Shown here in pieces: positions 1 through 64,000 of a stretch of 64,000 nt of DNA. Source of the DNA: a bacterium (GTDB lineage Bacteria > Patescibacteriota > Minisyncoccia > Phycocordibacterales > Zambryskibacteraceae). Every line of letters begins with the position of its first letter. Position 1 is the first letter of the stretch. The translations under genes and the position numbers were made by a program. The stretch lies in NCBI GenBank assembly GCA_030649135.1, contig JAUSGI010000006.1, positions 32,001 to 96,000 of the forward strand, in the 5' to 3' direction. The notes under the pieces are model-generated. The model saw nothing but the letters and a program-made list of their open reading frames with translations, was not told the DNA's origin and ran no database searches.

Positions 1-1411
1 ACATGCTCTAGTTTACCTAACTCTCGCTTCCAAGCCTCAATTTCGCCCCTTAAGGTCTCTTTAATCCCCATGAACTCGTCGTCAGTCAGTTGTCCTCGCA
101 CCCTCATAAGCGCCAGCTCCTTCTGTTCATGTTGTTTCTGGTCTAATGTTTTTCGGAGAGACGTTTTTCTTTCAAACTCATTTTGCTTGTCATCCTTCTC
201 AAGAGCAGTGATGTTTTCAATACACCAATCGCTCAGTGCTTTTGATATTTTTAGCTTACTTCCGTAGTAATCAGCAAGGTATTTATCGATCGCAACTTCT
301 TCAACACACTTTTCTTTGCAGTTTGGATTTTTCTTTCTAGTGCAGTGATAGTAAATGTAGTGTAGGTATAATGGGGTTTCTATATCTGTAATAAGTACGC
401 TACATTTCGGACATTTTTCTTTGTCTCGGTAAGAGAACTTTAACTTGCAATCACAGATCACTTGATATTTATGTTCAGCCGTAACACCTCCGCCACAACC
501 TCCACATCTTGTTGTCGGATCTTTATATGGAAACATTTCTAGATTTACAGACGGTCTCTGTCTGCCTTTGTTACCCATAATCTTCTGTATGTGCCAATAA
601 TTCTCATCTGTGATCATTCGGGGAATACTCTCGTGTAGTTTGTGTCTCTCTCCATCCTTAGTGAAGAAGAACCCAGCATAGACAGGATTTTTTAGGATTG
701 TGCCTGCTATGTATGAGAGAACGAGTTTTTTCCCGCCCTGTCTTTTTCTTAATGGGGTGCGAAGACCCATCTCCTCATTTGCAATTCTTAAGAGTTTTCT
801 AAATGAGTACCGGCCGGTCAGATAGAGTTCGAGCAACTGCTTTATGAGTGGAAAACGATCTTTATCCACTAACCAACCCCTATTACCTCGCTCTTTGGAG
901 AGATCATTTATAAAACCTATAGTAGCAACGCCGTTAGGATAGCCCTTGTCTGCCCGCTCTCGTATACCTCTCTTTGTGTCAGTGCTTAGGTCGCGCACAT
1001 ATTGATTGGCCATACCAAGCTCAACAGACATGATGAGTACATTGTCGTCCGGGTAGTAGCTACGCCCGTAAGTTTGAATATGCTTTACTACGCTCTGTTG
1101 AAGCATCCAACTGATAGTGCCACCGTCCACAGGATTTCTTGCTAGACGATTTATTTTCCAAACAATTATCCCGTCTGCTTCACCTTTATTAAGTCGACTA
1201 ATCATATTTGTGAACACAGGTCTTCCGGGTGCCTTAGCCGACATTGATTCTTGAAGTATTTCAACAATCTCAAGTCCGTTCTCCGTTGCTAGTTCTTTGA
1301 GAACTTTTATCTGGTCTGGTATTGATTGCACTTGTCGATCCTCTGCATCACTCGACTTTCTCACATACATGAAGTACTTAAGTTTTCTGTCGTGTGTTTT
1401 ATTTATCATCT
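1..1411 (-). mobile_element. Large serine recombinase, partial: N-terminal ~470 aa in window, C-terminus beyond position 1
   Basis: Manual reverse-strand translation from the ATG at 1409-1411 runs open to the window edge. N-terminus MINKTHDRKLKYFMYVRKSSDAEDRQVQSIPDQ fits the resolvase catalytic motif (YxRxSS...Q). Downstream recombinase domain and zinc ribbon CGGCGG..CDC..CPKC. Absent from the ORF track because no stop lies in the window. Confidence 0.75.
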
Positions 1412-3546
1412 AATTTTCTGTTTACCCCAATAACAACATTACCGCTAGGTTCTGACAAGTCCAGCCCTTGTTTTTCGGCCACAACGCCTTGCCGGTCATA
1501 TTCTCGAACATGATGCCCTACCACATCCAAGTCAACTTTTGTTTTAGAGAGAGTATTTTCCCGCTCCGGCTCTGCCAAAATCAGCGAATCTTGGGAACAA
1601 GAGATGATGTTTGAAGAATCAGGGTTTTCTGTCGATTTCGTTTCTCGTTTTTCTCGTCCCGTATATATATGGGGAACAAGAGAACAAGAATAGAGATAGG
1701 GGTCGTTGCGCTTTCCAGCACCTGTACGTTGCACCGACCCTTTGGTAACTAAATCCCGTAACGCCTTACGCTTTAGTCCCGTGCGACCCTCGACCTCGTT
1801 TTCGATGGCCTTTTCGATAGATGACTCCTCTTGCTCGGATAGAAAAGTGAGAATCTCATCCGCAACACGCTGTATATCGTCATCTTCCTTCGTACCACCG
1901 AGAGACGTTGTCTGGGTTGTCTCATCGAATAGCAACACCGTCGACTCCGTATCTGTGCCGTAGCGTTGTTGGGTCTCGATGGTCCGTTTACCCTCGGTTC
2001 TTTTGAGAATAATCGCTGTATCGACAGAGCCAAATATTGCTGTCGAGCCAAGAACAGAATCGCCACCGCTCCTGTCACCTTTGCCCGCATGATGCACAAC
2101 CATCACATGCGCTCCATGCTCTCTGGCAAGCGTAAGCAATGGCGAGAGTGCTGCAGTCACTTCTGCGTAGTCGTTGCCATTTCTAATCGAGACGAAGCGA
2201 AATAATGTATCGATAATAACGAGCACAGGCTTGCGGGCGACAATTTCTTTCTCAAGCCATCTAGATGCTTCTTGAGGAACTGAACCAATATATGTGTACA
2301 AATCTTCACTACCTGTCGCTCCGAGCAACTTGAAGTGATTTTTAACCTCGCTTCGTTTTTCCTCAAGCGAAACATACAGGACAGCACCTTTTGTCGTTTG
2401 GCGACCAAGAAATATCTCGCCCTGCGCGACATAGAGTGCTAACTGCCTCGCGAGCGTTGACTTACCGACCTTTGGTTTCGCGACTATCATGGAAAATCCG
2501 CTTGTAGGAAGTAACCCATCAACGATCCAGCTTGTCTCTTCATCCGGCTCGTTCAGAAGTGTGCCAAGAGAGGTGAAGCCGAATTTTTCACGAACGACTT
2601 CTGCCGATTCTACAGCTGTTTTTACCGCAGAAGGACCCCGAAGTATATATAGGTCATTGAAATCAGTTGTAGTCCCTCCGTTGATTGTTTCACCATCCTC
2701 AAATTTCGGAATCGCTAATCGTGCGCCAATATTTGCCGCCTCTCTCGCTTTCAAGAGTCCGTTAGTATCAGCATCGGCACAGATAATTATTTCTGCATTT
2801 GGAAATTTCTTCCGCATTTCCTCAGCCGTTGCTCTTAGATTCGTGGAAGAAAATGAGATTGCTGTGGCATACCCTGTGGCCTCAAACACACTCGCGCCGG
2901 TGGCAAATCCTTCCACGATGCACAGTCGTTCCATTGGCACTCCTATGAGAAAGAAGCACTTTGCTGTTATAGCTTCACTCAGGAATTGTTTACCTCCATC
3001 AGCATCAATGAACTGTATAGACGAGAGAAAGCCGTTACCAGTGTAGAGCGGTAGTACCAGCTTGTTTCTCTTAAAACGAACTCCGTGTGGTAAAACTTGT
3101 TTCTTTTTGAGATATGGGAAGTCGACGGGTGCTTCGCTTGCAGCCTCCCAAATTTCTTGAGCATTTAGGGCGCCTGTGTGTTTTTCACTTCTTTGCGAAT
3201 CCTGTTTCTCCATAGCTGGCCGATGATAAATACCGTCTCCAAGATGTCGTGCAAACATAGTGAAATTTCCCTTTGCGTCGCACTTCTTGCAGTGGTATAA
3301 ACCTGTTTCGGAGGCAATGTATAGATGCGCCTCGTTGCCTTTGCTATCTCTGTCACAATCACCGAATATACAGTGGGTGATAAGTTCACCGTTCACTTCG
3401 CGAAATGGTATGTTTTTATTAGAGAGATACTCACGAACGGCGAGATATTCGTTTATTGCGTTGTTTTTCATGTACAGTCGGAGTTTCTTATTGAAATCCT
3501 GGTGTCCGACTGTACGTTCTTTCACCAGAACTTCAATAAAAAACAA
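1399..3546 (-). CDS. Primase-helicase fusion: zinc ribbon + Toprim primase + RecA-like (RepA/DnaB-type) ATPase
   Basis: 715-aa ORF. Zinc-ribbon pair HCIFGDC...YHCKKCDAKGN. Toprim motifs CIVEGFATGASV and IIICADADTNG. Walker A VAKPKVGKST and Walker B VLVIIDTL. The called start is TTG and the true start may lie downstream. Confidence 0.8.
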   Translation of the reverse strand: MFFIEVLVKERTVGHQDFNKKLRLYMKNNAINEYLAVREYLSNKNIPFREVNGELITHCIFGDCDRDSKGNEAHLYIASETGLYHCKKCDAKGNFTMFARHLGDGIYHRPAMEKQDSQRSEKHTGALNAQEIWEAASEAPVDFPYLKKKQVLPHGVRFKRNKLVLPLYTGNGFLSSIQFIDADGGKQFLSEAITAKCFFLIGVPMERLCIVEGFATGASVFEATGYATAISFSSTNLRATAEEMRKKFPNAEIIICADADTNGLLKAREAANIGARLAIPKFEDGETINGGTTTDFNDLYILRGPSAVKTAVESAEVVREKFGFTSLGTLLNEPDEETSWIVDGLLPTSGFSMIVAKPKVGKSTLARQLALYVAQGEIFLGRQTTKGAVLYVSLEEKRSEVKNHFKLLGATGSEDLYTYIGSVPQEASRWLEKEIVARKPVLVIIDTLFRFVSIRNGNDYAEVTAALSPLLTLAREHGAHVMVVHHAGKGDRSGGDSVLGSTAIFGSVDTAIILKRTEGKRTIETQQRYGTDTESTVLLFDETTQTTSLGGTKEDDDIQRVADEILTFLSEQEESSIEKAIENEVEGRTGLKRKALRDLVTKGSVQRTGAGKRNDPYLYSCSLVPHIYTGREKRETKSTENPDSSNIISCSQDSLILAEPERENTLSKTKVDLDVVGHHVREYDRQGVVAEKQGLDLSEPSGNVVIGVNRKLDDK

Positions 3547-3550
3547 AGAA

Positions 3551-3739
3551 TTAATTTATAATTGGTTTGACTATTGAACGTCTTTCCTCTGCCCGGGCAA
3601 GAGCAACACTAGCCAGTCGAGCAAGTCTCAACAGAGATACACCAAAAACCTGAGTTTCATCTTCACTCATTTGTTTTCCGTAATCTTTATAGAGAATAAG
3701 CCGAAGCTTCTCTATGGCTTGAGGTGAAAGAGTTACCAT
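3551..3739 (-). CDS. Small helical protein (~62 aa) inside the integrative element; function unknown (regulator/RDF-like?)
   Basis: Lower part of track ORF 3551..3796 from the internal Met MVTLSPQAIEKLRLILYKDYGKQMSEDETQVFGVSLLRLARLASVALARAEERR. No SD, like the other native genes. Confidence 0.35.
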   Translation of the reverse strand: MVTLSPQAIEKLRLILYKDYGKQMSEDETQVFGVSLLRLARLASVALARAEERRSIVKPIIN

Positions 3740-3987
3740 GCCGCGATCTCGTGGCTGTAGTGTGCGGTAACTTAAAAGGCTGCCACCGCATCCCACAACG
3801 TGAGATGAAATGGCAGCCCCTCAACTTTGCCTGCCCAGCGGGGTCCCACCCCCGATTTACTATCCTCGGGCTTATCCGGGGATACCTTGATACACCCCAC
3901 ATTGGCATGTATCAAGAGGTACGCTAACTTACTCAGTATAACAAAGTTTTGCTGATAAGTATGTGTAGATATCCACAGTAATAATGC

Positions 3988-4017
3988 TAGACAGAAAAAA
4001 GTTTGATACAATGTAAT
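3988..4017 (+). promoter_or_regulatory. Candidate sigma70-type promoter (TAGACA-18-TGTAAT) for the ORF-free structured RNA region
   Basis: -35 TAGACA at 3988-3993, 18-nt spacer, -10 TGTAAT at 4012-4017. Confidence 0.3.
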
Positions 4018-4024
4018 TGCTCTC

Positions 4025-4580
4025 GTGCATTAAGGGTGCATGAGCAAGGTCAGAAATGATAGCAACCGGCACTCAATTCAGATATGGCCTAAGTACCTAC
4101 GATAAACAAGTTTGAAGGAACCATCGTTTTGACTGGTACTTAGGTAGGGAGGAGGGTAAAACCAACTCCAAACCTTAGTCCCTTAAACTTTGGTTTGGGT
4201 GTCAGGCTGAAAAGTCTTACTCCTGAACTGAGTGCCGGTCATAGTGATGGTTCCTTTTGCTTATCCGTGGTCTAAAGGCAATAGGCTATGAAAAAGCTGG
4301 CTAGGCACATTTAACCCCACTGCCATTAACAACGGCACAATTTGGGGGCTGACAAATCTTGGGGCGTGGAACTTCTTCGCTCTACAGCATGTTGTCAGAC
4401 AGCAGCAGGCAACGATCAACGTACTGACCGCAAGGTTGGCACAGTTGGAAAATCGTCTCCCTGCTCCCGCACAGGCATCGCGGCCTCTATTGCCTAATAC
4501 GAATAATCGCCGTCTACCGTAAGGTAAACAGCGATTACTCTGGATTAAAGCAGGTGTCCCGAAAGGGACGCTTGCTTTTT
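4025..4580 (+). ncRNA. Candidate large structured ncRNA (~550 nt); class unknown, strand uncertain
   Basis: About 630 bp with no ORF over 60 aa in any frame. Long-range complementarity 4065-4080 with 4223-4238 (16 bp, one mismatch) and CCUAAGUACC with GGUACUUAGG near 4088-4140. GNRA hairpins UACC-GUAA-GGUA (4515-4526) and GUCCC-GAAA-GGGAC. Ends at a hairpin plus U-run. Confidence 0.4.
4548..4580 (+). terminator. Intrinsic terminator-like hairpin (AGCAGGUGUCCC-GAAA-GGGACGCUUGCU) followed by UUUUU
   Basis: About 13-bp stem with GAAA tetraloop and a T-run at 4576-4580. May also serve the convergent minus-strand gene 4639..5157. Confidence 0.55.
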
Positions 4581-4638
4581 ATTATACCCCCGCCAGTAAC
4601 GGCGAGAGCAACCAATTTACCCTACCTGTGTATAACTA

Positions 4639-5157
4639 TCAAGCTGTGCCTGATTCTGGCTCATATTCATACTGTTTGCGTACCTCCCGCATACTAACGG
4701 GGCGATAGTTCTCCGCATCTTCTATCATGCTGATTCTCGGCATTATTGCCATGTTTTCTGGTATGGACGTGTCAAACTCTTCACGACGCTTCCTTGCCAG
4801 ATACCACATAGCTACCTTTGGGTCCGTTTCTAGCCGGTCCACAATGGTCTTTCTAGCTCTTAGTACAGGCATTTGTCTAAGAGCCTCAATTATATGGGAA
4901 AACTCCGGATGCTTCTCTACGAAATACTTATACTGATCTATTGAAATACCTGCTGAAAAGCACGCTTCTTTGATAGTTGCATCGTATTTGAAGGCGGTGA
5001 TTAAGCGGAGGACTTTTCCCTGATCACGATACCAGGCGTTGGCTGAGTTTTCGACCCGCAAAATGCCAAAAGCTCTGTCTTTAATGGTGTACGCGTACTG
5101 ATCTAACTTAGTTACTTCTAATACTTGATGGGTAGTGATTTGGTTTTGGTCTGTCAT
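4639..5157 (-). CDS. HTH-containing hypothetical protein (possibly terminase-small-subunit-like or regulator)
   Basis: 172 aa. Segment TIKEACFSAGISIDQYKYFVEKHPEF resembles the HTH of TerS or transposase-OrfA-type proteins. Lies next to the recombinase/primase module. Confidence 0.45.
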   Translation of the reverse strand: MTDQNQITTHQVLEVTKLDQYAYTIKDRAFGILRVENSANAWYRDQGKVLRLITAFKYDATIKEACFSAGISIDQYKYFVEKHPEFSHIIEALRQMPVLRARKTIVDRLETDPKVAMWYLARKRREEFDTSIPENMAIMPRISMIEDAENYRPVSMREVRKQYEYEPESGTA

Positions 5158-5197
5158 TCAAGCATTATATCTCAACTTCTATAGCCAGAGAACTATC

Positions 5198-6094
5198 TTA
5201 ATACCAACAGAACTCAGCTTTTTCTCCTATCTGATCTTCAACGTACTTCGTAGCAGTCGTGATATCTCCAATCTCATCAATCAGTCCAGACTTCAAAGCG
5301 TCCTCGCCTATATAGGTTAATCCATTAGCCAGACTCTCAACAGCCTTTAATTCAAGGCCTCTGTTCGTTGCCACATCCTTGACAAAAACATTGTGAGCCT
5401 TGCGGACGTCAGATAATAGAATCTCCTTTTCTTCCTGTGTTAATGGTTTGTTTGGATCACCAGTATCCTTATATTTAGCAGAAGAGAGTTCTACGAATGT
5501 GTAACCGTCCTTTGCGTTTTTATTGGATTCATTTAGATAAGAAGCTGTTACCCCAATACCTCCCACATCAGAGATTTTAGAAGCGTATATTTTATCCGCA
5601 CCGGTAGCCGCCCAGTAGGCAGCCGAAGCTCCAATACCTCGTATGACAGCCACGCTTGGTTTATCAAGACTTTTTAATGCTCGCGCTATTTCCTCTCCAG
5701 CTACTCCATCACCTCCGGGTGAGTCAATCGACAACATCACTGCTTTGATATCTGGATCATTTTGAGCACGTAGTATCCCATACACGATATCTTCTGACGA
5801 GGAAACATCCACTTCCTGTCCCTCTGGCTGGCTTGGTAAGTATGTACTCAAGTACCCTTTGATTGAGAATGCCAAGACATTACAGTCATCCTGTTGTAAT
5901 GAGTCAGTGATAGTAGTCTCTTCAGAAAAGTATGATCCTGCAAGAAAAGCCAGCACTCCAATAACTACAGCTAGTATGAGTACTTTCTTCTTGCTGATCT
6001 TTTTCTCCTCGTTCATATTCAAGATTATAGCTCTATTTCTTAATATATTCCCTATTCCTTTCCTTATGTCTTTCAATGATTCTCTGTGGATCAA
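5198..6094 (-). CDS. sppA: Signal peptide peptidase SppA-like (S49 peptidase, ClpP/crotonase fold)
   Basis: Motifs SIDSPGGDGVAG and GIGASAAYWAATGADKIYA with an N-terminal TM helix. Likely true start at the internal Met (MNEEKK, coordinate 6016), which would remove the overlap with 6033..6473. Confidence 0.75.
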   Translation of the reverse strand: MIHRESLKDIRKGIGNILRNRAIILNMNEEKKISKKKVLILAVVIGVLAFLAGSYFSEETTITDSLQQDDCNVLAFSIKGYLSTYLPSQPEGQEVDVSSSEDIVYGILRAQNDPDIKAVMLSIDSPGGDGVAGEEIARALKSLDKPSVAVIRGIGASAAYWAATGADKIYASKISDVGGIGVTASYLNESNKNAKDGYTFVELSSAKYKDTGDPNKPLTQEEKEILLSDVRKAHNVFVKDVATNRGLELKAVESLANGLTYIGEDALKSGLIDEIGDITTATKYVEDQIGEKAEFCWY

Positions 6095-6473
6095 AGGCTT
6101 TGCTTAATGGCATTGATGTTTCGAATTGAAAACTATTTTTAATGGCAGTCATAAGCTCCGGCCATTCCGGTATATATTCGCTATCAATCTCCTCATCAAT
6201 AGCTTCAGATATTTTACGTATTATTTCATCTTCATATATAGAGGTGTAATCATCTGTATCCATAAGATCACTAAGAGCGTCATCGTGGTACCTCTTAAGA
6301 AGAGCTAAATTAAGTTCCTCTGCTTTTTTTAGATTTTCCATATCAGCATCCAATGCTAGTCTCAGAATCACATTGCTCTTAAAGCTTTGGTATTTAGATA
6401 ATCTGTCAATCGTTCTAAGGAGTCTAAACCAGAGGATGAATAATACGGCAAGTAGTATATAGATTAATGTCAT
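6033..6473 (-). CDS. Hypothetical membrane-anchored protein (146 aa), acidic C-terminal region
   Basis: N-terminal TM helix LIYILLAVLFILWF. No recognisable domain. Confidence 0.45.
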   Translation of the reverse strand: MTLIYILLAVLFILWFRLLRTIDRLSKYQSFKSNVILRLALDADMENLKKAEELNLALLKRYHDDALSDLMDTDDYTSIYEDEIIRKISEAIDEEIDSEYIPEWPELMTAIKNSFQFETSMPLSKAFDPQRIIERHKERNREYIKK

Positions 6474-6475
6474 AA

Positions 6476-7417
6476 TTAATAAAAGATTGGCTTTTCACAA
6501 TACCAAGAATAGTTAGTCGGGTTTTTGTTAACACACTCTTGATATTGTTGCTGTTGGTATAGTTTGTATTCTAGATCGCTTTGTGGAGTATTAGTCCCGC
6601 ATTTAACCTCCCTGATTCTTCTTTGTTGTTGCGGAGATAGAGTTCGTAGTTCTGGCGGAGTAGGTTCTAATAAACAATCTGATTGTTGTTTTTGGGCTGT
6701 TATTGACTGTTGTTGCTGTTCACTTTTTGCCTTGTTATATTTCTCAACCTGAGCATCAATAAGTATTCGAAAACTCATATTACTCATGTAGCCATCGAGA
6801 AATTTAGAGTCTTTGCACGTTAGTGAGTTCACTTCTGGAACTTCCCCGCACATTTTAAACAGAGCACCCAGTTGTTGTGCCGTGGGAGGGGTAGCATACG
6901 GTTGTTGTATTTCCGCTTTGCTGTTCTTGCGAACCCACTGATTGCTTTCCTTTCTGTAGTATCTTTCTTCCCTCTGACGAGTAATGGAAATGGATGTCCA
7001 TCCCTTTGAATCAGCTTCGATGAAGAATCTTCGCTCCAGACTTTCCCAGGTCTCGACAGCAGGTGTCGCGATGTTTGAAGTAGTTATATTATTTATCGGT
7101 AGTGTCTCTTTTTCTATATTGTTTGCAGTAGACTGTTTCTCTTTTAACTTTTCTACCTCTCTTTTCAGCTTTTCAATTTCAACACTTTGATTGTCTACTA
7201 CGGGTACTGGTTGTACTTTTTCTGTAGTTACTGTTGGTTTTTCTACTTTATTCGGAACTACTACCGAAGAGGTTGCACTCTCGCTCGGCACTGGTTGTTC
7301 GATTTTTACTTCTTGCTTCTTATTAAATATTCTCCATGTAAATGGATTCCACCATGCCGCAAAAGCCACCTGAGGAATTATTATCGCAAGTAGGATTATT
7401 GGAATTATTTTTTTCAT
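6476..7417 (-). CDS. Hypothetical secreted protein (313 aa), Q/T-rich, several Cys pairs
   Basis: Signal peptide MKKIIPIILLAIIIPQVAFA. Its start overlaps the downstream 72-aa gene by 4 nt (ATGA), suggesting translational coupling. Confidence 0.55.
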   Translation of the reverse strand: MKKIIPIILLAIIIPQVAFAAWWNPFTWRIFNKKQEVKIEQPVPSESATSSVVVPNKVEKPTVTTEKVQPVPVVDNQSVEIEKLKREVEKLKEKQSTANNIEKETLPINNITTSNIATPAVETWESLERRFFIEADSKGWTSISITRQREERYYRKESNQWVRKNSKAEIQQPYATPPTAQQLGALFKMCGEVPEVNSLTCKDSKFLDGYMSNMSFRILIDAQVEKYNKAKSEQQQQSITAQKQQSDCLLEPTPPELRTLSPQQQRRIREVKCGTNTPQSDLEYKLYQQQQYQECVNKNPTNYSWYCEKPIFY

Positions 7418-7632
7418 AATTTTGGGGGAATTTCGTCGACTTTCTTTTTGTTAAGTTTGTAGTTCAAGTGAGAATAAAGAACTATGCCTAGTGGCCAGAT
7501 TAATGCTCCTGCCAAGGCCGCAATGATTTTGTTCATATTGTGTCTCTGAGCAACTCTATAACAATAAACACCAGACCAAATAACCATCACCACACCTACT
7601 AAGTACAGAAGACCACCTAGTACAGATCCCAT
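7414..7632 (-). CDS. Small 2-TM membrane protein, PLD-nuclease N-terminal (PLDc_N)-like
   Basis: 72 aa. Motif KIIAALAGALIWPLGIVLYSHL matches the K..W..P..G..Y pattern of PLDc_N-family small membrane proteins. Preceded by structured RNA copy A. Confidence 0.5.
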   Translation of the reverse strand: MGSVLGGLLYLVGVVMVIWSGVYCYRVAQRHNMNKIIAALAGALIWPLGIVLYSHLNYKLNKKKVDEIPPKL

Positions 7633-7657
7633 TTTATTTTAGTGATTATTTATAACA

Positions 7658-7792
7658 CAAAGCCCGCTACCAGGAAGGCGCCTTTCGACCACCTCTACCA
7701 GAGTTTCCCCTGGTAACGCGACGAACGCCCTGATAACGGGTTCTCTATGTTCGTCGCGCTTTCTTGCCATGCCGGTGGTTGCCCGGTTTAGG
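7658..7792 (-). ncRNA. Conserved structured RNA motif, copy A (candidate cis-regulatory leader or riboswitch-like element)
   Basis: Shares conserved blocks (CCUAAACCGGGCA..CCGGCAUGGCAAGAAAG and CUGGUAGCGGGCUUU) and two covarying stems with copy B at 9021-9152. Sits in the 5' UTR of the 72-aa membrane-protein gene. G-U pairs appear only in the minus-strand reading. Confidence 0.5.
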
Positions 7793-7836
7793 TTTGTCGC
7801 ACATCCACAGTTGCATAATTCTATGGATGTTCTGAA

Positions 7837-7899
7837 AAGTTGAGCTTCGTTAGAGTCCTGTTTCTTATCTGATACTCTAGCTAAGGTAATTGCTTTCAT
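7837..7899 (-). pseudogene. Resolvase-like N-terminal remnant (MKAITLARVSDKKQDSNEAQL); the rest of ORF 7639..7899 reads through RNA copy A
   Basis: The first ~21 codons match the small serine recombinase catalytic motif (x-ARVS-xxxQ). Downstream sequence has no recombinase similarity. Confidence 0.25.
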
Positions 7900-7907
7900 A
7901 AAGTATT

Positions 7908-8678
7908 TTAGTAGTAAATATCTTTAAGCAATTTAGCGTTGTAACCAGAATTTTCAAAGATATATTTAGCATAACTCTTTTGACCTTCCGTAACAGCTTT
8001 GTCAGCTTCTTCTTTGCTTAAAGAAGGATCCAGCCAATACCAACTAGGATAATCTCCTAACTGCTTATTAGAAGATACATCGTAAATCTTGTCTGATTTT
8101 TTCGTGTAATACTCGCTTTTTACGTTGTTATAATTACTGTAATCGTAACTATAATCAGTAGTATAAAGGCAAGTGTTCATTGAAGGACTGTAGAAAATAA
8201 AATTTAACTCTTCTTTTTCTGTTACAAAAGTGGTGTTTTTATATTTTTTAGAAAGTTCATCTTTGATGTTACTGGTTAATTTCGCACATTCAGTGTTTTT
8301 ACTAAACAAAGTATCTTTATCAATTTTAGAGTTCTTAACCAAGTCCGCTACATCCTTTTTTAGTTGAGCAAGTATATCCTTCGTAGCTGGGTCTGCTTTA
8401 ATTTCATCCGACATTGTAAGTATCAATGTGTTCTGTATTTTTGAGTCTTCCTTGTCGGCTTCTTCAGCAACCTTTTTTATTCTTTCATCAACTATCTTGT
8501 ATTTATCTTCTGGCAAAAGACTTTTATAAACATTTAAGTACTTATAAAATTCAACATCTTCGTTTGTACCAGAGTCTGCAACTTTGATAGAAGACATATT
8601 GGTTTTTCCTTTAACAAAAGGTATTCCGAGCCAAACAATTATTACCACAAGAACAACGATAATTATATTTTTAATCAT
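7908..8678 (-). CDS. Hypothetical membrane-anchored K/D/Y-rich protein (256 aa)
   Basis: N-terminal TM helix IIIVVLVVIIVWLGIPFV. Low-complexity Y/S/N-rich C-terminal part. Confidence 0.55.
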   Translation of the reverse strand: MIKNIIIVVLVVIIVWLGIPFVKGKTNMSSIKVADSGTNEDVEFYKYLNVYKSLLPEDKYKIVDERIKKVAEEADKEDSKIQNTLILTMSDEIKADPATKDILAQLKKDVADLVKNSKIDKDTLFSKNTECAKLTSNIKDELSKKYKNTTFVTEKEELNFIFYSPSMNTCLYTTDYSYDYSNYNNVKSEYYTKKSDKIYDVSSNKQLGDYPSWYWLDPSLSKEEADKAVTEGQKSYAKYIFENSGYNAKLLKDIYY

Positions 8679-8687
8679 ATTATTTTG

Positions 8688-8990
8688 TTATTTATTAAAT
8701 TCAAACCGACCGAAGAACCAAGAGAGTAAGCTTCTACTCCTCATTTTAAAGAAATAGCTTATGGAAATATAACCTGTCACTGCTGATATAAATCCCTCAA
8801 AAATACTTTCGGTAAATAGATAAATGACTATCCCAATGATGATCAGGGATAGGATGACTATGAATAGGTCAGCTAGTTTGGCCAGAATATAACGTACGAA
8901 TAGTTGACCACGACCCCTCTCCTTTATTGCTCTTAATTCTTCAAGGGCATCTCTCGCTATACCGTTAGCTTTAGATATATGTTCTTCCAT
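8688..8990 (-). CDS. Small 2-TM membrane protein (~100 aa); track ORF 8688..9089 trimmed to the internal Met
   Basis: The first 33 codons of the track ORF read through RNA copy B. Real start likely MEEHISKANG at 8990. TM segments LADLFIVILSLIIIGIVIYLF and AVTGYISISYFF. Confidence 0.45.
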   Translation of the reverse strand: MEEHISKANGIARDALEELRAIKERGRGQLFVRYILAKLADLFIVILSLIIIGIVIYLFTESIFEGFISAVTGYISISYFFKMRSRSLLSWFFGRFEFNK

Positions 8991-9020
8991 ATTGTTGCTT
9001 GATCGTCTTGTAATCTTTTG

Positions 9021-9152
9021 CGGGCACAAAAAGCCCGCCACAGGTAGAGGCCGAGGCCCCTCATACCGGTTTCCCGATATGGCGATCAAGCGACCCTATG
9101 ACGGGGTTTTTACCTTGATCGACTTTTTGCCATGCCGGTGCCCGGTTTAGGC
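9021..9152 (-). ncRNA. Conserved structured RNA motif, copy B
   Basis: Aligns with copy A. Stems GUCGAUCAAG/CUUGAUCG and CAUAUCGGG-AAAC-CGGUAUG covary with the copy-A stems. Ends in the hairpin GCGGGC-UUUUUGU-GCCCGC just before the start codon of the 100-aa gene. Confidence 0.5.
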
Positions 9153-9276
9153 CTATTTTCTTCACACTACCATTTTACCAGTTTTACAGAGTTAAGCTAA
9201 TGGCCTCAAATGTTCTCCTTCGAGCAGGGCAACTAAAGGTGGCAAAAGCGGTAGTGCACGGTATACTTCTTCTAAA

Positions 9277-10497
9277 ATGTTATATACCAAGCCCATTACT
9301 GAAATTACTTATGTCGATGTCATTGACTTCTGCAAACAGTCGTTAAAAGAGAATATAAACCTGGACTACAAGCTGGATGTCGATACTGGCATAGCCAAGA
9401 CCATAGCGGCAATGGCTAATACTTGGGGTGGGCTGATTGTGGTCGGTGTTGAAGACGAGGATAGTAAGCCCAAGCTACCTGTCGAGGGTATTCCATATCG
9501 CGAGCACATTGAGGAGCAGATAAACAACATTATTCTAGGTAATATCACTCCGCCAACCTTTCCAGAAGTTAAGGTGTGCCTGTCTGAAAATAAAGAGAAA
9601 ATGTTTGTGGTAATCAGGATTCCACAAAGCAATCTCACGCCTCATGCTATTAGGGGCAATACCAGAGTCTACATCAGAACCAATACTAGCAATGAACCTG
9701 AAGAAGAAATAACTATAGAAAAGTTAGGGTGGTTAGTTGATAAGCGAAAAAAGTCACTCGACCTGAAAGAACAACTACATCAGGAAGCTGATAGACGGTT
9801 TGAAAAACTATGCAGGATACAAGGAATAAAAAATTTTAGACATAACGATGTTAGTCTTATGACGTCTCCTCTATATCCATTCGAAATTCTAACTAAAAAG
9901 GAGCAACTTATCAGGGAGATACCTGAAAGGATGCGGACTGAAGCCTGGGGTAGATACTTCCCAAAGACTTTACATAGAACAAGCTACGAAGCTATTAATG
10001 GCGGTAGTTATGCCTTTATCTCGAATGGTCAGTCAGGATACTTTCTATATGAGGAATTTAATCATTACGGTCTTTTTTATCATAGGGAAGATTGGTGTAA
10101 AAGTGATAAAGATGAAGAAACTGGAGAAATCAAGCACACAGGTTTTTTGCATAGCTATTTATCCGAGATAGACCTAATGATTGAATCCGCAAGTAAATTC
10201 TATTCTGCAGTAGGATACTGGGGTCTTGTCGAAATAAAAGTTATTGCCAGAGAGTTAGAAGAAGTCAATTTTAGGGATTTACCAGCTCCAAAAGGTTTCT
10301 ATAAATTCGATAAACTTGAGAAGAGACCCATTGATAATAATCTTGAATTTACCAAAGAAGTTTCGGTCAGAGAACTGGTAGAAAAAAGGGTGGCACTAGT
10401 AACATATTTGATGCTCGATTTGAGCTGGGCACTTGGCTTCACTCATATCGATGAAGAAGGTATAGGAAGACTTCTAGAGGAGCAGGGTCGTCTCTAG
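9277..10497 (+). CDS. Schlafen/AlbA_2 (divergent AAA, putative DNA-binding) domain protein, defence-associated
   Basis: N-terminal motif IAKTIAAMANTWGGLIVVGVEDED matches the AlbA_2/Schlafen core. C-terminal ~200 aa unassigned. Adjacent and convergent to the Type III R-M system. Confidence 0.7.
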   Translation: MLYTKPITEITYVDVIDFCKQSLKENINLDYKLDVDTGIAKTIAAMANTWGGLIVVGVEDEDSKPKLPVEGIPYREHIEEQINNIILGNITPPTFPEVKVCLSENKEKMFVVIRIPQSNLTPHAIRGNTRVYIRTNTSNEPEEEITIEKLGWLVDKRKKSLDLKEQLHQEADRRFEKLCRIQGIKNFRHNDVSLMTSPLYPFEILTKKEQLIREIPERMRTEAWGRYFPKTLHRTSYEAINGGSYAFISNGQSGYFLYEEFNHYGLFYHREDWCKSDKDEETGEIKHTGFLHSYLSEIDLMIESASKFYSAVGYWGLVEIKVIARELEEVNFRDLPAPKGFYKFDKLEKRPIDNNLEFTKEVSVRELVEKRVALVTYLMLDLSWALGFTHIDEEGIGRLLEEQGRL

Positions 10498-10689
10498 AAT
10501 AGTCATTTTGGCTCTTACGTGCACAGGACCATCTGAAGCATTGTGTCCGGTACCTCTTTCTCCTAGTAGTTCTGTACTATCATGGCAGTTCTTCCTAATG
10601 CTCGTTCTGGCTCCCTGTGATCGTTTCTGGTGCGAGTTTATCTTCCGTTGAGAAACCCGACAAAGAATCAGGACCAGAGACAGATATGG

Positions 10690-13203
10690 TCACTCTGAAA
10701 GTGAAACATCTAAGGATGACCTGAAATTTTCTATATTTTTATCTCTGATACTTTGGAAATATCCGTTGAAATCTGTCGGGGTAAGGAAGTTGAATTTGTA
10801 TGATATGCCTTTCTTATTCTTTCGTAAATACGCATTTATCCTTTCAAAATGAGCGAGCGCATATTCGTTTTTCTTTTTGTTCTCCACGGACGGCTCGCTA
10901 ATCTCGTCGTCGTCTTTAATCTCAACAATCAAAATCAACTTGCCGGTCTTGATAAAAAAGTCGGGATTGAATTTTCCACGCTTTGGATGTTCGCCTTTCT
11001 TCCAAAAATAATCAATCTCGTAGAAACTCATCGGCGTTGATTTAATCCATGCGTCAATGTGTTGCGTGTTTTCGGATTTTACTAGCTCTTTAACGAATCT
11101 GCGCTCATTGTCATGATCCGAGACAACAGCATTGAGCGGTGTTTTGAAATCATAATGATTGGCGACTTTTGCGCACTTAAACCCGCTCCCTTCCTCCACG
11201 GCTTCTTCGTAAAATTCTTTATACTCATCCGGCATATTTTCTTTCGTTTTGCTTGTATAGAAAATCGTTTTGCCATTTTTCAGGTCGGATGCGCTTGCGC
11301 TCTCCTGCGGTCGCTCGGTCGTTAATATCGGATAGTAATTTGTCGGCTCAAAATCATAGCGAACCACTTGCGCTGCTTTTCTTTGAAGCGTTCCGAGCGA
11401 CTGCAAAAACTTTTGCCGCATATTTTCGGTAATAACCTTGTTGTCTGTTTCTTTAAGCGATTTTTTTACAATTTCCTCCAGTTTTTCAACGGGAAATTGC
11501 TTTATGTAAAATTTGCGGTCTTCGCCGTCCACCAAATCCTCAAACCGCTGGAACATCACCTCGGCAACTTCGTGCGTGGTATAGGTCTTATGCTTGATTT
11601 TCGTTTTCCATTGTGTCCGCACGCCGGTATCTGCTTCCTCAAACTCAACTGTCATATCCTCCACAGGAAGTTCCGTTGAAAGATCAACATAACCCTTTTT
11701 GAATAACTGATATGGCTTCTCCATTTTGTAAGTTTCGGTGCGCGGCTTCGGATCGTACTCAATGTTCAGCAGTTCAAAATTAAATTCGGACGAGGTAACT
11801 GGAAATGTTGGTATTCGTTTTTCAAATTCCAAAACTTCATGGACAAGGTGTCGTATGTCATCCGCCCATCTATCATGATTGAAAACAGTTACTTCCGGTT
11901 GCGCGCCTTTCCAGCCGTCCGGCACGCGTAAGCCGCGCCCAAGCACTTGAGCGATAAGCAACTTACTTTCAAACGCTCTTTTTTCGTGGGGGACAATTTG
12001 AAAAACGCGTTTTACATCCCAACCCTCGTTGAGCATGGAAACCGACAAAATCCACTCGACCTTACTGTTTGCGTTGTTTACGCTTGCGAGGCGCGGCAAA
12101 TCTGGTGCGTCGCTATGAATAACAAGCACCTGTTCGTCAATCTGCTCTCGGCTTTTGCCGGTCTCTTCTTTCAAAAACGCTTTGAATTTTTCTGCTACAT
12201 CTTTACACCCACTAATATCTTTCGTAACGATAATTGTAAGCGGGCGCAATTTATGCGCTTTCAATTTGCGCCTTATTTCTTCGTGGTGATTAAGTACCAA
12301 CTGCCACTTTTCTGTTTCCGGTTGTCTCGTCTGCGGCATTTCGGCAACATACTGCACTTTCTTAACAAATTTTTCTTCCATTGCTTGCCGCAACGAGTAA
12401 CGATAAATCACATCGGAAAAATACTCGTTGCCGAGATAGCAAGTGCCAGAAACGCCAATGACATAACGAAAGCCGTAATCTGGATCGGTCAAAAATTCCT
12501 TCCACTTTTTCGCTTTGCTCGCCACTTCGTTTGCGACATGGTGCGTCTCGTCGTTCAAAATGAGTGTCCTGTCTCCTTTGCCCTGCAGGCTGTCGCGGAT
12601 TGACGAGCGCACATGAGCGAGAATTGCGTGATAGTTTTCTATACAAATACTGCCAGATACAATGCTTTCGCTCGCGTTTATGACGTGCGGAGCGTTCACT
12701 GCTGCGTTTGCGGGTAAAAGGTCGCGCAAGTCGGCGTTTCCTGCCAGTAGCTCAAATTTTTCCAGCAATCCGGTCTCTATCGTCGTGGACGGACACAACA
12801 CTAAAACTCTATCAACCGCGCCCTCGGCAAGCATGATCGCCGCAATGCCATACATCACATAGCTTTTGCCCGTGCCGGTCGCCAAATCAAGCGAGGCGGC
12901 GAGTTGGTCCGGCAATTGCAAATACCGTTCCAGATTTCCGATTGAGCCGTATTTATCGCGCAAAACTTCGTTATGCTCAAAATTCTTTCCAGCCAAATCG
13001 CGCAAATCCCGATACTCGCCGCCGAGTAAATACCGCGTAGCGGCGCGGATTGCGTCTTTTTGATACTCACGAATGCCGCAAAGCTCATCAAGAAACGCCT
13101 CGTACTTATTTTCGTCCCATTTGCGACGATCAACCGAAGTGCTGACATCAAGCACTAGGTCTTCATTATGAAATCGTTTTGTTCCGTTTGTTCTTCTTGG
13201 CAT
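10690..13203 (-). CDS. res: Type III restriction enzyme Res subunit (SF2 helicase plus C-terminal PD-(D/E)xK nuclease)
   Basis: 837 aa. Helicase motif I LATGTGKSYV and motif II LILNDETHHV. C-terminal NPDFF...LILIVEIKDDD nuclease motif. Immediately downstream of mod. Confidence 0.85.
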   Translation of the reverse strand: MPRRTNGTKRFHNEDLVLDVSTSVDRRKWDENKYEAFLDELCGIREYQKDAIRAATRYLLGGEYRDLRDLAGKNFEHNEVLRDKYGSIGNLERYLQLPDQLAASLDLATGTGKSYVMYGIAAIMLAEGAVDRVLVLCPSTTIETGLLEKFELLAGNADLRDLLPANAAVNAPHVINASESIVSGSICIENYHAILAHVRSSIRDSLQGKGDRTLILNDETHHVANEVASKAKKWKEFLTDPDYGFRYVIGVSGTCYLGNEYFSDVIYRYSLRQAMEEKFVKKVQYVAEMPQTRQPETEKWQLVLNHHEEIRRKLKAHKLRPLTIIVTKDISGCKDVAEKFKAFLKEETGKSREQIDEQVLVIHSDAPDLPRLASVNNANSKVEWILSVSMLNEGWDVKRVFQIVPHEKRAFESKLLIAQVLGRGLRVPDGWKGAQPEVTVFNHDRWADDIRHLVHEVLEFEKRIPTFPVTSSEFNFELLNIEYDPKPRTETYKMEKPYQLFKKGYVDLSTELPVEDMTVEFEEADTGVRTQWKTKIKHKTYTTHEVAEVMFQRFEDLVDGEDRKFYIKQFPVEKLEEIVKKSLKETDNKVITENMRQKFLQSLGTLQRKAAQVVRYDFEPTNYYPILTTERPQESASASDLKNGKTIFYTSKTKENMPDEYKEFYEEAVEEGSGFKCAKVANHYDFKTPLNAVVSDHDNERRFVKELVKSENTQHIDAWIKSTPMSFYEIDYFWKKGEHPKRGKFNPDFFIKTGKLILIVEIKDDDEISEPSVENKKKNEYALAHFERINAYLRKNKKGISYKFNFLTPTDFNGYFQSIRDKNIENFRSSLDVSLSE

Positions 13204-13205
13204 AA

Positions 13206-15077
13206 TTATTTTTTAGCTTTGGCACGAAGCACTTTTGGTGTAATGACAATGCGTGATTCGTTGCCGTAAATATCCAAAAATACGAGCATGACATCACCTT
13301 TAATTTCTTTGGTGGGTAGCTCTATTTTCCACTTGTTATCTTTTATCGCGCTCGCGTAAAACGCTTTATCCAAATCAAATACCTTTCCGTTGTAATCGTA
13401 ATCTACCATCACCATTGAAAGCGCGTCGTGCTTGCTAATTTTATCCTCTCCGCGCAGTCGCGCCTTGCTCTCAAACTTCTTTATTTTAACAGACACGGCT
13501 TGTTTCTTTGCGGCAAGCTCAAGCTCAACTACCGGCGGCTGGATAAAATCAAAACCCACCGCCTCAACGGTTTCGTTGATAGCCATTTCGTCGTTTGGCT
13601 GAACGAGCGCGGAAAATTTACGTCGGTGCAGTTCGTTGATAAAAGAATACGGAATACGAAGCGCGTAATATCGCACACCGTCCATTTCGAGATAATCCTC
13701 TTGGAAAAGGAACGCGCCGCGCGGAGCAATAATAAAGCAACGATCTCCAACGGCTTTTCCAATGCTTGCGTGCAAGTCTGCTATTGTCTGCTGGCTAATC
13801 TGTCCTTCCTTAAAATGATTGAAAACATGAACGCTTGAACCTTGTCGCTTGCCATCCATTTGGAAGCCATGAATTTTGTGTGGCTCGTCTTTGCACTCAA
13901 AAAGCTGGAGCGCAAAAAATCGCCAATCTTCCCACGGCAAATTTCTCAAATTCTCAAAATCATACAAACCAGCGTTATAAAGTGTGAACGGCTTGGCGGC
14001 AAGCGACTCACCAGTATTGCTGATATTTTTGCGTAAAGTTAGCATTCGTTTTTGAATGGTATAAACTGCGAGCTTACTTACATCAATTGCAATCCAGCGT
14101 CGCTCTAACTTTTCGGCTGTCGCGGAAGTCGTTCCCGAACCCGCAAAAACATCCATAACAATATCACCTTTATTTGAGGAAGCTTCAATAATGCGCTTAA
14201 TCAATGCCTCTGGTTTCTGTGTCGGAAAATCAACTCGCTCTTTTGAATCCGCCTCTGTACCTAAAGGATAAATATCTTCCCAAACATCCCTACATACAGA
14301 ATTGTGATACCACTTTTGTTTGTCTTTATCGAAAAATTCAGGATATTTTTCACTAAAGTTATATTTCTTTTGCTGATACGATTTGTAGTATTGTGTGTTA
14401 AAAAGAAAATTACCGTTTTTTGCGTAGTAATAAATATTATCGTGTTTTCTGGCAAAGAAATTTTTACTTACACCACCAGTCCTATAACTCCAAATAATCT
14501 CATTTATAAAATTTTGTTCTCCAAAAATTTCATCCATTAAAACTTTTATGTAATGGCCTTTCCTATAATCAAGATGCACATAAATTCCACCATCATTTGC
14601 GAGTAACTCTTTTAAAAGAATAAGCCTCTTTCGCATAAATTCTAAAAATGCGCTGCCAGCAATTTTATCTTGATATGCTTTTTGATCTTGGCTTCCTTTG
14701 AAATCTCGCCGTGTTGAAAATGGTGGATCAATGTAAATAAGCCGAACGCCCGGCGTGCCGTCGGCGTTCACCAGCTTTCCATCTGCTTTCATTTGCAAAA
14801 GCGTCTTTATAGCCTGCAAATTGTCGCCAAAAATAAGTTTGTTGTGCCAATCAACCCCGTTCTGTCCAAAAGTGCTGACTTCTTGAAACGGCACAGCCAT
14901 TGTGTCGGCGAGAATTTGCTCCTCGGTTTCTTTGCCGTTGTAGACAAGTTCGTACTCGCGGCGTTCGGGCGGAAAAAACTCTCGCGCCCACTCTGCCGGA
15001 AGTTCCTCGCCGGTTTCGGTCAGCTTGAGTCCTCGTTTTAGCAACTCGTATATCTTTTCTTGACGACGTTTGTCCAT
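13206..15077 (-). CDS. mod: Type III R-M Mod subunit (beta-class N6-adenine/N4-cytosine DNA methyltransferase)
   Basis: 623 aa. Motif IV IYIDPPF precedes motif I VMDVFAGSGTTSATA (beta-class order, motif IV before motif I). mod-res operon arrangement. Confidence 0.85.
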   Translation of the reverse strand: MDKRRQEKIYELLKRGLKLTETGEELPAEWAREFFPPERREYELVYNGKETEEQILADTMAVPFQEVSTFGQNGVDWHNKLIFGDNLQAIKTLLQMKADGKLVNADGTPGVRLIYIDPPFSTRRDFKGSQDQKAYQDKIAGSAFLEFMRKRLILLKELLANDGGIYVHLDYRKGHYIKVLMDEIFGEQNFINEIIWSYRTGGVSKNFFARKHDNIYYYAKNGNFLFNTQYYKSYQQKKYNFSEKYPEFFDKDKQKWYHNSVCRDVWEDIYPLGTEADSKERVDFPTQKPEALIKRIIEASSNKGDIVMDVFAGSGTTSATAEKLERRWIAIDVSKLAVYTIQKRMLTLRKNISNTGESLAAKPFTLYNAGLYDFENLRNLPWEDWRFFALQLFECKDEPHKIHGFQMDGKRQGSSVHVFNHFKEGQISQQTIADLHASIGKAVGDRCFIIAPRGAFLFQEDYLEMDGVRYYALRIPYSFINELHRRKFSALVQPNDEMAINETVEAVGFDFIQPPVVELELAAKKQAVSVKIKKFESKARLRGEDKISKHDALSMVMVDYDYNGKVFDLDKAFYASAIKDNKWKIELPTKEIKGDVMLVFLDIYGNESRIVITPKVLRAKAKK

Positions 15078-15325
15078 TCAATTCATCATACCCCAAAACA
15101 TCTCTATTCGTCTTGCATTGCCAATATATGTATTATCTATCCTCATACTGTCATTGTGGCTTGCTGTGGTCCTCTGGGGCGCGAGTTTTGTGCTATTTTG
15201 TAGTTACGCCTTGTTGGCCCGAAATCTCACTATATTGCCCTAAAGCACACGTTCTAACTTCGTTCAACATGCGGAGCCAGTCAGAATTTGGCAAGGTTTT
15301 GGGAAAAGAAAAACTTTGAACTACA

Positions 15326-15682
15326 ATGGACGAAAAAGCAGAAAATAAAAATGATAAGCCGATTCTGTCGAAGACGAAAAAGGTTATCATATTGGCTCTT
15401 GCCATAACTTTTTTTGTATTCTCCATATTCAATGTATATTTAGAAATTCGCAGGCAATTTATGTGTAGTCAGATGGTACTTCTTAATGCACAAATCCCGC
15501 CCTCCGACATTGATAGTTACATCTTGAGAAAAGAGGCTTTTGAAAATGTTTGCCTTGAAAGAACTGGACTTGGAAGTTACTTTTGGGCATTCGCTAGTTT
15601 CTGGTTTCTCGGCTATGTGATAACTTTTTTCGGCAAACATCCAGAAAAAGTACAAGCTAAGGATAACGGCATTGCTTCTTGA
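15326..15682 (+). CDS. Hypothetical 2-TM membrane protein (118 aa)
   Basis: TM helices VIILALAITFFVFSIFNVYL and YFWAFASFWFLGYVITFF. Confidence 0.5.
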   Translation: MDEKAENKNDKPILSKTKKVIILALAITFFVFSIFNVYLEIRRQFMCSQMVLLNAQIPPSDIDSYILRKEAFENVCLERTGLGSYFWAFASFWFLGYVITFFGKHPEKVQAKDNGIAS

Positions 15683-15712
15683 CCTTTCATCTGATAAGCG
15701 TATCGTAAGTTT

Positions 15713-16159
15713 ATGAGAAAATATGTCTTTATTGCGCTTTTTACATATACATTCATCCCATTAGCAGTCAGTGCCCATCCTGGCAACACAGCTTCTGATG
15801 GATGCCACTATTGCAGGACAAATTGTGATAAATGGGGTGTCGCATGGAATGAAAGGCATTGTCATGCTTCTAAGGGTGTCCCCCAACCTACGGAACCTAT
15901 AAGAAGTATTCGGGGAGAGGTTAGAGGAACTGCGGTACCGGCACCTGAGTATCAGACCTATATACCTAAGGCTTCCATTCCTGTTAGTGAGCCAGCCAAA
16001 GCTTTAAAGGAGATTAAAACTCAGGTACAAAAGAAGACATCAGCACCAGTTAATAATCAAGTAGTGGGAACATCAACGTCGTCCAAAGATATTGTTCCAA
16101 TATCTCAACCGAAGCCACAACAGAAGAAAAGCTTTTGGGCTAGATTCTTTGGCAGGTAG
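15713..16159 (+). CDS. Hypothetical secreted Cys/His-rich protein (148 aa)
   Basis: Signal peptide MRKYVFIALFTYTFIPLAVSA. Segment HPGNTASDGCHYCRTNCDKWGVAWNERHCH. Confidence 0.5.
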   Translation: MRKYVFIALFTYTFIPLAVSAHPGNTASDGCHYCRTNCDKWGVAWNERHCHASKGVPQPTEPIRSIRGEVRGTAVPAPEYQTYIPKASIPVSEPAKALKEIKTQVQKKTSAPVNNQVVGTSTSSKDIVPISQPKPQQKKSFWARFFGR

Positions 16160-16307
16160 TATATTTATCTACTGCTTGGGTTGAAATTCATTTTTTAGCT
16201 TTCCTTAAACTTTCTCAGCTTCTTCCACTTTTCTCATAGCTCTAATTAACATTAACCTTTGAGCCATTTGTTGCATATATTCTCGGTTTAAAAGGAGCGG
16301 TATATGA

Positions 16308-16733
16308 ATGCTATACTTGGGGAGCCCGAATAAAATGTCTTACCCTAGAGGATATATAAATAAGGAATTAGAGAAAGAGATCGATAGGTATGGTGATGAA
16401 AGTCCAAATAGTCATTTGGGACCTTCCTACTACGCAAGAGCTTCACTTGGATTAACTGAATTAGAAAGAAGGAGCACAAAGAAAATAAATATGTTCTCTC
16501 TTTCTATAAGTACGCTTGCCTTAGTCTTTTCATTTTTAGCAGTTAAATACTCGGCAGAGCAAGCTGAATATTCAAGAATTCAAAGCGGTCCAGAACAAGT
16601 AAATCTGGCTCGTGCCATAAAACAGGCATTAGAATTTTGTAAGAACCAAAGAGAATGGGAACCTACAAGTCTGATGAATACCTCATCAGGAGAACAGATG
16701 ACGTGTTCAGAAGTGTTAAAATCATATAAATAA
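16308..16733 (+). CDS. Hypothetical protein with one TM helix (141 aa); true start may be the internal MSYPRG
   Basis: A 9-codon mini-ORF with an AAGGAG RBS overlaps the called start. Stop is immediately followed by the start of the next gene. Confidence 0.4.
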   Translation: MLYLGSPNKMSYPRGYINKELEKEIDRYGDESPNSHLGPSYYARASLGLTELERRSTKKINMFSLSISTLALVFSFLAVKYSAEQAEYSRIQSGPEQVNLARAIKQALEFCKNQREWEPTSLMNTSSGEQMTCSEVLKSYK

Positions 16734-17117
16734 ATGAAGACAATCTTAGTTGATGCTGTAGATTGTTTCGTTTCAGATACAGGAGAGATTTATAATGAAA
16801 TGCACGATCTTCTTGAGACCTACCCTAACAAGAAGATTATTCTTACTGGTGCAAATGATGAGCAATTTCAGAAATTCGGCTTAGACAAGATGCCTTATGA
16901 GGTATTTACCCTAAAGCATAGTCCTGAAAAAACAGACCCTTCCTATTATGTAAAGATGCTTGAGAACTTTGGATTAGGTAAGGAAGAGGTTATCTACTTT
17001 GAACACAACCCTGAAGCAGTTAAGAGCGCTCAATCTGCTGGAATAAAATCTTATTTCTTTGATTACGATAAGAAGGACTTGGCAAGCCTAAAAATATTCT
17101 TAGATAAAGACCTGTAG
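16734..17117 (+). CDS. Possible HAD-like hydrolase (127 aa)
   Basis: N-terminal KTILVDAVDCF and C-terminal FEHNPEAVKSAQSAGIKSYFFD resemble HAD motifs I and III/IV. Weak call. Confidence 0.4.
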   Translation: MKTILVDAVDCFVSDTGEIYNEMHDLLETYPNKKIILTGANDEQFQKFGLDKMPYEVFTLKHSPEKTDPSYYVKMLENFGLGKEEVIYFEHNPEAVKSAQSAGIKSYFFDYDKKDLASLKIFLDKDL

Positions 17118-17123
17118 ATAATA

Positions 17124-17426
17124 ATGGGATATCTAATTCTTATCTTTTTCTTTGGAATCATACCGTCTATATTGTTATTGTATTTCGCGAGAAATTATTT
17201 TAATTGGAAAGCATTCGGCATTACAGTCTTTATAGTATTTGTAGCGGCTTTTATCAGTGACTATATCGGAATTGAGAAAGAACTGTGGACCTATGGCATC
17301 AGTGGTACACAAACAATTGGTAAAACCGTCTTTGGCGTCCCAATAGAAGATTTAATATTCTTCCTCACAATTCCCCCATGGATTATTGGTAGCTACGAGT
17401 TATTGAAAGCTAAGTTTTCAAGATAG
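17124..17426 (+). CDS. Lycopene cyclase domain-containing small membrane protein
   Basis: 100 aa, 3 TM. Resembles CrtYcd-type lycopene cyclase domain proteins. Confidence 0.5.
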   Translation: MGYLILIFFFGIIPSILLLYFARNYFNWKAFGITVFIVFVAAFISDYIGIEKELWTYGISGTQTIGKTVFGVPIEDLIFFLTIPPWIIGSYELLKAKFSR

Positions 17427-17499
17427 ACAGGTTTAATAAATACCCTTGCATGGTAATCGAGACCCATGGTCGCTGATTAATTTGACTTAATTTTATAAT

Positions 17500-17901
17500 G
17501 TGTTATCGTCTACCCTAGAAAGGGGTGTCCGAATGCCTAAGTCAGCAGGTAGAGAAAAGAAGCTGGTAGTGTACGGGCAGACCTTGCAGAAAGCTCGACT
17601 CTCCTCAGGCATACTCAACCAAAAGCAAGCAGCCTCCCGCCTAACAGATGGTGGGCTACAGTGCTCTCAGCCTCTTATCGCTCAACACGAGACTGGCCGG
17701 ATAGTGGATCCTTCGCTAAATTTTTTGAAGGCCATTGCAGCTTTGTACGAAGTTGACTACCGAGACCTGGTCGCTGTACTCGTGATGGATAAGTACGGTG
17801 TCGATTTCACCTCTGGAGAGAAGCCTCGGAACTTGCTGATCCAGCTCGTGGAAAAAAATCTGGAGGAGTTGCAAAAGGAGCTTGCCAGGCTCAAGAAATG
17901 A
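17500..17901 (+). CDS. XRE-family HTH transcriptional regulator
   Basis: Segment LVVYGQTLQKARLSSGILNQKQAASRL is HTH_XRE-like. Probable start at the internal Met 17533 with AAAGGGG upstream. Confidence 0.65.
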   Translation: MLSSTLERGVRMPKSAGREKKLVVYGQTLQKARLSSGILNQKQAASRLTDGGLQCSQPLIAQHETGRIVDPSLNFLKAIAALYEVDYRDLVAVLVMDKYGVDFTSGEKPRNLLIQLVEKNLEELQKELARLKK

Positions 17902-18107
17902 GTGTGGATGGGAAAATAAAGAACCGCTTACCACAAAACTGGGGAGGCGGTTTTGTGTTTTATACGGAACTAAACCTCATAAGCTCTAAGCCTCGCACTA
18001 TATTAGGCAAATTAAGAGTCCTGAACTGCTCAACTAGAGAGTTCTGAACCCCGCCTGCCAGGCCCGGCGGGCAGGTCGTCCAATCATCGGAGCCATGATG
18101 GGAGCAC

Positions 18108-18800
18108 TTGGGATATAATGGGAGCATGATCGATCAGATTAAAAAATGGAACCAAAGTCATACTGAAATTCCTAAAGATAAAAGTGTTTCTCAATATGCT
18201 ATTGAAAGAGAGAAAGATTTTACAAGAAACTCATTTGTCTGTGAATTGGGAGGAGGAACGGGAGCTGATGCCATTTATTTTTTGCAACATGAGCATAAAG
18301 TGGCTTTAGTTGATATTTCAGACTATGCCTTAAAAATAGCTTTGGAAAAAGCAGAACAACTAAGTTTAAAGTTGGAAACTCACAGGGTAACCTTAGGAAA
18401 AGATGCAATACCGTTAGAAGATGAGAGTATAGATGTCGTTTATTCTAGACTCGCCCTGCACTATTTTGATTGGCAAACTACAGTCAACATTTTTAAAGAA
18501 ATTTATCGCATAATGAAAAACGGAGGAAGAGCTTACATTACGGTCAAATCCCCCGATGATTATGAAGAAATGAGTTTTCTAAGACAAACAGCGGTAGAAA
18601 AAGATAAAGGTATTTTTATGGATAAAGGCGATATCAAGAGTAGGTTTACAATAGAACAACTCGAAGCAATTTTAAGAGAAGCAGAAATACGCTCATTTGA
18701 GGTCAAGTCTTACTCTGAAAATTTCGGTACCAGGGTGGATAAAGTTAAATCTGGTAATACCCAGACGATTCTCAATGAGATACAAATTTCAAAAGTTTGA
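18108..18800 (+). CDS. Class I SAM-dependent methyltransferase
   Basis: Motif I VCELGGGTGADAIYF and post-I acidic LVDISD. GGAG 4 nt upstream of ATG. Confidence 0.7.
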   Translation: MGYNGSMIDQIKKWNQSHTEIPKDKSVSQYAIEREKDFTRNSFVCELGGGTGADAIYFLQHEHKVALVDISDYALKIALEKAEQLSLKLETHRVTLGKDAIPLEDESIDVVYSRLALHYFDWQTTVNIFKEIYRIMKNGGRAYITVKSPDDYEEMSFLRQTAVEKDKGIFMDKGDIKSRFTIEQLEAILREAEIRSFEVKSYSENFGTRVDKVKSGNTQTILNEIQISKV

Positions 18801-18954
18801 CTATAAAGAGAATTTTATGGTCGCGGAGCCAAGTATTGACTTTGGTATCCGATTGTGATTGAATGTTTGAAGAAAGCACGGGGGACCCGATTTCGTCGTG
18901 ATGTTTCTGCTTCAAAGTGTACGCATTTAGAGGCGCTAAGGAGGGAAACTGCTC

Positions 18955-19203
18955 GTGACGAACAATAGACCGAACGACATACACTGGGGTGCGTATCCGA
19001 AGGACGCTGTGCAGTGCGACGGCTGCGGTGGCCATGGATGTGACGTCTGCGGCAACAGGGGCTGGTTGCCTGCTGGCCACCCTCAAGGAAGGCGATGCCG
19101 ACGGGAAGGATGCAGGGAGCCGATTGCGCCGCCGCATTTCGGTGTCTACTGCACTCAAACATGCGCCTTCTTAGACAAGTCACGGACTCAGGACAGAATG
19201 TGA
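18955..19203 (+). CDS. Small Cys-rich zinc-ribbon-like protein (82 aa) in GC-rich island 1
   Basis: GTG start with AAGGAGGG 8 nt upstream. Cys pairs CDGCGGHGCDVCGNRGW..CRREGC..YCTQTC. About 60% GC. Followed by a strong terminator. Confidence 0.55.
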   Translation: MTNNRPNDIHWGAYPKDAVQCDGCGGHGCDVCGNRGWLPAGHPQGRRCRREGCREPIAPPHFGVYCTQTCAFLDKSRTQDRM

Positions 19204-19211
19204 CCGCCACC

Positions 19212-19267
19212 GCCGCGGGACGCGAGAAAAACCTCTCGTCCCGCGGCAGAGGGGCGGCTTTTCTTTT
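19212..19267 (+). terminator. Intrinsic terminator (GC stem about 13 bp plus UUUUCUUUUU)
   Basis: GCCGCGGGACGCGAG...CUCGUCCCGCGGC followed by a T-run at 19257-19267. Confidence 0.6.
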
Positions 19268-19509
19268 TATACATAGATTCGAACATCCTCAACCCAGCCA
19301 AGTGGTATGAACGACAAAAAAGCTATTGAAATATTAATGGGGATAGACCACAGGTATAAATTAAGCGACAAAGAAAAAGATGCTATTTCTTCAGCCATTG
19401 GCATGCTCAGCTAGTCTTCACTGACTCAAAGCAGACTAGAATCCAAGAAAAGAAAGCGAGACTAAGAATCACTCAGGTGGTGCCAAGCTATTGAACCTAT
19501 ACGTAACTA

Positions 19510-19538
19510 TTGACAGAATATATTATATATGCTAGACT
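19510..19538 (+). promoter_or_regulatory. Sigma70-like promoter TTGACA-17-TAGACT upstream of 19601..20068
   Basis: Perfect -35 TTGACA at 19510-19515, 17-nt AT-rich spacer, -10 TAGACT at 19533-19538. Confidence 0.45.
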
Positions 19539-19600
19539 AGATAAGTAGCCAAATTCCACGCTAATTTCAAGACCACTTGGGATAGCTAAGGAGAAGAGAG

Positions 19601-20068
19601 ATGGCACAGCTCTTTGTAGTTGATCAGAACGGGCACGTGCTCAATAACAACGTAGCCAGCATCATCAACCTCCGGGCGCTCGGTAAGAACATCGATGCCG
19701 AGAAGAACGGATGGGTGTACACGTGGCAGGAGGTATTCACCAGCGGGACGTACAACCTGCCGAAACCAATCTGCCCCGAGGTTCTCACTTTCGGCACGGC
19801 GCGGGCCTACCTCCACGCAAGCAATGGAATCGGAGGACTGCGGGTCACGGCCCGCATCGAGTGTACGGACCCTGCGGTGCTGGAGAAGGCAATCGAAATC
19901 GTGGTCAAGTACGTCGGTGGAAAGGTCAGCACGTTTGACCTCAACCAGCCGGCGCAGCCGAACTCCTTTGTCGATGGAGTTCGGAATGACCTCAAGCGTC
20001 TCTGGCACTGGGTTCGGTACAACGCCCTGCTCATGAGACGGCGCATCCTGCTCCGCCTCAGCATCTAA
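19601..20068 (+). CDS. Hypothetical protein (155 aa) in GC-rich island 1
   Basis: AAGGAG RBS 7 nt upstream. About 58% GC versus about 38-45% in flanking DNA. No recognised domain. Confidence 0.55.
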   Translation: MAQLFVVDQNGHVLNNNVASIINLRALGKNIDAEKNGWVYTWQEVFTSGTYNLPKPICPEVLTFGTARAYLHASNGIGGLRVTARIECTDPAVLEKAIEIVVKYVGGKVSTFDLNQPAQPNSFVDGVRNDLKRLWHWVRYNALLMRRRILLRLSI

Positions 20069-20124
20069 TCTGGAACAACAAGTAGTATCCGGCTCCACAA
20101 ACGATTGGCTCTATACAGCCCGCC

Positions 20125-20820
20125 GTGTGTGGAGCCTTTCGTTTTCATTTTTATACAAATTATTTTTCTACTTCTGATATACTTTCTGCCATGGAACATC
20201 TGACCAATCTGTTCAAGCTTATGGAGTTAACCAGGTCTCAACCACAGTATGGCTATGCTTTGGCTGGCATTCAACAAGACGAATTAAGTAACCTTGCGGA
20301 GCACCACTACTTAGTCACTTTTATAGCGTGGCAACTAGCTTCGCAGGTCAAGAAAGCCGGTGCCAAGATTGATATACGGAAAGTCTTGGAATTTGGACTC
20401 ATTCACGACCTTGGAGAATTATTTGGGGGCGACATATCGATGCCATATGCTCGCGCCAATCCAAAGGCAAGAGAATACGCCAAAGCATTCGAAGAAGAGA
20501 ATCAGAAATTCTTATCAAAATTTTTCGGCAATCAGTCCGAATACTTTAAGGAACTTGGGCATGAGATATTGGACGCAAAATCTGATGAATCTCTCATTGC
20601 CAAGATAGCCGATTATATCGAAGCAACTCACTATAAGCAGTACGTAAAAGTATTCTCCAAATTCGATACAGATTTAATAAAACCAAAACTTGCGTCAATG
20701 GTCGAGAAAATGACCGACCCCATCGCCAAGAAAGAGTTGGGTAAATTTATCAATGACTGGACCAGCGATATTACAAAGAAAGAAATTCCCGAAATTCTGT
20801 ATGAAAATACCGAGAAGTAG
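20125..20820 (+). CDS. HD-domain phosphohydrolase, YfbR-like 5'-deoxynucleotidase family
   Basis: Motifs AEHHYLVTFIAWQLA and LIHDLGELFGGDISMP. Probable start at Met 20191 (MEHLTNL), 8 nt after a TATACT -10, so possibly leaderless. Confidence 0.7.
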   Translation: MCGAFRFHFYTNYFSTSDILSAMEHLTNLFKLMELTRSQPQYGYALAGIQQDELSNLAEHHYLVTFIAWQLASQVKKAGAKIDIRKVLEFGLIHDLGELFGGDISMPYARANPKAREYAKAFEEENQKFLSKFFGNQSEYFKELGHEILDAKSDESLIAKIADYIEATHYKQYVKVFSKFDTDLIKPKLASMVEKMTDPIAKKELGKFINDWTSDITKKEIPEILYENTEK

Positions 20821-21007
20821 CAATAAACAATGTGGTTGAATCGAGGTAGAGATCCCAGCATTGCCGTGCGCAGCCCTTATGCTTACGGTTTTGTAAAAAG
20901 CATATTTTTTTTCATATAATTCGACCCCCCTAAATCGATGACGGTCAATCTGTTTATAAGTAGATTTACCCAAAAAAGATAGTGGTGTATACTGAAATTG
21001 AACAATT

Positions 21008-21742
21008 ATGATTTCGTCTATTAACTGGAGCGTAGAAAATTTCTTTGGTCTTTTCGCCCTTACCATGGGCTTACTTTGTAGTATCTACTTTTTCTATGAA
21101 TGGGTCAGGCATTACAGAAAACAAAATTACCTCCTCTTGTGGTCCATTAGCTTAGCGCTTTTTTATGTATTTCTGATTCCGTTCATTCAAATAAAATTTA
21201 GCGAGATAATTATTCTTACTGATTGGACAAATTTTTTCATTCCAACAGTTCCCTTTATATTTTTGGGCTGGGTACTTATCTATTGGACCATAACTCAAAT
21301 AAAATCGTCCGTAACGGATAGAAAATCAGCCAGACTTAAGGTATTTCTTTTGTTTTGGGTCCTTGCATCTTTTATTTTTTATTTTTTCAGATTTTCTTCA
21401 ACAGAAAACGGGAAGTTATTGTCAATTATCGGTCTTTTAATTTTCTTTATCACTATACATGTTTTCATTCTCTCAGCGTTATGGAAGTTATTTAAAACGG
21501 AACGTTGGCAAAAAAACATGCGGGTAAATGCTGGCATTATTTTTATAGCGAGCGCAATTATTATTTCTATCGTAAGATATCTGTTTCTTCTTAACAGCCT
21601 TATGAGACTTCCCGGAGATTTTTGGTTTTTGTCGATAGCATCGTTTGATTTCGTATTTATTTTAAGAAGTGTGGTTGTTATTCTATTAACTATTGGCTTT
21701 GTCCTGATACATAAGCACTATCTTCTCAAGTCTAGGATATAA
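21008..21742 (+). CDS. Hypothetical polytopic membrane protein (244 aa, ~7 TM)
   Basis: Multiple hydrophobic helices. AT-rich, no SD. Confidence 0.55.
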   Translation: MISSINWSVENFFGLFALTMGLLCSIYFFYEWVRHYRKQNYLLLWSISLALFYVFLIPFIQIKFSEIIILTDWTNFFIPTVPFIFLGWVLIYWTITQIKSSVTDRKSARLKVFLLFWVLASFIFYFFRFSSTENGKLLSIIGLLIFFITIHVFILSALWKLFKTERWQKNMRVNAGIIFIASAIIISIVRYLFLLNSLMRLPGDFWFLSIASFDFVFILRSVVVILLTIGFVLIHKHYLLKSRI

Positions 21743-21794
21743 ATATACTCCTTTTGTTTCTGTGTAATGGTTCTAACATCACTCACGGTGCGAA

Positions 21795-22022
21795 TTGGCT
21801 TTCAAACAACGTCTCAGGGAGAACTTGAGGGACAAATTAGATGGAGACGAGGGTATGTATGAGCGTGAAACTGTAGTAAAAGATTTCGATGCTACTCGCG
21901 AGATACTTCTTAAAATTGGACCGATTGAAAATCAGATTTATCGTCTGAAAGGACTGGACGACAGAAATTACACTAAACTTACCTTCTCCGAACAAATAAA
22001 GCGCGCAGAAAACAAATTTTAA
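21795..22022 (+). CDS. Hypothetical small protein (75 aa)
   Basis: Charged, helical-looking ORF. Confidence 0.35.
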   Translation: MAFKQRLRENLRDKLDGDEGMYERETVVKDFDATREILLKIGPIENQIYRLKGLDDRNYTKLTFSEQIKRAENKF

Positions 22023-22048
22023 TACAAAACAGTTGGCGGAATAGAAAA

Positions 22049-22076
22049 GGAAGTCGTAGAGTCACCTACGACTTCC
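22049..22076. terminator. Bidirectional hairpin GGAAGUCGUA-(8 nt loop)-UACGACUUCC flanked by A/T runs
   Basis: 10-bp perfect stem. Sits between convergent genes at the border of GC-rich island 2. Confidence 0.5.
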
Positions 22077-22098
22077 AAAAACAATGTCGGGCACATCA

Positions 22099-22284
22099 CT
22101 ACACTCTCGGGAGCCACCCGAGGAGGGATTGCAAACTCCATCCCATGTGAAAACTCACGAGCGAAATCGCTATCACGATGATTACGAAGACGATGGTCCA
22201 GTCATAACTGTAGCTAGGCTTAGGCGTCGCCTTCGGTCTCTCGACAATCCAGAGTAAGTTATGAAGGTCATCCCTCTTTCGCAT
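22099..22284 (-). CDS. Small 1-TM protein (~61 aa); track ORF 22099..22353 trimmed to the internal Met
   Basis: AGGAGA RBS 6 nt upstream of the ATG at 22284. TM helix WTIVFVIIVIAISLVSF. Confidence 0.3.
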   Translation of the reverse strand: MRKRDDLHNLLWIVERPKATPKPSYSYDWTIVFVIIVIAISLVSFHMGWSLQSLLGWLPRV

Positions 22285-22303
22285 TTGCTTTCTCCTACCG
22301 TGC

Positions 22304-22573
22304 CTAGCGCTTGGCACATCTGGTTGTGAGAACAATCGCAGTGCCATCCCCATTGATGACAGCGGAGGAAGTAACTTGCTTGCATCCGGCGGTGATGTAG
22401 AGAGTCATTTCTTGTTCATTCAGCACCCTCTTAAAGTCTCTGGGCGCGAGATTCTCCGAAGTGCTGACCTTCCGGCTGATGACTTGCACCTCCTCTAGAG
22501 GGGGAGCATTAGCGCCTACAAATGACCATGCAGACATCACCAGCAACACCGCCACTAGCACCTCTACCATCAC
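22304..22573 (-). CDS. Small secreted protein (89 aa) in GC-rich island 2
   Basis: Signal peptide MMVEVLVAVLLVMSAWSFVGANA. AAGGAGGG RBS immediately upstream. Confidence 0.5.
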   Translation of the reverse strand: MMVEVLVAVLLVMSAWSFVGANAPPLEEVQVISRKVSTSENLAPRDFKRVLNEQEMTLYITAGCKQVTSSAVINGDGTAIVLTTRCAKR

Positions 22574-22821
22574 GCCCTCCTTCGTTCTCTGCGTTTTGTT
22601 CGGTACGGAGAATTACGATTGAGAACGGCGCACCACGCAGCGCCGTCCTTTCCCGCTTCTACATTTCCTGCGAGAAACACATGACCCCCAACGAGAATGT
22701 CTTCCGAACCTACGTCATCGACGGGATGTTTATCACATCGCCTCGGACTCATCGTACGCGGATCGAAGTCATCGCCCAGACATACGGGGCACACTTCAGC
22801 AACCCCTGCCATGTCTACCAT
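22570..22821 (-). CDS. Small Cys-containing protein with basic tail (~83 aa); C-terminal part of track ORF 22570..23031
   Basis: ATG 1 nt after the stop of the upstream 88-aa gene (TGACATG). Segments CPVCLGDD..C..H and the tail YRTKRRERRRA. The longer 153-aa reading conflicts with the well-supported 88-aa gene. Confidence 0.3.
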   Translation of the reverse strand: MVDMAGVAEVCPVCLGDDFDPRTMSPRRCDKHPVDDVGSEDILVGGHVFLAGNVEAGKDGAAWCAVLNRNSPYRTKRRERRRA

Positions 22822-22822
22822 G

Positions 22823-23089
22823 TCAGACCTCCATTGTCTCGAGAAGTGTGCTTCTATCCAACTCCTGACGATTAGCACAACGGCAGACCTTCTCACTTCC
22901 CGGTACCTTAAACTGCAACCACAAAGTGCTGTTGTACCAAACCCTGATCTCGTACCAGACGTACCAGCAGTGATACGGGACTCCATCTTCAGTAAAATGG
23001 TACAGTTCATCTTCCATCTTGCACCATCCATTTCTTGTATCGAAGAGCTCTCCTACCTTCATTGTACCCCTCATACAACCATCTTTCAC
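22823..23089 (-). CDS. Hypothetical W/Y-rich small protein (88 aa) in GC-rich island 2
   Basis: GTG start with AAGGAGGG 9 nt upstream. Confidence 0.45.
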   Translation of the reverse strand: MKDGCMRGTMKVGELFDTRNGWCKMEDELYHFTEDGVPYHCWYVWYEIRVWYNSTLWLQFKVPGSEKVCRCANRQELDRSTLLETMEV

Positions 23090-23190
23090 TTTTGTTATCC
23101 CCTCCTTAGTACGCCCCCATTTTACGATATAATTATAGGCAGAAACGATCTTAGTTCTAAATAAAATCGTCGGAGAGAGGGAGGGTTACC

Positions 23191-23934
23191 ATGTACTATC
23201 AGCTTCTCTTGGTGTTCGGTGTCGCAATGCTCTTGTCACAAGTGGCCGTGCTCGCGACGACCATCCAACTGCATCGTGCCGCAACACATGCAACGCTTGG
23301 AGGGCTCGTCCTCGATCCGAAGGTTGCATGGGCATGCAATCTCATCCTGTGGATTACCACTGGTCAGAGGAGGAGGCAGTGGGTGGCCGTGCACCGCAAG
23401 CACCACGTCTTCACAGACAAGGTGGGTGACCCGCACAGCCCACGCGTGCTCGGCTTCTGGCATGTCCAACTCGGCAACGTCTTTTACTATGTGTGGGCGC
23501 TGAGGGAGAAAGATATCCTGGACAAGTACGCTCCCGATATCCAGGAAGACAAGTGGGACCGGTGGCTCTTCAACCACGGCAAGCTTGGTCTCCTGCTAGG
23601 AACGGTAGCACTCTGCTCGCTCATGGGCATGTGGTGGGGACTGCTCACGGCACTAATTCATGCCGTGACATACATCTTCGTCATCGCCTCCTCCATCAAC
23701 GGCCTGTGCCACACCTACGGCTACAGGAACTTCGATAACACAGCGACTAATCTGCGTCTCCTCGCGTGGATCACCGGAGGCGAAGGGTTGCACAACAACC
23801 ATCACGAATACCCAACTCGTGCGAAGTTCAGTTTCTTCCCGGGCGAGTGGGACCCAGGGTGGTCGATCATCAAGCTTTTGATCAGAGTCAACCTGGCCAC
23901 CATGAAGAAGACCCTTTGGACAGTCCCGAGGTAA
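23191..23934 (+). CDS. Acyl-CoA/acyl-lipid delta-9-type fatty acid desaturase
   Basis: Histidine boxes VHRKHHVFTDKVGDPHSP and GEGLHNNHHEYP, with TM segments. GAGGGAGGG RBS. About 60% GC. Confidence 0.8.
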   Translation: MYYQLLLVFGVAMLLSQVAVLATTIQLHRAATHATLGGLVLDPKVAWACNLILWITTGQRRRQWVAVHRKHHVFTDKVGDPHSPRVLGFWHVQLGNVFYYVWALREKDILDKYAPDIQEDKWDRWLFNHGKLGLLLGTVALCSLMGMWWGLLTALIHAVTYIFVIASSINGLCHTYGYRNFDNTATNLRLLAWITGGEGLHNNHHEYPTRAKFSFFPGEWDPGWSIIKLLIRVNLATMKKTLWTVPR

Positions 23935-23967
23935 GGATAACGGAAGGGCAAAACCTTCCTTCGACCC

Positions 23968-23999
23968 AACCCTGGGCGCATAGCGCCCAGGGTTGTTTT
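23968..23999 (+). terminator. Intrinsic terminator (12-bp stem AACCCUGGGCGC/GCGCCCAGGGUU plus GUUUU)
   Basis: Perfect hairpin directly after the desaturase stop. Confidence 0.55.
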
Positions 24000-24085
24000 C
24001 ATTCACCACCAAGAGTTGTGCACATTCTGTCAACAGGATATCCACCAACTTATTCTGATGACATTGTTGTGTTAGAATCACTCAC

Positions 24086-24631
24086 ATGAAGAAAGTGGTA
24101 GTCATCTTGGTTATCATCGGGGCGGTTGCACTTATATACACCATGCGCAATGGTTCTGCCACAACAAGTAACGTTCCGACAGTAAGCGATAAGGGTATCT
24201 TCCGTCCCGACCCGTCGGGCGCCACTTTCACCTTCGACGACGAATCGGTTACTCTGTCGGCAGGACGAAATGAAACAACCATTACCCCGGGAAGTGCGCT
24301 AGTAGAAGAAACAGCCTTGTTGGACCAATTTGCCTACGGGGATATCAATGCGGACGGCAAAGAGGACACCGTCCTACTTTTGGCCCGTTATGGTGGCGGT
24401 TCAGGAACATTTATATATTTGGCGGCCTTTGTTTCCGGGCCAGTCACTTACCGCGGGTCGGAGGCCACTTTTATCGGAGATCGAGTGTCTCCCCAATCTC
24501 TTTCTATAAATAAAGGCGTTGTGACCATACAATATTTAGACCGTAAAGCGGATGAATCTTTTGCTGCCGAGCCGACCGTGCCGGTATCAAAGCAATTTGT
24601 TTACAAAGCCGGAGGATTTGAAGAAAGATAG
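24086..24631 (+). CDS. Hypothetical membrane-anchored/secreted protein (181 aa)
   Basis: N-terminal hydrophobic helix VVVILVIIGAVALIY. Confidence 0.55.
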   Translation: MKKVVVILVIIGAVALIYTMRNGSATTSNVPTVSDKGIFRPDPSGATFTFDDESVTLSAGRNETTITPGSALVEETALLDQFAYGDINADGKEDTVLLLARYGGGSGTFIYLAAFVSGPVTYRGSEATFIGDRVSPQSLSINKGVVTIQYLDRKADESFAAEPTVPVSKQFVYKAGGFEER

Positions 24632-24654
24632 AAAATGTGTTTTAATAGCCACTT

Positions 24655-26442
24655 ATGGAAATAAGGAATATAGCTATTATCGCGCACGTCGACCACGGTA
24701 AAACCACTCTTACCGACGCTTTGATGCGAGAGACGGGAATGACGGGGGAGGGGGTAACGATGGACTCAAACGCTCTAGAACTGGAACGTGGTATTACCAT
24801 TTATGCCAAAAATACCTCCATTTTTTACAAAGATACGAAGATAAATATTGTCGATACTCCCGGCCACTCTGACTTCGGCTCGGAAGTGGAACGCGTCTTG
24901 CGCTCCATAGATACAGTCCTTCTGGTTGTAGACGCGCAGGAGGGACCGATGCCTCAAACTCGTTTCGTTCTGAAGAAGTCACTCGAGCTCGGTTTGAAAC
25001 CAATCGTAGTGATAAATAAAATTGATAAGCCGGCGGCCCGGCCGGAAGTGGCACATGAATTGGTGCTTGAACTCTTCCTGGAGCTGGGTGCCAACAATGA
25101 GCAGATTGAATTCCCCACCGTTTTCGCTATCGGTAGAGAAGGTGTTGCAAAGAAAAAGTTGACCGACGAATCAAAAGACCTAACCCCCCTACTCGATACT
25201 ATTCTCGAACACGTGCCGCCCGCCGAGCAGAAACTTGATGCACCTGCCCGTTTACAACCCTTTAACCTCGCTTACGATAATTTCCTCGGGCGTCTTGCTA
25301 TCGCACGTATTTACGAAGGCACGTTGAAAAACGGCCAAAAAGTTTTTGTGAAAAAGCCGGATGGAGAAACTTACGCGGGAAAGATAAGCAAACTCTACAC
25401 TTTCGAAGGCCTGAAAAGGAAAGAAGTTGCTGAAGCCGTGGCTGGAGATATTTGTATGCTCGCAGGACTGCCACAAATTTATATCGGTGACACTATCACG
25501 GCAAGCGAGGATACTCCGGCTCTGCCGGCTATTTCGGTCGATGAACCAACTATTTCTCTTAATCTTGTGGTAAACGATTCCCCTTTCGCCGGTCGTGTCG
25601 GTAAATTCGTCACCGGTCGCCAGATCCGTGAGCGCCTTGAACGCGAACTGGAAGTTAACGTTGGACTCAAGATAGATTTTTCCTCCAGTGAATTCATGAC
25701 CGTCTACGGTCGGGGCGAACTTCATCTTGCTATCCTTCTTGAGAATATGCGCCGCGAAGGATTCGAACTCCAAGTTTCGCAGCCGCATGTTTTGGAAAAA
25801 ACAGAAAACGGCAACAGACTTGAACCCTTCGAAGAGGTGCTGATAGATGTGCCGGAACAAATGTCGAGTGCTGTTATCTCCAAGCTAACGGAGCGACGCG
25901 CCAGTCTTATGGATATGAAGACGGAAAATGGACAGACTCGTATTACCTTTGAGGCGCCTACCCGCGGACTATTGGGGTATCGTAATCAATTTATTATTGA
26001 TACTAAAGGTTTGGGCATTCTTTCCTCTCGCTTTACCGCGTTTAAACCATATGCCGGAGAGATGAAACATGAGAAGGGTGGCTCAATGATATCTATGGAG
26101 AACGGCAAAGCGCTCGCTTTCTCGCTCGATAATCTACAAGACAGAGGGGTATTATATATCAAGCCAGCGGAGGAGGTATATGAAGGACAGGTTATCGGTA
26201 ATACCTCAAAGGGTGAAGACCTTTATGTTAATCCAACTAAAGGTAAACAGCTCACCAACATGCGCGCTTCTGGTTCTGACGAAGGTATTTATCTGACCCC
26301 CGCTTACAAACTTGATATAGAACGAGCCATGGAGATTATGGGTGACGATGAATATATAGAAATTACTCCGGATGATGTCCGTCTCCGAAAAATCCTTCTG
26401 ACACAACAGGCACGTTCAAAGGCTCAAAGAAAGACTGTATAA
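24655..26442 (+). CDS. typA: Translational GTPase TypA/BipA
   Basis: 595 aa. N-terminal motif [22 protein letters not shown] (G1) plus DTPGHSDF and NKIDKP. Length and architecture fit BipA. Confidence 0.9.
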
Positions 26443-26449
26443 TATCCCT

Positions 26450-27214
26450 ATGGCAAAACTTGATACGGGACCCTACAAAGGCGTCAGGGATTTTTATCCC
26501 GAAGATATGGCTATCGAGAACCATATCTTCAAAACTTGGCGAGAAGTCGTCGAGAAAGCAGGATACCAAGAATATAGCGCTTCTATCCTTGAACCTACCG
26601 AAATTTATACCGAGAAATCGGGCGTAGAGATAATCAATGAACAGACCTTCACTTTCACGGATAGAGGCGACCGGTCAGTTACTTTACGTCCAGAGATGAC
26701 CCCTACTCTTGCACGCATGATTGCCGCGCGTCGTAGAAATTTGAAATTTCCCCTACGTTGGTACTCGATTCCCAACCTCTTTCGTTACGAACGTCCCCAG
26801 CGCGGCAGAAAGCGCGAACATTGGCAATTAAATTGCGACCTCTTGGGTATCACCGGCATTGAGGCAGATATAGAAATTATCTCCCTTGCTTATAAAATTA
26901 TGAAAGAATTTGGAGCCAAGGATGAAAATTTTGAAATCAGAATCAATAATTCCAATACAGACGACTTGAAAGAAATCGGGCCAAACATAGTCTACGACCC
27001 TACTTTGGCCAGAGGACAAACTTACTACACAGGAATAGTCTTTGAAATCTTTGATACTAACAAAGAAAACGGGCGTTCTATAGCCGGTGGCGGTCGATAT
27101 GACAACCTCCTGGAAATATTTGAGGTAGATCCTATACCGGCAGTTGGTTTCGGTATGGGCGATATAACCATTAACGACTTCCTCGAGACACATAAGTTAG
27201 GTCCTTATGCGTAA
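26450..27214 (+). CDS. hisS: Histidyl-tRNA synthetase catalytic domain only (no anticodon-binding domain), HisRS/HisZ-like
   Basis: 254 aa. Class II motifs include motif 2 FRYERPQRGRKREHWQLNCDLLG and motif 3 GGGRYDNLL. ORF ends right after AVGFGMGD, where the anticodon-binding domain normally begins. Confidence 0.75.
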   Translation: MAKLDTGPYKGVRDFYPEDMAIENHIFKTWREVVEKAGYQEYSASILEPTEIYTEKSGVEIINEQTFTFTDRGDRSVTLRPEMTPTLARMIAARRRNLKFPLRWYSIPNLFRYERPQRGRKREHWQLNCDLLGITGIEADIEIISLAYKIMKEFGAKDENFEIRINNSNTDDLKEIGPNIVYDPTLARGQTYYTGIVFEIFDTNKENGRSIAGGGRYDNLLEIFEVDPIPAVGFGMGDITINDFLETHKLGPYA

Positions 27215-27782
27215 AATAGTTTTTGATATAGAAACAAAAAACTTCTTCCAGGAGGTCGGTAAAAATGACCCATCCCTCTTGGACCTCTCCTTGGTTGCTA
27301 TCTATGATTCCCTGACTGACTCGTATTCTTCGTACTTGGAAGAAGAGCTGGGAAAACTCTGGCCGATACTCGAGCGGGCCGACATGCTCATTGGTTTTAA
27401 TTCAGACCATTTCGACATTCCCCTACTTAATAAATACTACCCGGGAGATTTGACAAAAATAAAGAGTCTAGATATTTTAAAAGAAATCAAAGACTCTTAC
27501 GGACGCCGGATGCGCCTCGACCAGTTGGCGGAAGGAACACTTGGTAAAAATAAATCAGGCCACGGCGCAGATGCTACGGACTGGTGGAAGGCAGGCGATG
27601 TGGAAAGAGTCCGCGCCTATTGCCTAGATGACGTCAAACTCACTAAGGGACTCTACGACTACGCTCTTGCCAACAACAAACTTATATTCAAAGAAGGAGG
27701 TGCCCTCAATGAAATTAAACTGGACACTTCCGGATGGGAAAAAGCCAACGACCACAAACTCACTTTCTCTCTGCCATTTTGA
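27207..27782 (+). CDS. DEDDy-type 3'-5' exonuclease (DnaQ/RNase D-like fold)
   Basis: Exo I VFDIET, Exo II GFNSDHFDIPLL, Exo III YCLDDVKLTKGLY. Overlaps the hisS-like stop by 8 nt. Confidence 0.7.
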   Translation: MRKIVFDIETKNFFQEVGKNDPSLLDLSLVAIYDSLTDSYSSYLEEELGKLWPILERADMLIGFNSDHFDIPLLNKYYPGDLTKIKSLDILKEIKDSYGRRMRLDQLAEGTLGKNKSGHGADATDWWKAGDVERVRAYCLDDVKLTKGLYDYALANNKLIFKEGGALNEIKLDTSGWEKANDHKLTFSLPF

Positions 27783-27811
27783 ATGCTATAATATTTACTT
27801 AATAAAAAACG

Positions 27812-28498
27812 ATGGAATCAACACCACAAAATAAATACCTTATCCCTTTAGCTATCATAGCCGCGGGCGGTTTGGTCGCAGTCGCCATTTACTTCGGCGG
27901 TTCGACAAGCTCACCGCAAGCGGTCGTAAATAATACAGGCCCAGAAATTGACCTCCCTCCTGTCACAGAGAAGGACCACATCATCGGCAGCAGGAACGCC
28001 GACTTGGTGATAGTCGAGTATTCAGATACCGAATGTCCTTTTTGTAAAACCTTCCACAACACTATGAAAGAGGTGGTACAAACTTACGAGGGAAAAGTGG
28101 CCTGGGTTTACAGACATTTCCCAATCGTCCAATTACATTCCAAGGCGCCTAAAGAGGCGGAAGCCACAGAGTGCGCAGCAGAACTCGGAGGTAATCAGAT
28201 TTTTTGGGACTACATCGATAAACTTTTGGAAACTACCAAATCCAACGACTCACTTAACCCAAGCGAGTTGCCGAAAATAGCAACATCTGTAGGGCTTGAT
28301 GCGACTGCATTCACTACATGTCTCTCAAGCGGTAAATATACCGAATTGGTACAAAAGAGTGTGGAAGAAGCAATTAAGGCCGGCGCCCTGGGGACACCTT
28401 ACTCCATTATCGTCACCAAAGATGGTCAAAAAATAGTGATAAACGGAGCCGAACCGCTTAGAGACGTTAAGCTGAAAATTGACGCCCTGCTTAAGTAA
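27812..28498 (+). CDS. DsbA-like thiol:disulfide oxidoreductase, membrane-anchored
   Basis: CPFC active site (SDTECPFCKTFH). N-terminal TM helix. Confidence 0.75.
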   Translation: MESTPQNKYLIPLAIIAAGGLVAVAIYFGGSTSSPQAVVNNTGPEIDLPPVTEKDHIIGSRNADLVIVEYSDTECPFCKTFHNTMKEVVQTYEGKVAWVYRHFPIVQLHSKAPKEAEATECAAELGGNQIFWDYIDKLLETTKSNDSLNPSELPKIATSVGLDATAFTTCLSSGKYTELVQKSVEEAIKAGALGTPYSIIVTKDGQKIVINGAEPLRDVKLKIDALLK

Positions 28499-28501
28499 CT
28501 T

Positions 28502-30043
28502 CTAAACTCTTTCTTCAAGATACTTGAGGATAGCATACATCGCATAAGTATCTAAGCCGCAGTATTCTCGAAGATCATCCATTATTTTCTCTTTCTTATC
28601 CGAGTCTTTCCCGCGTAAAACAGTTTGCATCCAGACACGTTGTGCTTGCCCGCCTTCGGAAATATTGAGCTTTTTATAACTGAATTCCGGGAGAAGCGCC
28701 GGCAAGACCGACTTTATTGAAGCCTTGCCGAAGAAGTCTTTATCTACAAACCACCCTTTGGAAAATGGAATCATCAGGTCAACCATCCTTTCATTGACTC
28801 CCGCCAGAAACTTTTCATATTTGGGATGCATTTTCCCCATCTCTGTGTTTCTAGCTTTTTCAAAAGTCATGTACCAGGAAATGACAGAGCCTTTGGCATC
28901 CCGCCTGCTAGCGCCTGAGCTTAGCGATGGCGGGCAGGCAAAATCATTTTGGAGGTGTTCCAGGAGGGCCGGCACCGGGTCGGAATTATCCGTGTGCAAA
29001 TACTCCTTCTGTCTCAGTTCCCCACCCGGTTTATCCAGAATATGCAGAGAATATTGGAAAGGCACTTGCTGATATGGCCGATAACCATCAAAGGCCGGTA
29101 TCACGCTTGCAAGAGTCTCATAATCCAAAAAATATAATGGGTACTCTAAATCGTTGAGAAAGGCTTTAATCTCTTCCTTGTTTATATGTTGTGTCCCGGA
29201 CTTCATGGCTTCGACTTGCCGCAATTGTTTTTCCGTAAGAGGCCCATCAAGCGGAATGTCATCGAGAAGTTCTATGCCATTGTCTTCGAGCCACGCAATA
29301 GTCTTTACATCGGGACCGGCGAGTTTATAGATGCTGTACTTAGGAAACTCTCCTTTTATAGCTTGTACAATACTAAGCCACTCTTCTATCACGCCTGCAT
29401 TCTGTTTGAGATGGCGCGGGGAGAGGTCAGGCATCTTCTTTTCTTTCAATATCTCAAATGCTTTTTGGATATTCTCTTTTGTTTCCTCAATTATTTCTCG
29501 TACTTCCTCGGTCACATCTGTTTTTTCAGAAATCAGAGCGGGATCAATCTCGCCCTGTCTTACATATTTATTATTGACATGCAGGACAAACATCTTGCGC
29601 ACAGAAAGTCCCGCGCTCTCTAAAACGATAGTCTGGAACGCAAGGTCTGGGATATGTTCAGGTTTGACGCTGGTGGAAGATTTTATTTCGTAAAGGTCAT
29701 AAGTTTTATCACCTGTTTTTTCCAAGACATCGAAAATAGAAGTAATATTATCGGCCTCTACCCTACCTTGTAGTATTACTTCCGTTCCCTTCTCAATTTC
29801 CTTAGCTGTAAGCTCCGGCAGAGCATAATACTTAGTGCCGCTGAATTCATTATCATTCTTGTAACCAAGCTTAGCCGCTTTAGGGAAAAGTTTTTCGGCA
29901 TACTGTTCGAATAGAGACCCTTCGTCGAAAAGTGCCTGTAGACCCTCGTCCGGCACCGGCAACTTTTCTTTATCGAATTTCTTAAGCCACAACCACGCCG
30001 GGTGCTTCAGAAACATCATGAATTCTGATTTGGAGATAACCAT
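28502..30043 (-). CDS. DUF2779-like protein: N-terminal PD-(D/E)xK nuclease-like plus C-terminal RNase H-like/exonuclease-like domain
   Basis: 513 aa. Motifs D..YEIKSST and LYFLDYETL. Confidence 0.55.
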   Translation of the reverse strand: MVISKSEFMMFLKHPAWLWLKKFDKEKLPVPDEGLQALFDEGSLFEQYAEKLFPKAAKLGYKNDNEFSGTKYYALPELTAKEIEKGTEVILQGRVEADNITSIFDVLEKTGDKTYDLYEIKSSTSVKPEHIPDLAFQTIVLESAGLSVRKMFVLHVNNKYVRQGEIDPALISEKTDVTEEVREIIEETKENIQKAFEILKEKKMPDLSPRHLKQNAGVIEEWLSIVQAIKGEFPKYSIYKLAGPDVKTIAWLEDNGIELLDDIPLDGPLTEKQLRQVEAMKSGTQHINKEEIKAFLNDLEYPLYFLDYETLASVIPAFDGYRPYQQVPFQYSLHILDKPGGELRQKEYLHTDNSDPVPALLEHLQNDFACPPSLSSGASRRDAKGSVISWYMTFEKARNTEMGKMHPKYEKFLAGVNERMVDLMIPFSKGWFVDKDFFGKASIKSVLPALLPEFSYKKLNISEGGQAQRVWMQTVLRGKDSDKKEKIMDDLREYCGLDTYAMYAILKYLEERV

Positions 30044-30044
30044 T

Positions 30045-31253
30045 CTAATACCCCCTTAGCCTGTTTATTTTTTCGTGCTGGCGGATTTTTTCGTGGGCTT
30101 TGGCTTCTATTTGGCGAATACGTTCACGAGTGACGCCGAAAACTTTTCCCACTTCTTCGAGCGTGTGAGTATAACCGTCGACCAGCCCATGACGCATCTC
30201 CAAAATTTTCCTTTCCTTAGGAGGTAAGTCACCCAAGATTTCTTTCACCTGGTCAGAAACAATACGCCGTGAGGAGTCCTGGTCCGGGGACAGAATCTTG
30301 TCATCGGCCAAGAAATCCCCAAGCTTGCTCTTATCGTCTTCGCCGTCATTGCCCACCGGACTCTCAAGTGATACCGTGGACTGGTCAATTTTTTCGATCT
30401 GATAAATTTTCTCAACATCCAAATTCATCTCCAGAGCAATTTCTTCCTGTAGCGGGTCTCGGCCGAGGTCCTGCGTCAGGCGCCTAACTACTTGTTTATA
30501 TTTGGCGATAGTCTCCACCATGTGCACCGGTACGCGGATAGTGCGAGACTGGTCTGCCAGAGCACGAGTGATGGCCTGTCTAATCCACCATGTCGCATAG
30601 GTTGAAAATTTAAATCCTTTGGTCCAGTCAAACTTCTCTACCGCCTTATGCAACCCCAAATTTCCTTCCTGAATAAGGTCAAGCAGAGTAAGATCGGGAC
30701 TACGATTGGCGTATTTTTTGGCAATTGAGACCACCAGACGGAGATTGGCTTTCATTAAGAGGTTCTTGGCGTCCTCGTCTCCGCCTTCGATTCTTTTGGC
30801 CAGCTCTTTTTCCATCGCACCGGCAATGAGAGGATACTGGCCGATTTCCCTAAGATACATTTGAATGGAATCGTAGGATGAGTCACCTCTTGAGTAGGCG
30901 TAGTGCTTACCGGTTTCTGCTTCCGGCATTTCCAACAACCCTCCCCCTTCAAGAATATCGACACCCATGACATGCAACTTTTCATACAACTCATCCAGAA
31001 ACACAATATTGGTCTCAATATTCGGAAACTCTTTCAAAATTTCATCGTAGGTGACAAAACCACGGTCTTTGCCGCGCGAGATAAGACGTCCCATCTTGGA
31101 GGCCTCCTCCATGTTCTTTTTAGATATGGGCCTGGCTTTCGCTTTGCGCTTCTTTTTCGTCTTATGAGTCTTGGAGGCAACAGACCTTTTGTTGGGCTGT
31201 TTTTTACTCACCTTTTTGGATTTCTTAATTTTATGTTTTTTATTTTTTTTCAT
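30045..31253 (-). CDS. rpoD: RNA polymerase sigma factor RpoD (sigma-70)
   Basis: Region 2/3/4 motifs LIQEGNLGLHKAVEKFD and TYATWWIRQAITRAL. Basic N-terminal tail. Confidence 0.9.
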   Translation of the reverse strand: MKKNKKHKIKKSKKVSKKQPNKRSVASKTHKTKKKRKAKARPISKKNMEEASKMGRLISRGKDRGFVTYDEILKEFPNIETNIVFLDELYEKLHVMGVDILEGGGLLEMPEAETGKHYAYSRGDSSYDSIQMYLREIGQYPLIAGAMEKELAKRIEGGDEDAKNLLMKANLRLVVSIAKKYANRSPDLTLLDLIQEGNLGLHKAVEKFDWTKGFKFSTYATWWIRQAITRALADQSRTIRVPVHMVETIAKYKQVVRRLTQDLGRDPLQEEIALEMNLDVEKIYQIEKIDQSTVSLESPVGNDGEDDKSKLGDFLADDKILSPDQDSSRRIVSDQVKEILGDLPPKERKILEMRHGLVDGYTHTLEEVGKVFGVTRERIRQIEAKAHEKIRQHEKINRLRGY

Positions 31254-31314
31254 GGTTCGACTTTACTCACCATGACCCTGAGCTGTGTCGAAGGGTCATC
31301 AAATATGCCTTATC

Positions 31315-32931
31315 TTACAACATTTTCTTCTTTTCCTCGAGAGCCCTCATTTGACCGTGAACTTTTTGAATCCTCACGGTTAAGCTCGCAATCAATTTGC
31401 CGTCTTTGGACACCTCTGCCTGCGTAAGCTCGGAGAGCAGATGACTTAGATTATCGCGCAACACAATACCAGAGAGATTGTCCGAGAGTTCCGCCTCTTC
31501 TTTCTTAAGTACGACAAGCTCTGGAGCAGACTCCGGTAACTCTTTCTGCCAAAGTCTCATTTCAGCCAGGCGCTCTTCGATTTGCTCTCGATACGATGGC
31601 GGAAGTATTTTCTCGGCCTCGTCACCGAGAGCCAGCTTGGAGTCGGGCATCGGAGCGACATCAGCCCGTTTGGCTTTCTTCAAATCTTCCCAGAGTATTT
31701 CTTCCTTAATGCCTGTGCGCTTGGCAAGCATAGAAATAAAATAAGACTGTTCAATGGCACTTCCGATAATTTTTACCAGAGGCAAAATTCTTTTTTCGAC
31801 CAATTTGCCGAGCTTTCTCGGGTTCTTTTCTTTCTCTTCAACTTTGTTGAAGAAGAACTCCACTGCCGGCAAAGATTGCCTAAGAATATCTCTCCATACA
31901 AGAGGGTCCTCTTGTGCTATTTCCGCCGGGTCACGGCCCGATGGCACATTTGCCACTTTTACTTCAAGACCCAAGGCTATTCCAAGTATGCTTGCCTTCT
32001 CCGCCGCTTTTTCTCCCGCAGAATCACCATCAAAAGCAAGGATTATCCGAGCGGAAAGACGTTTGAGACGCTCCAGATGTGTGCGGGTAAAGGCAGTCCC
32101 GGAGGAGGCGACGGTGTTATCCACTCCGGCCTGATGAGAAAGGACCAAATCCATCTGTCCTTCCACAAGCACCGTATAATCCTTCTTGCGTATATGGTCC
32201 TTGGCCTTATCCAAACCGTAGAGCACTTCGCTTTTGGTGAAGAGAATCGTATCAGGACTGTTGAGATATTTTGGTTCTGTCTCTTTCGCGAGAGCCCGAC
32301 CGGAGAAAGCGATAATCCATCCGTTCGAATCGGCCATGGGGAAAATGATGCGGTCGCGGAAAACATCATAGGGTTCTTTAGTGGCATTGGCGTCGCTGGT
32401 CTTCGCCAGACCAGCCCTGGAGATAATTTGTCTGTCATGTCCAAGAGCCTCCAGATGGTTAAAAAGCACGCGCCATTCGGCTGGTGCATAACCGATACGC
32501 CATTTCTTGACGGTCTCATCGTTTATCCCTCTGGAAGCCAAGTAACTTTTAGCCGGTTCATTCCCGGCTAACTCCTTTTCAAAGAACTGTGTGGCATCTT
32601 CCAAAACTCCAAGAATTTTATCCTTCTCTGTTTTTGACTCACCACCACGATATTCAATCTCCACACCGGCTTTCTCCGCCAAGAGCTTCAAAGCTCCCCG
32701 AAAATCTAAACCCTCTACTGTCTCTACGAAAGTAAAGATGTCTCCCTTGGCCCCGCAACCAAAACAGTAGAAACTCTGGCGCACGGGTGACACGAAGAAA
32801 GACGGGGTCTTCTCGGTATGAAACGGGCAACGTGCTTTGAGACTAGTCCCCGCTTTCTCGAGTTTGACATATCCGGAGATAACTTCGGCTATGTCTAACC
32901 TTTCTTTGATTGTGTCAACATCGCCTCGCAT
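31315..32931 (-). CDS. dnaG: DNA primase DnaG
   Basis: CHC2 zinc finger CPFHTEKTPSFFV..YCFGCGAKGD. Toprim region. dnaG-rpoD arrangement. Confidence 0.9.
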   Translation of the reverse strand: MRGDVDTIKERLDIAEVISGYVKLEKAGTSLKARCPFHTEKTPSFFVSPVRQSFYCFGCGAKGDIFTFVETVEGLDFRGALKLLAEKAGVEIEYRGGESKTEKDKILGVLEDATQFFEKELAGNEPAKSYLASRGINDETVKKWRIGYAPAEWRVLFNHLEALGHDRQIISRAGLAKTSDANATKEPYDVFRDRIIFPMADSNGWIIAFSGRALAKETEPKYLNSPDTILFTKSEVLYGLDKAKDHIRKKDYTVLVEGQMDLVLSHQAGVDNTVASSGTAFTRTHLERLKRLSARIILAFDGDSAGEKAAEKASILGIALGLEVKVANVPSGRDPAEIAQEDPLVWRDILRQSLPAVEFFFNKVEEKEKNPRKLGKLVEKRILPLVKIIGSAIEQSYFISMLAKRTGIKEEILWEDLKKAKRADVAPMPDSKLALGDEAEKILPPSYREQIEERLAEMRLWQKELPESAPELVVLKKEEAELSDNLSGIVLRDNLSHLLSELTQAEVSKDGKLIASLTVRIQKVHGQMRALEEKKKML

Positions 32932-35900
32932 ATCAATTTTTCTTTGAAGCCTCCTTTGAAGCTGGTACCGGCCGGGATAAGACGACCGATGATGACGTTT
33001 TCTTTTAATCCCACCAGATTATCTTTGGCGCCCCGAATAGCTGCCTGAATCAACACGCGAGGCGTATGCTGGAACGAAGCGGCGGAGAGGAAGCTCGAAC
33101 GCGAGAGCGAAACCTCCGTAATACCCATGACAACCGCATCGGCGACTGCCTCCTCTAAACCTCGCTCCTTCATGCGGTTATTGATTTCCGTTAGTTCGGA
33201 AACTTCCACAATATCTCCACGAGTCAAGTGGGTGTCTCCGGCATCTTTAATCTTACGACGGGCAAACATTTGGCGTACGATTAGTTCGATATGTTTGTGA
33301 GATACGGCGGCGCCTTGAAGCTCATAGAGTTTAGAGACTTCGTGAATAACGTAGTTTTCGGTTTTTTCTCGGCCGGCATAACGGAAGAGTTCATCGAGGT
33401 CCACCGAACCGTCCGTTATCACATCACCCTTTTTGACATTCTGCCCAACCTTCACCAGAAGCGTCCTGGAAGCTTGGACTGTGTACTCGTTGTCGAGTTT
33501 TTTCGTTTTCGTTTCGCCCGCATCAGGTGTGACCACTATGAGCTTATCGTAACCAAGCACTTTCACTTCTGTCACCATCCCGTCAAGATGACTGATGACC
33601 GCGGGGCTTTTGGGTTTGCGTTTCTCGAATATTTCCTCAACACGTGGCAGACCGGCAGTAATGTCACCGCCAGCCGAAGCAATACCACCCGCGTGGAAGG
33701 TGCGCATGGTCAGCTGTGTTCCAGGCTCGCCGATAGCTTGAGCAGCCACCGTACCGACCGCTTCTCCCAATTCGACCGGCTTGTTGTTACCAAGGTCAAC
33801 ACCATAGCACTTGATGCAGACACCATGTATAGATTTGCAAGCCAGAGGCGAACGAACGTTTATAGACTCAATCGAAGTTTTGTCTACCGTTTCAGCGTCA
33901 CTTTTGGTGATGAGATGCCCTCGTTTGAACAAGAGTACGCCCGCGCCATCGGATAGGTCACTAGCCAGAAATCTGCCTTTAATCTTTTTGGAGAGCGGAA
34001 TCTCAATACCAGAGGCGGTTTTCTTATGGATAAACGTGCCGTCCTTGGTACCACAATCTTCTTCGGTCACAATCTCGTCTTGTGCGACGTCAAAGAGGCG
34101 ACGAGTCAGATAACCGGCCTTGGCGGTATTGAGAGCCGTATCGGTTAAACCCTTGCGACTGCCGTGAGTGGTGATGAAATATTCAAGGGGGGTGAGTCCT
34201 TCTTTGTAACATGACAAAATTGGAAACTCGAGAGATTCGCCTGAAATAGATGCGATGATACCCTTCATACCGGCCATTTGGTTAAGGTTACCGAGGGAAC
34301 CTCTGGCCTCCGAATAGGTCATATCGTAAACGGAATCATTGATGCCTAAAGTACCCGGGATGAGCTTCTCAACCTCGGCTTTAATACCCTGCCATATTTC
34401 GACCGATTTAGTAATACGTTCATGTTCGGAGAGAAGACCTTCTCTGTATTGACCGACCACCTCACTCACGGCTGCGCGACCTTTATCAATAATAACTTTC
34501 TTGCCTGGAGGAATCTTGACATCTCCAAGCCCCCAAGTTACTCCGGAAATAGTGGCGTAGCGGAAGCCGAAATCTTTAATCTTGTCCATGATCGGGGGCA
34601 AGTTATCAATGCCGTAGCGTTCAATCAAATCGTCGACCAATTCCGACATCTTCTTGCGGCTCATTTCGTGATTTAGGAACGGATAGTCCTTGGGCAAGAT
34701 ACCGTTAAACAGAAGCCGTCCGACGGACGTTTCGAAGACTTTTCCTTCAAACTGTTTATATCTCTCCGTATTGGTCGGGAGAATAGAAATTTTAGCGCGT
34801 AGACTGACTGCCCCAAACTCATAAGCGGTCACGGCACTATTCGGACTGGAGTAATATCTGCCCTCTCCTTTCTCACCGACAAGTGTTCGGGTTACCCAGT
34901 AAGTACCGAGCACGATATCAAGGAGTTTTGCCGAAACTACCGGTTCACCGTTACCGGGCTTTAGAATATTTTTGTCTGCGGCCATAATCAGGCGAGCTTC
35001 AGCCTGAGCTTCTTCGGAGAGAGGCACATGGACAGCCATCTGGTCACCATCAAAATCGGCGTTGAAAGCGGTGCAGACCAGCGGGTGAAGTTGGATAGCA
35101 TTGCCCTCAATCAGTATTGGCTGGAAGGCTTGGATACCCAAACGGTGTAACGTTGGAGCGCGGTTCAAGAGCACATACTTGCCACGAATAACTTCTTCAA
35201 GGATAGCCCAAACTTCCGGAATAGCATCTTCGATAAGACGGCGAGCGCCGGGAATATTGAAGGAAAGTTCGCGTTTCAATAGTTCAGAAATAATGAATGG
35301 CTTGAAAAGTTCCAGAGCCATATGTTTCGGCAAACCGCATTGATGAAGCTTCAATTCCGGACCAACCACAATTACCGAGCGACCGGAATAGTCCACGCGT
35401 TTCCCCAACAGATTTTGTCTGAAAAGACCCCTTTTGCCCTTGAGATTGTCGGAGAGTGATTTGAGCGGCCGGCGCTGAGATTGGTTGCCGGAGACACTCG
35501 AATGCCTGATGGTGTTGTCGATGAGGGCATCGACCGCTTCTTGGAGAATTCTTTTCTCGTTACGTAAAATGACGTCTGGAGCGTTAATCTCTTTAAGTTT
35601 CTTGAGACGATTATTGCGATTAATAACGCGACGATAGAGGTCATTAACATCAGAGGTGGCGTAGCGTCCGCCATCCAGAGGCACCATCGGTCTAATAGCC
35701 GGCGGAATAACCGGAATGCGTACCAGAAACATCCATTCCGGCCTATTACCGGAATTAATCATCCACTGGACAGTCGAGATACGTTTGTTCAGGCGGACAA
35801 TCTCCGTCGAAGGCGCGTGCTCAAGTTCTATCGCAAGCTCCTTCAAAAGTTTCCCGAGGTCAAGACCTTTTAAAATATCGTAAATTGCTTCTGCCCCAAT

Positions 35901-36551
35901 ACCCGCCTCAAAAATAGTCGGATATTTAATGGACGAGCGGTGATACTCGATTTCATTGAGCACTTGCCCGGGTACCAGAGACTCAATATCACGCCGGGTG
36001 CTAAGCGCCAGTTCCTTGAGCGCGAGTTTGCTTTTATCATCCTTTAGGGACTTGGTTTTAGCTTTAAATTCCGATTCTAAATCCTTGAGCACACGAGCCT
36101 TTTCCGATTCCGAAACACTAGTGACAATATAGCCGGCAAAGTAAATAACCTTTTCAAGTTCCGAGACAGGAATACCCATTACCAAAGAAATTCGCGATGG
36201 CACGTTTTTTAAAAACCAGATATGGGCTACCGGGGTGGCAAGCTCTATATGACCCATGCGATCGCGCCGCACAATAGAACGCGTGATTTCCACGCCGCAC
36301 TTCTCGCAAACAATACCTTTGTATCGAATACCGCGGTATTTGCCGCAATAACACTCGAAATCCTTATCGGGCCCAAAAATCTTTTCGTCGAAGAGGCCGT
36401 TTCTCTCGCTCCTTTGCGTGCGGTAGTTAATAGTTTCCGGTTTGGTAACTTCGCCATGCGACCACTCCTTGATGCATTCCGGAGATGCCAGCCTAATGCT
36501 TATCGCATTAAATTGTTCCGCGTCGTTCACTTTTATTTTATAATTATGCAT
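32895..36551 (-). CDS. rpoC: DNA-directed RNA polymerase subunit beta' (RpoC)
   Basis: 1218 aa. Catalytic NADFDGDQMAVHVPLS. Confidence 0.95.
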   Translation of the reverse strand: MHNYKIKVNDAEQFNAISIRLASPECIKEWSHGEVTKPETINYRTQRSERNGLFDEKIFGPDKDFECYCGKYRGIRYKGIVCEKCGVEITRSIVRRDRMGHIELATPVAHIWFLKNVPSRISLVMGIPVSELEKVIYFAGYIVTSVSESEKARVLKDLESEFKAKTKSLKDDKSKLALKELALSTRRDIESLVPGQVLNEIEYHRSSIKYPTIFEAGIGAEAIYDILKGLDLGKLLKELAIELEHAPSTEIVRLNKRISTVQWMINSGNRPEWMFLVRIPVIPPAIRPMVPLDGGRYATSDVNDLYRRVINRNNRLKKLKEINAPDVILRNEKRILQEAVDALIDNTIRHSSVSGNQSQRRPLKSLSDNLKGKRGLFRQNLLGKRVDYSGRSVIVVGPELKLHQCGLPKHMALELFKPFIISELLKRELSFNIPGARRLIEDAIPEVWAILEEVIRGKYVLLNRAPTLHRLGIQAFQPILIEGNAIQLHPLVCTAFNADFDGDQMAVHVPLSEEAQAEARLIMAADKNILKPGNGEPVVSAKLLDIVLGTYWVTRTLVGEKGEGRYYSSPNSAVTAYEFGAVSLRAKISILPTNTERYKQFEGKVFETSVGRLLFNGILPKDYPFLNHEMSRKKMSELVDDLIERYGIDNLPPIMDKIKDFGFRYATISGVTWGLGDVKIPPGKKVIIDKGRAAVSEVVGQYREGLLSEHERITKSVEIWQGIKAEVEKLIPGTLGINDSVYDMTYSEARGSLGNLNQMAGMKGIIASISGESLEFPILSCYKEGLTPLEYFITTHGSRKGLTDTALNTAKAGYLTRRLFDVAQDEIVTEEDCGTKDGTFIHKKTASGIEIPLSKKIKGRFLASDLSDGAGVLLFKRGHLITKSDAETVDKTSIESINVRSPLACKSIHGVCIKCYGVDLGNNKPVELGEAVGTVAAQAIGEPGTQLTMRTFHAGGIASAGGDITAGLPRVEEIFEKRKPKSPAVISHLDGMVTEVKVLGYDKLIVVTPDAGETKTKKLDNEYTVQASRTLLVKVGQNVKKGDVITDGSVDLDELFRYAGREKTENYVIHEVSKLYELQGAAVSHKHIELIVRQMFARRKIKDAGDTHLTRGDIVEVSELTEINNRMKERGLEEAVADAVVMGITEVSLSRSSFLSAASFQHTPRVLIQAAIRGAKDNLVGLKENVIIGRLIPAGTSFKGGFKEKLICEAMLTQSKKG

Positions 36552-39500
36552 TATTTTGAGGATTATCCGGTTTCTTCTTTAACTCCACATCAAGTGCCAG
36601 GCCGCGAAGGTTATTTAAAAGCACATTAAACGAGGCCGGCAGATGCGGTTCCGGAATCTGCTCTCCCTTAACTATTGCGTCAAAAGCCGCGCTGCGACCT
36701 AAAATGTCGTCAGACTTGATAGTCAGCATCTCGCGGAGAGTATAGCTTGCTCCGTGGCCGAGAAGCGCCCAGACTTCCATCTCCCCGAAACGCTGGCCAC
36801 CATTCTGCGCTTTACCTCCCAGAGGCTGTTGAGTGATGAGGGAATACGGACCGATGGAACGCATATGTATTTTGTCTTCGACCATGTGGTGAAGTTTAAG
36901 AATATACATGTAGCCGATAGCAATCTCTTGATTGAACGACTCGCCGGTGCGACCGTCGAAAAGTTTAACTTTGCCGGATTCTTTAAAGTTTGCCTTAACG
37001 AGTTCCTCCTTAATCTCATCCTCGGTCGCACCGGCGAAGGGCGGTACAATCGCTTGATAGTTAAGGGTATGCGCCGCAAGGCCAAGATGCATCTCCAAAA
37101 TCTGCCCGAGATTCATACGGGAAGGCACTCCGAGAGGGGTCAGAATCACATCGATAGGAGTACCATCGGCCATATAAGGCATATCTTCAACCGGTAGAAT
37201 TCTGGAGATAACACCTTTATTGCCGTGGCGACCAGCCAGTTTGTCGCCTACCGAGACGTTTCTCAATTGCGCCACTTGAATATGAATTTGTTTCAGAATC
37301 CCCGAATCGAGCTTGTCCCCTTTCTCGCGGGTAAAGACTTGTACCGATATCACCCGGCCCCGCTTGCCTCCTTCCATGCGCTTGGAAGTATCTTTGACAT
37401 CGCGGGCTTTCTCACCGAAAAGAGAACGGAGCAGACGTTCTTCCGGAGTCAGTTGGGACTCGCCCTTGGGAGTAATTTTACCTACCAAAATATCGCCGGA
37501 ACGAACTTCGGCTCCAACTCTGATGATGCCATCTTCGGCCAAGTTTTTGAGCTTGGATTCTCCAACATTCGGGATATCGCAAGTGGTCATCTCCGGCCCC
37601 AATTTAGTATCTCTGACATTTACAGTAAACTCCTCGATATGAATAGAGGTAAATTTGCTTTTCTCAACCAGGCGCTCGGATATAATGATGGCATCTTCGT
37701 AATTAGCTCCGGACCATGACATGAATGCCACCAAAACATTCTGCCCAATGGACATCTGCCCATTGGATGAAGAAGACGTGTCGGCCAAAACGGACCCTTT
37801 CTTCACCTTCTGCCCCAACTCGACTGAAGGTCTTTGGTGAAAAGTGGTAAAACCATTGGTCATGGAGAAATTTACCAAAGGAAACTTGTGGCTATTCCCC
37901 TTGTTGTCTTTTACCACCACCAACTTGCCATCCACATAAGACACTACGCCATCTACGTTTGAGAAAACAATACGGCCGGTATCACGAATCGCTATTTCCT
38001 CGATACCGGTGGCCACCAATGGCACCTCCGGGACAATGCAGGGTGTTGCCTGCTTCTGCATATTTGAACCCATGAGCGCGCGATTGGCATCATCGTGATT
38101 GAGAAACGGAATCATCGAGGTTGCAATCGAGAAGGCCTGGTTGGTCGCCACGTCCATAAAGTCAACATCATCGCGAGAACGGGTCTGAGGAGTGCCTTTG
38201 ACGCGCACTTCCACCATATCGCTCACTATTTTATCCGCCTCGATGGGCGTAGCTGCATGGGCAATAATCGAGTTTTCTTCCTCTAGGGCATTGAGATATT
38301 TAATTTCTCCGGTAATCTTGCCCGCCGAGACTACTGCATAGGGAGTCTCAATCATACCGAACTCGTTGATGCGGGCGTAAGCGGCTAAACGCAGGATGAG
38401 ACCAATGTTTGGACCCTCCGGAGTCTGAATGGGGCAAAGGCGACCATAGTGCGACGGATGAACATCTCGTACTTCGTAACCGGCGCGAGCACGATTGAGA
38501 CCACCCGGACCAAGAGCCGAAACGGTACGGAGATGTTCGAGTTCTTCAAGTGCATTGGTCTGTTGCATGAACTGCGAAAGTTGGTTGGTGGTGAAAAACT
38601 CTTTCATCCTGGCCTGGAGTGGTTTGGGGGAGATGAATTGCACGGGCAAGGTGACGTCGGTATCGATGGTAGACATCCGATTCTGAATATTGCGTTTAAT
38701 CTGGGCCATACCGACACGAATCTTCTGTTGGAAAAGTTCTCCCACGAGACGCACTCTTCGGGAACCCAAGTGGTCGATGTCATCTTCCTTCACACCCGGG
38801 GTGACATTGAGATAAATAATATGCGAGATGATAGATACCATGTCAGAAAGGGAGAGCGTGCGGCGTTCAATCTCTTTGGCGGTTTCTTTGATACCGAAAC
38901 GGTTATTGAATCGAAAACGACCAACGCGAGAAAGGTCATAACGCTCCTTGTCGAAGATGGAGCGGACGAACTCACGGGCATTTTCCGCTGCTGCCAAGTC
39001 ACCATCGCGCAAACGTTTGTGGATTTCTATGGCGGCCTCGTCGATAGTGGTTGTGTGGTCCTTGGCCAAAGTCTTCTCAAGATGATGCTTGGCGCCGGCC
39101 ACGCCTTCAAAGAGAGCTGCAATCTTGTCGTTTGAGGTCACACCGAAAGCGCGTAGAAGAATAGTAATGGGAAATTTTCTCTTGCGGTCAATACGAACAT
39201 AGATGGTGCCGTCCAAGTCGGTTTCCAGCTCAATCCAAGCGCCGCGACTTGGGATAATTTTGGCACCGAAAGTTTTTTTACCTTTCAACTCTTGAGCTGT
39301 AAAAGAAACTCCGGTTGAACGAGCAAGCTGTGGCACCACTACACGTTCAATACCGGAGATGATGAAGGTGCCGTGCGTTGTCATGAGCGGAAAATCCGCC
39401 ATGAAAATTTCTTGCTCCTTCTCGGTACCCATAATCAGATTCTTGAGCCGTACTCGCACTTTCAAAGGTGCCTCGTAAGAGAGCTTTCTATCCTTGGCTA

Positions 39501-39762
39501 TGTACTCGTCAAATTTCGGCTCTGCCAATTCAAAACTAACAAAGTCCAGCTGAAATTTTTTCTCGGAAAAATCTTTAATGGATGAGAATTCTTCGAAAAC
39601 TTCTTTGAGACCTTTTTCAATCAACCACTTGAATGACTCCACCTGCGAGACTACCAGATTCGGTGTCTCGGCTAAGGGTTTCCTAAATCGACCGAAATAT
39701 TTTTTCGGTCGTACGGTTGGATTGATTAAGTTGGCAGATTTTCCCGATGGGGGTGTATCCAT
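36544..39762 (-). CDS. rpoB: DNA-directed RNA polymerase subunit beta (RpoB)
   Basis: 1072 aa. Segment GPGGLNRARAGYEVRDVHPSHYGRLCPIQTPEGPNIGL. Overlaps rpoC by 8 nt. No SD. Confidence 0.95.
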   Translation of the reverse strand: MDTPPSGKSANLINPTVRPKKYFGRFRKPLAETPNLVVSQVESFKWLIEKGLKEVFEEFSSIKDFSEKKFQLDFVSFELAEPKFDEYIAKDRKLSYEAPLKVRVRLKNLIMGTEKEQEIFMADFPLMTTHGTFIISGIERVVVPQLARSTGVSFTAQELKGKKTFGAKIIPSRGAWIELETDLDGTIYVRIDRKRKFPITILLRAFGVTSNDKIAALFEGVAGAKHHLEKTLAKDHTTTIDEAAIEIHKRLRDGDLAAAENAREFVRSIFDKERYDLSRVGRFRFNNRFGIKETAKEIERRTLSLSDMVSIISHIIYLNVTPGVKEDDIDHLGSRRVRLVGELFQQKIRVGMAQIKRNIQNRMSTIDTDVTLPVQFISPKPLQARMKEFFTTNQLSQFMQQTNALEELEHLRTVSALGPGGLNRARAGYEVRDVHPSHYGRLCPIQTPEGPNIGLILRLAAYARINEFGMIETPYAVVSAGKITGEIKYLNALEEENSIIAHAATPIEADKIVSDMVEVRVKGTPQTRSRDDVDFMDVATNQAFSIATSMIPFLNHDDANRALMGSNMQKQATPCIVPEVPLVATGIEEIAIRDTGRIVFSNVDGVVSYVDGKLVVVKDNKGNSHKFPLVNFSMTNGFTTFHQRPSVELGQKVKKGSVLADTSSSSNGQMSIGQNVLVAFMSWSGANYEDAIIISERLVEKSKFTSIHIEEFTVNVRDTKLGPEMTTCDIPNVGESKLKNLAEDGIIRVGAEVRSGDILVGKITPKGESQLTPEERLLRSLFGEKARDVKDTSKRMEGGKRGRVISVQVFTREKGDKLDSGILKQIHIQVAQLRNVSVGDKLAGRHGNKGVISRILPVEDMPYMADGTPIDVILTPLGVPSRMNLGQILEMHLGLAAHTLNYQAIVPPFAGATEDEIKEELVKANFKESGKVKLFDGRTGESFNQEIAIGYMYILKLHHMVEDKIHMRSIGPYSLITQQPLGGKAQNGGQRFGEMEVWALLGHGASYTLREMLTIKSDDILGRSAAFDAIVKGEQIPEPHLPASFNVLLNNLRGLALDVELKKKPDNPQNNA

Positions 39763-39765
39763 AAA

Positions 39766-39804
39766 GTAAAAAAATTCAAAGCACGCCGTGACTATCCGTG
39801 CTTA
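39766..39804 (-). terminator. Hairpin (AAGCACG/CGUGCUU, 12-nt loop) plus U-run downstream of trmD, ending 4 nt before the rpoB ATG
   Basis: On the minus strand the stem-loop is followed by UGAAUUUUUUU and abuts the rpoB start codon. Confidence 0.45.
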
Positions 39805-39864
39805 CCAAAAAATGATTAATCTATACTGAAACTCTTTCTACTGGCCGTAACTCAATCGTTCGGG

Positions 39865-40539
39865 CTATCTTACTCCAGTACCCTGTTTCCTGTCAAGCCC
39901 CCGTCTACCTTTTTTCCACACATCTATCTTGGCACGGTGGCCGGAGAGAAGAACCTTGGGCACACGATATGATTTACCTTTGTATTTGAAAACTTCTGGA
40001 CGTGTATAGACTTCGCTAGATGATATGCGCCTCTCCTCAACAGAATCAAAATTGCCCAAGACGCCTGAGACCTGGCGACTCATAACATCTACAATAACCA
40101 TCGCCGGCAGTTCTCCTCCCGTCAGTATAAAAGGTCCAACTGATATTTCATCCATCTTGAAAATTTTCTTCACCCGAGCATCAATACCTTCATAGCGCCC
40201 ACATACAATAATCACATTTTTATACTTCTTAGCTACTTTGGCTGCGTAAGTATTAGTAAATTGTGTGCCACTCGGGCTCAAAAATATTATTTTAGGCTTA
40301 CCTCCAGCTTTGGCGACGGCTGAAGCAATAGCTTTCACCACCGGCTCTGCTTGGATAACCATTCCTGGGCCGCCGGCATATGGAGGCCTGTCTATTCTCT
40401 TGTTTTTATCCTTAACAAAATCCCGCGGGTTGTAAAAAAAAACTTTAATTTTTTTATCTTCTATGGCGCGCTTCAAAATCGACTCGCCTAAATACGAGTC
40501 AAATGCTTTAGGAAAAAGGGTGATGATGTGGAAATGCAT
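39865..40539 (-). CDS. trmD: tRNA (guanine37-N1)-methyltransferase TrmD
   Basis: N-terminal MHFHIITLFPKAF. SPOUT-fold motifs including GGPGMV. Confidence 0.9.
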   Translation of the reverse strand: MHFHIITLFPKAFDSYLGESILKRAIEDKKIKVFFYNPRDFVKDKNKRIDRPPYAGGPGMVIQAEPVVKAIASAVAKAGGKPKIIFLSPSGTQFTNTYAAKVAKKYKNVIIVCGRYEGIDARVKKIFKMDEISVGPFILTGGELPAMVIVDVMSRQVSGVLGNFDSVEERRISSSEVYTRPEVFKYKGKSYRVPKVLLSGHRAKIDVWKKGRRGLDRKQGTGVR

Positions 40540-40570
40540 GAGTTAGGTTCTAGGGACTTGGGACTAGGTA

Positions 40571-40936
40571 CTAGCTTTTAAGATCTAGTTTCTTTACTAG
40601 ACCCATGGTCATCTTAGAGACTTCAGCAAGAAGCCCGTTGATTTCAATATACTTCTGTTCAGGAAGAAAAGAAAGCTCCTTAGCAATCTCAATCTGAGTT
40701 TCCAATTCTGATGCCGAACCTAAAGCAATGCTGAGAAAATGCAGAAAATCCTTGGTCGTATGTCTACTTCGACCTTCTGCTATATTCGAAGGGATGGAAA
40801 CGGCGGAACGGCGTATTGGAGAAGTAATCCCATAAATCTCTGATTTGGGAAAATTTTCAGTTACCTCATATACGGCCTTGCAGAGTTGAATTCCTTTCTG
40901 CCAAACTGTTAAATCTTTATGAGAATAAATTGGCAT
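40571..40936 (-). CDS. Four-helix-bundle protein (23S rRNA intervening-sequence protein / Avd-like family)
   Basis: 121 aa. Segments WQKGIQLCKAVYEVTENFPKSEIYGITSPIRRSAVSIPSNIAEG and SASELETQIEIA are typical of PF05635-like proteins. Confidence 0.7.
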   Translation of the reverse strand: MPIYSHKDLTVWQKGIQLCKAVYEVTENFPKSEIYGITSPIRRSAVSIPSNIAEGRSRHTTKDFLHFLSIALGSASELETQIEIAKELSFLPEQKYIEINGLLAEVSKMTMGLVKKLDLKS

Positions 40937-40940
40937 TTGG

Positions 40941-41870
40941 TTAAGCTAGATTTTCCGGTCTTTTAACCTTCACTCTCTGTTGACCGAAAAAAGGACTATA
41001 ACTTGTTATCTCTTCTGATATAGAAAATCCCAGAGTTTTTACTATTTTTTCTATCTCATTAAGCGAATCGGCACTAGCGCTTATCTTCGCAGCTCTATCA
41101 AGCAACTGTAAATCAAGCTCAGGAAAATCATTCTCTGCTTTATCCGCAATGCCCCAGTAGTCCCAGGGTAAAGCTTCCCACTTATATAGGGCGGAGATAT
41201 CACGAACTACGCTTCCTCGTACAAACCACTGACCTTTAATATCAATACTTGAGACCCCAAACTTATCTGGATCAGTTCCATGACGAATCATTTTCCACGC
41301 TTCCCCCGCAACAATAAATTTATCATATGGGATATTTAGTGGGTTAAGAGTGATCTCATATTTCTTGACTACCGTTTCATCAAGATTAGCATCCACTAGA
41401 ATCCATTTAGCCTGTTCACTGTCCCAATATTCACAAAGCCAATGATCATCATAGAAGTCTTTTTTAATTCCAAAATATTGGTCAAAACCACATCTCAAAC
41501 GTGCTGGAATATTTTTATGGCGAAGCATTGAACAGAGCACTATCGCATAATCTCGGCAACTTCCTACAAAGCGATTACCTGGGTCCCTAATCTGATCGAG
41601 AGGTCGATTGTCTCTTGCCATAAGTCGTCCAAGAATAGTCTCAACATACCGCGTATCAACATCTTTCTGCTTTTCCTCATTTAATGTTTCGCCATAAAGT
41701 TCTAGGAAATCTTTATCAATAACAAGATCTTGAACTATTTTCACAAGTTCTGGTATAGCATCCGGCAAAACAGCAAAAAGTTTGCCAAACTTACCTGGTT
41801 TAGTAACCAAGCTTTGGCTTAAATATATTTCTGGTATTTCCATGTTCTTCGAAATCAGAACCTGTCTCAA
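40941..41870 (-). CDS. Transglutaminase-like cysteine protease superfamily protein
   Basis: Cys-His-Asp core GSCRDYAIVLCSMLR ... DDHWLCEYW ... WILVDAN. Confidence 0.6.
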   Translation of the reverse strand: MRQVLISKNMEIPEIYLSQSLVTKPGKFGKLFAVLPDAIPELVKIVQDLVIDKDFLELYGETLNEEKQKDVDTRYVETILGRLMARDNRPLDQIRDPGNRFVGSCRDYAIVLCSMLRHKNIPARLRCGFDQYFGIKKDFYDDHWLCEYWDSEQAKWILVDANLDETVVKKYEITLNPLNIPYDKFIVAGEAWKMIRHGTDPDKFGVSSIDIKGQWFVRGSVVRDISALYKWEALPWDYWGIADKAENDFPELDLQLLDRAAKISASADSLNEIEKIVKTLGFSISEEITSYSPFFGQQRVKVKRPENLA

Positions 41871-41903
41871 GCTGGCTAGTCCCTAGCCACTAGAACCTAG
41901 CCA

Positions 41904-42254
41904 CTAGTCTAGATTCAAATCCTCCATAGCCTCATCAAGGGTCTTGGAGGTATTAGGAGCAGGAGGAGCAATTGGTCCTCGCCTATCTTGCCAAGACTGT
42001 CCGCCCATACCGGCAGGTTCATTAATCTTGAGGTTGATGCGGGCATTATTTTTCATACCTACTACGCGTAGCAAAATCCTGATGGCTTTGGCGGTATTAC
42101 CGGCTCGACCTATCACCTTACCCATATCGTCAGGATGAACGTCTAGGGACATGAGCACACCCATTTCATCGACAGTCCTTTTAATCTTAATGTCATCCGG
42201 ATGTGACACTAATGCTTTCACAACATATTCAAGAAATTGAACATCATCAATCAT
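41904..42254 (-). CDS. KH-domain RNA-binding protein (UPF0109/YlqC-like)
   Basis: Segment MGKVIGRAGNTAKAIRILL matches the KH motif. Position between rpsP and trmD fits the conserved operon. Confidence 0.75.
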   Translation of the reverse strand: MIDDVQFLEYVVKALVSHPDDIKIKRTVDEMGVLMSLDVHPDDMGKVIGRAGNTAKAIRILLRVVGMKNNARINLKINEPAGMGGQSWQDRRGPIAPPAPNTSKTLDEAMEDLNLD

Positions 42255-42274
42255 GCTCTTTAGTTAAGGAATAA

Positions 42275-42637
42275 TCAGACGGCCTCTTCTGTAATCACAG
42301 GCTCTATTATATCATCCGCAACAGGTTTAACTTCTTCAACCACGGGTTTCTTGGTCTCGGGAGCTTTCTTGGACTTAGCCGAAACATTAATCTTTTTGGC
42401 ACTGATGATTCTGTGTTTGACCAGAAGGTTGTGAATGGTGGGAGTTGGGCTAGCACCTTGAGAAAGCCAGTATTTAATGCGTTCAGTTTCCAGAGAATCC
42501 CTAGATTGACGAGGGTCATAAGAACCAAGAATTTCTTTAAAGCGACCACTCTTGGTGCTGTTCTTCGAGTCGGTCAAAACAAGTCGAAAGCTTGGTTCGT
42601 GCGTTCTCCCCACCCTCTGCAATCTGATTTTAAGCAT
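42275..42637 (-). CDS. rpsP: 30S ribosomal protein S16
   Basis: N-terminal MLKIRLQRVGRTHEPSFRLVLTDS, with a lysine-rich C-terminal extension. Confidence 0.9.
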   Translation of the reverse strand: MLKIRLQRVGRTHEPSFRLVLTDSKNSTKSGRFKEILGSYDPRQSRDSLETERIKYWLSQGASPTPTIHNLLVKHRIISAKKINVSAKSKKAPETKKPVVEEVKPVADDIIEPVITEEAV

Positions 42638-42643
42638 CTGAGC

Positions 42644-42672
42644 AGATTAACAAGAAAACACGCATCAGTCAA
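42644..42672 (-). promoter_or_regulatory. Candidate rpsP promoter TTGACT-17-TAATCT, about 7 nt before the ATG (near-leaderless)
   Basis: Minus-strand -35 TTGACT (plus 42667-42672) and -10 TAATCT (plus 42644-42649). No SD before the ATG at 42637. Confidence 0.4.
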
Positions 42673-42679
42673 TTTAAAA

Positions 42680-42713
42680 GGAGGGGCGTCAGCTGACGCC
42701 CCTCCAACGCCAA
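42680..42713 (-). terminator. Perfect 13+13 palindrome GGAGGGGCGUCAG/CUGACGCCCCUCC plus U-run; terminator for the upstream GC-rich gene
   Basis: Hairpin followed on the minus strand by UUUUAAAUU. Lies between the 163-aa gene stop and the rpsP promoter. Confidence 0.55.
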
Positions 42714-42730
42714 TCATCCCAGGCACCCAC

Positions 42731-43222
42731 CTACGCAGAGACGACAGATAAGTCGCAGACACAGAGGAACACATCGTCCTCGTCCAGCTCGCGGTCGAAG
42801 CTTGCCAGATGGAAGCCGAAGCCTCCGCGCTCGAGAACGACGAGGTTGGGCACCTCGTACTTCAAGAGACGTTCCGGCTCGTCGAGGGAGGCATACCACC
42901 GGCCCTTACAGAGACTCTCCCTCCATTCTTCAAAGACGAGGGAGAGACCGGCAGATCCAATGAACACATTTCTTGCTTGCTTGCGACAGAACGCCACCCG
43001 CTCTGCGTACGTCGTCTTGCCTGGCATTACTTGCCCGAATACTCGAAACCACAGCTTGTCACCAGGCCTAGGAATGCGGGTGGGACGGAAATGCCGGTCA
43101 GACCTGGCTCTATCGTCGTAAACGAAGTAGCCAGCATTTTGCTTGCGGAGTGATGCTGGACGATAGTTCTCCGACACCGTGGTCACACCGAAATCATCCA
43201 GTAGGTCAAACTTAGTCATCAT
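42731..43222 (-). CDS. Hypothetical protein (163 aa), GC-rich island 3
   Basis: About 60% GC insert between prfB and rpsP. No recognised domain. Confidence 0.5.
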   Translation of the reverse strand: MMTKFDLLDDFGVTTVSENYRPASLRKQNAGYFVYDDRARSDRHFRPTRIPRPGDKLWFRVFGQVMPGKTTYAERVAFCRKQARNVFIGSAGLSLVFEEWRESLCKGRWYASLDEPERLLKYEVPNLVVLERGGFGFHLASFDRELDEDDVFLCVCDLSVVSA

Positions 43223-43277
43223 TTCGCCCTTTCTTGTTCAGGAAATTCTCGCTTGTCTGCCTAAATTATACACATCT

Positions 43278-44156
43278 CTAGAGAGATTGCTCGGCCTCAA
43301 TAAATTCCTCTAAATTGCCGTTAAGAACTTTTTCGACATCGTGAACCTCAACATTGGTGCGATGGTCCTTGACCATCTTGTATGGATGAAGCACATAGGA
43401 GCGGATCTGGTTGCCCCATTCTATTTGAGTAGTTTTAGAAATATACATGCCCTTTTCTTTGGCCTTACGCTCGTCTTCGAGCAGTTTGTATAACTTCGCT
43501 TCAAGCAGAATTTGGGCTTTCTCTCTATTCTGCACTTGAGAACGTTCGGATTCCACATGCACCGAGAGGTTAGTGGGTATGTGTACGAGACGTACTGCCG
43601 TTTCGCGTTTATTGACATTTTGCCCCCCGGGACCGCTTGACTTCGAATACTCGGTCTTAATATCTTCCGGCGGAATTTTCACCTCGTCCGGTTTCTCAAA
43701 TTTAGGAATAACCTCCACCATCGAAAACGAGGTGTGCCGAAGCGCTTTGGCGTTGAAAGGCGAGATACGCACCAGACGGTGAACGCCCGATTCATTCTTC
43801 AACGTGCCATAAACATTTTTGCCATTTATCTCCAGAGTGATATTTCTATAACCGCCATGGTCATTTTCATTTTTATGGATAATAGAGTATTGCCACTTTT
43901 GTTTATCAAAAAATTTCAAATACATTTCTAAAAGAATTTTGGAGAAATCCTCGGCGTCATCTCCCCCCGCGCCGGAGAAAATGGTCATGACAGCCCCACC
44001 CTTGTCATACTTTCCTGCTCCCATAAGTTCACTTTTCAGTGATTCATACTCACGGATAGTGGCTTGAGCCCTGTCTTTATCCGCCCAAAAGTCCGCCGAG
44101 CTCATCGCTTCCTCGATTGCTTCGATTTTTTGCTTTATTTCTTCCGGCTTGGACAT
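43278..44156 (-). CDS. prfB: Peptide chain release factor 2, N-terminally short, no programmed frameshift
   Basis: SPF tripeptide (RISPFNAKALRHTSF) and GGQ motif (GPGGQNVNKRET). 292 aa in a single frame. An in-frame stop lies 2 codons upstream of the ATG. Confidence 0.85.
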   Translation of the reverse strand: MSKPEEIKQKIEAIEEAMSSADFWADKDRAQATIREYESLKSELMGAGKYDKGGAVMTIFSGAGGDDAEDFSKILLEMYLKFFDKQKWQYSIIHKNENDHGGYRNITLEINGKNVYGTLKNESGVHRLVRISPFNAKALRHTSFSMVEVIPKFEKPDEVKIPPEDIKTEYSKSSGPGGQNVNKRETAVRLVHIPTNLSVHVESERSQVQNREKAQILLEAKLYKLLEDERKAKEKGMYISKTTQIEWGNQIRSYVLHPYKMVKDHRTNVEVHDVEKVLNGNLEEFIEAEQSL

Positions 44157-44551
44157 TATTTAAACTGGATTTGAAAATTATACATCCCCATCGCGCAAAG
44201 TCCCTGTAGGGTCGAACCCGATTCTTGAGGGGGCAACTCTACCAAAGTCTCGCCTGACGGCGGCAAATTATTGCGGTAACCCAAACTTGGAATTACCAGT
44301 GCCGCCGAACAATCGAAGGTGCCCAGCGTATTGATTTTGATAACCGTCGGTATGCCCGCTTCGGCGACCGTCATTTTAGGCGAATAGCCGCCCTTAGCAC
44401 TAATTTCAATTATTTGTTTGCCGTCAGTCACACTCACGTTATTAGCATCTTGTGGCGTAGTACCGTCTGAATCTTTGCGACTGCCAACAAGCATAATAGC
44501 TCCTCCAATAAGAACGACAGTAACCAGTATAGATATAGCTGTTATTCTCAT
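44156..44551 (-). CDS. Hypothetical secreted protein (131 aa), possibly cupredoxin-like and copper-related
   Basis: Signal peptide MRITAISILVTVVLIGGAIMLVG. C-terminal FDCSAA...LCAMGMYNF. Stop overlaps the prfB start (TAATG). Confidence 0.5.
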   Translation of the reverse strand: MRITAISILVTVVLIGGAIMLVGSRKDSDGTTPQDANNVSVTDGKQIIEISAKGGYSPKMTVAEAGIPTVIKINTLGTFDCSAALVIPSLGYRNNLPPSGETLVELPPQESGSTLQGLCAMGMYNFQIQFK

Positions 44552-44575
44552 AAGTTAGTACTTTAGCAATTTTAG

Positions 44576-45595
44576 TCAGAAATTAAAAATCGGCTGGATA
44601 ATACCAGCGGCGGCCAAAACATTGACGAGGTTAAAGAGGCCGAAAAATATTACCACAAGACCTGCCGTTTTAAAGAATACCCCCGACTGCGCCTTCTTAT
44701 GAATACCAAGCGAGCTGAAACTCAAGAGTGCCAACACTGGCAGAGTACCCAACGCAAATGCCGACATAATCAACGCTCCGGCCATAAAACTTCCGGTTGT
44801 CAAAGTGTAAATCTGCATCGATTGGGTAAAGCCACATGGCAAAAAGAATGTTACTGCGCCAATCAGGAGGGGGGTGAGGGTATGATTTAAGTTTTTGAGA
44901 CCGTGAATATGTTTACCGACAAAACTTGGGAGAGTCGGCTGAAGTTTCTTGGCCCACGGGAAGACATCGAGGAGGTTAACGCCCAGAATTAACAAGACAA
45001 GCGCCACGGCCAAACTTAAAACTAAAGTGGCGGTCGCGCCAAGTTGAAATGCTGAGCCAAGCGCGCCGATTGCACCACCTAGCAGAAAGAAAGATACCAG
45101 TCGGCCGACATGGAACAAAACCTGCGGGCGCACCTTGTCGCCCTCTTTGGCAAAATTCGTGGACATGGAAAGCACGAGACCTCCCACCACCGCCATACAA
45201 GTAGAGACGGAAGCAATGAGACCCACTACAAACGCCGTGCCGTAACCAACCTCCGATGCCGTGATTAAATTCACAATGCCGAGCTTTTGTAAAATAATAA
45301 ATAGAGCAATAAACGCTCCCGCGGCAGGAAGAGCAATCCGGAAATCAGACCACTTGACCGAGTGTCGCTGTTTTTCGACAGAAAGGGTGTAACCATGCGG
45401 TTTCAATATCACGCTCAAATCTCGCGCAATGTGTTCCGCTTCCTTGTCACCGAAGTCGCCGGTGACTTCAACATTAAAATGCTTAAGTGATGCTTTCACA
45501 TTGGAAACTTCCGGTACCGCACCGAGTTCACTTTCTATAAGCACCGCGCATGAGTTGCAGTGCATACCGTTGACGTGAAATATACAGGTTTTCAT
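44576..45595 (-). CDS. Heavy-metal-associated (HMA) domain fused to a CcdA/DsbD/MerT-like polytopic membrane domain
   Basis: N-terminal GMHCNSC metal-binding motif. Membrane domain has Cys in TM segments (SVSTCMAV, FFLPCGFTQS). Confidence 0.55.
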   Translation of the reverse strand: MKTCIFHVNGMHCNSCAVLIESELGAVPEVSNVKASLKHFNVEVTGDFGDKEAEHIARDLSVILKPHGYTLSVEKQRHSVKWSDFRIALPAAGAFIALFIILQKLGIVNLITASEVGYGTAFVVGLIASVSTCMAVVGGLVLSMSTNFAKEGDKVRPQVLFHVGRLVSFFLLGGAIGALGSAFQLGATATLVLSLAVALVLLILGVNLLDVFPWAKKLQPTLPSFVGKHIHGLKNLNHTLTPLLIGAVTFFLPCGFTQSMQIYTLTTGSFMAGALIMSAFALGTLPVLALLSFSSLGIHKKAQSGVFFKTAGLVVIFFGLFNLVNVLAAAGIIQPIFNF

Positions 45596-45599
45596 AGAG

Positions 45600-47891
45600 T
45601 TATAATGTTTTCGCTTTTATACGAAGTGAATTCGATACTACCGACACAGAGGACATCGCCATCGCAAACCCCGCAAAGACCGGTGAGAGAAGCCAACCAA
45701 AAATTGGGTAAAATAATCCTGCCGCCAACGGAATTCCGACAATGTTGTAAATAAACGCCCAGAAAAGATTCTGTTTAATACCTCGCATAGTTAATTTGGA
45801 TAACTTGACTGCTTTAACCAGTTTAGAGATATCTCCGCCAAGAAGTGTAATACCGGCGGTCTCAATCGCTACGTCAGTGCCAGTGCCCATGGCAATTCCC
45901 ACGTCAGCTTGAGCCAGCGCCGGCGCATCGTTGACGCCATCCCCCGCCATGGCCACCACTTTGCCTTGTGACTGTAAGTCTTTTATCTTTTCCAATTTAT
46001 CCTGCGGCGAGACATGGGCGATGACATCGTCAATACCGACCAGAGAAGCCATATGCTTTGCCGCTTTCTCGTCATCCCCCGTCAGCATGACGACCTTGAT
46101 GCCCAGTTTATGAAGGTCGACAATCGCTTGTTTGGACTCTGTTTTAACTTCGTCCGCCACCATCACAAACCCGAGCACATTGTCTTGGGTTGCAAGAATG
46201 ACAGGCGTTTTACCTTGCGCGGTGAACAAATCAATTTTGGAAGCATCGAATGATACCCCGAGGTCTTTAATAAGTTTGGCATTACCGACATAATATGTCA
46301 CACCATTGACTACTCCTTTCAGCCCTTTGCCTTGGATACTTTCGAAATCGGTGACACTTTCTGCATTTATATTTCTCTCCTGCGCATAATTCACGATTGC
46401 GTGCGCGATTGGATGTTCTGATTTTTTTTCAAGCGAAGCAAGAACTGATATGAGCTCGTCGCTCTTTAGGTTAGACATGTTTTGAATATCAACCAGAGTC
46501 GGCTTGCCGATAGTGATGGTGCCGGTTTTATCGACGATAACCGTATCTACTTTATGGAGTTTCTCAAGAGTAGCCGCGTCTTTAATTAAAATACCTTCTT
46601 TGGCGCCCTTACCCACTCCCACGATAATCGCCGTTGGTGTCGCTAAACCAAGCGCGCAAGGGCAAGCGATGACGAGCACCCCCACAAATGACACCAGTCC
46701 GTAAGACAACGCCTGTGAGAATCCAAGCAAACCGGTACCGATAGAGAGCCAAGCCCCTAAGGTCAGAAAAGCGATGGCCAGAGTAATGGGTACGAAGACG
46801 CTTGAGATTTTATCGGCCAGAGCTTGAATCGGCGCCCTGCTTCCCTGTGCATCTTCCACCATCTGTATGATATGCGCGAGTAATGTTTCCGATCCGACCT
46901 TGGTAGCTTTAAATATAAACGACCCGCTGGTATTTATCGTTGCGGCAACCACAGTATCTCCAACCTTCTTTTGAACTGGCATTGATTCACCCGTGACCAT
47001 AGATTCGTCGATAAACGAAGAACCCTCCGCAACGACACCATCAACCGGAATCTTTGCCCCCGGTTTGATAATAATAAGATCGCCATGCTTGACCTCACCT
47101 ACGCCAACTTCTACTTCTTTTCCATCGCGCATTACCAAAGCAGTCTTGGCTTGTAGATTCAGAAGCTTTTCGATAGCATCGCCAGTTTTTAATTTCGACC
47201 GGGCTTCCAAATATTTTCCAAGCGCGATAAAAGTAATGACGATAATGGTGACGTCATAATATGTCACACTAACGTCTATGAAAGGTTTGAGCACCTCCTC
47301 AAACGCAGTCACTGCCAAACTGTACAAGTATGCAGTCAGGGTACCGATACCAATAAGCGTATCCATATTGGCTTTGCCATAGCGGAGGAAACGATAGAAG
47401 CCGAGTAGGTATGGTTTTCCCACTACAAAAAGTGTATACGTCGCCATTAAAGGCAAAAGGTGATGAAAAAATTCACTAGTTACTTCACCCATTACCGGTG
47501 CTGCATTATATCGGGCCAGGATATCCCAGCTCATGATAAAAATACTGACTGCAGCAAGCGGTATGGCCGACACCACTTTCGACCGCATATCCACCACTTC
47601 CGCAAGCTTTTCTTTCTTTGACTGATTAACGCCTAAGTGCGCGGCGTGTTCGTCTACCGACATCCCCATTTCTCGAGCAGTGGGTACGAGTAGAGAATAT
47701 CCAAGCGGTTCAATCTGTCGGGAAAGAGCTTCGGGATTTGTCTTGGATGGGTCAAAAGAGACTTTGGCTTTTTCCGTGCCATAATTAACCTTAACAGACT
47801 CGACTCCCTCAACTTTTTTAAAAGTCTTTTCAATCGTTGACGAACATGAGGCGCAATGCATTCCTTTCACCTGATAAGTCTCGGTGCGCAT
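45600..47891 (-). CDS. copA: Copper-translocating P1B-type ATPase
   Basis: N-terminal HMA GMHCASC. TM CPC motif [18 protein letters not shown] phosphorylation site. [10 protein letters not shown]. Confidence 0.9.
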
Positions 47892-47892
47892 A

Positions 47893-48222
47893 TTACTTTC
47901 TTTTAAGTTTATACACCTTGAGAATCTCCTCTGTCGCTTTGTGTGTCTGTCCGGACTTCACTTGGCGTAAGATGCAACTTTCCAAATGATTACCCAACAG
48001 TAAATCCTCAACATTCGAAAGACCTTGTTTAACCGCCGATGTCTGGGTTATGACATTTATGCAATAGGTATCCTTTTCCACCATTTCTTGAAGTCCTCGG
48101 ATTTGACCTTCCAGAATCTTGAGCCGGCGGACAATCCGATGCTTACTTTTGCTTTCCATATATTTCATGCAGGAATAGTATATACCCCCATGGGGTATAG
48201 TCAAGCCTCTACCTGTGGACAA
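47893..48222 (-). CDS. csoR: CsoR/RcnR-family metal-sensing transcriptional repressor
   Basis: 109 aa. Pattern C-x..H-x..C is typical of the DUF156/CsoR fold ([12 protein letters not shown] ... HLESCI). Confidence 0.75.
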
Positions 48223-48233
48223 TACGCCCAGAC

Positions 48234-48309
48234 TGGAGCCGGAGGCGAGATTCGAACTCGCGACTTACCCCTTACGAAGGGGTTACTCTACCAACTGAGT
48301 TACTCCGGC
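48234..48309 (-). tRNA. tRNA-Thr (anticodon CGU), CCA encoded
   Basis: Manual cloverleaf: acceptor GCCGGAG/CUCCGGC. D arm ACUC-AGUUGGUA-GAGU. Anticodon loop UUCGUAA. T arm GCGAG-UUCGAAU-CUCGC. Discriminator U plus CCA. Confidence 0.85.
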
Positions 48310-48360
48310 TTACTGCTCTACTTCACCCCGCCTAGCCCGGGCGGGGCAAGCTGAGCTAAG
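48310..48360 (-). promoter_or_regulatory. Conserved upstream element of tRNA-Thr(CGU) with GC hairpin; second copy at 48472-48525
   Basis: Both tRNA-Thr genes are preceded by AGCUCAGCUUGCCCCGCC-(5-6 nt)-UAGGYGGGGUGAAGUAGAGCA, containing the hairpin CCCCGCC/GGCGGGG. Confidence 0.4.
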
Positions 48361-48396
48361 GTGGCACTACTTCGCCTAGGCTACGAAGTGCGAAGC

Positions 48397-48471
48397 TGGA
48401 GCCAGAGGGGAGAATCGGACTCCCGACCTCTTTCTTACCATGAAAGCGTTCTACCACTGAACTACTCTGGC
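48397..48471 (-). tRNA. tRNA-Thr (anticodon GGU), CCA encoded; T-loop UCCGAUU (C55)
   Basis: Manual cloverleaf: acceptor GCCAGAG/CUCUGGC. Anticodon loop AUGGUAA. T arm GGGAG-UCCGAUU-CUCCC. Confidence 0.8.
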
Positions 48472-48525
48472 TTATTGTGCTCTACTTCACCCCACCTAAG
48501 TCAGGCGGGGCAAGCTGAGCTATCT
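48472..48525 (-). promoter_or_regulatory. Conserved upstream element of tRNA-Thr(GGU); second copy of the element at 48310-48360
   Basis: See previous feature. About 90% identity over about 45 nt. Confidence 0.4.
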
Positions 48526-48600
48526 TGGCAAACAAAAGAATGGCTCTAATCTTATAGAGTTTAAAGCCCTTTTGCAAAATAGCGTCCGGATGACTGGTCG

Positions 48601-49485
48601 CTAATCGTCATCCTCCTCTCCTTCCTCATCTTCCTGCTTATCAAGCTTGTCTTCTACTTCCTCCAGACTTTTATCCGCCTGCTTCGCTAGTTGTTTGGCC
48701 CCTTGGTAATTTTCCTTTTGAAATAACTCTTTGGCTTGGGCCAGGAGTCTGTCAAATTTGGTAAAGAAACCCTGGGTCAGAACAACGCCATTCTTTTCAG
48801 CGTCGGCCAATAATTTTTGTTTCTCTGCCTCTGCTTCTCTGATGGCTTGTTCCGCGTCATCTTTCTTATCCAGTTCTTTCTCAATTTTGTCTTCTTCCTG
48901 TTCCATAGCTTTTTTCTGTTCGTCTTTTTGGAGTTCCAACGCCTTCTTCTGGCTATCTATATCAAGCAATTCTTTGGTTAAGGACTCCACCAGAGCGGTG
49001 TTGCCAGCTTGCCGAGCCTCTTGGATTTGATCTTTGAGTTCTTCCTTCCTGATTTTCAAAACTCGCTTCTGGTCTTTAAAAGACTGGTCAAGGGCACTTC
49101 GGGAAGCTTCAAATTGGTCATCAAGCTCTTTGGCAAGCTTACTGACATCTTTACCTTCGGTTTTTTCTTTCGTGATTATGTCGGAAACCCTGGCAAGGTG
49201 CGCGTCCATTCTGCTTTGGGCAACCTCAAGACCTTTGGCATCTATGCCGTCTGTTTCCAAGAGAATTTTAATCTCGGCAATACGTTCGGAAGCAAAACTA
49301 ATCTGCAGACGAGCTTTTGCCTCTGGACTGAAAGCCAGAAACTCTTGTAAAGCCTCACCCAATTTGTCCAAGAAATAAAAAGAGTTTAGCGGAGTCAGTC
49401 CGGCATTCGGCAACTCTGGCTCGGCCTGGGCCAGCGAGATAAACGGAACCAGCAACAAAACCGCAAGATATTTTTTGGTCTTCAT
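48601..49485 (-). CDS. Hypothetical secreted coiled-coil protein (294 aa), acidic C-terminal tail
   Basis: Signal peptide MKTKKYLAVLLLVPFISLAQA. E/K/Q-rich heptad-like sequence. Confidence 0.55.
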   Translation of the reverse strand: MKTKKYLAVLLLVPFISLAQAEPELPNAGLTPLNSFYFLDKLGEALQEFLAFSPEAKARLQISFASERIAEIKILLETDGIDAKGLEVAQSRMDAHLARVSDIITKEKTEGKDVSKLAKELDDQFEASRSALDQSFKDQKRVLKIRKEELKDQIQEARQAGNTALVESLTKELLDIDSQKKALELQKDEQKKAMEQEEDKIEKELDKKDDAEQAIREAEAEKQKLLADAEKNGVVLTQGFFTKFDRLLAQAKELFQKENYQGAKQLAKQADKSLEEVEDKLDKQEDEEGEEDDD

Positions 49486-49559
49486 GAATAAGCCTAAAAT
49501 ATTAATACTTAGATTATACCATGGTGCGCTGGGTAGTGGACCGCGGAACTAGGATTATG

Positions 49560-49790
49560 CTATCTCCTTTCTATCACAATTCCAATACATGCGTTTCCCC
49601 CACCAGCATCAGGGCAAGAGCGGCCATCGGGTGTTTTGCAAGAATTATCGATTTTAATTCCTAAACAGTCACACTCCCTGTGGATATACCCCCACGCGTA
49701 ATTCGTATAATCGCAAGATTTGGGATAAATAACATAACCAATAAGGACAAGCCCTGTTATTATTAAAATAATTTGAATAGTTCTTTTCAT
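49560..49790 (-). CDS. Small secreted Cys-rich protein (76 aa)
   Basis: Signal peptide/TM IQIILIITGLVLIGYVIY, then 7 Cys. Confidence 0.4.
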   Translation of the reverse strand: MKRTIQIILIITGLVLIGYVIYPKSCDYTNYAWGYIHRECDCLGIKIDNSCKTPDGRSCPDAGGGNACIGIVIERR

Positions 49791-49792
49791 AG

Positions 49793-49866
49793 CGCGGTCA
49801 ACCGGACTTGAACCGGCAACCTCTCCCGTGACAGGGGAGTGCTCTAACCAGTTGAGCTATGACCGC
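49793..49866 (-). tRNA. tRNA-Asp (anticodon GUC), no encoded CCA
   Basis: Acceptor GCGGUCA/UGACCGC. D arm GCUC-AACUGGUUA-GAGC. Anticodon loop CUGUCAC. T arm GCCGG-UUCAAGU-CCGGU. Discriminator G. Confidence 0.85.
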
Positions 49867-49908
49867 AATGGATTACAAATTAGCAGATTTTCGCCACTAA
49901 TTCAATTG

Positions 49909-49979
49909 TGCCGGTGAATGGAATCGGACCATTGTTTGAGGCTTATGAGTCCTCTGTTCTGCCATTGAACTACACCGGC
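49909..49979 (-). tRNA. tRNA with CAU anticodon (Met or Ile2); short, T-loop UCCGAUU (C55)
   Basis: Acceptor GCCGGUG/CACCGGC (G1-C72 paired). D arm GUUC-AAUGGCA-GAAC. Anticodon stem has an A31-G39 mismatch. Loop CUCAUAA. 4-nt variable loop. No CCA. Confidence 0.65.
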
Positions 49980-50044
49980 AATAGCCTTGATACTATATTA
50001 TGAAATCTTGATTTTCTCAATAAAAAGCGTATGATGGGCGGGAC

Positions 50045-50115
50045 AGCGGGTTGGAGGAGTAGTACCTCGACAGGCTCATAACCTGTAGGCATCCGTGCAA
50101 ATCGGGTACCCGCAA
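50045..50115 (+). tRNA. Non-canonical tRNA-like gene with CAU anticodon (A1-A72 mismatch, D-loop lacks GG, T-loop UGCAAAU), divergent from the previous tRNA
   Basis: Manual fold: acceptor AGCGGGU/ACCCGCA (6 bp plus terminal A-A). D arm GAGG-AGUAGUA-CCUC. Anticodon arm ACAGG-CUCAUAA-CCUGU. Variable AGGC. T arm AUCCG-UGCAAAU-CGGGU. Confidence 0.45.
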
Positions 50116-50117
50116 CA

Positions 50118-50795
50118 CTAAATTACCTGGAATTCTTTAAAGACCTTCTCGAAGAGAGCAACAACTCGTTTGGTTTCGCGTTCGCTTAATTGAAAGTCTC
50201 CCCCAGAATGTGCGATGGCATTTCTGACTTTGTGCGCCTCCCAAGCATCGTCAATGGTCAGAAATTCATTTTTATCGGCCGACTTGAGCATATCGCCTAC
50301 AGATTCCCCCAGGTAGCCAATGGTGCGTAAAAGCGATTCAAGCATCACATCTGCCTCGATGACAGCCAGACGCCAGTCCGAAGCATTATTGGAATTTGCA
50401 TACTTCAGAACTTGCTCCCATTTCTCGTTTTTCGGCTCTTTGACGGCATCTCCGTCCGAGACAGAGGTTTCGGGAAGAGGATTATAAATTTTATTTTCTT
50501 CAATATTGATAGCTCGCAGTTTCCAAGAATTATAAATAATACCAGCGATGGCAAGCAAACTCACAATAGCCGCCACAATCTTCCAAATTGGCCAGATATA
50601 TCGGAGGAAGTAATCCACTATACGGGCCCAGATATCATTAATATTGCCCGCCCCCAAACTTTCGAGATAGTCAACTAGGGCGGCAACTATCGCTGCGAGG
50701 AGGAGAAGTCCCGCCAATAGAAAGATGATGCGTTCAACAGTTTTTCTGTCGCTGTTATCTCCCGTGACTTTTATTGGTTTTTTCTCTTCTGCCAT
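50118..50795 (-). CDS. Membrane-anchored HEPN-family (DUF4145-like) protein, candidate RNase toxin or abortive-infection effector
   Basis: 225 aa. Two N-terminal TM helices. C-terminal helical domain with the Rx4H motif (HKVRNAIAHSG) characteristic of HEPN/DUF4145. Stop lies 3 nt from the tRNA-like gene. Confidence 0.55.
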   Translation of the reverse strand: MAEEKKPIKVTGDNSDRKTVERIIFLLAGLLLLAAIVAALVDYLESLGAGNINDIWARIVDYFLRYIWPIWKIVAAIVSLLAIAGIIYNSWKLRAINIEENKIYNPLPETSVSDGDAVKEPKNEKWEQVLKYANSNNASDWRLAVIEADVMLESLLRTIGYLGESVGDMLKSADKNEFLTIDDAWEAHKVRNAIAHSGGDFQLSERETKRVVALFEKVFKEFQVI

Positions 50796-50804
50796 AGCTA
50801 TATC

Positions 50805-52241
50805 TTATTCCCCCAGAAATTCTTTACCAGCGACAAATAAATTATCTTCTCGTCCCAGACCGGCAGTCAGTTCGATACCAAGCGGTAGGGCATGGTCAAA
50901 ACCGGACGGAATAGACATGGACGGCAGTCCGGCAATGTTGGCTGGTACGGTAAAAATGTCGGCTAAGTACATGGCGAGCGGGTCCGCTGTTTTTTCTCCG
51001 AGTTTAAATGCCGGAGTGGGCGTGGTGGGAGTTAAAATGAAATCAATTTCTTCAAATGCACGGTTCAATTCCGCCGTAATCAATGCCTTCATCTTTAGAG
51101 CGCTTCCGTAGTATTCATCATAATAACCGGAGGAAAGCACATAAGTGCCCAGGATAATTCTTCTGCGCACTTCCCTGCCAAAACCTTCGCCACGGGTTTG
51201 GAAATAATCTTCTATCACATCCTTACCATCTTTATGAAAACCGTATTTCACACCATCAAAGCGTGCCAGGTTGGAAGAAGCCTCAGCCGGCATAATGATG
51301 TAGTACGTCGCCAGAGCATATTTAATATGTGACAGTTCAACATCTTTAATTTCATATCCCAACGATTTAAATTTGTCCAACGCTTCTTTAAAATTATTCC
51401 TGATGCTCTCATCTATGCCTTCGCCGTCTACAAACGCCTGTGGAATCCCTATGACCCGGGAGAACTTCTTCCCAGAAGCATACGTTTCTTCTGTTATTGT
51501 CGTACTATCAAGAGCATCCCTACCCTTCAATACATCATATAGGATTTCAGCGTCACCAACTGTCTTTGTAAATGGACCAATTTGATCAAGTGAGGAGGCG
51601 AGTGCAATAAGACCAGAACGCGATACCCTGCCATAAGTGGGTTTGAGACCGACAACACCACAGAAAGCTGCCGGCTGCCTGATTGAACCGCCGGTATCGG
51701 AACCGAGAGCGGCCAGCGCAAGGTTAGCCGCCACAGCCGCCGCCGAGCCTCCGGAAGAACCGCCGGGCACCAGAGATAAGTCATGAGGATTTTTGGTTAC
51801 GCCATATGCCGAACTTTCGGTGGAACTCCCCATAGCAAACTCATCCATATTGGTGCGCCCCAGGATAATAGCGCCGGCGTCTTTAAGTTTTTTGACTGCA
51901 GTGCTGTCATAAGGAGACACAAAGCCTTCGAGAATTTTGGAGCCGGCAGTAGCACGCTTGCCATCCATGAGCATATTATCTTTAATCGCGACGGGAATAC
52001 CGAGGAGCGGAAGGTTTTCCCCATTGGCTATTTTTTTGTCGGCTAGCTCCGCTTGTTCTGAAGCGTCCCCGAAGACTTCAAGAAAAGCGTGAATGCCTGC
52101 CCGTCCCTGTCCGGAGGGCGGGTCACCATCTTTCTCTCTGATAGCATCTAAATAAGTCTGGGTCAAGTCGTGAGCTGAAAACTCTTTTTTCTCTAAAGCA
52201 TTCCGCGCGCTTTTTATGGAGAGTTTGGAAATATTAGGCAT
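50805..52241 (-). CDS. gatA: Glutamyl-tRNA(Gln) amidotransferase subunit A
   Basis: Amidase signature GGSSGGSAAAVAA. 478 aa. Confidence 0.9.
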   Translation of the reverse strand: MPNISKLSIKSARNALEKKEFSAHDLTQTYLDAIREKDGDPPSGQGRAGIHAFLEVFGDASEQAELADKKIANGENLPLLGIPVAIKDNMLMDGKRATAGSKILEGFVSPYDSTAVKKLKDAGAIILGRTNMDEFAMGSSTESSAYGVTKNPHDLSLVPGGSSGGSAAAVAANLALAALGSDTGGSIRQPAAFCGVVGLKPTYGRVSRSGLIALASSLDQIGPFTKTVGDAEILYDVLKGRDALDSTTITEETYASGKKFSRVIGIPQAFVDGEGIDESIRNNFKEALDKFKSLGYEIKDVELSHIKYALATYYIIMPAEASSNLARFDGVKYGFHKDGKDVIEDYFQTRGEGFGREVRRRIILGTYVLSSGYYDEYYGSALKMKALITAELNRAFEEIDFILTPTTPTPAFKLGEKTADPLAMYLADIFTVPANIAGLPSMSIPSGFDHALPLGIELTAGLGREDNLFVAGKEFLGE

Positions 52242-52525
52242 CAGAGAATTTTCTTTACCTTAATATGGCCACCTTCCCTCGCCGGAGCTTGCGCTAGAAT
52301 CTTCTCGGTATAGAGACCGGACTGGTGGGGCTCTCCGTCCTCCCTAAAAACATTAGACAAACCGACATTCTCCAGTTTGTTGGTTTGTTGGTCACCTGTC
52401 GCAGCCTTGACCTCGCCGACATAATCGAGGATAGCGCTAAACTCACGAGTCAGGTTCTCTGCCTCCTCGTCTTTTAACTCAATCCTCGCTAGTTTGGCTA
52501 GACTTAGTACTTTTTCCTTATCCAT
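52241..52525 (-). CDS. gatC: Glutamyl-tRNA(Gln) amidotransferase subunit C
   Basis: 94 aa. Segment VLSLAKLARIELKDEE. Overlaps the gatA start. Confidence 0.85.
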   Translation of the reverse strand: MDKEKVLSLAKLARIELKDEEAENLTREFSAILDYVGEVKAATGDQQTNKLENVGLSNVFREDGEPHQSGLYTEKILAQAPAREGGHIKVKKIL

Positions 52526-52529
52526 GTCT

Positions 52530-54554
<2,025 letters not shown>

Positions 54555-54998
54555 TTAATATGTAACGCGCAAGGCACGCTCCACTCGTCGAGGGCTCAAT
54601 AGACTACAGGTATTATAACCCTTTGATTCAATTCTGGTGGTACCGGTGGGCCCTTTGTTAACCGTCACAACGACACAAAATGGGTCCGGACTGAAGTCGA
54701 AAGTAAATGTGGACGTGGCAGAACCGCCGACCGGTATGTTGTTCTGATTGTTGCAACTTATCCTAGAGCCGGTCGAGGCGGAGAAGGCACTTGAGCCACT
54801 AGGATTTTGAACGTCCCAAAAGAGAGCGCATTCCACGCCGGAGTCTGCCGCGTAAAATGCCTGCTGTGATTCTCGGCCAGAAGTGGATACGAGCGCCTGT
54901 CTGACCGCCAGACTTACTATCCCTGTAGCAATTAGAAGGAGCGTTCCCGCCACAATCATCGCTATGAAAAGTGTGAAGCCTTTGTTTTTCATTGCCAA
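54555..54998 (-). CDS. Type IV pilus minor pilin / pseudopilin
   Basis: N-terminal class III signal KNKGFTLFIAMIVAG. Confidence 0.65.
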   Translation of the reverse strand: MAMKNKGFTLFIAMIVAGTLLLIATGIVSLAVRQALVSTSGRESQQAFYAADSGVECALFWDVQNPSGSSAFSASTGSRISCNNQNNIPVGGSATSTFTFDFSPDPFCVVVTVNKGPTGTTRIESKGYNTCSLLSPRRVERALRVTY

Positions 54999-55516
54999 TT
55001 TAAAATATTTTCTCTAGCCATGAACTGTCTGTTCACGATACCCTTTGACCAATCAACTGTCACCTTAACCGATATTTCATTCGCATTTATCTGTGTCAGG
55101 ACAACTTCCCTCCTGAAAACGGTGGCCGGCCAAGTAGAATCGTAGCCGAAGAACCCTGTGGTTGCATTCTGCCGAAGCATCGGGCAATTCCCCGGTCCGC
55201 CACCGCAACGAGCAGGAACCGGGCTCGCTACGGGGTCGACAACACAGGCATTGCCGAAGTAACAGGGGTCACTTGAATTGAGAGACAATCCAGTGAGCCA
55301 ATTTTGACTCTTTAAACCGTTTTCGTCGCGAATATTTCGCACCTGCTCGAATCCTTCTTGAGCGAGATAGAAAGCAATCACTTGGTCCTTCGAGAAAATG
55401 TATGACGAAATGCCTGACTGTACGGCACTTGCCACACCGGTAATCACAAGTACCAGGATGGCAATCGAGACAAGACTTTCTATCATGGTAAATCCTTTGT
55501 TCATGTTATATATCAA
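54989..55516 (-). CDS. Type IV pilus minor pilin / pseudopilin
   Basis: N-terminal MNKGFTMIESLVSIAIL prepilin motif. Confidence 0.7.
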   Translation of the reverse strand: MIYNMNKGFTMIESLVSIAILVLVITGVASAVQSGISSYIFSKDQVIAFYLAQEGFEQVRNIRDENGLKSQNWLTGLSLNSSDPCYFGNACVVDPVASPVPARCGGGPGNCPMLRQNATTGFFGYDSTWPATVFRREVVLTQINANEISVKVTVDWSKGIVNRQFMARENILNWQ

Positions 55517-56027
55517 AAGTCCGCTGGGATACGAGGGTCTCTAAGGTAAAGTCCGACCGACTTTTACCCGCACCGACATGGCTCTTGATTCTGACAATTA
55601 CCTTGGGTTGCAAGGTGTCGCCAGTAGCTGCGCCTAGAGTGTAGAAAATAAGGTCATCGATAATAATCTCCGGCGCGGTTACCGCTATGTAGCCGCCACT
55701 ACCGATTCGTTTTTGCATCGTCTCCCCATTCAGACGATAGGTAATCTGCGCGTTATCACTCGAGAGAAAACTCATGAGCGTACCACCAGTGTTGCAATTT
55801 TGCGGTACGGTGACATTGCCGGCACCGCAGTGATAATTGGTACCAAAACGCATTTCTTTTGACATGCTCTCCATGGCCAGATTGAGGTTGTTGAGCACGG
55901 TTTTTAGAGACCTGGATTTGCGATTGGCATCAAAGACACCAACAATCGAACCCATGGAGATAGTCATCACAATGATAAAAATGGATATGGCGACCATCAA
56001 TTCAATTAAGGTAAATCCCTTTTTCAT
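55506..56027 (-). CDS. Type IV pilus minor pilin / pseudopilin
   Basis: N-terminal [17 protein letters not shown] prepilin motif. Confidence 0.7.
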   Translation of the reverse strand: MKKGFTLIELMVAISIFIIVMTISMGSIVGVFDANRKSRSLKTVLNNLNLAMESMSKEMRFGTNYHCGAGNVTVPQNCNTGGTLMSFLSSDNAQITYRLNGETMQKRIGSGGYIAVTAPEIIIDDLIFYTLGAATGDTLQPKVIVRIKSHVGAGKSRSDFTLETLVSQRTFDI

Positions 56028-56761
56028 TGGACTGATATTTGACCAGTACTGTAGACAGTAACAGACCTGGTTGACCCACCTGGGCTCTGAAGCACTATCT
56101 TAGCCCCAATCATGTTCGGCGGATTAAATTGTCCCCCGCTAGTATTAAAGAAAATAAGTTGAGTCTCGGTATCTGGACGAGCAAAACTAATGTCCACTCG
56201 TCGAGCGACACTGCAGTTATCTGCACCAGAGCTTCGGACGACACAGAGTGATTCTATGTAGTTACCGCGAGAAATATCCACTTTTCCCAAACACTCTGAA
56301 GAGCCGCCTACAGGACACGACCAGTCCCCGTCGTAGCTTTGATTGGGAAGTGCCGGACCTATTGGGTCACGGTCGGCAAAAGAAAGATAGGCAGTATTGG
56401 AATCGGAACTAAGGAGACTAAACGCGAGACCATAGGAAGCGTCGAACTCGCCTGAACCGGGAGAGAATTCTTTTACCCCTATGCCATACGCCTGTGCTTG
56501 AGAAACCGACGAACTGATTTCATCAGCTAATCCCATAAGAGCGGCCCCGTCGGTATAAGTAGACTGATTTGAGACCACGACGGTAAGTATCACAGACACT
56601 ATGGCAAGAGAGACCATGAGCTCAACGAGAGTAAACCCCGCCACAGGATCGGCGGGCAGGCCACGATTGTTTCTAAAATAATGCAACATGAAGAATATCG
56701 AGATGAAACACCAAAGACATCCAAGCGCCCAAGATGATAGCCGGCGCAAATGGCACCTCAC
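56024..56761 (-). CDS. Type IV pilus minor pilin / pseudopilin (likely start at internal Met 56689)
   Basis: GFTLVELMVSLAIV motif follows a leader. The upstream part of the ORF overlaps the pilD C-terminus. Confidence 0.6.
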   Translation of the reverse strand: MRCHLRRLSSWALGCLWCFISIFFMLHYFRNNRGLPADPVAGFTLVELMVSLAIVSVILTVVVSNQSTYTDGAALMGLADEISSSVSQAQAYGIGVKEFSPGSGEFDASYGLAFSLLSSDSNTAYLSFADRDPIGPALPNQSYDGDWSCPVGGSSECLGKVDISRGNYIESLCVVRSSGADNCSVARRVDISFARPDTETQLIFFNTSGGQFNPPNMIGAKIVLQSPGGSTRSVTVYSTGQISVQ

Positions 56762-57422
56762 TCTTCATTGTAAGCTTTTTAGCATCTTTAAGAAAGCCCG
56801 ACTTATTTAAAAACAGATAAGTTAGCGAACCGAATGACCCAATCCAAAAGGCAAGGACAATAGCAGAGAAGCCCAACGGAGCGCCCAAGAGTAATCCGAC
56901 AGAGAGTCCAAGCTTGGCATCGCCGAAACCCATAGCCCGACCACGGCTTACAAGCCAAATTAGTCCAAAGAAGATAAACAAAACGGGCCCCGCCAGCCAG
57001 TCCAACAGACTGCCACCGGAAAAAAGTTTCAAAACCAGAGCCAGCAAAATACTCGTATAGACCAAAGTGTCCGGAATAATCTTATGTCTGAAATCGTAGA
57101 TAGTGATAACTACATAGATACAAAATACGGGTATAAAAATATATGGAACAGTAGCAAATAAGAGACCAGTCCAAAGTTCAATCAGAGGATACTGCCAAGA
57201 GATTTTTGCCTGGCATCCTCGGCACCTCGCCCTAAGCAAGAAGAAGCTTACAATCGGCACCAGTTCTTGCCACCGGAGAACTTTTCCACAGGAAGGACAT
57301 GCCGACCGACCGCCTAGATTAGAAAGAACCCCGCCACGGCGGGGCAGGTCCCAACGCAAGCCAACCACATTGAGAAAACTGCCGACAATGGCGCCTAAAA
57401 CAAAAAGGATGACCGTAGTCAT
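56673..57422 (-). CDS. pilD: Prepilin peptidase (A24 family)
   Basis: N-terminal zinc ribbon CPSCGKVLRW...CRGCQAKI. Polytopic membrane core. Confidence 0.8.
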   Translation of the reverse strand: MTTVILFVLGAIVGSFLNVVGLRWDLPRRGGVLSNLGGRSACPSCGKVLRWQELVPIVSFFLLRARCRGCQAKISWQYPLIELWTGLLFATVPYIFIPVFCIYVVITIYDFRHKIIPDTLVYTSILLALVLKLFSGGSLLDWLAGPVLFIFFGLIWLVSRGRAMGFGDAKLGLSVGLLLGAPLGFSAIVLAFWIGSFGSLTYLFLNKSGFLKDAKKLTMKSEVPFAPAIILGAWMSLVFHLDILHVALF

Positions 57423-57463
57423 CCTTTAAGTATAGCAAACCCACAAATTTGCTCTTTGTTGTT

Positions 57464-59563
57464 TTATCGCGCCATATCTTTCAATATGACCTGCATCTGG
57501 TCCAGTACTGCTTTCATACTCTCGAGTGCTACGGCATATTGTTGAGTTGTCGCCTGAACACTGCCTCCACTACCACCCCCGGATGCTCCTTCCACTATAC
57601 TAAACGGCGCATCACTTTGATCTGATTTCCCCGTTTTAGAATCAGTGAACACGACTACATATTGACCAGCTGGAATGGGGCTCCCATTCATATCATAACC
57701 AACTTTCCACAGGAAAGAACTCTTACCGAGTGGTATCTTTTTGACAGGCTCTAGGGTATACAGAATACTCGGCATCATGGGACACATCTGGGTTTTTGTA
57801 TCGCAGGGCTGAATCCAATTTGTAAGTGTAATATCACCATAGGTCATAATATCAGACGGCGAAGAAAACAAGTCAATGGCTCTGTGAGTATCTTTCTCCC
57901 ACACTTCTCCTCCATTCGGCGAAAGAATAGTGACGAGAGGAGGAGCGCTGACTGTAAACATGAAGGAGTTACTCATGCCACCTGAGTTTATGACGGAAAC
58001 GGGATGAGAGCCTGGCACTACCTGCCAGCGCAAGAGAGACAGGATACACATGCGGTCAGGAGGACAAGTGTTTAAATCGCTAGGAAGTGTAAAAGTTATG
58101 GTTGTCCCATTTGAACTAAGCCCATGCAGATACCCTGCGCCAAATGCAACGCTGTTATTGGTAGAAGTAAAGTTACTGCCAGTGATGGTAACGTTCGTAC
58201 CGACCATGCCCGAGACAGGCTTGAGGGCGGTGATGGAAGGAGGCGCAACAACAGAACTGCCTACGGGTACACTAAGCGTATGCTCCGCGCTTCCGCCACG
58301 GCAGTCATTGGCCGTCGCCTTCACGGTGTATGTTCCTGATGCCGCCCATGCGTGAGACCGCGTGAAATTCCAGTTTTGCTTGTTTTGCTGATGTGGAATC
58401 GAGCACGGTCCCACCGCTCCGGGTCCGTCTCCCCACGATATGTCCCATGCAAGATCGTCGCCATCGGCATCGGTTGCCGCCCAGCTGAATGAGACAATCT
58501 GACCAACTTTGATGTCCGCGGGAACTGCGGGAAATCCGTTGATGACAGGATAAATATTCGGACCAGCCCAACCCACTATTTTGAATTCTCTGTCGCTTGA
58601 ATCGCAGATGCTTGTGCCGGACTGGCAGACTTGAATAGTATAATAATCACCATGGTAGGGAATATCGTAGCCCAGTCCGTACTTACCTACCTCCCAGCTA
58701 TACGAAGAACTAGACACACCGTTGGCAATCTGATACGAGTCATGACGCGGGGTACAAGTATAGATGGACGGTTCGCAGTAGTCGGCTGCTATTCTGATGT
58801 CGTACAGCCGTGACGGGCAAGGTAGACCGATTTGGCATGTAGTGGTCATGTTGTCCTGCCACTTAATCGTCTGCTTCGTCTCTTTACTCCACGTCTCTCC
58901 CCCATTCGGCGAAAGTACTGTAATGGAACCGATGATTTCCGATGGCGGAGTATGGCAGGCCGTAATAATCCTTGCGCGTGTCTGTGACCCCACCACGCCA
59001 TATCCTGTTGTCACCGGACTCCCCGAAGAAACGATGCCCTGTTTCGCCTGCCAGCGCTGTACCGCTCTTTCAGTAGCTACGCCGTAGTAACCGGTGATTA
59101 ACCCTTCCGGATAGACCGTTGGGTCGACGGCCAAGATTTGCTGTAATTTAGTCACTTCTCCCTCTGATGCCGCATCATTTATGCCGCGGGAGAGGGTGTG
59201 TGTGAATACAGGACACACCGAAGGAACTTGGGTTGGCCGCGATACAGGTTGCAGTTCAGTCTGACTTAAGTTGATTAATTGTTGTTGCAGTACCTGAATC
59301 TGCTCTTTGATTGCATTAATTTGCGCCTGAACCTCTGCACTTGTAGCAGCGAAACTCAAACTAGGTACGGCAAGTAGAACTAGCGACAGGGAAAGTAACG
59401 TGTATTTTTTAAACATATTGTTTACGGGCAGGAAATCGCTCCAAGAGCAAGATTGGCCGGAATCAGTTTGGAAGCACCGGTACTGTCTACACACCATGCT
59501 TCTCCAGTAGTGGATGTTAATAGTAACGCCGACACCGCGTAGGCAGTACCATCTGTGTGGCAT
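57464..59563 (-). CDS. Large secreted protein with peptidoglycan-binding (PG_binding_1-like) domain and repeated beta-domains; likely start at Met 59416
   Basis: Signal peptide MFKKYTLLSLSLVLLAVPSLSFA from the internal Met. Segment QQILAVDPTVYPEGLITGYYGVATERAVQRWQ. Duplicated LSPNGGE.W modules. GGSGGS linker. Confidence 0.6.
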   Translation of the reverse strand: MPHRWYCLRGVGVTINIHYWRSMVCRQYRCFQTDSGQSCSWSDFLPVNNMFKKYTLLSLSLVLLAVPSLSFAATSAEVQAQINAIKEQIQVLQQQLINLSQTELQPVSRPTQVPSVCPVFTHTLSRGINDAASEGEVTKLQQILAVDPTVYPEGLITGYYGVATERAVQRWQAKQGIVSSGSPVTTGYGVVGSQTRARIITACHTPPSEIIGSITVLSPNGGETWSKETKQTIKWQDNMTTTCQIGLPCPSRLYDIRIAADYCEPSIYTCTPRHDSYQIANGVSSSSYSWEVGKYGLGYDIPYHGDYYTIQVCQSGTSICDSSDREFKIVGWAGPNIYPVINGFPAVPADIKVGQIVSFSWAATDADGDDLAWDISWGDGPGAVGPCSIPHQQNKQNWNFTRSHAWAASGTYTVKATANDCRGGSAEHTLSVPVGSSVVAPPSITALKPVSGMVGTNVTITGSNFTSTNNSVAFGAGYLHGLSSNGTTITFTLPSDLNTCPPDRMCILSLLRWQVVPGSHPVSVINSGGMSNSFMFTVSAPPLVTILSPNGGEVWEKDTHRAIDLFSSPSDIMTYGDITLTNWIQPCDTKTQMCPMMPSILYTLEPVKKIPLGKSSFLWKVGYDMNGSPIPAGQYVVVFTDSKTGKSDQSDAPFSIVEGASGGGSGGSVQATTQQYAVALESMKAVLDQMQVILKDMAR

Positions 59564-59862
59564 GAGAGATCAGCACCAGTTGGGTAGTTAGCAGGGTCGG
59601 TATATTGAACCATACTAGAATCAGCATCCGTGAAGAAAGCATCGGAACATACATCTGCGACAGCAGCGCCATAATTACTATTAGAATCGAAGTAGACTTC
59701 GGCGGCAGCTCGAAGGCCGGAAAGTTGCGCCTTAACCTTAGCATCATTGCCCTTGCCTCGCGCAGTATTGAGGGATGCCAGCACCACCGATGAGAGAATG
59801 CCGATAATAGCGATAACTACCAGAAGTTCGATGAGGGTGAAGCCTCTTTCTTTTCTAACCAT
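59422..59862 (-). CDS. pilA: Type IV pilin (PilA-like major pilin)
   Basis: N-terminal [32 protein letters not shown]-terminal Cys pair. Confidence 0.8.
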   Translation of the reverse strand: MVRKERGFTLIELLVVIAIIGILSSVVLASLNTARGKGNDAKVKAQLSGLRAAAEVYFDSNSNYGAAVADVCSDAFFTDADSSMVQYTDPANYPTGADLSCHTDGTAYAVSALLLTSTTGEAWCVDSTGASKLIPANLALGAISCP

Positions 59863-59885
59863 ATATTCTTTAGGAAATTTAACTA

Positions 59886-60317
59886 TTAACAGCTAGTGGT
59901 AGTAATGGCTGTAGTCCTAGTTTTCGAACTACCGAGACTATCAACACACCAAGAATTTGTGCCTCCAACTCCTGGCAAGAGGGCAGAAACGGCATAAGCC
60001 GAAACGGATGACCGGCAAGTGAGAGTAGCATTTGTCGGGTAATTTCCTTGAGTGGTGTACTGCACCATGCCGGAAAGTGTGTCATTAAACATGCCCGCAC
60101 CACAGCCTGGGTTGGAAGCCGGGCCGTAATTTCCGACAGTGTCGAAATAAATTTCTGCCGATGCTCGCAGGCCGGAAAGTTGAGCCTTAATCTTGGCATC
60201 ATTGCCCTTACCTCGCGCGGTATTGAGGGATGCCAGCACCACCGAAGAGAGAATGCCGATAATAGCGATAACCACCAGAAGCTCGATGAGGGTGAAACCC
60301 TTTGTTCTTTTGTTCAT
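59886..60317 (-). CDS. pilA: Type IV pilin paralog (PilA-like)
   Basis: N-terminal [31 protein letters not shown]. The first ~60 aa are nearly identical to the neighbouring pilin. Confidence 0.8.
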
Positions 60318-60383
60318 AATAACTTTAACAATTTTATCTATAACTTATAAATCACCTATTTTGAGTGATAAGCCCATTATACC

Positions 60384-61592
60384 CTATAAGCCGGCGGAAT
60401 TGGCAATGTCGTATATGGGGATAAGCACGGAAGCCAAAAGGACACCGACCCCAAGACCCAAAAGGACAATCATTACCGGCTCGATTAAGCTTACCAGAGT
60501 ATCGACGGCATTTATCACTTCTCTCTGGTAAAAGTGAGCCATAGTGCCGAGGATTGAGCCAAGTTCACCGGATTCCTCACCCACCTTTATCATCTGGACA
60601 AGCATGCCCGGGATTTCCTCATATTGAGACAGCGACTGGGAAAACGAGCTCCCGCCTTTTACAGCTAGGAGGCTCTCCTCCAGAATCTGCCTATAAACGT
60701 CGTTACCAACTACGGAGGCGGTTACTTCGATCGATTTAACCATAGGAATACCGGAGAGCACCATCGTGTTCATGTTGTCTGCAATGATGGAAAGATAGAG
60801 TTTCTTATAAAGAGAGCCGACATAAGGTACGGAGAGCTTGAAGCGGGCCAAAGCCGACCTGCCCTCGGCTGTGCGCGTGTAGCGCACGACGAAAAATCCG
60901 AAAATCACTAGAGCTACCGGTATGACAATGCCGTAGCTGATAAAAAAGTTACTGACAGCGAAAACGATTTTAGTATAGAACGGTATCGTCTGACCAGACT
61001 CGAGAATAATGAGACTGATTTTCGGAATAATCACCGTAAACATCAGCACCATCACCGCGATAAAGACGGTGATAACGAAAGCCGGATAAATCAAGGCATT
61101 CTGGGCCTTGGAAACCACCTCGTAGTTGCGGTCCAGGTAATCGGCCAGATGATTGAAAGTCTCGTTTAATTTGCCGGTCTCTTCGCCGGAGCGAACCATG
61201 TTGACATAGAACTCGGAGAAGACAGCCGGATGTTTGGCAAGCGCCTTGGAAATACTGCTACCGGACTGGAGGTCATCCGCGACTTGGATTAAACTTTTCT
61301 TTAAAGTTTTATTTTCCATCTCGCTCGACAGGAGAGTAAATATCTTCAGGGCGGAAACTTGCGCCTCGAACAGGGTGGCCATCTGCCGCGAGAGTATCAC
61401 CACTTCCTTATGCGAAACCCCCGAACCAAAGTGCATATTGGAGAACCACGACTCTTTCTCGTCCGGTGATATCTCGGAAATGATGAGTCCGCGCCTCTGG
61501 AGCGAACCGACAGCCACGTCAAGAGATACCGCTTCAATCGAACCGGCTACGCGTTTCCCAGAATTTTCCAGAGCTTTGTAGTTGAAAAGCAT
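60384..61592 (-). CDS. pilC: Type IV pilus platform protein PilC (GspF family)
   Basis: 402 aa. Two GspF repeats. 3 TM. Confidence 0.85.
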   Translation of the reverse strand: MLFNYKALENSGKRVAGSIEAVSLDVAVGSLQRRGLIISEISPDEKESWFSNMHFGSGVSHKEVVILSRQMATLFEAQVSALKIFTLLSSEMENKTLKKSLIQVADDLQSGSSISKALAKHPAVFSEFYVNMVRSGEETGKLNETFNHLADYLDRNYEVVSKAQNALIYPAFVITVFIAVMVLMFTVIIPKISLIILESGQTIPFYTKIVFAVSNFFISYGIVIPVALVIFGFFVVRYTRTAEGRSALARFKLSVPYVGSLYKKLYLSIIADNMNTMVLSGIPMVKSIEVTASVVGNDVYRQILEESLLAVKGGSSFSQSLSQYEEIPGMLVQMIKVGEESGELGSILGTMAHFYQREVINAVDTLVSLIEPVMIVLLGLGVGVLLASVLIPIYDIANSAGL

Positions 61593-61597
61593 TTTGG

Positions 61598-62665
61598 TTA
61601 CACCATACGCTCAAGCGTCTTGGGGTTAGAGGAGAATTGGAAAGCATTTTCCACCGTCACTTCTCCCTTTCTCACCAATTCAGCCAGACATCTGTTCAAA
61701 TCAATCATCCCGTCCTCCGAACTGGTCTCAATGACAGAACCGATTTCGTGGGTGCGTTTTTCGCGAATCAGATTGGCGGTAGCGTTATTATTAATGAGAA
61801 GTTCAAAGGCCGGAATCAATCCGCCGGAGATGCGAGGCAAGAGACGCTGGGAAAAGATACCCAAGAGACTGCTTGCCAATTGGATACGGATTTGGGTTTG
61901 CTGGTCAGACGGGAAGGAGTCGATAATACGGTCCACCGTCTGACCAGCCGTATTGGTATGGAGAGTCGATAAGACGAGATGCCCGGTTTCCGCGGCAGTC
62001 ACCGCGGTAGAGATAGTTTCCGGGTCACGCATCTCACCAATCATCACAATATCGGCGTCCTGACGAAAGACTCCCTGCAGTGCAGTATGGAAATCTGGGG
62101 TATCAAGCTTGACCTCGCGCTGGTCGATAATCGCTTTCTTGGGTTCGAAAATGTATTCCACCGGGTCCTCGATGGTAATGATGTGTTCGAGCCGCTCCAG
62201 GTTGATGGTCTCCACCATAGTGGCAAGCGTAGTGGATTTACCCACCCCTACCGGACCCACTACCAAGAAAAATCCCTGCTGGCGCTTGGCAAACGTTTCA
62301 AGAATCGGCGGCAGATTGAGCTCTTCGAAACTTTTTACTTTGGTCGGCACCAACCTCATAGCTACGTTAAATCTGCCTAGTGAGAAGAAGGCGTTACAGC
62401 GGAAACGCAGTTTACCGACATGACTGTAAGCAAAGTTAGTCTCCTTGCGGGCCACAAATTCTTTGTTTGCTTCCGGAGAAAGAAAGACGGCGAGAAATCC
62501 CTCCATGTCCGCGCGCGTAAGTACGGGCATCTTCATCAGAGGAATCAAGAAATTAGAAACTCGAATGACTGGTGGCCGGCCTTCCGAAAGGTGGAGATCG
62601 GAAGCGCCCTCCTTGACCACCGTGTCCACAAGTTCACTTAAAAGTTTTTCCGGTGTGGCAGACAT
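61598..62665 (-). CDS. pilT: Type IV pilus retraction ATPase PilT
   Basis: 355 aa. Walker A GPVGVGKSTTLA. Segment IITIEDPVEYIF. Asp/His boxes. Confidence 0.85.
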   Translation of the reverse strand: MSATPEKLLSELVDTVVKEGASDLHLSEGRPPVIRVSNFLIPLMKMPVLTRADMEGFLAVFLSPEANKEFVARKETNFAYSHVGKLRFRCNAFFSLGRFNVAMRLVPTKVKSFEELNLPPILETFAKRQQGFFLVVGPVGVGKSTTLATMVETINLERLEHIITIEDPVEYIFEPKKAIIDQREVKLDTPDFHTALQGVFRQDADIVMIGEMRDPETISTAVTAAETGHLVLSTLHTNTAGQTVDRIIDSFPSDQQTQIRIQLASSLLGIFSQRLLPRISGGLIPAFELLINNNATANLIREKRTHEIGSVIETSSEDGMIDLNRCLAELVRKGEVTVENAFQFSSNPKTLERMV

Positions 62666-62666
62666 A

Positions 62667-63086
62667 TTATTTATTTTCCAAATTAGCGATTTTTAGGGCC
62701 TCCTCGACTACTTCCGAAGGGATAGTTGTCGCCTTAACGATATAGCCATTGATGCCGAGCGCTTTGGCCTGCTCGATCTTGTCCCGATCGCTTTCATTAG
62801 TGAGCATAATGACCACGGCATTGGGAACGAGTTTCTCTTTACGAATAATTTCCAGAAGTTCGATACCGTCGATGTCCGGCATGATGATATCGAGAATGAG
62901 GATGTCCGGTTTGGCGCCGCCGCGCAGTTTGATAAGCGCATACTCGGAACCGACCACCACATCCACGACGGCACCTTCACTTTCAAACTTCTTGCGATAC
63001 ATGTCCAAGAGAAACTTGTCGTCATCCACTATGAGTACCGTGTATTTTTTCCCCATCACTCTATTATAGCGTATTAATTTCCTCAA
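62667..63086 (-). CDS. Stand-alone CheY-like response regulator receiver domain
   Basis: 139 aa. Acidic pocket DDD, phospho-acceptor D in ILILDIIMPDIDG, conserved T and K. Confidence 0.8.
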   Translation of the reverse strand: MRKLIRYNRVMGKKYTVLIVDDDKFLLDMYRKKFESEGAVVDVVVGSEYALIKLRGGAKPDILILDIIMPDIDGIELLEIIRKEKLVPNAVVIMLTNESDRDKIEQAKALGINGYIVKATTIPSEVVEEALKIANLENK

Positions 63087-64000
63087 ATGGAATGATTCGT
63101 TGGAAGGCCTTGAGGACGGCGTCCTCTTTCATAGAGAGCATCCCTTTGGCCCGCGCCACCTTGTGAATCTCGGTTTCGGTCGGATTTTTGAGAATGACCG
63201 CCTCGATATTCTTATCCATTTCAAGCACCTCTATTACCGCCACCCGCCCGGAGGTGCCTTTGAGACATTCCGGCGTTTGTTCAATCTCGTAAACTTCTTT
63301 ACCGAAAGCAATTTTCTTTCTGAATTCCGGGGGTAAATCTTCGAATTGCTTGTCAAGCATCAACTTGATGGAATCTTCGACAGCAATCGGTTTACCGCTA
63401 TTAGGACAGAGCTTCCTAACCAGCCGCTGGGCCATGGTTAGAATTAATGTCGGGGCTATGAGGTAGGGGTCTACGCCCATGTCTATCAGTCGCGGGATGG
63501 CGCCGATGGCGTTATTGGTGTGAAGAGTTGAGAACACGAGATGTCCGGTCAGTGCGGCTTGGATAGCAAGCTGGGCTGTCTCCTTGTCCCGAATCTCCCC
63601 CACCATAATCACGTCTGGGTCCTGACGCAAAGTGGTGCGCAGACCGGTAGCGAAGGTGTAGTCTATCTCCGGATGAATTTGAGACTGCGAGACACCGTCT
63701 ATCGAGTACTCCACAGGGTCCTCAAGCGAAAGGACGTTCATGTGGTCCTTATCCACTTCATTAAGCATCGCGTAAAGAGTGGTTGACTTACCGGACCCTG
63801 TCGGGCCGGTGACGAGAATCAGACCATACGGACGTTTGAAAGCTTTTCTTAGCAATGCCAGATTAGTTTCCGAGAAACCCATATCGTCGAGAGTCCTTAA
63901 ACCTTGCGACTGGTCGAGAATACGCATGACCACTTTCTCGCCATAATAGGTGGGGAAAGTCGAAACACGAAAGTCAATCTTTCTGTCACCCACTCTGGCG
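63064..64000 (-). CDS. pilB: Type IV pilus assembly ATPase PilB/GspE, C-terminal part (N-terminus beyond window end)
   Basis: Walker A LVTGPTGSGKSTTLYAML. Segment VLSLEDPVEY. Tetracysteine-free C-terminus. The ORF is open to the window edge. Confidence 0.8.
   Translation of the reverse strand, partial: ARVGDRKIDFRVSTFPTYYGEKVVMRILDQSQGLRTLDDMGFSETNLALLRKAFKRPYGLILVTGPTGSGKSTTLYAMLNEVDKDHMNVLSLEDPVEYSIDGVSQSQIHPEIDYTFATGLRTTLRQDPDVIMVGEIRDKETAQLAIQAALTGHLVFSTLHTNNAIGAIPRLIDMGVDPYLIAPTLILTMAQRLVRKLCPNSGKPIAVEDSIKLMLDKQFEDLPPEFRKKIAFGKEVYEIEQTPECLKGTSGRVAVIEVLEMDKNIEAVILKNPTETEIHKVARAKGMLSMKEDAVLKAFQRIIPFEEINTL

Follow-up and report, generated by a model that had tools for sequence, protein, structure and literature searches.

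A gene module carried wholly on the minus strand occupies positions 1-5160 of the window (the whole 64,000-nt stretch of DNA analyzed), raising the questions of what kind of element it belongs to, how far that element extends, and what the long ORF-free segment in its midst may be. The five features reported there by the first-pass annotation (a large serine recombinase, a primase-helicase, a small helical protein, an ORF-free structured segment, and an HTH protein) were all recovered at the same coordinates on the minus strand, while the interpretation placed upon them as a whole was supported in part. With slightly more confidence than doubt, positions 1-5160 are read here as the integrase-proximal end of a ~19-kb site-specific island of the phage-satellite or PICI-like tycheposon type, carried by a Patescibacteria-type MAG from an uncultivated bacterium with a small genome.

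Gene content of the minus-strand module

The large serine recombinase (3-1409, minus strand) runs off the window edge, as previously annotated, with its N-terminal 469 aa present and its C-terminus outside. It matched Pfam Resolvase (2.9e-19) and Recombinase (9.8e-5) as well as the integrase family phrog_95 (1.7e-41); a YVRKSS motif is found at residue 15, and residues 301-360 contain Cys clusters. Positions 1399-3546 (minus strand) encode a 715-aa fusion protein, with a TTG start and an ATG at residue 26, in which a zinc-ribbon and Toprim primase precedes a RecA-like helicase of the AAA_25 type. The fusion proposed earlier for this protein is borne out by a Cys4 motif (HCIFGDC..HCKKCD), Walker A (KPKVGKST) and Walker B (VLVIIDT) motifs, Pfam matches to AAA_25 (1.2e-34), Toprim_4 (2.2e-8), and Toprim_3 (8.8e-8), and a match to the DNA primase family phrog_2249 (8e-49). 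Metagenomes and MAGs yielded 290 homologs of the primase-helicase at E<=1e-20, and 'Patescibacteria group bacterium' was the one source name among them that was informative. In relatives, the N-terminal primase is exchanged for a Prim-Pol (PF09250) or an NrS-1-polymerase-like helix-bundle (PF22763).

The 62-aa ORF at 3551-3739 (minus strand) is a real gene, conserved upstream of the primase-helicase or the recombinase in five related loci (L002, L010, L011, L015, and L025). Its AF2 model (pLDDT 89.9) is a helical hairpin with helices at residues 6-20 and 26-56; no match was obtained in Pfam, PHROG, NCBIfam, or a PDB fold search, and no RDF fold was seen.

The 172-aa protein (4639-5157, minus strand) is, by its sequence, a member of the terminase-small-subunit (TerS) family, which strengthens a call initially made at low confidence. 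It matched phrog_4102 (terminase small subunit, 4e-8), as did its relatives in L018, L022, L025, and L043. In uncultivated phage contigs, relatives immediately precede the genes for TerL and portal. The viral contigs L018 and L022 have the homolog right before TerL (phrog_38, 5.9e-67 and 4.1e-24), with a portal of the Mu type (Portal_Mu, 8.9e-36) also found downstream. In a BFVD fold search (top match E 2.7e-8) the matches were phage proteins, named ones including 'Terminase small subunit' and 'Homeodomain phBC6A51-type'; the structure model is modest (pLDDT 62). No homolog was found by tblastn against 50,697 deposited phage genomes, and the window contains no TerL partner. The order TerS homolog, variable gene, small ORF, optional primase-helicase, and serine recombinase recurs in four related elements (L002, L010, L025, and L043).

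tRNA association and probable extent of the island

The recombinase is 89% identical to that of L025/L037, whose stop codon falls within an antisense tRNA-Asn(GTT) gene. Recombinase stop codons overlap an antisense tRNA 3' end in 34 of 75 GTDB loci, and tRNA-Asn(GTT) is used by all four of the closest recombinase relatives with enough sequence (89, 65, 61, and 59% identity). Within the window, TGGTCGCGGAGCCA at 18818-18831 (plus strand) comprises the last 12 nt of tRNA-Asn(GTT) followed by CA. The match begins precisely at the 3' terminus of the tRNA and has the expected orientation; by chance, ~0.004 such anchored 12-mers would be expected on a single 64-kb strand. The same 14-mer is part of the distal repeat of L002, a 15-nt anchored tRNA 3'-end repeat at 2096-2110, whose similarity to the tRNA picks up again beyond a 2-nt insertion and which lies past the restriction-modification genes and sppA of that element. 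Because the recombinase relatives end in tRNA-Asn(GTT) and a copy of the tRNA end is present at 18818-18831, the island probably reaches ~18.8 kb, with the 14-mer as a putative remnant of the distal att site that marks its right end. The original assignment of the module to an integrative element is supported. The left boundary lies outside the window, as had been noted, and going by relatives the tRNA-Asn(GTT) gene would be expected ~0.6 kb to the left of the window.

The right boundary had been placed before sppA, which is probably wrong. The SppA-type S49 peptidase (5198-6094, minus strand), which has an N-terminal hydrophobic segment and probably lies within the island, matched Peptidase_S49 (9.9e-33), the head maturation protease family phrog_53 (5.9e-48), and TIGR00706 (157.4 bits, cut-off 155.45), and its gene adjoins the TerS homolog in three diverged elements (the window, L002, and L025). 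Past sppA, three small membrane or secreted proteins of 146, 313, and 72 aa (6033-7632, minus strand) are common to related elements: the 146-aa protein has a 148-aa counterpart in L002 (58% identity), and the 313-aa one matches, through its C-terminus, a 237-aa protein that adjoins the TerS gene of L010. Two minus-strand copies of the LOOT RNA (RF03000) follow at 7675-7794 and 9046-9153 (61.3 and 64.7 bits, gathering score 46.4), scoring 99.4 and 83 bits with a separately built model. The sharing of these proteins and of LOOT with relatives shows that genes past sppA belong to the element family. A restriction-modification-like cargo pair at 10690-15077 (minus strand), consisting of an N6/N4 DNA methyltransferase (623 aa; N6_N4_Mtase, 1e-46) and a ResIII/SWI2-SNF2 helicase (837 aa; ResIII, 3.2e-14), is syntenic in L002, where it lies inside the att repeat. 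The island of ~19 kb probably takes in sppA, the restriction-modification pair, and both LOOT RNAs.

A conserved non-coding block at 15155-15290 (minus strand) is ~92% identical to L002 2265-2400, with flanks that do not align. Beside this block, at ~15440-15480, is a weakly att-like stretch that could be an alternative or older boundary. The right-end repeat itself is just 12-14 nt long.

The ORF-free segment

The ORF-free stretch at 3797-4638 (~840 nt) is contained in a segment (~3693-4660) that is unique relative to relatives, in which the same slot holds a variable, fast-evolving protein gene. The earlier statement that no ORF exceeds 60 aa stands for the structure-prone core at 4012-4638, where none is longer than 52 aa. 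It is not strictly true of 3687-4011, because three overlapping mechanical ORFs of 67-79 aa are present there, none of which has a homolog. The segment is an orphan: no Rfam match was obtained at E<=10, no nucleotide homolog was present in ~1.5 Mb of related loci, a six-frame protein search of 5.8 billion clusters gave no match, a profile of the slot's protein family left no trace in any of the six frames, and none of the frames showed a coding signal.

Folding propensity is pronounced. The stretch folds far better than shuffled sequences: fold z-scores of 3740-4640 were -10.7 (minus strand) and -12.3 (plus strand). A separate calculation on the ORF-free stretch gave z = -6.4, whereas 19 further windows of 842 nt taken from this contig ranged from +1.0 to -2.2. 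The preferred strand differs along the segment, with 4250-4640 folding better on the minus and 4010-4260 on the plus strand. Nested long-range complementarities span the core (4017-4025/4603-4611, 4137-4149/4620-4632, and 4276-4284/4487-4495), and 4223-4239 can pair alternatively with 4065-4081 or with 4115-4151. One of the local structures is an 18-bp hairpin with a UUAC loop at 4501-4540 (minus strand; inverted repeat I5), in which three pairs depart from Watson-Crick geometry and form G-U wobbles on the minus strand alone. Another, at 4547-4578 (plus strand), is an intrinsic-terminator-like 14-bp hairpin with a tetraloop that runs into a T-run on that strand; its two non-Watson-Crick pairs read as G-U on the plus strand and as A-C on the minus. 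Closer to the replication genes, the minus-strand hairpin GGGGCUGCCA...UGGCAGCCUUUU (3769-3827; inverted repeat I2) ends ~35 nt ahead of the 62-aa ORF start and may serve as a terminator; its loop is longer than the terminator scan allows. Relatives also have a hairpin and then a U-rich tract just ahead of their small ORF. An AT-rich segment at 3930-4010 (GC 0.30) carries divergent extended -10-like motifs, TGATACAAT on the plus strand at 4004-4012 and TGTTATACT on the minus strand at 3943-3935, and is a candidate promoter or origin.

The segment is most likely transcribed non-coding DNA and may act as an RNA; it lacks homologs and so also covariation. A serious alternative, judged somewhat less likely than not, is that the 840 nt yield no functional RNA and are either left over from an accessory gene that has been replaced or work at the DNA level through their hairpins, as a replication origin, a loading site for the primase-helicase, or a pac region. 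The orphan status of the segment, the hypervariable and normally protein-coding nature of its slot, the about equal folding of its two strands, and the AT-rich block directly upstream of the replication operon are all consistent with this alternative. Against it stand the missing trace of the slot's protein family and the lack of iterons, tandem repeats, and DnaA-box clusters. Furthermore, neutral junk would not explain a fold z-score far outside all 19 control windows, and the stable UUCG/GNRA-type loops and nested long-range pairings resemble an RNA more than a classical origin. Long near-perfect hairpins of the kind present here also fit DNA-level signals or recent junk.

Nature of the island

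According to the favored model, the large serine recombinase would integrate the island at the 3' end of tRNA-Asn(GTT), leaving the displaced tRNA 3' end at 18818-18831, and would also excise it. Replication would rely on the island's own T7 gp4-style zinc-ribbon/Toprim primase and RecA-like helicase, and the island TerS would direct the TerL and capsids of a putative helper phage to package island DNA. In keeping with a satellite, no structural genes (TerL, portal, capsid, lysis) were detected among the scanned ORFs of 1-18.8 kb. Between TerS and the replication operon, the ORF-free segment would replace the fast-evolving protein gene of relatives and would have three parts, namely the structured one of normal GC content (4012-4638), the AT-rich one resembling a promoter or origin (3930-4010), and a leader closed by the terminator-like hairpin just ahead of the 62-aa ORF, potentially acting as a regulatory leader or ncRNA that governs read-through into the replication-integration operon.

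The satellite lifestyle proposed here was weighed against two other explanations. The island may instead be a phage-independent, self-replicating integrative defense or cargo island (an integrative plasmid or cargo-type tycheposon), in which the TerS-like HTH protein is a DNA-binding regulator or the RDF of the recombinase; this is considered rather unlikely. Its cargo is defense-like, including a Schlafen/AlbA_2 protein in addition to the methyltransferase and ResIII helicase, and neither a further phage-interference gene nor a capsid gene was detected. In L043 the TerS homolog is directly upstream of the recombinase, the slot that in L013 and L026 holds an Xis/RDF-like HTH_17 gene, and because of this position the homolog could be a DNA-binding accessory factor and not a packaging protein; its PDB fold matches are weak and mostly HTH regulators. 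Against this, phages place the family directly ahead of TerL and portal, every family member tested matched the TerS PHROG, and in the window the homolog is 3.2 kb from the recombinase with the replication genes between.

A decayed ('grounded') prophage, having lost its structural genes and kept integrase, replication genes, and terS, would account for the phage type of all three of these functions and for the similarity of the adjoining S49 peptidase to head-maturation protease families. It is judged improbable. Neither the tblastx comparison nor the domain scans revealed TerL, portal, or capsid remnants. The same structural-gene-free architecture recurs in diverged elements of different organisms (L002, L010, L025, and L043), whose genes are intact and whose modules are exchanged between elements. 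The S49 protein has its hydrophobic N-terminal segment and exceeds the SppA_dom cut-off.

Comparison with known systems

GOLLD and ROOL are large phage- or prophage-associated non-coding RNAs of unknown function. The ORF-free segment is likewise several hundred nucleotides long, highly structured, and located on a mobile element; unlike them, it is without homologs and matches neither family. In satellite phage P4, termination upstream of the replication operon is controlled by an RNA immunity factor together with a long untranslated leader that contains complementary segments. The island resembles P4 in being integrated and in encoding a primase-helicase fusion, and its spacer, placed equivalently to the P4 leader, combines alternative long-range pairings with a terminator-like hairpin. 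The two elements are unrelated by sequence or family, P4 alpha being a different primase/SF3 helicase and the P4 integrase a tyrosine recombinase, and P4-type RNA immunity is a speculation by analogy. The primase-helicase shares with T7 gp4 the order of Cys4 zinc-binding domain, Toprim primase, and RecA-fold hexameric-helicase-type ATPase, whereas its ATPase matches AAA_25 (RepA/RecA-like) and not DnaB_C.

The PICI-like layout first suggested is a fair description, in that the island, like PICIs such as SaPIs, combines an integrase, a primase/replication module, and its own TerS without capsid, tail, or lysis genes and is of a similar size class. In contrast to the tyrosine recombinase of PICIs, its integrase is a serine recombinase, and a single gp4-like fusion takes the place of Pri and Rep with an iteron origin. 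The island showed no recognizable excisionase, no repressor of the Stl, AlpA, or CI type, no Ppi or Cpm gene, and no gene for capsid remodeling.

Hackl et al. described tycheposons from Prochlorococcus and further marine bacteria; large serine recombinases serve as integrases in a minority of them, and the PICI-like ones feature tRNA integration, an integrase, primase/helicase genes, and terS or MCP (bioRxiv 10.1101/2020.12.28.424599). The island differs in its Patescibacteria-type host lineage, and in that a serine recombinase is the rule for its whole clade, with the recombinase ORF ending within the tRNA gene. The likeness, drawn at the level of layout, is that of a 10-20 kb tRNA-associated island with a site-specific integrase, primase/helicase, terS without structural genes, and modular cargo.

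Gene content of the recombinase-proximal end

The recombinase-proximal end of the putative integrative element, or island, occupies window positions 1-5160, and the five features that the first-pass annotation had described there were all found on the minus strand. The ORF called as a large serine recombinase (1409->3, minus strand; 469 aa visible, open past the left edge) contains a resolvase catalytic domain (PF00239, 2.9e-19, residues 13-156) and a Recombinase domain (PF07508, 9.8e-5, above the PF07508 cut-off), and matches the phage integrase family phrog_95 at 1.7e-41. The N-terminal catalytic domain has the nucleophilic serine, with the YVRKSS motif at residue 15, and clusters of Cys residues are located at positions 301-360. 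The truncated window protein gave no reported Zn_ribbon_recom match, and the full-length homolog in related locus L002 fell short of the cut-off (22.0 versus 25.3 bits). The closest relative of the island (L025/L037) encodes a recombinase 89% identical to that of the window, with 80% identity for the helicase half of the primase-helicase and 85% for the SppA-type S49 peptidase.

The primase-helicase call was likewise borne out. In the 715-aa ORF (3546->1399, minus strand), a RecA-like ATPase of the AAA_25 family (1.2e-34) bearing Walker A and B motifs accompanies a Cys4 motif and Toprim domains, and the ORF gave matches to primase and primase-helicase PHROG families as well. Its homologs (n = 290 at E<=1e-20) originated from metagenomes and MAGs, the sole informative source name being 'Patescibacteria group bacterium', and the primase-helicase gave no match in a scan of viral sequences. 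Relatives join the helicase half to other primase types, namely Prim-Pol or an NrS-1-polymerase-like helix-bundle domain. The 62-aa ORF (3739->3551, minus strand), previously described as a helical protein, is a real gene as judged by its conservation in relatives, with recognisable homologs in five related loci (L002, L010, L011, L015, and L025) located just upstream of the primase-helicase or recombinase. Family searches with the 62-aa protein gave no match. Its AlphaFold model is a confident two-helix hairpin (pLDDT 89.9), for which the fold search was non-specific (E>1), with weak histone-fold-like matches alone and no meaningful structural neighbour. One of these loci, L015, is a tRNA-His-integrated island with a primase-helicase 57% identical to that of the window, and it also encodes a 730-aa reverse transcriptase (RVT_1) and a DUF5659 protein (L015 5156-7348) upstream of its small ORF and primase-helicase.

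Insertion at tRNA genes

In L025 the recombinase ORF ends within an antisense tRNA-Asn(GTT) gene, and the same arrangement was found in L002. Scanning GTDB representative genomes with the recombinase yielded 80 loci, many labelled as Patescibacteria lineages; among the 75 with a readable recombinase ORF end, 34 (L037, L038, L040, L041, and 30 others of L037-L116) have the stop codon within the 3' end of a tRNA gene on the opposite strand, so part of the C-terminal coding sequence would be tRNA-derived. The target tRNAs of these loci include Asn (15 loci) as well as Gln, Trp, Ser, Leu, Gly, Ala, and others, and the choice of tRNA follows recombinase similarity. tRNA-Asn(GTT) is the target in each of the four nearest relatives for which the sequence extends far enough (89, 65, 61, and 59% identity). 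By extension from these relatives, the window element should abut a tRNA-Asn gene approximately 0.6 kb to the left of position 1. Serine integrases that target tRNA genes are a possible practical source of new site specificities.

Extent of the island

The first-pass annotation had placed the right boundary before sppA (5198-6094, minus strand), which is probably wrong. In L002 the final 15 nt of the tRNA recur as a direct repeat at 2096-2110, with similarity resuming past a 2-nt insertion. This repeat is 11.6 kb from the tRNA and lies beyond the methyltransferase/ResIII pair, a 148-aa protein, sppA, and the TerS homolog, giving L002 a full tRNA gene at the recombinase end and a partial copy of it at the far end, the arrangement used to define tycheposons. 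In the window, positions 18818-18829 are identical to the last 12 nt of tRNA-Asn(GTT), anchored at the 3' terminus and in the expected orientation, for which the chance expectation is about 0.004 on one strand of 64 kb. The dinucleotide CA follows the tRNA-end copy in both the window and L002 and reads as an encoded CCA end. The tRNA-derived repeat at 18818-18831 is a candidate distal att site, the window displaying the distal partial tRNA copy alone.

Gene order argues in the same direction. In three diverged elements sppA is found next to the TerS homolog, homologs of the 146-aa and 313-aa proteins encoded beyond sppA are located beside the TerS genes of L002 and L010, and the methyltransferase/ResIII pair (10690-15077, minus strand) is syntenic with L002 together with a non-coding block at 15155-15290; each of these observations independently supports an internal position of sppA. 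The 136-nt block is approximately 92% identical to L002 2265-2400 (also present in L003 and L035), with unalignable flanks and no Rfam match. It is located 78 nt upstream of the methyltransferase gene, and in L002 about 155 nt separate it from the att repeat, on the island side. Housekeeping genes (TypA/BipA) first appear from 24.6 kb. An island length of approximately 19 kb is therefore favored with moderate confidence, and a weakly att-like stretch near 15440-15480 may mark an older or composite boundary. Directly outside the putative att remnant, 18832-20100 contains only overlapping, unannotatable ORFs on both strands, with a strong hairpin and T-run near 19205-19265, and is GC-rich (0.53 over 19-20 kb versus approximately 0.40 in neighbours).

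The TerS homolog

The 172-aa protein Q7R69_01750 (4639-5157, minus strand), for which a low-confidence TerS call had been made, is a TerS homolog by its match to the terminase small subunit family phrog_4102 (4e-8) and by the position of its phage homologs, which precede TerL. Relatives are rare, numbering only nine in a collection of 5.8 billion protein clusters. Their alignment, scanned against IMG/VR, returned eight viral contigs. In viral contig L018 the TerS homolog directly precedes a large terminase (phrog_38, 5.9e-67; Terminase_6C) and a portal of the Mu type (8.9e-36), and in viral contig L022 it precedes a TerL (phrog_38, 4.1e-24). No TerL is present in the window, TerL adjacency being restricted to the phage-borne homologs, as expected for a satellite-borne terS. 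A tblastn search of deposited phage genomes with the TerS homolog returned nothing, so that this TerS family is known only from uncultivated viruses, and a scan of the genome collection with the TerS alignment gave no match.

The AF2 model of the 172-aa protein is modest (pLDDT 62), with a helical core at residues 46-123 modelled at 70-88. The BFVD fold search returned phage proteins (top E 2.7e-8), among them matches named terminase small subunit (E near 1e-2) and phBC6A51-type homeodomain. Fold matches in the PDB were weak, with Sf6 gp1 and phBC6A51 reaching E of about 3, and a sequence search of the PDB with the TerS profile gave no significant match.

A predicted structured segment without a credible gene

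Between the TerS stop (4639) and the start of the 62-aa ORF (3739) there is no credible gene. The claim of approximately 840 bp lacking any ORF longer than 60 aa held for 4012-4638, where no ORF exceeds 52 aa, and failed for 3687-4011, where three mechanical ORFs of 67-79 aa were found, none with homologs. Predicted folding of the segment was exceptional, with z = -10.7 and -12.3 for the two strands, and a second calculation gave z = -6.4, with 19 control windows taken from the same contig ranging from +1.0 to -2.2. The predicted fold consists of stable hairpins with UUCG/GNRA-type loops and nested long-range complementarities over about 600 nt, including alternative pairings of 4223-4239 with 4065-4081 or 4115-4151. 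The structured core (4012-4638) is GC-normal, and folding energies and G-U/A-C asymmetry favor different strands in different sub-regions. Beside the core, positions 3930-4010 are AT-rich (GC 0.30) and carry extended -10-like motifs on each strand; on the minus strand a GC-rich leader follows, in which a terminator-like hairpin ends about 35 nt before the 62-aa ORF. A canonical intrinsic-terminator-like hairpin with a T-run (4547-4578, plus strand) faces the 3' end of the TerS gene.

Searches for relatives of the segment were negative. The best Rfam 15 match in 3400-5300 had E = 2.9, and the three matches up to E 10 were all far below gathering scores; at gathering thresholds the whole window contained only tRNAs and LOOT (RF03000). 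An nhmmer search of the 10-kb flanks of TerS, primase-helicase, and recombinase relatives (116 loci, about 1.5 Mb) matched only the 62-aa ORF part, and blastn (word 11) detected no homolog in 2.3 Gb of phage and 7.3 Gb of plasmid sequence. Viral-contig matches to the duplicated 17-mer ACCGGCACTCARTTCAG (exact pattern, n = 8) were attributed to chance, with no extended similarity. Signals of a classical replication origin were also sought and rejected, as the spacer has no tandem repeats or iterons and DnaA-box-like sites are not clustered there.

The same slot, downstream of the TerS homolog, encodes a protein of 237-257 aa in L002 (10608-11354), L010 (5819-6592), and L025 (1890-2603), 30-40% identical mutually and without a family match, and yet another protein in L036 (about 876-1346). 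The slot proteins start with M[AN]KKGG or MARGG, have no Pfam, NCBIfam or PHROG match, and may represent the specificity or regulatory determinant of the element; the window is without any such gene. Since the slot is protein-coding in the relatives and not in the window, about 0.97 kb of unique non-coding DNA (approximately 3693-4660) has taken the place of a fast-evolving protein gene in the window element. A composite six-frame protein query of the segment, aimed at a decayed gene or at spurious ORF calls on homologous RNA loci, gave no candidate at E<=10 among 5.8 billion protein clusters, and a profile of the slot protein family (p248, p257, and p237) matched none of the six frames. That the segment is a new large structured ncRNA standing in for the slot protein in this one satellite-like island, as a P4-style immunity/antitermination regulator or an anti-phage/helper-sensing module, is considered unlikely.

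The preferred reading, offered as conjecture, is that the spacer is a transcribed regulatory leader or ncRNA that would gate read-through into the replication-integration operon. In the relatives a hairpin and U-tract are located directly before the small helical ORF, within a conserved two-hairpin motif (L002 11365-11440; L010 6600-6675; L025 2622-2696) with compensatory changes in its second stem (GGCCCTTG/CAAGGGCC, GGCTCTCG/CGAGAGCC, GGCCCTCTG/CTGGAGGGCC). The invariant loop GACCACCC is complementary to an upstream GGGTGG, suggesting a possible pseudoknot. The window lacks the two-hairpin motif and has another hairpin at that position. The structured spacer would matter only if it is proven to be a functional RNA.

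LOOT RNAs and cargo

Two copies of LOOT RNA are present in the window (7675-7794 and 9046-9153, minus strand), and LOOT recurs in serine-recombinase islands, with one copy each in 10 of 91 related loci (L002 8205-8330; L010 4074-4199; L013 5812-5932; L026 1141-1264; L038 6571-6695; L041 6327-6451; L062 15231-15363; L075 7352-7477; L089 3224-3361; L090 5933-6065). In the three loci checked (window, L002, and L010), a co-oriented gene for a small membrane or secreted protein begins 40-90 nt downstream of LOOT, encoding 148 aa in L002, 237 aa in L010, and 72 aa and 313 aa in the window. This placement is more suggestive of a 5' leader than of a free-standing sRNA. A 406-aa Schlafen/AlbA_2 protein (7.3e-18), which may be defence-related cargo, is encoded at 9277-10497, flanked by the restriction-modification pair and a LOOT RNA, and is the product of the sole plus-strand gene annotated within 1-15.1 kb.

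Comparison with known satellites

Taken with its approximately 90 relatives, the window locus points to a clade of serine-recombinase islands that would be widespread, target tRNA 3' ends, exchange replication, TerS, and cargo modules, and often carry LOOT. The features shown for this family are tRNA 3'-end insertion, a gp4-style primase-helicase, a conserved small helical protein, an orphan terS, and module exchange. Descriptions of mobile elements, and of phage parasites, are scarce for the ultra-small Patescibacteria (CPR), and a full-text literature search, read at the level of titles and abstracts, returned nothing on such islands in this group. If TerS truly hijacks helper phages, the satellite lifestyle would be extended to CPR bacteria, providing a handle on phage-host-satellite networks in groundwater communities.

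As reconstructed from its gene content, the island would excise and replicate autonomously, and its TerS would load island DNA into the packaging motor of a helper phage, which is the strategy of PICIs. The island shares with PICIs an integrase at one end, here of the serine type in contrast to the tyrosine type of described PICIs, its own replication module, here a Toprim and AAA_25 fusion, and a putative packaging-hijack gene, here the terS homolog recognised by homology (phrog_4102, 4e-8). The lack of structural and lysis genes is also shared; no capsid, portal, TerL, tail, or lysin families were detected among the scanned ORFs of 1-18.8 kb, several small proteins of which are unannotated. 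No PICI master repressor or switch (Stl, AlpA) was detected in the module, and an HTH_31 protein is encoded at 17500-17901. The nearest published analogue is the PICI-like tycheposon, a tRNA-integrated element that occasionally carries a large serine recombinase together with primase/helicase genes and terS (bioRxiv 10.1101/2020.12.28.424599). None of the proteins is of a new kind, and known satellites or tycheposons share this layout; new here are the host lineage, the consistent reliance on a serine integrase with an ORF ending inside its target tRNA, the gp4-like replication fusion, the frequent LOOT RNAs, and the orphan structured spacer of the window element.

Follow-up and report, generated by a model that had tools for sequence, protein, structure and literature searches.

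What is produced from a strongly structured region of about 550 nt that appears to hold no gene? The region lies at positions 4025-4580 of the window, by which we mean the whole 64,000-nt stretch of DNA analyzed here. The preliminary description regarded it as an ORF-free candidate for a large non-coding RNA within a mobile element, and NCBI annotation shows nothing at 4292-4522. The CPR/Patescibacteria have compact genomes, and their small proteins and RNA-based regulation are almost entirely unexplored. Our analysis leans, by a modest degree, towards a different answer: the transcript is best read as an mRNA in which a rare small helical protein follows a long terminator-like leader, and a large non-coding RNA or an intron is the disfavored reading. 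The features concerned are listed in Table 1.

Table 1. Features in and around the structured region (positions in the window)
Feature	Positions	Strand	Remarks
62-aa gene, NCBI Q7R69_01745	3551-3739	-	Opens the divergent primase-helicase operon, with the primase at 1399-3546
Candidate promoter TAGACA (3988-3993)-18 nt-TGTAAT (4012-4017)	3988-4017	+	Read from sequence; weak
Alternative extended -10, TGATACAAT	4004-4012	+	Read from sequence
5'-terminal hairpin, CUCGUGCA-UUAAGGG-UGCAUGAG	4022-4044	+	Holds GUGCAUG, SD-like AAGGG in loop and AUG of mini-ORF
Leader mini-ORF, 21 codons (MSKVRNDSNRHSIQIWPKYLR)	4040-4105	+	Spans segments A and B
Competitor segments A and B	4065-4098	+	Would jointly form an alternative, antiterminator-like fold excluding the rod
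Leader rod	4115-4256	+	5' arm 4115-4151, branched tip 4152-4219, 3' arm 4220-4256
GAAA-capped hairpin in rod tip	4204-4217	+	
U tract, UUUUGCUUAU	4255-4264	+	Directly 3' of rod; terminator-like in appearance
ATG with SD-like AAGG 9 nt upstream	4288-4314	+	8-codon ORF, ATG AAA AAG CTG ... TAA
Conserved small-protein frame, 76 codons and TAA	4292-4522	+	Stop-to-stop reading, homologs, codon signature
Imperfect 40-nt hairpin	4501-4540	+	Stop codon in GUAA loop
Intrinsic terminator	4547-4588	+	14-bp stem 4547-4578, GAAA loop, then UUAUUAU; terminator call
TerS-like gene, 172 aa	4639-5157	-	Flanking, convergent

The strong structure that had been proposed was confirmed by folding. For positions 4020-4590 (571 nt), the z-score was -8.69 on the plus strand and -6.80 on the minus strand, and in neither case was any of 100 shuffled sequences equally stable. 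The 310-nt leaders of five lineages (the window and loci L018, L019, L021 and L025) gave z-scores of -5.3 to -6.5, while 42 other 310-nt pieces of the window had a mean of -0.59 (sd 1.38, minimum -3.3). An Infernal search against Rfam, which the preliminary description had suggested, returned no family between 3500 and 5200 on either strand, even at E<=10. Across the whole window, the gathering threshold was reached only by four tRNAs and two LOOT RNAs, all located elsewhere, and no relation of the region to these two LOOT RNAs of the same element was detected. In the four related loci, the search at E<=10 gave nothing relevant apart from a tmRNA that precedes the unit in L025. Based on these null results with covariance models, we excluded group II introns, GOLLD, ROOL, OLE, HEARO, raiA, RNase P, tmRNA and 6S RNA.

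The supposed absence of ORFs between 4012 and 4638 holds for canonical starts, since no such ORF exceeds 52 aa, but a stop-to-stop frame of 76 codons with protein homologs is also found there. This frame was missing from the ORF list because no ATG, GTG or TTG precedes its codon 49. It is open from 4292 to 4519, with the stop codon at 4520-4522 and a conserved core that starts at a Trp codon (TGG 4343), and it occupies the 3' 40% of the region (about 230 of 555 nt). The homologs are proteins of 60-106 aa in five other lineages; four were detected among 1.84 billion representative sequences with E-values of 8e-7 to 9e-4, together with a Saccharibacteria locus. The numbers of synonymous and non-synonymous codon differences were 134 and 208 in the frame, against 20 and 329 or 27 and 325 out of frame, and codon position 3 differed about twice as often. 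Judged by its codons, the frame is under clear purifying selection as a protein. Coding remnants are found in the homologs, which the preliminary description itself had named as counting against its proposal, and a non-coding reading therefore fails for 4292-4522. With so much of the region taken up by a conserved coding frame, and no Rfam family matched, the comparison with GOLLD, ROOL or OLE was abandoned.

The family is extremely rare: only four clusters were found among about 15 billion predicted proteins, and the 90% clusters are singletons. Searches of NCBIfam, PHROGs, PADLOC and PDB gave no meaningful match for the small protein, and a search of phages, plasmids and IMG/VR with the protein consensus gave none. 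In Pfam, the only match was a sub-threshold one to SlyX (PF04102), a functionally uncharacterized small coiled-coil protein, which is similar in size and in having a helical Gln-rich segment. Three of five family members matched it weakly (best E-value 0.003; 18.5 bits, below the 30-bit cut-off), and the likeness is probably a generic coiled-coil similarity. AlphaFold2 predicted one long amphipathic helix at low confidence (pLDDT 61). The maximum 19-residue Kyte-Doolittle mean was 0.87-1.21, which is not membrane-like.

How the frame would be translated is a separate question. An intact ORF with a canonical start and a ribosome-binding site is found in L019 and L021, but not in the window copy, where there is no in-frame ATG, GTG or TTG from the stop at 4289-4291 as far as codon 49. 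Relative to the conserved frame, the ATG at 4288 is shifted by one base (-1 register), and one A fewer in the A5 run at 4291-4295 would fuse the two. At 4325, the window has an ATT that aligns with the ATG of L021 and P0134, and L018 likewise has ATT where relatives have ATG. L025 has AGG in place of this ATG and a frameshift near the 3' end, and is also without a canonical start. In the window and L025 copies, the protein may not be made. Translation of the window frame would be very weak, whether it began at AUU 4325, reinitiated downstream of the 8-codon ORF or depended on slippage at the A5 run, or it may have been lost recently. We rejected an alternative genetic code that would open a longer ORF; several long ORFs of the window end in TGA, e.g. 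the ResIII helicase gene at 10690-13203.

Upstream of the ORF, the core of the leader is a long hairpin that we call the rod. In the window, 28 of the 37 positions of its arms are Watson-Crick pairs and six are G.U. An equivalent rod precedes the ORF in L018, L019, L021 and L025, that is, in all five lineages for which DNA is available; it is the longest inverted repeat in each locus, with arms of 26-37 nt and branched tips of 38-75 nt, and it precedes the conserved Trp codon by 87-160 nt. The sequence of the rod is not conserved, and the leaders of the five lineages contain no conserved sequence core; even lineages with 75% identical proteins have unconserved leaders. A GAAA hairpin, GRCUGAAAAGUCUU, matches in 13 of 14 nt between the window and L025, where it has the same position within the tip of the rod. 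RNAalifold on a sequence-based alignment of the five rods gave no consensus because the leaders have no alignable sequence, and with five lineages only, an R-scape-type covariation test is impossible. When the rod pairs were pooled across lineages, they comprised 126 Watson-Crick, 14 G.U and two A.C pairs. The bias of the mismatches towards G.U indicates an RNA helix on the strand of the ORF. The strand, which had been left open, is fixed as plus by this bias together with the direction of the conserved frame and the U tracts described below.

The rod is followed directly by a U tract. In the 8-nt window after the rod, there are six U in the window copy and seven in L019, L021 and L025, so that four of the five lineages show 6-7 U of 8 (combined Fisher p 1.4e-4); L018 is uninformative in this respect, as its locus is AT-rich. 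A stable hairpin followed by a U tract thus lies between the candidate promoter and the ORF in these four lineages. Rods with such long arms and branched tips are atypical for intrinsic terminators, and they may serve as RNase III or stability elements instead. Long-range pairing of a rod arm with the translation start region was not significant.

The two long-range helices reported in the preliminary description are real, but they belong to an alternative, earlier-forming fold and not to the most stable one. Segment A (4065-4081) pairs with 4223-4239 (17 nt, 16 complementary), and segment B (CCTAAGTACC, 4089-4098) pairs perfectly with GGTACTTAGG at 4136-4145, about 40 nt away, as can be read directly from the sequence. 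Segment A is a near-copy of the 5' arm of the rod with U to C changes, by which G.U pairs become G-C pairs, and segment B is a perfect complement of part of the 5' arm. In minimum-energy folds of the growing chain, the helices of A and B are present up to 4240, and the rod appears from 4260. A competitor for the 3' arm was found upstream in the window (z -3.6), in L018 (17 bp, z -5.6) and in L025 (z -3.3); none was detected in L019 or L021.

We infer that the unit runs from promoter to terminator and that its leader is a terminator/antiterminator attenuator. In this mechanism, a terminator-like rod and its U tract would stand between the promoter and the gene in a leader of about 260 nt. The nascent RNA would first take the A:E and B:D fold, permitting read-through; if A and B were masked, the rod would form and halt transcription near 4260, which would yield a leader RNA of about 240 nt. 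The masking agent may be a ribosome on the leader mini-ORF, or some other factor. A role of this mini-ORF as an attenuation sensor is speculative. Four of the five lineages (the window, L019, L021 and L025, not L018) have SD-preceded mini-ORFs ahead of the rod, but their peptides are mutually dissimilar, and mini-ORFs so unconserved in sequence could be chance occurrences.

At the 5' end, transcription is predicted to start at about 4019-4024. The TAGACA-18-TGTAAT pair that had been offered as a promoter is indeed present in the sequence, but it was not called by a consensus promoter scan. Upstream of their leaders, L018 has a similar TTTGTACAAT and L021 has TGGACA-16-TATAAT. At the 3' end, both GNRA hairpins that had been noted were found (UACC-GUAA-GGUA at 4515-4526; GUCCC-GAAA-GGGAC at 4556-4569), as was the closing hairpin with its U-run (14 pairs, then TTATTAT). 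The stop codon is held in the first of these hairpins, and the same hairpin occurs in L019 (6089-6121). The second, which had been likened to domain V of group II introns, belongs to an intrinsic terminator of the ordinary kind; read on the other strand, this terminator is located 60 nt beyond the stop codon of the convergent TerS-like gene, and both units share it. The stop-codon hairpin and the strong terminator would close the unit.

The region is thus strongly structured and has its own promoter-like site and terminator, as first described, and it occupies a variable position in its host element. The other genes of this element encode a serine recombinase, a primase-helicase, the TerS-like protein and an S49 protease. 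Homology to related elements stops at the 3' end of the TerS-like gene. In relatives whose TerS-like protein is 84% identical, the same slot holds a 248-aa gene (248 or 257 aa in L002-L011), and none of the other element loci compared has the small ORF. We rejected the possibility that the region is a decayed copy of the 248-aa gene, as tblastn found no trace of it. Also rejected was a DGR template or a repeat of other window sequence, as there is no second copy. A primase-based scan for relatives in IMG/VR and GTDB genomes found nothing, the contigs of the closest primase homologs (65-71% identity) contained neither the sequence nor the small ORF, and DNA similarity searches of phage and plasmid records gave no match. 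The neighboring 62-aa gene had no homologs in the protein database. In other lineages, the unit sits in unrelated chromosomal contexts, and in L025 it adjoins the tmRNA. With a terminator, a promoter that is only plausible and a presence that varies among related elements, it seems rather more probable than otherwise that positions of about 4020-4588 form a single self-contained plus-strand transcription unit, which an integrated mobile element carries as a moron-like cargo cassette.

Several other explanations of the same features were considered. The RNA itself, either the leader RNA of about 240 nt or the whole transcript of about 560 nt, may be the functional product, a riboregulator or protein-binding RNA, with the small frame secondary or dead in this copy. 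We consider this unlikely. The exceptional fold, the rod and U tract that would release a discrete RNA, the shared GAAA hairpin in the rod tips, and the retention of a structured leader by copies without a canonical start (the window and L025, and L018 too if it uses the standard genetic code) agree with it. However, the frame is under clear purifying selection at the level of the protein, the leader sequence is unconserved even at 75% protein identity, unlike most trans-acting RNAs, and neither an Rfam match nor target complementarity was identified. It is distinctly unlikely that the unit is a decaying remnant, a once-functional small-gene cassette that is being lost and has no current function in the element. 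The missing start, the out-of-frame ATG at 4288, the changes in L025 and the extreme rarity of the family speak for decay, whereas nothing has yet interrupted the 76-codon frame, the unit keeps an intact leader, stop-codon hairpin and terminator, G.U pairs are maintained, and the ATT that stands in the window and L018 exactly at the ATG of relatives may function as a weak start.

A type I toxin-antitoxin-like locus, in which the mRNA of a toxic small protein is held inactive by a metastable leader under antisense RNA control, would likewise explain a long structured leader with a metastable-to-stable transition, local hairpins over start regions, copies with inactivated starts, and the location in a mobile element here and beside tmRNA in L025. 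We regard it as very unlikely: the protein is predicted to be a single long amphipathic helix and not membrane-like, no toxin family of PADLOC or Pfam was matched, and no antisense promoter or RNA was found. The only promoter-like site on the minus strand is a weak one at 4642-4614, inside the end of the TerS gene, and nothing is conserved across lineages. It is highly improbable that the sequence acts at the DNA level, for example as an element serving as replication origin, packaging site or attachment site, with inverted repeats that would be protein-binding palindromes. The position between packaging and replication modules, beside the primase and TerS genes, and several inverted repeats with a minus strand that also folds well would fit such an element, but a DNA palindrome would show no bias of G.U over A.C, the same architecture accompanies the small ORF at chromosomal sites outside such elements, neither iterons nor direct repeats were found, and related elements lack the sequence. 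A group II intron remnant or a known large RNA class (GOLLD, ROOL, OLE, HEARO, RNase P or tmRNA) is hardly conceivable. It was suggested by the GAAA loop and the AGC in the stem of the terminal hairpin and by GUGCAUG near the 5' end; however, GUGCAUG is half of a simple 5' hairpin, the terminal hairpin lacks the 2-nt bulge and is followed by a U run, as in a terminator, and Rfam gave no match in the region or the four related loci. Most bacterial group II introns encode a reverse transcriptase/maturase ORF, and none is present here.

We thus prefer the mRNA with a terminator-like leader, and both this leader and the protein family appear to be undescribed and rare. In an extended version, which we consider unlikely, the rod-plus-U-tract leader and the small helical protein would form an undescribed regulatory module of Patescibacteria-like genomes. 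The conditionally terminated leader RNA of about 240 nt would then act itself, in a dual-function locus of sRNA and protein, and start-less copies such as this one would keep the RNA function alone within a mobile element. The locus is a concrete candidate that can be put to the test: its leader has two well-defined folds in competition, of which one resembles a terminator, and this leader precedes a protein family mostly missed by standard gene callers. It also provides a caution for genome scans: a region that is 'ORF-free' and 'highly structured' may conceal a short conserved frame without a canonical start.

Comparison with known systems shows partial likeness in each case. The terminal hairpin resembles domain V of group II introns in its GAAA cap and the AGC in its stem, but it is accompanied by no other intron domains or intron-encoded protein and acts as a predicted terminator. 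Type I toxin mRNAs (hok/sok, tisB/istR) similarly have a long 5' leader with metastable and stable folds, a small ORF, copies with inactivated start codons and an association with mobile elements; unlike them, the protein here is devoid of a transmembrane segment, nor was an antisense RNA gene found. Dual-function RNAs (Staphylococcus RNAIII/hld, SgrS/SgrT, SR1/SR1P) are also structured transcripts of about 0.5 kb with a small ORF. In our case, however, the leader sequence is unconserved, the ORF makes up 40% of the RNA and is its conserved part, and no base-pairing targets are evident. Prophage morons are autonomous promoter-gene-terminator units inserted between conserved phage genes. The present unit differs from them in showing no compositional contrast (GC 46.8%, surroundings 45.5%) and in residing in an element not demonstrated to be a phage. 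It is like them in having its own promoter-like site and terminator and an orientation opposite to the flanking operons, and in being absent from the closest related elements, which have another gene in the slot, while occurring elsewhere in unrelated contexts.

Attenuators of the trp, his and pyrBI type (and ermC and cat, for translation) have a short hairpin where this leader has the rod with its long arms and branched tip. Further differences are the second competitor, A, which pairs with the 3' arm, a leader peptide without regulatory codon runs, the occurrence of a competitor in only three of five lineages, and termination that is predicted. The likeness lies in the hairpin and U tract between promoter and gene, in a short SD-preceded leader ORF whose stop codon (4103-4105) comes just after segment B, and in the mutually exclusive pairing, in which B:D would correspond to the 2:3 antiterminator and D:E to the 3:4 terminator.

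The window is part of a 107-kb MAG contig. The NCBI annotation is empty between genes Q7R69_01745 and Q7R69_01750, and the structured region in this gap is identical in an independent Logan assembly. All sequence features listed in the preliminary description were found where it had placed them. The folding of 4020-4590 was far above chance (z -8.69 on the plus strand and -6.80 on the minus strand), and ~4020 to ~4588 is best supported as one autonomous plus-strand transcription unit. The putative promoter TAGACA-18-TGTAAT is present (3988-4017); it did not pass a consensus scan, and TGATACAAT at 4004-4012 offers an extended -10 alternative.

The region had been regarded as free of ORFs. Among canonical-start ORFs in 4012-4638, the longest are 52 aa on the minus strand and 51 aa on the plus strand, but a stop-to-stop frame of 76 codons is open on the plus strand at 4292-4522. 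When 1.84 billion representative proteins were queried with the translated 4292-4519 segment, four small proteins matched (60-106 aa, E 8e-7 to 9e-4, 41-56% identity). A degenerate-pattern scan revealed a further homologous locus, in a Saccharibacteria MAG (L024/L025). The proteins share an invariant core, W-x-L-T-x-x-G-A ... Q ... I ... L. Comparison of the lineages with DNA, which are five only, showed that differences at codon position 3 were about twice those at position 1 or 2, and that differing codons in the conserved frame were synonymous in 134 cases and non-synonymous in 208, as against 20/329 and 27/325 in the other two frames of the same strand. Given this position-3 bias and the higher synonymous share in the conserved frame, the sequence comparison indicates that selection in 4292-4522 acts on the protein and not on the RNA sequence. 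One long helix is predicted (residues 14-55, pLDDT 61), and the protein is insufficiently hydrophobic for a membrane span. The search of protein families gave no match except SlyX, below threshold. The protein's own family is very rare, each of its four clusters being a singleton.

In the copy in the window, the frame lacks a canonical start (ATG, GTG or TTG) upstream of codon 49, and just before it stands TGA (4289-4291), which does act as a stop codon in this genome. An ATG at 4288 follows an SD-like AAGG at the same spacing as in the homologous loci L019 and L021, but opens a frame shifted by one base (ATG AAA AAG CTG ... TAA); deletion of one A in the A5 run would join it to the conserved frame. 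ATT 4325, six codons upstream of the invariant Trp, stands exactly where L021 and the homologue P0134 have ATG, and the homologous locus L018 also has ATT. In L025, AGG takes the place of the L019 ATG, and the ORF is frameshifted close to the 3' end. The copy in the window may be either weakly translated or recently inactivated. In L018, 35-nt inverted repeats (102-136/1194-1228, 86% complementary, 1057 nt between) flank the whole small-ORF unit; the contig is AT-rich and the gene caller translated in-frame TGA as Trp, from which its source may be a code 4/25 organism. In L025 the homologous unit (2180-2790) lies directly 3' of a tmRNA gene (1604-2008). The region 3' of the tmRNA gene is a classic integration hotspot.

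The 5' 260 nt appear to be a leader whose architecture is conserved without conserved sequence. The 310-nt leaders of all five lineages gave z-values of -5.3 to -6.5 on the strand of the ORF, with the other strand folding less well; 42 other 310-nt pieces of the window had a mean of -0.59 (sd 1.38, minimum -3.3). In each of these lineages, no inverted repeat near the ORF is longer than the rod, a long hairpin with 38-75 nt of smaller hairpins inside it, one of them capped by GAAA or GAGA. The leaders cannot be aligned across the lineages; this holds even for L019 and L025, despite 75% protein identity over 48 aligned residues. The exception is a hairpin, GRCUGAAAAGUCUU, which the window and L025 share at 13 of 14 nt and in the same position. 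The pooled rods contain 126 Watson-Crick and 14 G.U pairs and only 2 A.C, and therefore the helix has probably been selected as RNA on the plus strand, which argues against a DNA palindrome and settles the strand, previously given as uncertain. Directly after the rod stands a U tract: UUUUGCUU in the window, UUUUUUGUU in L019 (a locus of 58% GC), UUUUUAUU in L021 and UUUUGUUUU in L025, that of AT-rich L018 being uninformative. Against the positional background of each locus, the combined probability of these tracts is 1.4e-4. In sequence terms, the rod looks like a terminator.

The two long-range helices described previously are real, with 17 positions and one mismatch in 4065-4081/4223-4239, and perfect complementarity between CCTAAGTACC (4089-4098) and GGTACTTAGG (4136-4145). 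However, they belong to a competing structure, replaced by the rod as the minimum-energy fold. Segment A (4065-4081) nearly repeats the rod 5' arm, with C where the arm has U, and pairs with part of the 3' arm (E) at 16 of 17 positions; segment B (4089-4098) is a perfect complement of part of the 5' arm (D). In the nascent chain, A:E and B:D form the minimum-energy fold through 4240, and the rod does so once 4260 is included. Two more lineages, L018 (a 17-bp pairing, z -5.6) and L025 (z -3.3), have an upstream segment that competes for the 3' arm; none was detectable in L019 or L021. A 21-codon, SD-preceded mini-ORF (4040-4105) spans A and B. Mini-ORFs of this SD-preceded kind stand before the rod in L019, L021 and L025 too, with none found in L018; their peptides are unrelated between lineages, and they may be chance occurrences.

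At the 3' end, the hairpin UACC-GUAA-GGUA (4515-4526) was confirmed, and a 40-nt hairpin (4501-4540) holds the stop codon within its GUAA loop. It is kept nearly base for base in L019 (6089-6121), while the two proteins are only ~45% identical, so that the shared C-terminal NNRRL may reflect constraint on the RNA rather than the protein. A terminator at 4547-4588 closes the unit. Its hairpin (4547-4578; 14 pairs, including GUCCC-GAAA-GGGAC at 4556-4569, then a T-rich tail) had been likened to group II intron domain V, which we reject: it has no bulge, is followed by a U run and lies 60 nt past the convergent TerS-like stop, and is therefore a shared terminator.

The first ~15 kb of the window is an integrated mobile element with most genes on the minus strand (see table), and host genes such as TypA/BipA are located beyond it.

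Coordinates of the rods and of the element's features
Feature	Locus	Coordinates	Strand	Remark
Rod	Window	4115-4151/4220-4256		5' arm/3' arm
Rod	L018	653-686/725-758		5' arm/3' arm
Rod	L019	5649-5674/5733-5758		5' arm/3' arm
Rod	L021	2734-2762/2818-2846		5' arm/3' arm
Rod	L025	2232-2263/2339-2370		5' arm/3' arm
Large serine recombinase	Window	1-1390	-	Runs off left window end
Toprim/AAA_25 primase-helicase	Window	1399-3546		
62-aa gene Q7R69_01745	Window	3551-3739	-	Between primase-helicase and structured region
TerS-like gene Q7R69_01750	Window	4639-5157	-	Far side of structured region; then S49 head-protease-like gene
LOOT RNA (RF03000), two full-length matches	Window	7675-7794, 9046-9153	-	61 and 65 bits; gathering score 46
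Schlafen/AlbA_2 protein	Window	9277-10497	+	Element cargo
ResIII helicase with nuclease domain	Window	10690-13203	-	Element cargo
N6/N4 DNA methyltransferase	Window	13206-15077	-	Element cargo
Conserved 248/257-aa gene of unknown function	e.g. L002; L011	10608-11354; 5819-6592		Occupies slot of the window's plus-strand unit

The closest taxonomically named primase homologue comes from a Patescibacteria MAG. Several genes of unknown function and the two LOOT RNAs lie beyond the S49 gene; their overlap with the mechanical ORFs 7639-7899 and 8688-9089 suggests that these ORFs may be spurious. The cargo at 9277-15077 is of defence type, with a similar methyltransferase/helicase pair in relatives. 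Since the recombinase gene extends past the left end, the attachment site is outside the window; four clustered tRNA genes (48237-49979, minus strand) lie in its host part. Many hairpins (3769-3827, 3839-3854, 3886-3916) also occur at 3740-3935 (minus strand; z about -4.5 to -5), presumably the 5' UTR of the divergent operon that holds the 62-aa and primase genes, and thus the 900-nt gap holds two divergent structured leaders.

In related elements, with a TerS-like protein 84% identical to that of the window (L002-L010) or more distant (L011), TerS is directly followed by the 248/257-aa gene and then by a small ORF resembling the 62-aa gene. DNA similarity to the window ends at the TerS 3' end, and tblastn found no remnant of the 248-aa protein in the window. 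Therefore, the unit is an element-specific replacement or insertion, polymorphic in presence, and we rejected its origin as a decayed 248-aa gene. The 62-aa protein has no homologues in the database; by eye only, its motif (DYG...LLRLxR...LAR) was seen in small uncalled ORFs at ~11443-11640 of L002, preceding the serine recombinase, and in the 6593-7270 gap of L011, preceding a 563-aa gene without Pfam annotation.

We propose that the unit would be an mRNA encoding a small helical protein behind a long attenuator-like leader, in which the rod and U tract would act as terminator and A:E with B:D as antiterminator, under some putative trigger, and that the element would carry it as moron-like cargo, in the space that separates the packaging module from the replication module. 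The functional product might instead be the RNA itself, as a leader RNA or a dual-function RNA; this seems unlikely. A decaying remnant, for which the out-of-register ATG could speak, is quite improbable. A type I toxin-like locus would also pair a structured RNA with a small protein, but this protein is non-hydrophobic and no antisense RNA was found, making such a locus very unlikely.

Inverted repeats could also mark a DNA-level site, but the G.U bias and the occurrence of the unit outside elements contradict this, and we give it hardly any credence. As for a known ncRNA or intron, Rfam gave no family match in 3500-5200 (both strands, E<=10) and only tRNAs and LOOT in the whole window, and phage and plasmid records held no similar DNA. 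On these grounds a group II intron, GOLLD, ROOL, OLE, HEARO, RNase P and tmRNA are excluded, and this explanation can practically be dismissed. The unit belongs to none of the curated RNA or protein families tested. It shares some features with dual-function RNAs and type I toxin mRNAs. It would combine a cis-acting structured leader with a small protein gene rather than form a categorically new system, and in function it comes nearest to classical leader attenuators and to the morons of prophages.

Follow-up and report, generated by a model that had tools for sequence, protein, structure and literature searches.

The LOOT RNA motif was reported by Weinberg et al. 2017 (PMC5737381), is available via the ZWD alignments and is shown in Rfam 14 (PMC7779021). 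In Rfam, LOOT (RF03000) is modelled with 121 positions and six helices, contains no pseudoknot, stops at the hairpin P4 and is listed as an sRNA (type 'Gene; sRNA'). The original description names environmental assemblies as the source of the motif, and the relatives collected here come from the same kind of source. In the literature searched, the supplement of Weinberg 2017 aside, no organism, function or gene association was found for LOOT. LOOT has been an orphan family since 2017, and the comparison presented here assigns it to the Patescibacteria.

Several better known RNAs resemble LOOT in part. In preQ1-I, fluoride and ZTP RNAs, the expression platform combines a pseudoknot with an intrinsic terminator. 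The likeness to LOOT would be threefold: the tail docks into an upstream loop during synthesis, docking is coupled to a U-tract terminator, and a small hairpin competes for one of the strands. However, these RNAs have a separate local terminator hairpin that overlaps the pseudoknot, whereas in LOOT the pseudoknot helix itself abuts the U-tract; and the genes downstream of LOOT, unlike theirs, do not belong to one pathway. The Moco/Tuco RNA (RF01055) shares with LOOT a CCUAA..AUGG receptor-loop hairpin and a GAAA-capped hairpin in the same order, and the LOOT model cross-scores on one Moco example at 34.8 bits, below its gathering score; but LOOT is without the closing P1, and the junction and the gene context differ. 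The c-di-GMP-I (GEMM) RNA uses a tetraloop/receptor contact and has a broad, heterogeneous regulon of surface, adhesion and secreted proteins that is not confined to one pathway; its relation to LOOT is a functional analogy only, with no sequence or model match.

The window, that is, the whole stretch of 64,000 nucleotides analysed here, carries rpoB, rpoC, ligA and tRNAs and is therefore part of a cellular chromosome, presumably of Patescibacteria (CPR) type given where LOOT occurs; no phage similarity was found between positions 6000 and 11000. It contains two LOOT RNAs, both on the minus strand. Rfam cmscan places copy A at 7794..7675 (61.3 bits, E 4.5e-9) and copy B at 9153..9046 (64.7 bits, E 7e-10), both above the gathering score of 46.4 bits and with model positions 1-121 fully covered; 20 of 20 other LOOT loci tested also pass this score. 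The initial annotation had found no known class for this RNA while foreseeing that an Rfam match might reclassify it, and this is what happened: the window copies are added members of an already catalogued family, and no new class. Its minus-strand reading is right for both copies, and the two segments lie where it had placed them; the boundaries needed correction, as each RNA reaches a little further (7793..7655 and 9152..9026, with a short 5' leader in addition). The elements of the two copies are as follows.

7655..7793, minus strand: LOOT copy A, from P1 to the U-tract (Rfam, and our own model R1 at 7795..7637, 115.4 bits)
7804..7823, minus strand: copy A predicted -10 box TAGAAT (7823..7818) and degenerate 5' box GCAACTGTGGA (7814..7804), from sequence and family pattern
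7766..7793, minus strand: copy A P1/P1a hairpin with the internal loop CCUAAAC / GCAUGG, whose columns are invariant in 100 LOOT RNAs
7717..7758, minus strand: copy A P2, in which CGCGACGAA (7758..7750) pairs with UUCGUCGCG (7725..7717)
7728..7740, minus strand: copy A 5' strand of Pt, CCCGUUAUCAGGG, pairing with 7675..7663 (13 bp, -21.9 kcal/mol; a core of 9 pairs covaries)
7696..7715, minus strand: copy A P3 hairpin with a GAAA tetraloop, from helix coordinates and family alignment
7676..7694, minus strand: copy A P4 hairpin with a GAAA loop, the last element of the Rfam model
7655..7675, minus strand: copy A 3' strand of Pt, UCCUGGUAGCGGG (7675..7663), then C and UUUGUGU (7662..7655); outside the Rfam model, which ends at 7675
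9026..9152, minus strand: LOOT copy B, from P1 to the U-tract (Rfam, and our own model R1 at 9154..9008, 115.4 bits)
9172..9180, minus strand: copy B predicted extended -10 box TGGTAAAAT, from sequence and family promoter pattern
9095..9105, minus strand: copy B 5' strand of Pt, CCCGUCAUAGG, pairing with 9044..9034 (11 bp) in the nested minimum-free-energy fold
9026..9044, minus strand: copy B 3' strand of Pt, CCUGUGGCGGG (9044..9034), then C and UUUUUGU (9033..9026); outside the Rfam model, which ends at 9046
9020..9038, minus strand: copy B hairpin GCGGGC-UUUUUGU-GCCCGC, overlapping the Pt 3' strand and the U-tract

Aligned to our own covariance model, copies A and B are 54% identical over the RNA. 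Sixteen base pairs differ on both sides and are still paired, and 3 more differ on one side, which bears out the earlier view of a two-copy structured RNA with compensatory changes that is not a recent repeat. The covariance model and family search that had been suggested led to 100 LOOT RNAs, nearly all from genomes and metagenomes of Patescibacteria/CPR. Our model was built on a 26-sequence seed, which replaced a first three-sequence alignment with a hand-drawn structure; the sample was seeded with the exact P1 pattern and includes related sequences. Every helix covaries in this sample: family-wide, pairing is kept in 97.1% of 3891 cells, and double changes occur at 35 of 40 pairs. None of 500 shuffles reaches the observed values, and slid controls are 33-42% paired.

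The window RNA shares with RF03000 the P1 hairpin, the A-rich linker, the long stem, the GAAA hairpin and the terminal hairpin. It is about 20 nt longer upstream, where an ACAAYTnAATA box lies, and 20-25 nt longer downstream, where it includes the 3' strand of the helix Pt and a U-tract. Both copies have the CCUAAAC / GCAUGG loop of P1, followed by the A-rich linker; we take this internal loop to resemble the 11-nt GAAA-tetraloop receptor (the CCUAAG..UAUGG motif). The long stem P2 has nine pairs, which are 99.2% paired and show double changes throughout in the 100 RNAs, six of them compensatory between A and B; in copy A, the A-rich linker L1 and the Pt 5' strand lie within P2. P3 has eight pairs (98% paired in the family, double changes in all), and the P4 helices are 95.6-99% paired, also with double changes. 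The helices 1 and 2 proposed earlier are P2 and the GAAA-capped P3, both of which covary family-wide, and the conserved blocks noted then turn out to be the P1 receptor hairpin, the P3 loop and the 3' tail.

The main addition to this fold is Pt, a long-range helix of 9-13 bp between the loop inside P2 and the 3' tail. Together, P2 and Pt form an H-type pseudoknot. The 3' strand of Pt lies beyond the Rfam model, and Pt is also missing from our own model used for the alignment. It is 95.7% paired in the 100 RNAs, with double changes in 8 of 9 pairs and a covariation score of 0.60, against 0.22 for shuffles (0 of 500 reach the observed value) and at most 0.12 for slid versions. RNAalifold recovers Pt unaided from a plain MAFFT alignment. 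The mean duplex energy is -19.8 kcal/mol, compared with -11.6 for mismatched partners and -5.6 for the local hairpin described below.

Directly after Pt comes a U-tract (5 or more of the following 8 nt are U in 85 of 90 RNAs), and for this reason Pt is terminator-like. Judged from the sequence, it looks like a terminator in its GC-rich base, the A-rich stretch before it and the C + UUU(U/G)UGU after it. It shares with an intrinsic terminator the GC-rich base, one spacer base, 5-7 U in 8 nt and a 5' A-rich tract that can pair with the U-tract, but its arms are separated by about 70 nt, in which lie two hairpins and one strand of a further helix. In 84% of cells L1 can pair with the U-tract, a modest support that is driven largely by two subfamilies. 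A pairing of the A5 linker with the U-tract was dropped, as AAGAA variants compared with their tails show no covariation. With arms so far apart, Pt is not a compact short-loop terminator hairpin; a simple promoter/terminator scan that requires both hexamers and short-loop hairpins is empty for hairpins on the LOOT strand and flagged neither the LOOT promoters nor Pt.

The 5' strand of Pt can alternatively be held by a local hairpin, the inner stem of the Rfam model. As drawn in Rfam, with 8 bp, this stem contains many non-canonical pairs in both window copies; a local hairpin of 3-6 bp is predicted instead and would compete with Pt. In 90 RNAs, folding of the apical segments is more stable than that of shuffles (mean z -1.7), and the local hairpin always takes 1-7 of the 9 bases of the Pt 5' strand, at least 3 of them in 86 of 90. 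Where CCC is changed to CUC, a local partner was identified in 13 RNAs, and it reads GAG in every one; in 7 of the 13 the tail partner reads GAG as well. The 3-bp CCC..GGG 'inner hairpin' of the initial annotation is the 5' strand of the far stronger Pt, and is at best a weaker alternative to the helix of 11-13 bp. The GCGGGC/GCCCGC hairpin at the end of copy B occurs in that copy and close relatives such as L072 and L065 and is not family-wide; it ends 30 nt before the ATG at 8990, which speaks against the suggestion that it sequesters the start codon.

Upstream of the RNA, an extended -10 box is found 6-8 nt before the ACAAYTnAATA box in 71 of 98 copies. The ACAAYTnAATA box occurs 88 times in 655 kb, and 58 of these occurrences adjoin a LOOT RNA. 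These boxes point to a putative transcription start for LOOT. When the 5' box was compared by RNAduplex with the RNA and 60 nt downstream, pairing positions were scattered and energies weak, and no partner was consistent. The -10 box of copy B lies within a 123-nt divergent region common to the Schlafen/AlbA_2 gene. The genes around the two copies are listed here.

6476..7417, minus strand: 313-aa signal-peptide protein with an AAWWNPFTW motif, the ORF after the 72-aa gene
7414..7632, minus strand: 72-aa protein with two hydrophobic segments, the first gene after copy A, its ATG 30 nt past Pt
7908..8678, minus strand: 256-aa protein with an N-terminal anchor, the ORF after the 100-aa gene
8688..8990, minus strand: 100-aa two-segment membrane protein after copy B, its ATG 43 nt past Pt
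9277..10497, plus strand: Schlafen/AlbA_2 gene (Pfam SLFN_AlbA_2, 7e-18)

The 72-aa protein belongs to no Pfam or NCBIfam family, and the label 'PLDc_N-like' once given to it is unsupported by NCBIfam, and by Pfam even at E <= 10. The 100-aa and 256-aa proteins after copy B have no Pfam family either, and the supposed resolvase-like ORF remnant near copy A has no Pfam match. At one other locus (L065), a LOOT RNA homologous to copy B is found with a homologous 100-aa gene. The window copies lie in a low-GC stretch, with defence-type genes adjacent.

Family-wide, the next gene runs in the same direction as the RNA in 81 of 87 cases (93% against 73% co-directional pairs in the same loci, p = 1e-6) and is convergent in the other 6, the upstream gene is divergent in 48 of 83 (58% against 27%, p = 6e-9), and an N-terminal hydrophobic segment, called by a crude rule, is present in 45 of 68 downstream proteins (66%) against 152 of 739 other ORFs (21%, p = 2e-14), these p-values overstating independence because of the P1-pattern seeding and the related sequences in the sample. 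The leader position directly upstream of genes, as originally proposed, is thus seen family-wide as well as at the 30 and 43 nt of the window. The median distance from the end of Pt to the next start codon is 42 nt, which is too short to make a separate promoter and untranslated leader for the next gene likely. The 68 downstream proteins fall into 61 unrelated BLAST clusters and carry Pfam domains of cell-envelope type; a minority of the genes are cytoplasmic (DNA methylase, nucleases). This set is far more varied than a classical riboswitch regulon, and what it shares is a location, not a family; it points to no candidate ligand. A link to two-TM genes, as first suggested, is too narrow, since the downstream products are diverse membrane, secreted and cell-envelope proteins. 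In comparison with the public model, the new elements are the strongly covarying pseudoknot helix with its terminator-like character, the 5' box and the non-random link to envelope and secreted-protein genes.

We lean, with slightly better than even confidence, towards LOOT being a cis-acting attenuator leader of membrane- and secreted-protein operons, with its own promoter and responding to some signal. Each window copy would have its own promoter and form the 5' leader of an operon for membrane or secreted proteins, and Pt would be an intrinsic terminator whose 'loop' is the folded RNA itself. If the local hairpin persisted during synthesis, the tail would remain free and the polymerase would read through into the gene; alternatively, the tail would invade, Pt would form and transcription would stop at the U-tract, the predicted 3' end. 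The balance may be set by a signal, which might be a small ligand, a protein or folding conditions. If true, attenuation by LOOT would be among the few regulatory mechanisms identified in CPR bacteria and would place a common signal over surface proteins, which matter for host attachment. A more far-reaching proposal is that LOOT is not an sRNA but a CPR/Patescibacteria-specific attenuator, riboswitch-like or protein-controlled, whose pseudoknot helix doubles as the terminator stem, and that many copies per genome bring unrelated surface, membrane and secreted genes under one signal. This proposal is tentative and in our judgement falls short of an even chance; if true, LOOT would globally switch the cell-surface repertoire of these episymbiotic bacteria.

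Attenuation has points against it. The spacing of the Pt arms is unusual for a terminator stem, and Pt and P2 could coexist permanently in one fold that does not switch. The further points are those that would suit a stand-alone trans-acting sRNA with its own promoter and a terminator made of Pt and the U-tract, for which the adjacent gene is a mere neighbour, the genome being compact: the genes that follow are very heterogeneous, 6 of 87 are convergent, Rfam types the family as sRNA, and at one locus (L117) what comes after a LOOT RNA is not a gene but another LOOT RNA, which has a promoter of its own. The promoter-like -10 box and the terminator-like end also delimit a unit of about 160 nt, as expected of an sRNA. 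We nevertheless regard it as unlikely, though a serious contender. The same-strand and divergent-upstream excesses mark the start of a transcription unit, the short distance from Pt to the start codon leaves scant room for another promoter, and the enrichment of membrane and secreted proteins downstream is not expected of a trans-acting RNA.

It is distinctly less probable that LOOT is a structured 5' UTR that acts post-transcriptionally on its own mRNA (through stability, ribosome loading without a Shine-Dalgarno sequence or envelope-mRNA targeting), with the U-rich tail as a single-stranded platform. Such a role would agree with the leader position and the common protein class across 61 unrelated families, with the genes after both window copies, from which an obvious Shine-Dalgarno sequence is absent, and with the conserved 5' box, which in lacking a consistent pairing partner would fit a protein-binding site. 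But the helix, the U-tract and the flanking A-tract are what a terminator requires, and the RNA stops about 30 nt short of the start codon, clear of the ribosome-binding region. We know of no precedent for this post-transcriptional reading.

We give very little credence to the idea that LOOT is a dispersed repeat, the end of a mobile element or a recent duplication and has no function as RNA, or that it is a self-cleaving ribozyme. Several copies do occur at some loci (the window, L117, and L052 with L070), and the window copies sit beside defence-type genes in a stretch of low GC; but at 54% identity the changes between them cluster in compensatory pairs, each helix covaries across about 100 genomes, and the similarity between the copies ends where the RNA ends, with no recombinase partner. 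As to a ribozyme, the unpaired bases that never vary belong to the receptor module, and there is no separate conserved core. Least credible of all is a diverged variant of a known riboswitch class, notably Moco/Tuco with its receptor hairpin and GAAA hairpin in common: a genuine Dehalogenimonas Moco riboswitch (L056, 67.7 bits with RF01055) does score 34.8 on the LOOT model and 43.4 on our own, but the common parts are a generic tetraloop/receptor module, the helix order differs, Moco has a closing P1 instead of the pseudoknot, Pfam gives no molybdenum-related genes downstream of the LOOT RNAs, positions 7600 to 9200 of the window (1.6 kb) have no Moco or other riboswitch match even at E <= 10, and the family assignment was rejected with this one cross-scoring example and no match of the window copies to RF01055.

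On viral contigs, the P1 pattern was met at 21 loci. An Rfam scan of 17 of these loci gave no LOOT, and the matches set aside were group II introns, a phage hairpin upstream of a small CxxC ORF, or chance. Only one of the 21 (L019) is a LOOT RNA, and its sequence is the same as that of a Taylorbacteria contig (L064).

The two structured RNAs on the minus strand of the window almost certainly belong to the LOOT family (Rfam RF03000), a described family to which they add two new members. The two copies are as follows.

7793..7655, minus strand: LOOT copy A, structured RNA read from sequence
9152..9026, minus strand: LOOT copy B, structured RNA read from sequence

In an Rfam 15 scan of the whole window, the full model was matched by copy A at 7794..7675 (61.3 bits) and by copy B at 9153..9046 (64.7 bits), against a gathering score of 46.4 bits, and neither segment matched any Rfam family besides LOOT, even at E <= 10. 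The initial annotation had described two copies of a structured RNA with compensatory changes, and this holds: aligned to a covariance model built in this analysis, the copies are 54% identical, with 16 pairs changed on both sides while pairing is kept and 3 further pairs changed on one side. Such compensatory divergence rules out a repeat or mobile element as their identity, and a Moco riboswitch variant is excluded as their family assignment. The same annotation found no matching known class, and here the Rfam scan leads to reclassification, an outcome that it had foreseen; its Helix 1 is the LOOT helix P2, its Helix 2 is P3 with a GAAA loop, and its first and last conserved blocks are, respectively, the P1 hairpin and a 3′ tail lying beyond the Rfam model.

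In the literature searched, LOOT appears four times: it was described as a motif with details in the supplement (Weinberg et al. 2017, PMC5737381), used to illustrate 'metagenomic-based' families (Rfam 14, PMC7779021), listed among the families gaining two extra base pairs (Rfam 15 paper), and used as a case with six helices, ~43 bp and 28 'cross-covariations' (CaCoFold paper). Within the literature searched, these four mentions included, no function, host or gene association is reported. The added value of the present work lies in family-level results that are absent from the public LOOT model and that give a so far orphan motif a regulatory hypothesis open to testing.

Relatives were gathered by an exact pattern taken from P1. 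This pattern retrieved essentially no LOOT RNAs from a viral collection, 43 loci from GTDB species genomes (about 25 of them LOOT by eye and by covariance-model match), and at least 120 loci from a metagenome collection, mostly LOOT among the matches listed. The hosts of the LOOT-like loci in the GTDB set are nearly all metagenome-assembled genomes of Patescibacteria/CPR, and the groups represented are Saccharibacteria, Paceibacterota, Microgenomates, and Yanofsky-, Staskawicz-, Doudna-, Shapiro-, Uhr-, Zambryski- and Taylorbacteria. Two LOOT-bearing contigs carry other labels, namely 'Pacearchaeota archaeon' (L024, DAOSDI010000007.1) and 'uncultured Gammaproteobacteria' (L025, CAZUBL010000019.1). 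The visible fragment of the latter, 55 bases at the locus edge, is identical to the start of a Microgenomates LOOT (L055), so both labels look like binning errors rather than a wider host range.

A covariance model, R1, was built from 26 sequences with helices P1, P1a, P2, P3 and P4 only, and the search for further covarying homologues proposed in the initial annotation yielded 100 matches, which were aligned with R1 (alignment A4). Upon re-testing with Rfam, 20 of 20 loci, the weakest included, scored above the LOOT gathering score, and in each of them the Rfam match ended ~38 nt short of the R1 end. Because related sequences are counted as independent and the sample was seeded by a single P1 pattern, the family statistics are indicative, not exact. 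Standard pairs occupy 97.1% of 3891 cells in A4, with double changes in 35 of 40 pairs; none of 500 shuffles matched the observed values, and slid versions were 33-42% paired. The P1 internal loop, CCUAAAC/GCAUGG, is one that we take to resemble the 11-nt GAAA-tetraloop receptor.

Beyond these helices, the P2 tip loop pairs with the 3′ tail (A4 columns 83-91 with 179-187), forming a helix here called Pt. As Pt is absent from R1, the alignment was not fitted to it, and yet 95.7% of its cells are paired, with double changes in eight of nine pairs (one pair is GC in 32, AU in 29 and CG in 26). Its covariation score is 0.60, compared with 0.22 for shuffles and at most 0.12 for slid versions, and RNAalifold recovered it unaided on a plain MAFFT alignment. 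The Pt duplex has a family mean of -19.8 kcal/mol, compared with -11.6 when partners are mismatched between RNAs. We regard Pt as very probably a real helix; since P2 encloses its 5′ strand, P2 and Pt would together make an H-type pseudoknot. In the window it is found as follows.

7740..7728 with 7675..7663, minus strand: copy A Pt, CCCGUUAUCAGGG with UCCUGGUAGCGGG, 13 bp, -21.9 kcal/mol
9105..9095 with 9044..9034, minus strand: copy B Pt, CCCGUCAUAGG with CCUGUGGCGGG, 11 bp

After Pt comes a single base, usually C, and then UUU(U/G)UGU, where LOOT conservation ends; at least five U occur within 8 nt after Pt in 85 of 90 RNAs. The end of LOOT resembles an intrinsic terminator, with A-tract, GC-rich stem and U-tract all present. 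Its 'loop', however, is a folded stretch of ~70 nt, and Pt was not detected by a terminator scan that looks for hairpins. The A-rich linker L1 (AUAnAGA, 5′ of Pt) can pair with the U-tract in 84% of cells, one pair alternating A-U/C-G; this pairing has modest support, its signal largely following two subfamilies.

The segment between the P2 strands also folds into a local hairpin (mean -5.6 kcal/mol, mean z -1.7 relative to shuffles), which is the inner stem of the Rfam model, a poor fit to the window copies, and the inner hairpin of the initial annotation. That detail of the annotation was wrong. The hairpin competes for the Pt 5′ strand: it occupies one to seven of the nine Pt 5′-strand bases in all RNAs, and at least three in 86 of 90. 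A local partner was identified in 13 RNAs whose 5′ triplet is CUC instead of CCC; it is GAG in every one, and the tail partner in these is GAG in seven and GGG (wobble) in six. Judged by such sequence changes, both pairings seem to be maintained, and as they are mutually exclusive they form the basis for proposing a switch.

Upstream, a box ACAAYTnAATA lies 10-23 nt before P1 in 71 of 98 distinct copies. It is specific to LOOT, in that it occurs 88 times in 655 kb and 58 of these sites adjoin a LOOT RNA; a consistent pairing partner for it was sought and not found. An extended -10-like box (TGnTAnAAT) stands 6-8 nt further upstream, a spacing that would place the transcription start on the first A of ACAAYTnAATA. 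The window copies have the following elements, all read from sequence.

7823..7818, minus strand: copy A -10-like box, TAGAAT
7814..7804, minus strand: copy A 5′ box, degenerate
9180..9172, minus strand: copy B extended -10-like box, TGGTAAAAT

A box of the LOOT type, ACAATTTAATT, is also present before a GC-rich region of ~190 nt other than LOOT (L024:6289-6470, plus strand; L123:6854, plus strand), which has GAAA-type loops and a canonical terminator, AAAAAAGGCGG...CCGCTTTTTT, at its end.

With genes called on the loci as simple longest ORFs, the downstream gene is on the same strand in 81/87 cases, compared with 73% co-directional pairs in the same loci (p = 1.4e-6), and the upstream gene is divergent in 48/83, compared with 27% expected (p = 6e-9). 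The distance from the Pt end to the start codon has a median of 42 nt (quartiles 31-64). An uncharged hydrophobic segment occurs within the first 70 residues of 45/68 downstream proteins, as against 152/739 other ORFs (p = 2e-14); the 68 proteins form 61 BLAST clusters, 41 of which have the segment. The Pfam domains seen repeatedly are extracytoplasmic: peptidoglycan-binding domains in five proteins, proteases of the trypsin-like and subtilase types, DUF4352, collagen repeats and a secreted nuclease. Zinc-ribbon membrane proteins are another repeated type (4), and a cytoplasmic minority includes a DNA methylase and a T5orf172 nuclease. The window gene order fits this pattern. Downstream of copy B are genes for a two-segment membrane protein of 100 aa and an anchored protein of 256 aa. 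The genes after copy A encode, in turn, a two-segment protein (72 aa), a signal-peptide protein (313 aa), an anchored protein (146 aa) and an S49 peptidase; the PLDc_N and resolvase-remnant calls made earlier near copy A were wrong. Copy B and its 100-aa gene have close relatives in metagenome contigs, e.g., L065. A motif, A-x-WWNPF-x-W, directly follows the signal peptide in otherwise unrelated proteins downstream of LOOT (window 6476-7417, minus strand, the second gene of the copy A operon; L058:3358-4113; L086; L154); neither Pfam nor NCBIfam has a family that matches it, and it could serve specifically in CPR as a signal for N-terminal sorting or anchoring.

LOOT is typed in Rfam as 'Gene; sRNA', and a trans-acting sRNA with its own terminator is possible; 7% of neighbouring genes are convergent, and in one locus (L117) a LOOT is followed by another LOOT. 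Against this, LOOT sits at the start of transcription units and close to the start codon, and its neighbours are of a non-random class, all of which argues for a cis-acting leader rather than a free-standing sRNA. LOOT is probably such a leader, and the earlier leader-RNA reading is partly supported, although the RNA belongs to a known family. Pt and the U-tract are the only evident output element, and LOOT ends ~30 nt before the start codon, leaving the ribosome-binding region untouched, which favours transcription attenuation; the copy B hairpin (9038..9020), which the initial annotation wrongly thought could sequester the start codon, is clear of the ATG at 8990. LOOT may alternatively act after transcription, as an untranslated leader. 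We tentatively propose regulated termination, which has somewhat less than an even chance of being correct. Persistence of the local hairpin would allow polymerase read-through, whereas invasion by the tail would form Pt and terminate transcription; the balance would be set by a putative signal, possibly via a contact between the P1 receptor and the P3 GAAA loop that would hold the fold together.

The L117 RNAs are in tandem, 72 nt apart (3686-3847 and 3919-4077, plus strand), with a separate -10 box and ACAATTTAATA box for the second; the first thus lacks a protein gene immediately after it. A 'mini-LOOT' without P3 or P4 (L052:2262-2373, plus strand; same sequence in L070, L093 and L176) consists of a P1 receptor hairpin, a 6-bp P2, a long-range helix AUCCUCAU/AUGAGGAU and a U-tract; it lies divergent, ~100 nt from a full LOOT RNA, with a TATAAT box and a ACAAATCCATA box of its own. 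The proposed switch core can thus seemingly exist without the GAAA hairpin.

A Dehalogenimonas genome also matched the P1 pattern (L056:4359-4507, plus strand), through a Moco/Tuco riboswitch that scores 67.7 bits on RF01055 and 34.8 bits against LOOT and lies ahead of a gene for a lipoprotein-type substrate-binding protein; the two families thus have receptor and GAAA modules in common. Fourteen related IMG/VR contigs (L002-L010, L013, L016, L020, L021) have a hairpin, GCCUAAACC-N14-GGCAUGGCAA, with a receptor-like loop as in LOOT, adjoining the 5′ side of a small CxxC...CxxC zinc-ribbon ORF; Rfam called LOOT in 0 of the 12 contigs scanned (all but L020 and L021).

The window encodes RpoB, RpoC, LigA, a P-type ATPase and five tRNAs, and is therefore cellular chromosome; an exact search with its RpoB matched no record. 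It probably comes from a member of Patescibacteria, judging by where LOOT occurs and by the close relatives of copy B and its 100-aa gene in contigs such as L065. Next to copy B, the stretch 9277-15077 looks like a defence or restriction island.

9277..10497, plus strand: Schlafen/AlbA_2 protein, adjoining copy B
10690..13203, minus strand: ResIII-type helicase/endonuclease
13206..15077, minus strand: N6/N4 DNA methylase

The GC content is 0.38 over 6-10 kb, compared with ~0.46 elsewhere in the window, and the tRNAs cluster at 48234-50116 (Thr-CGU, Thr-GGU, Asp-GUC and two Met-CAU, one on the opposite strand).
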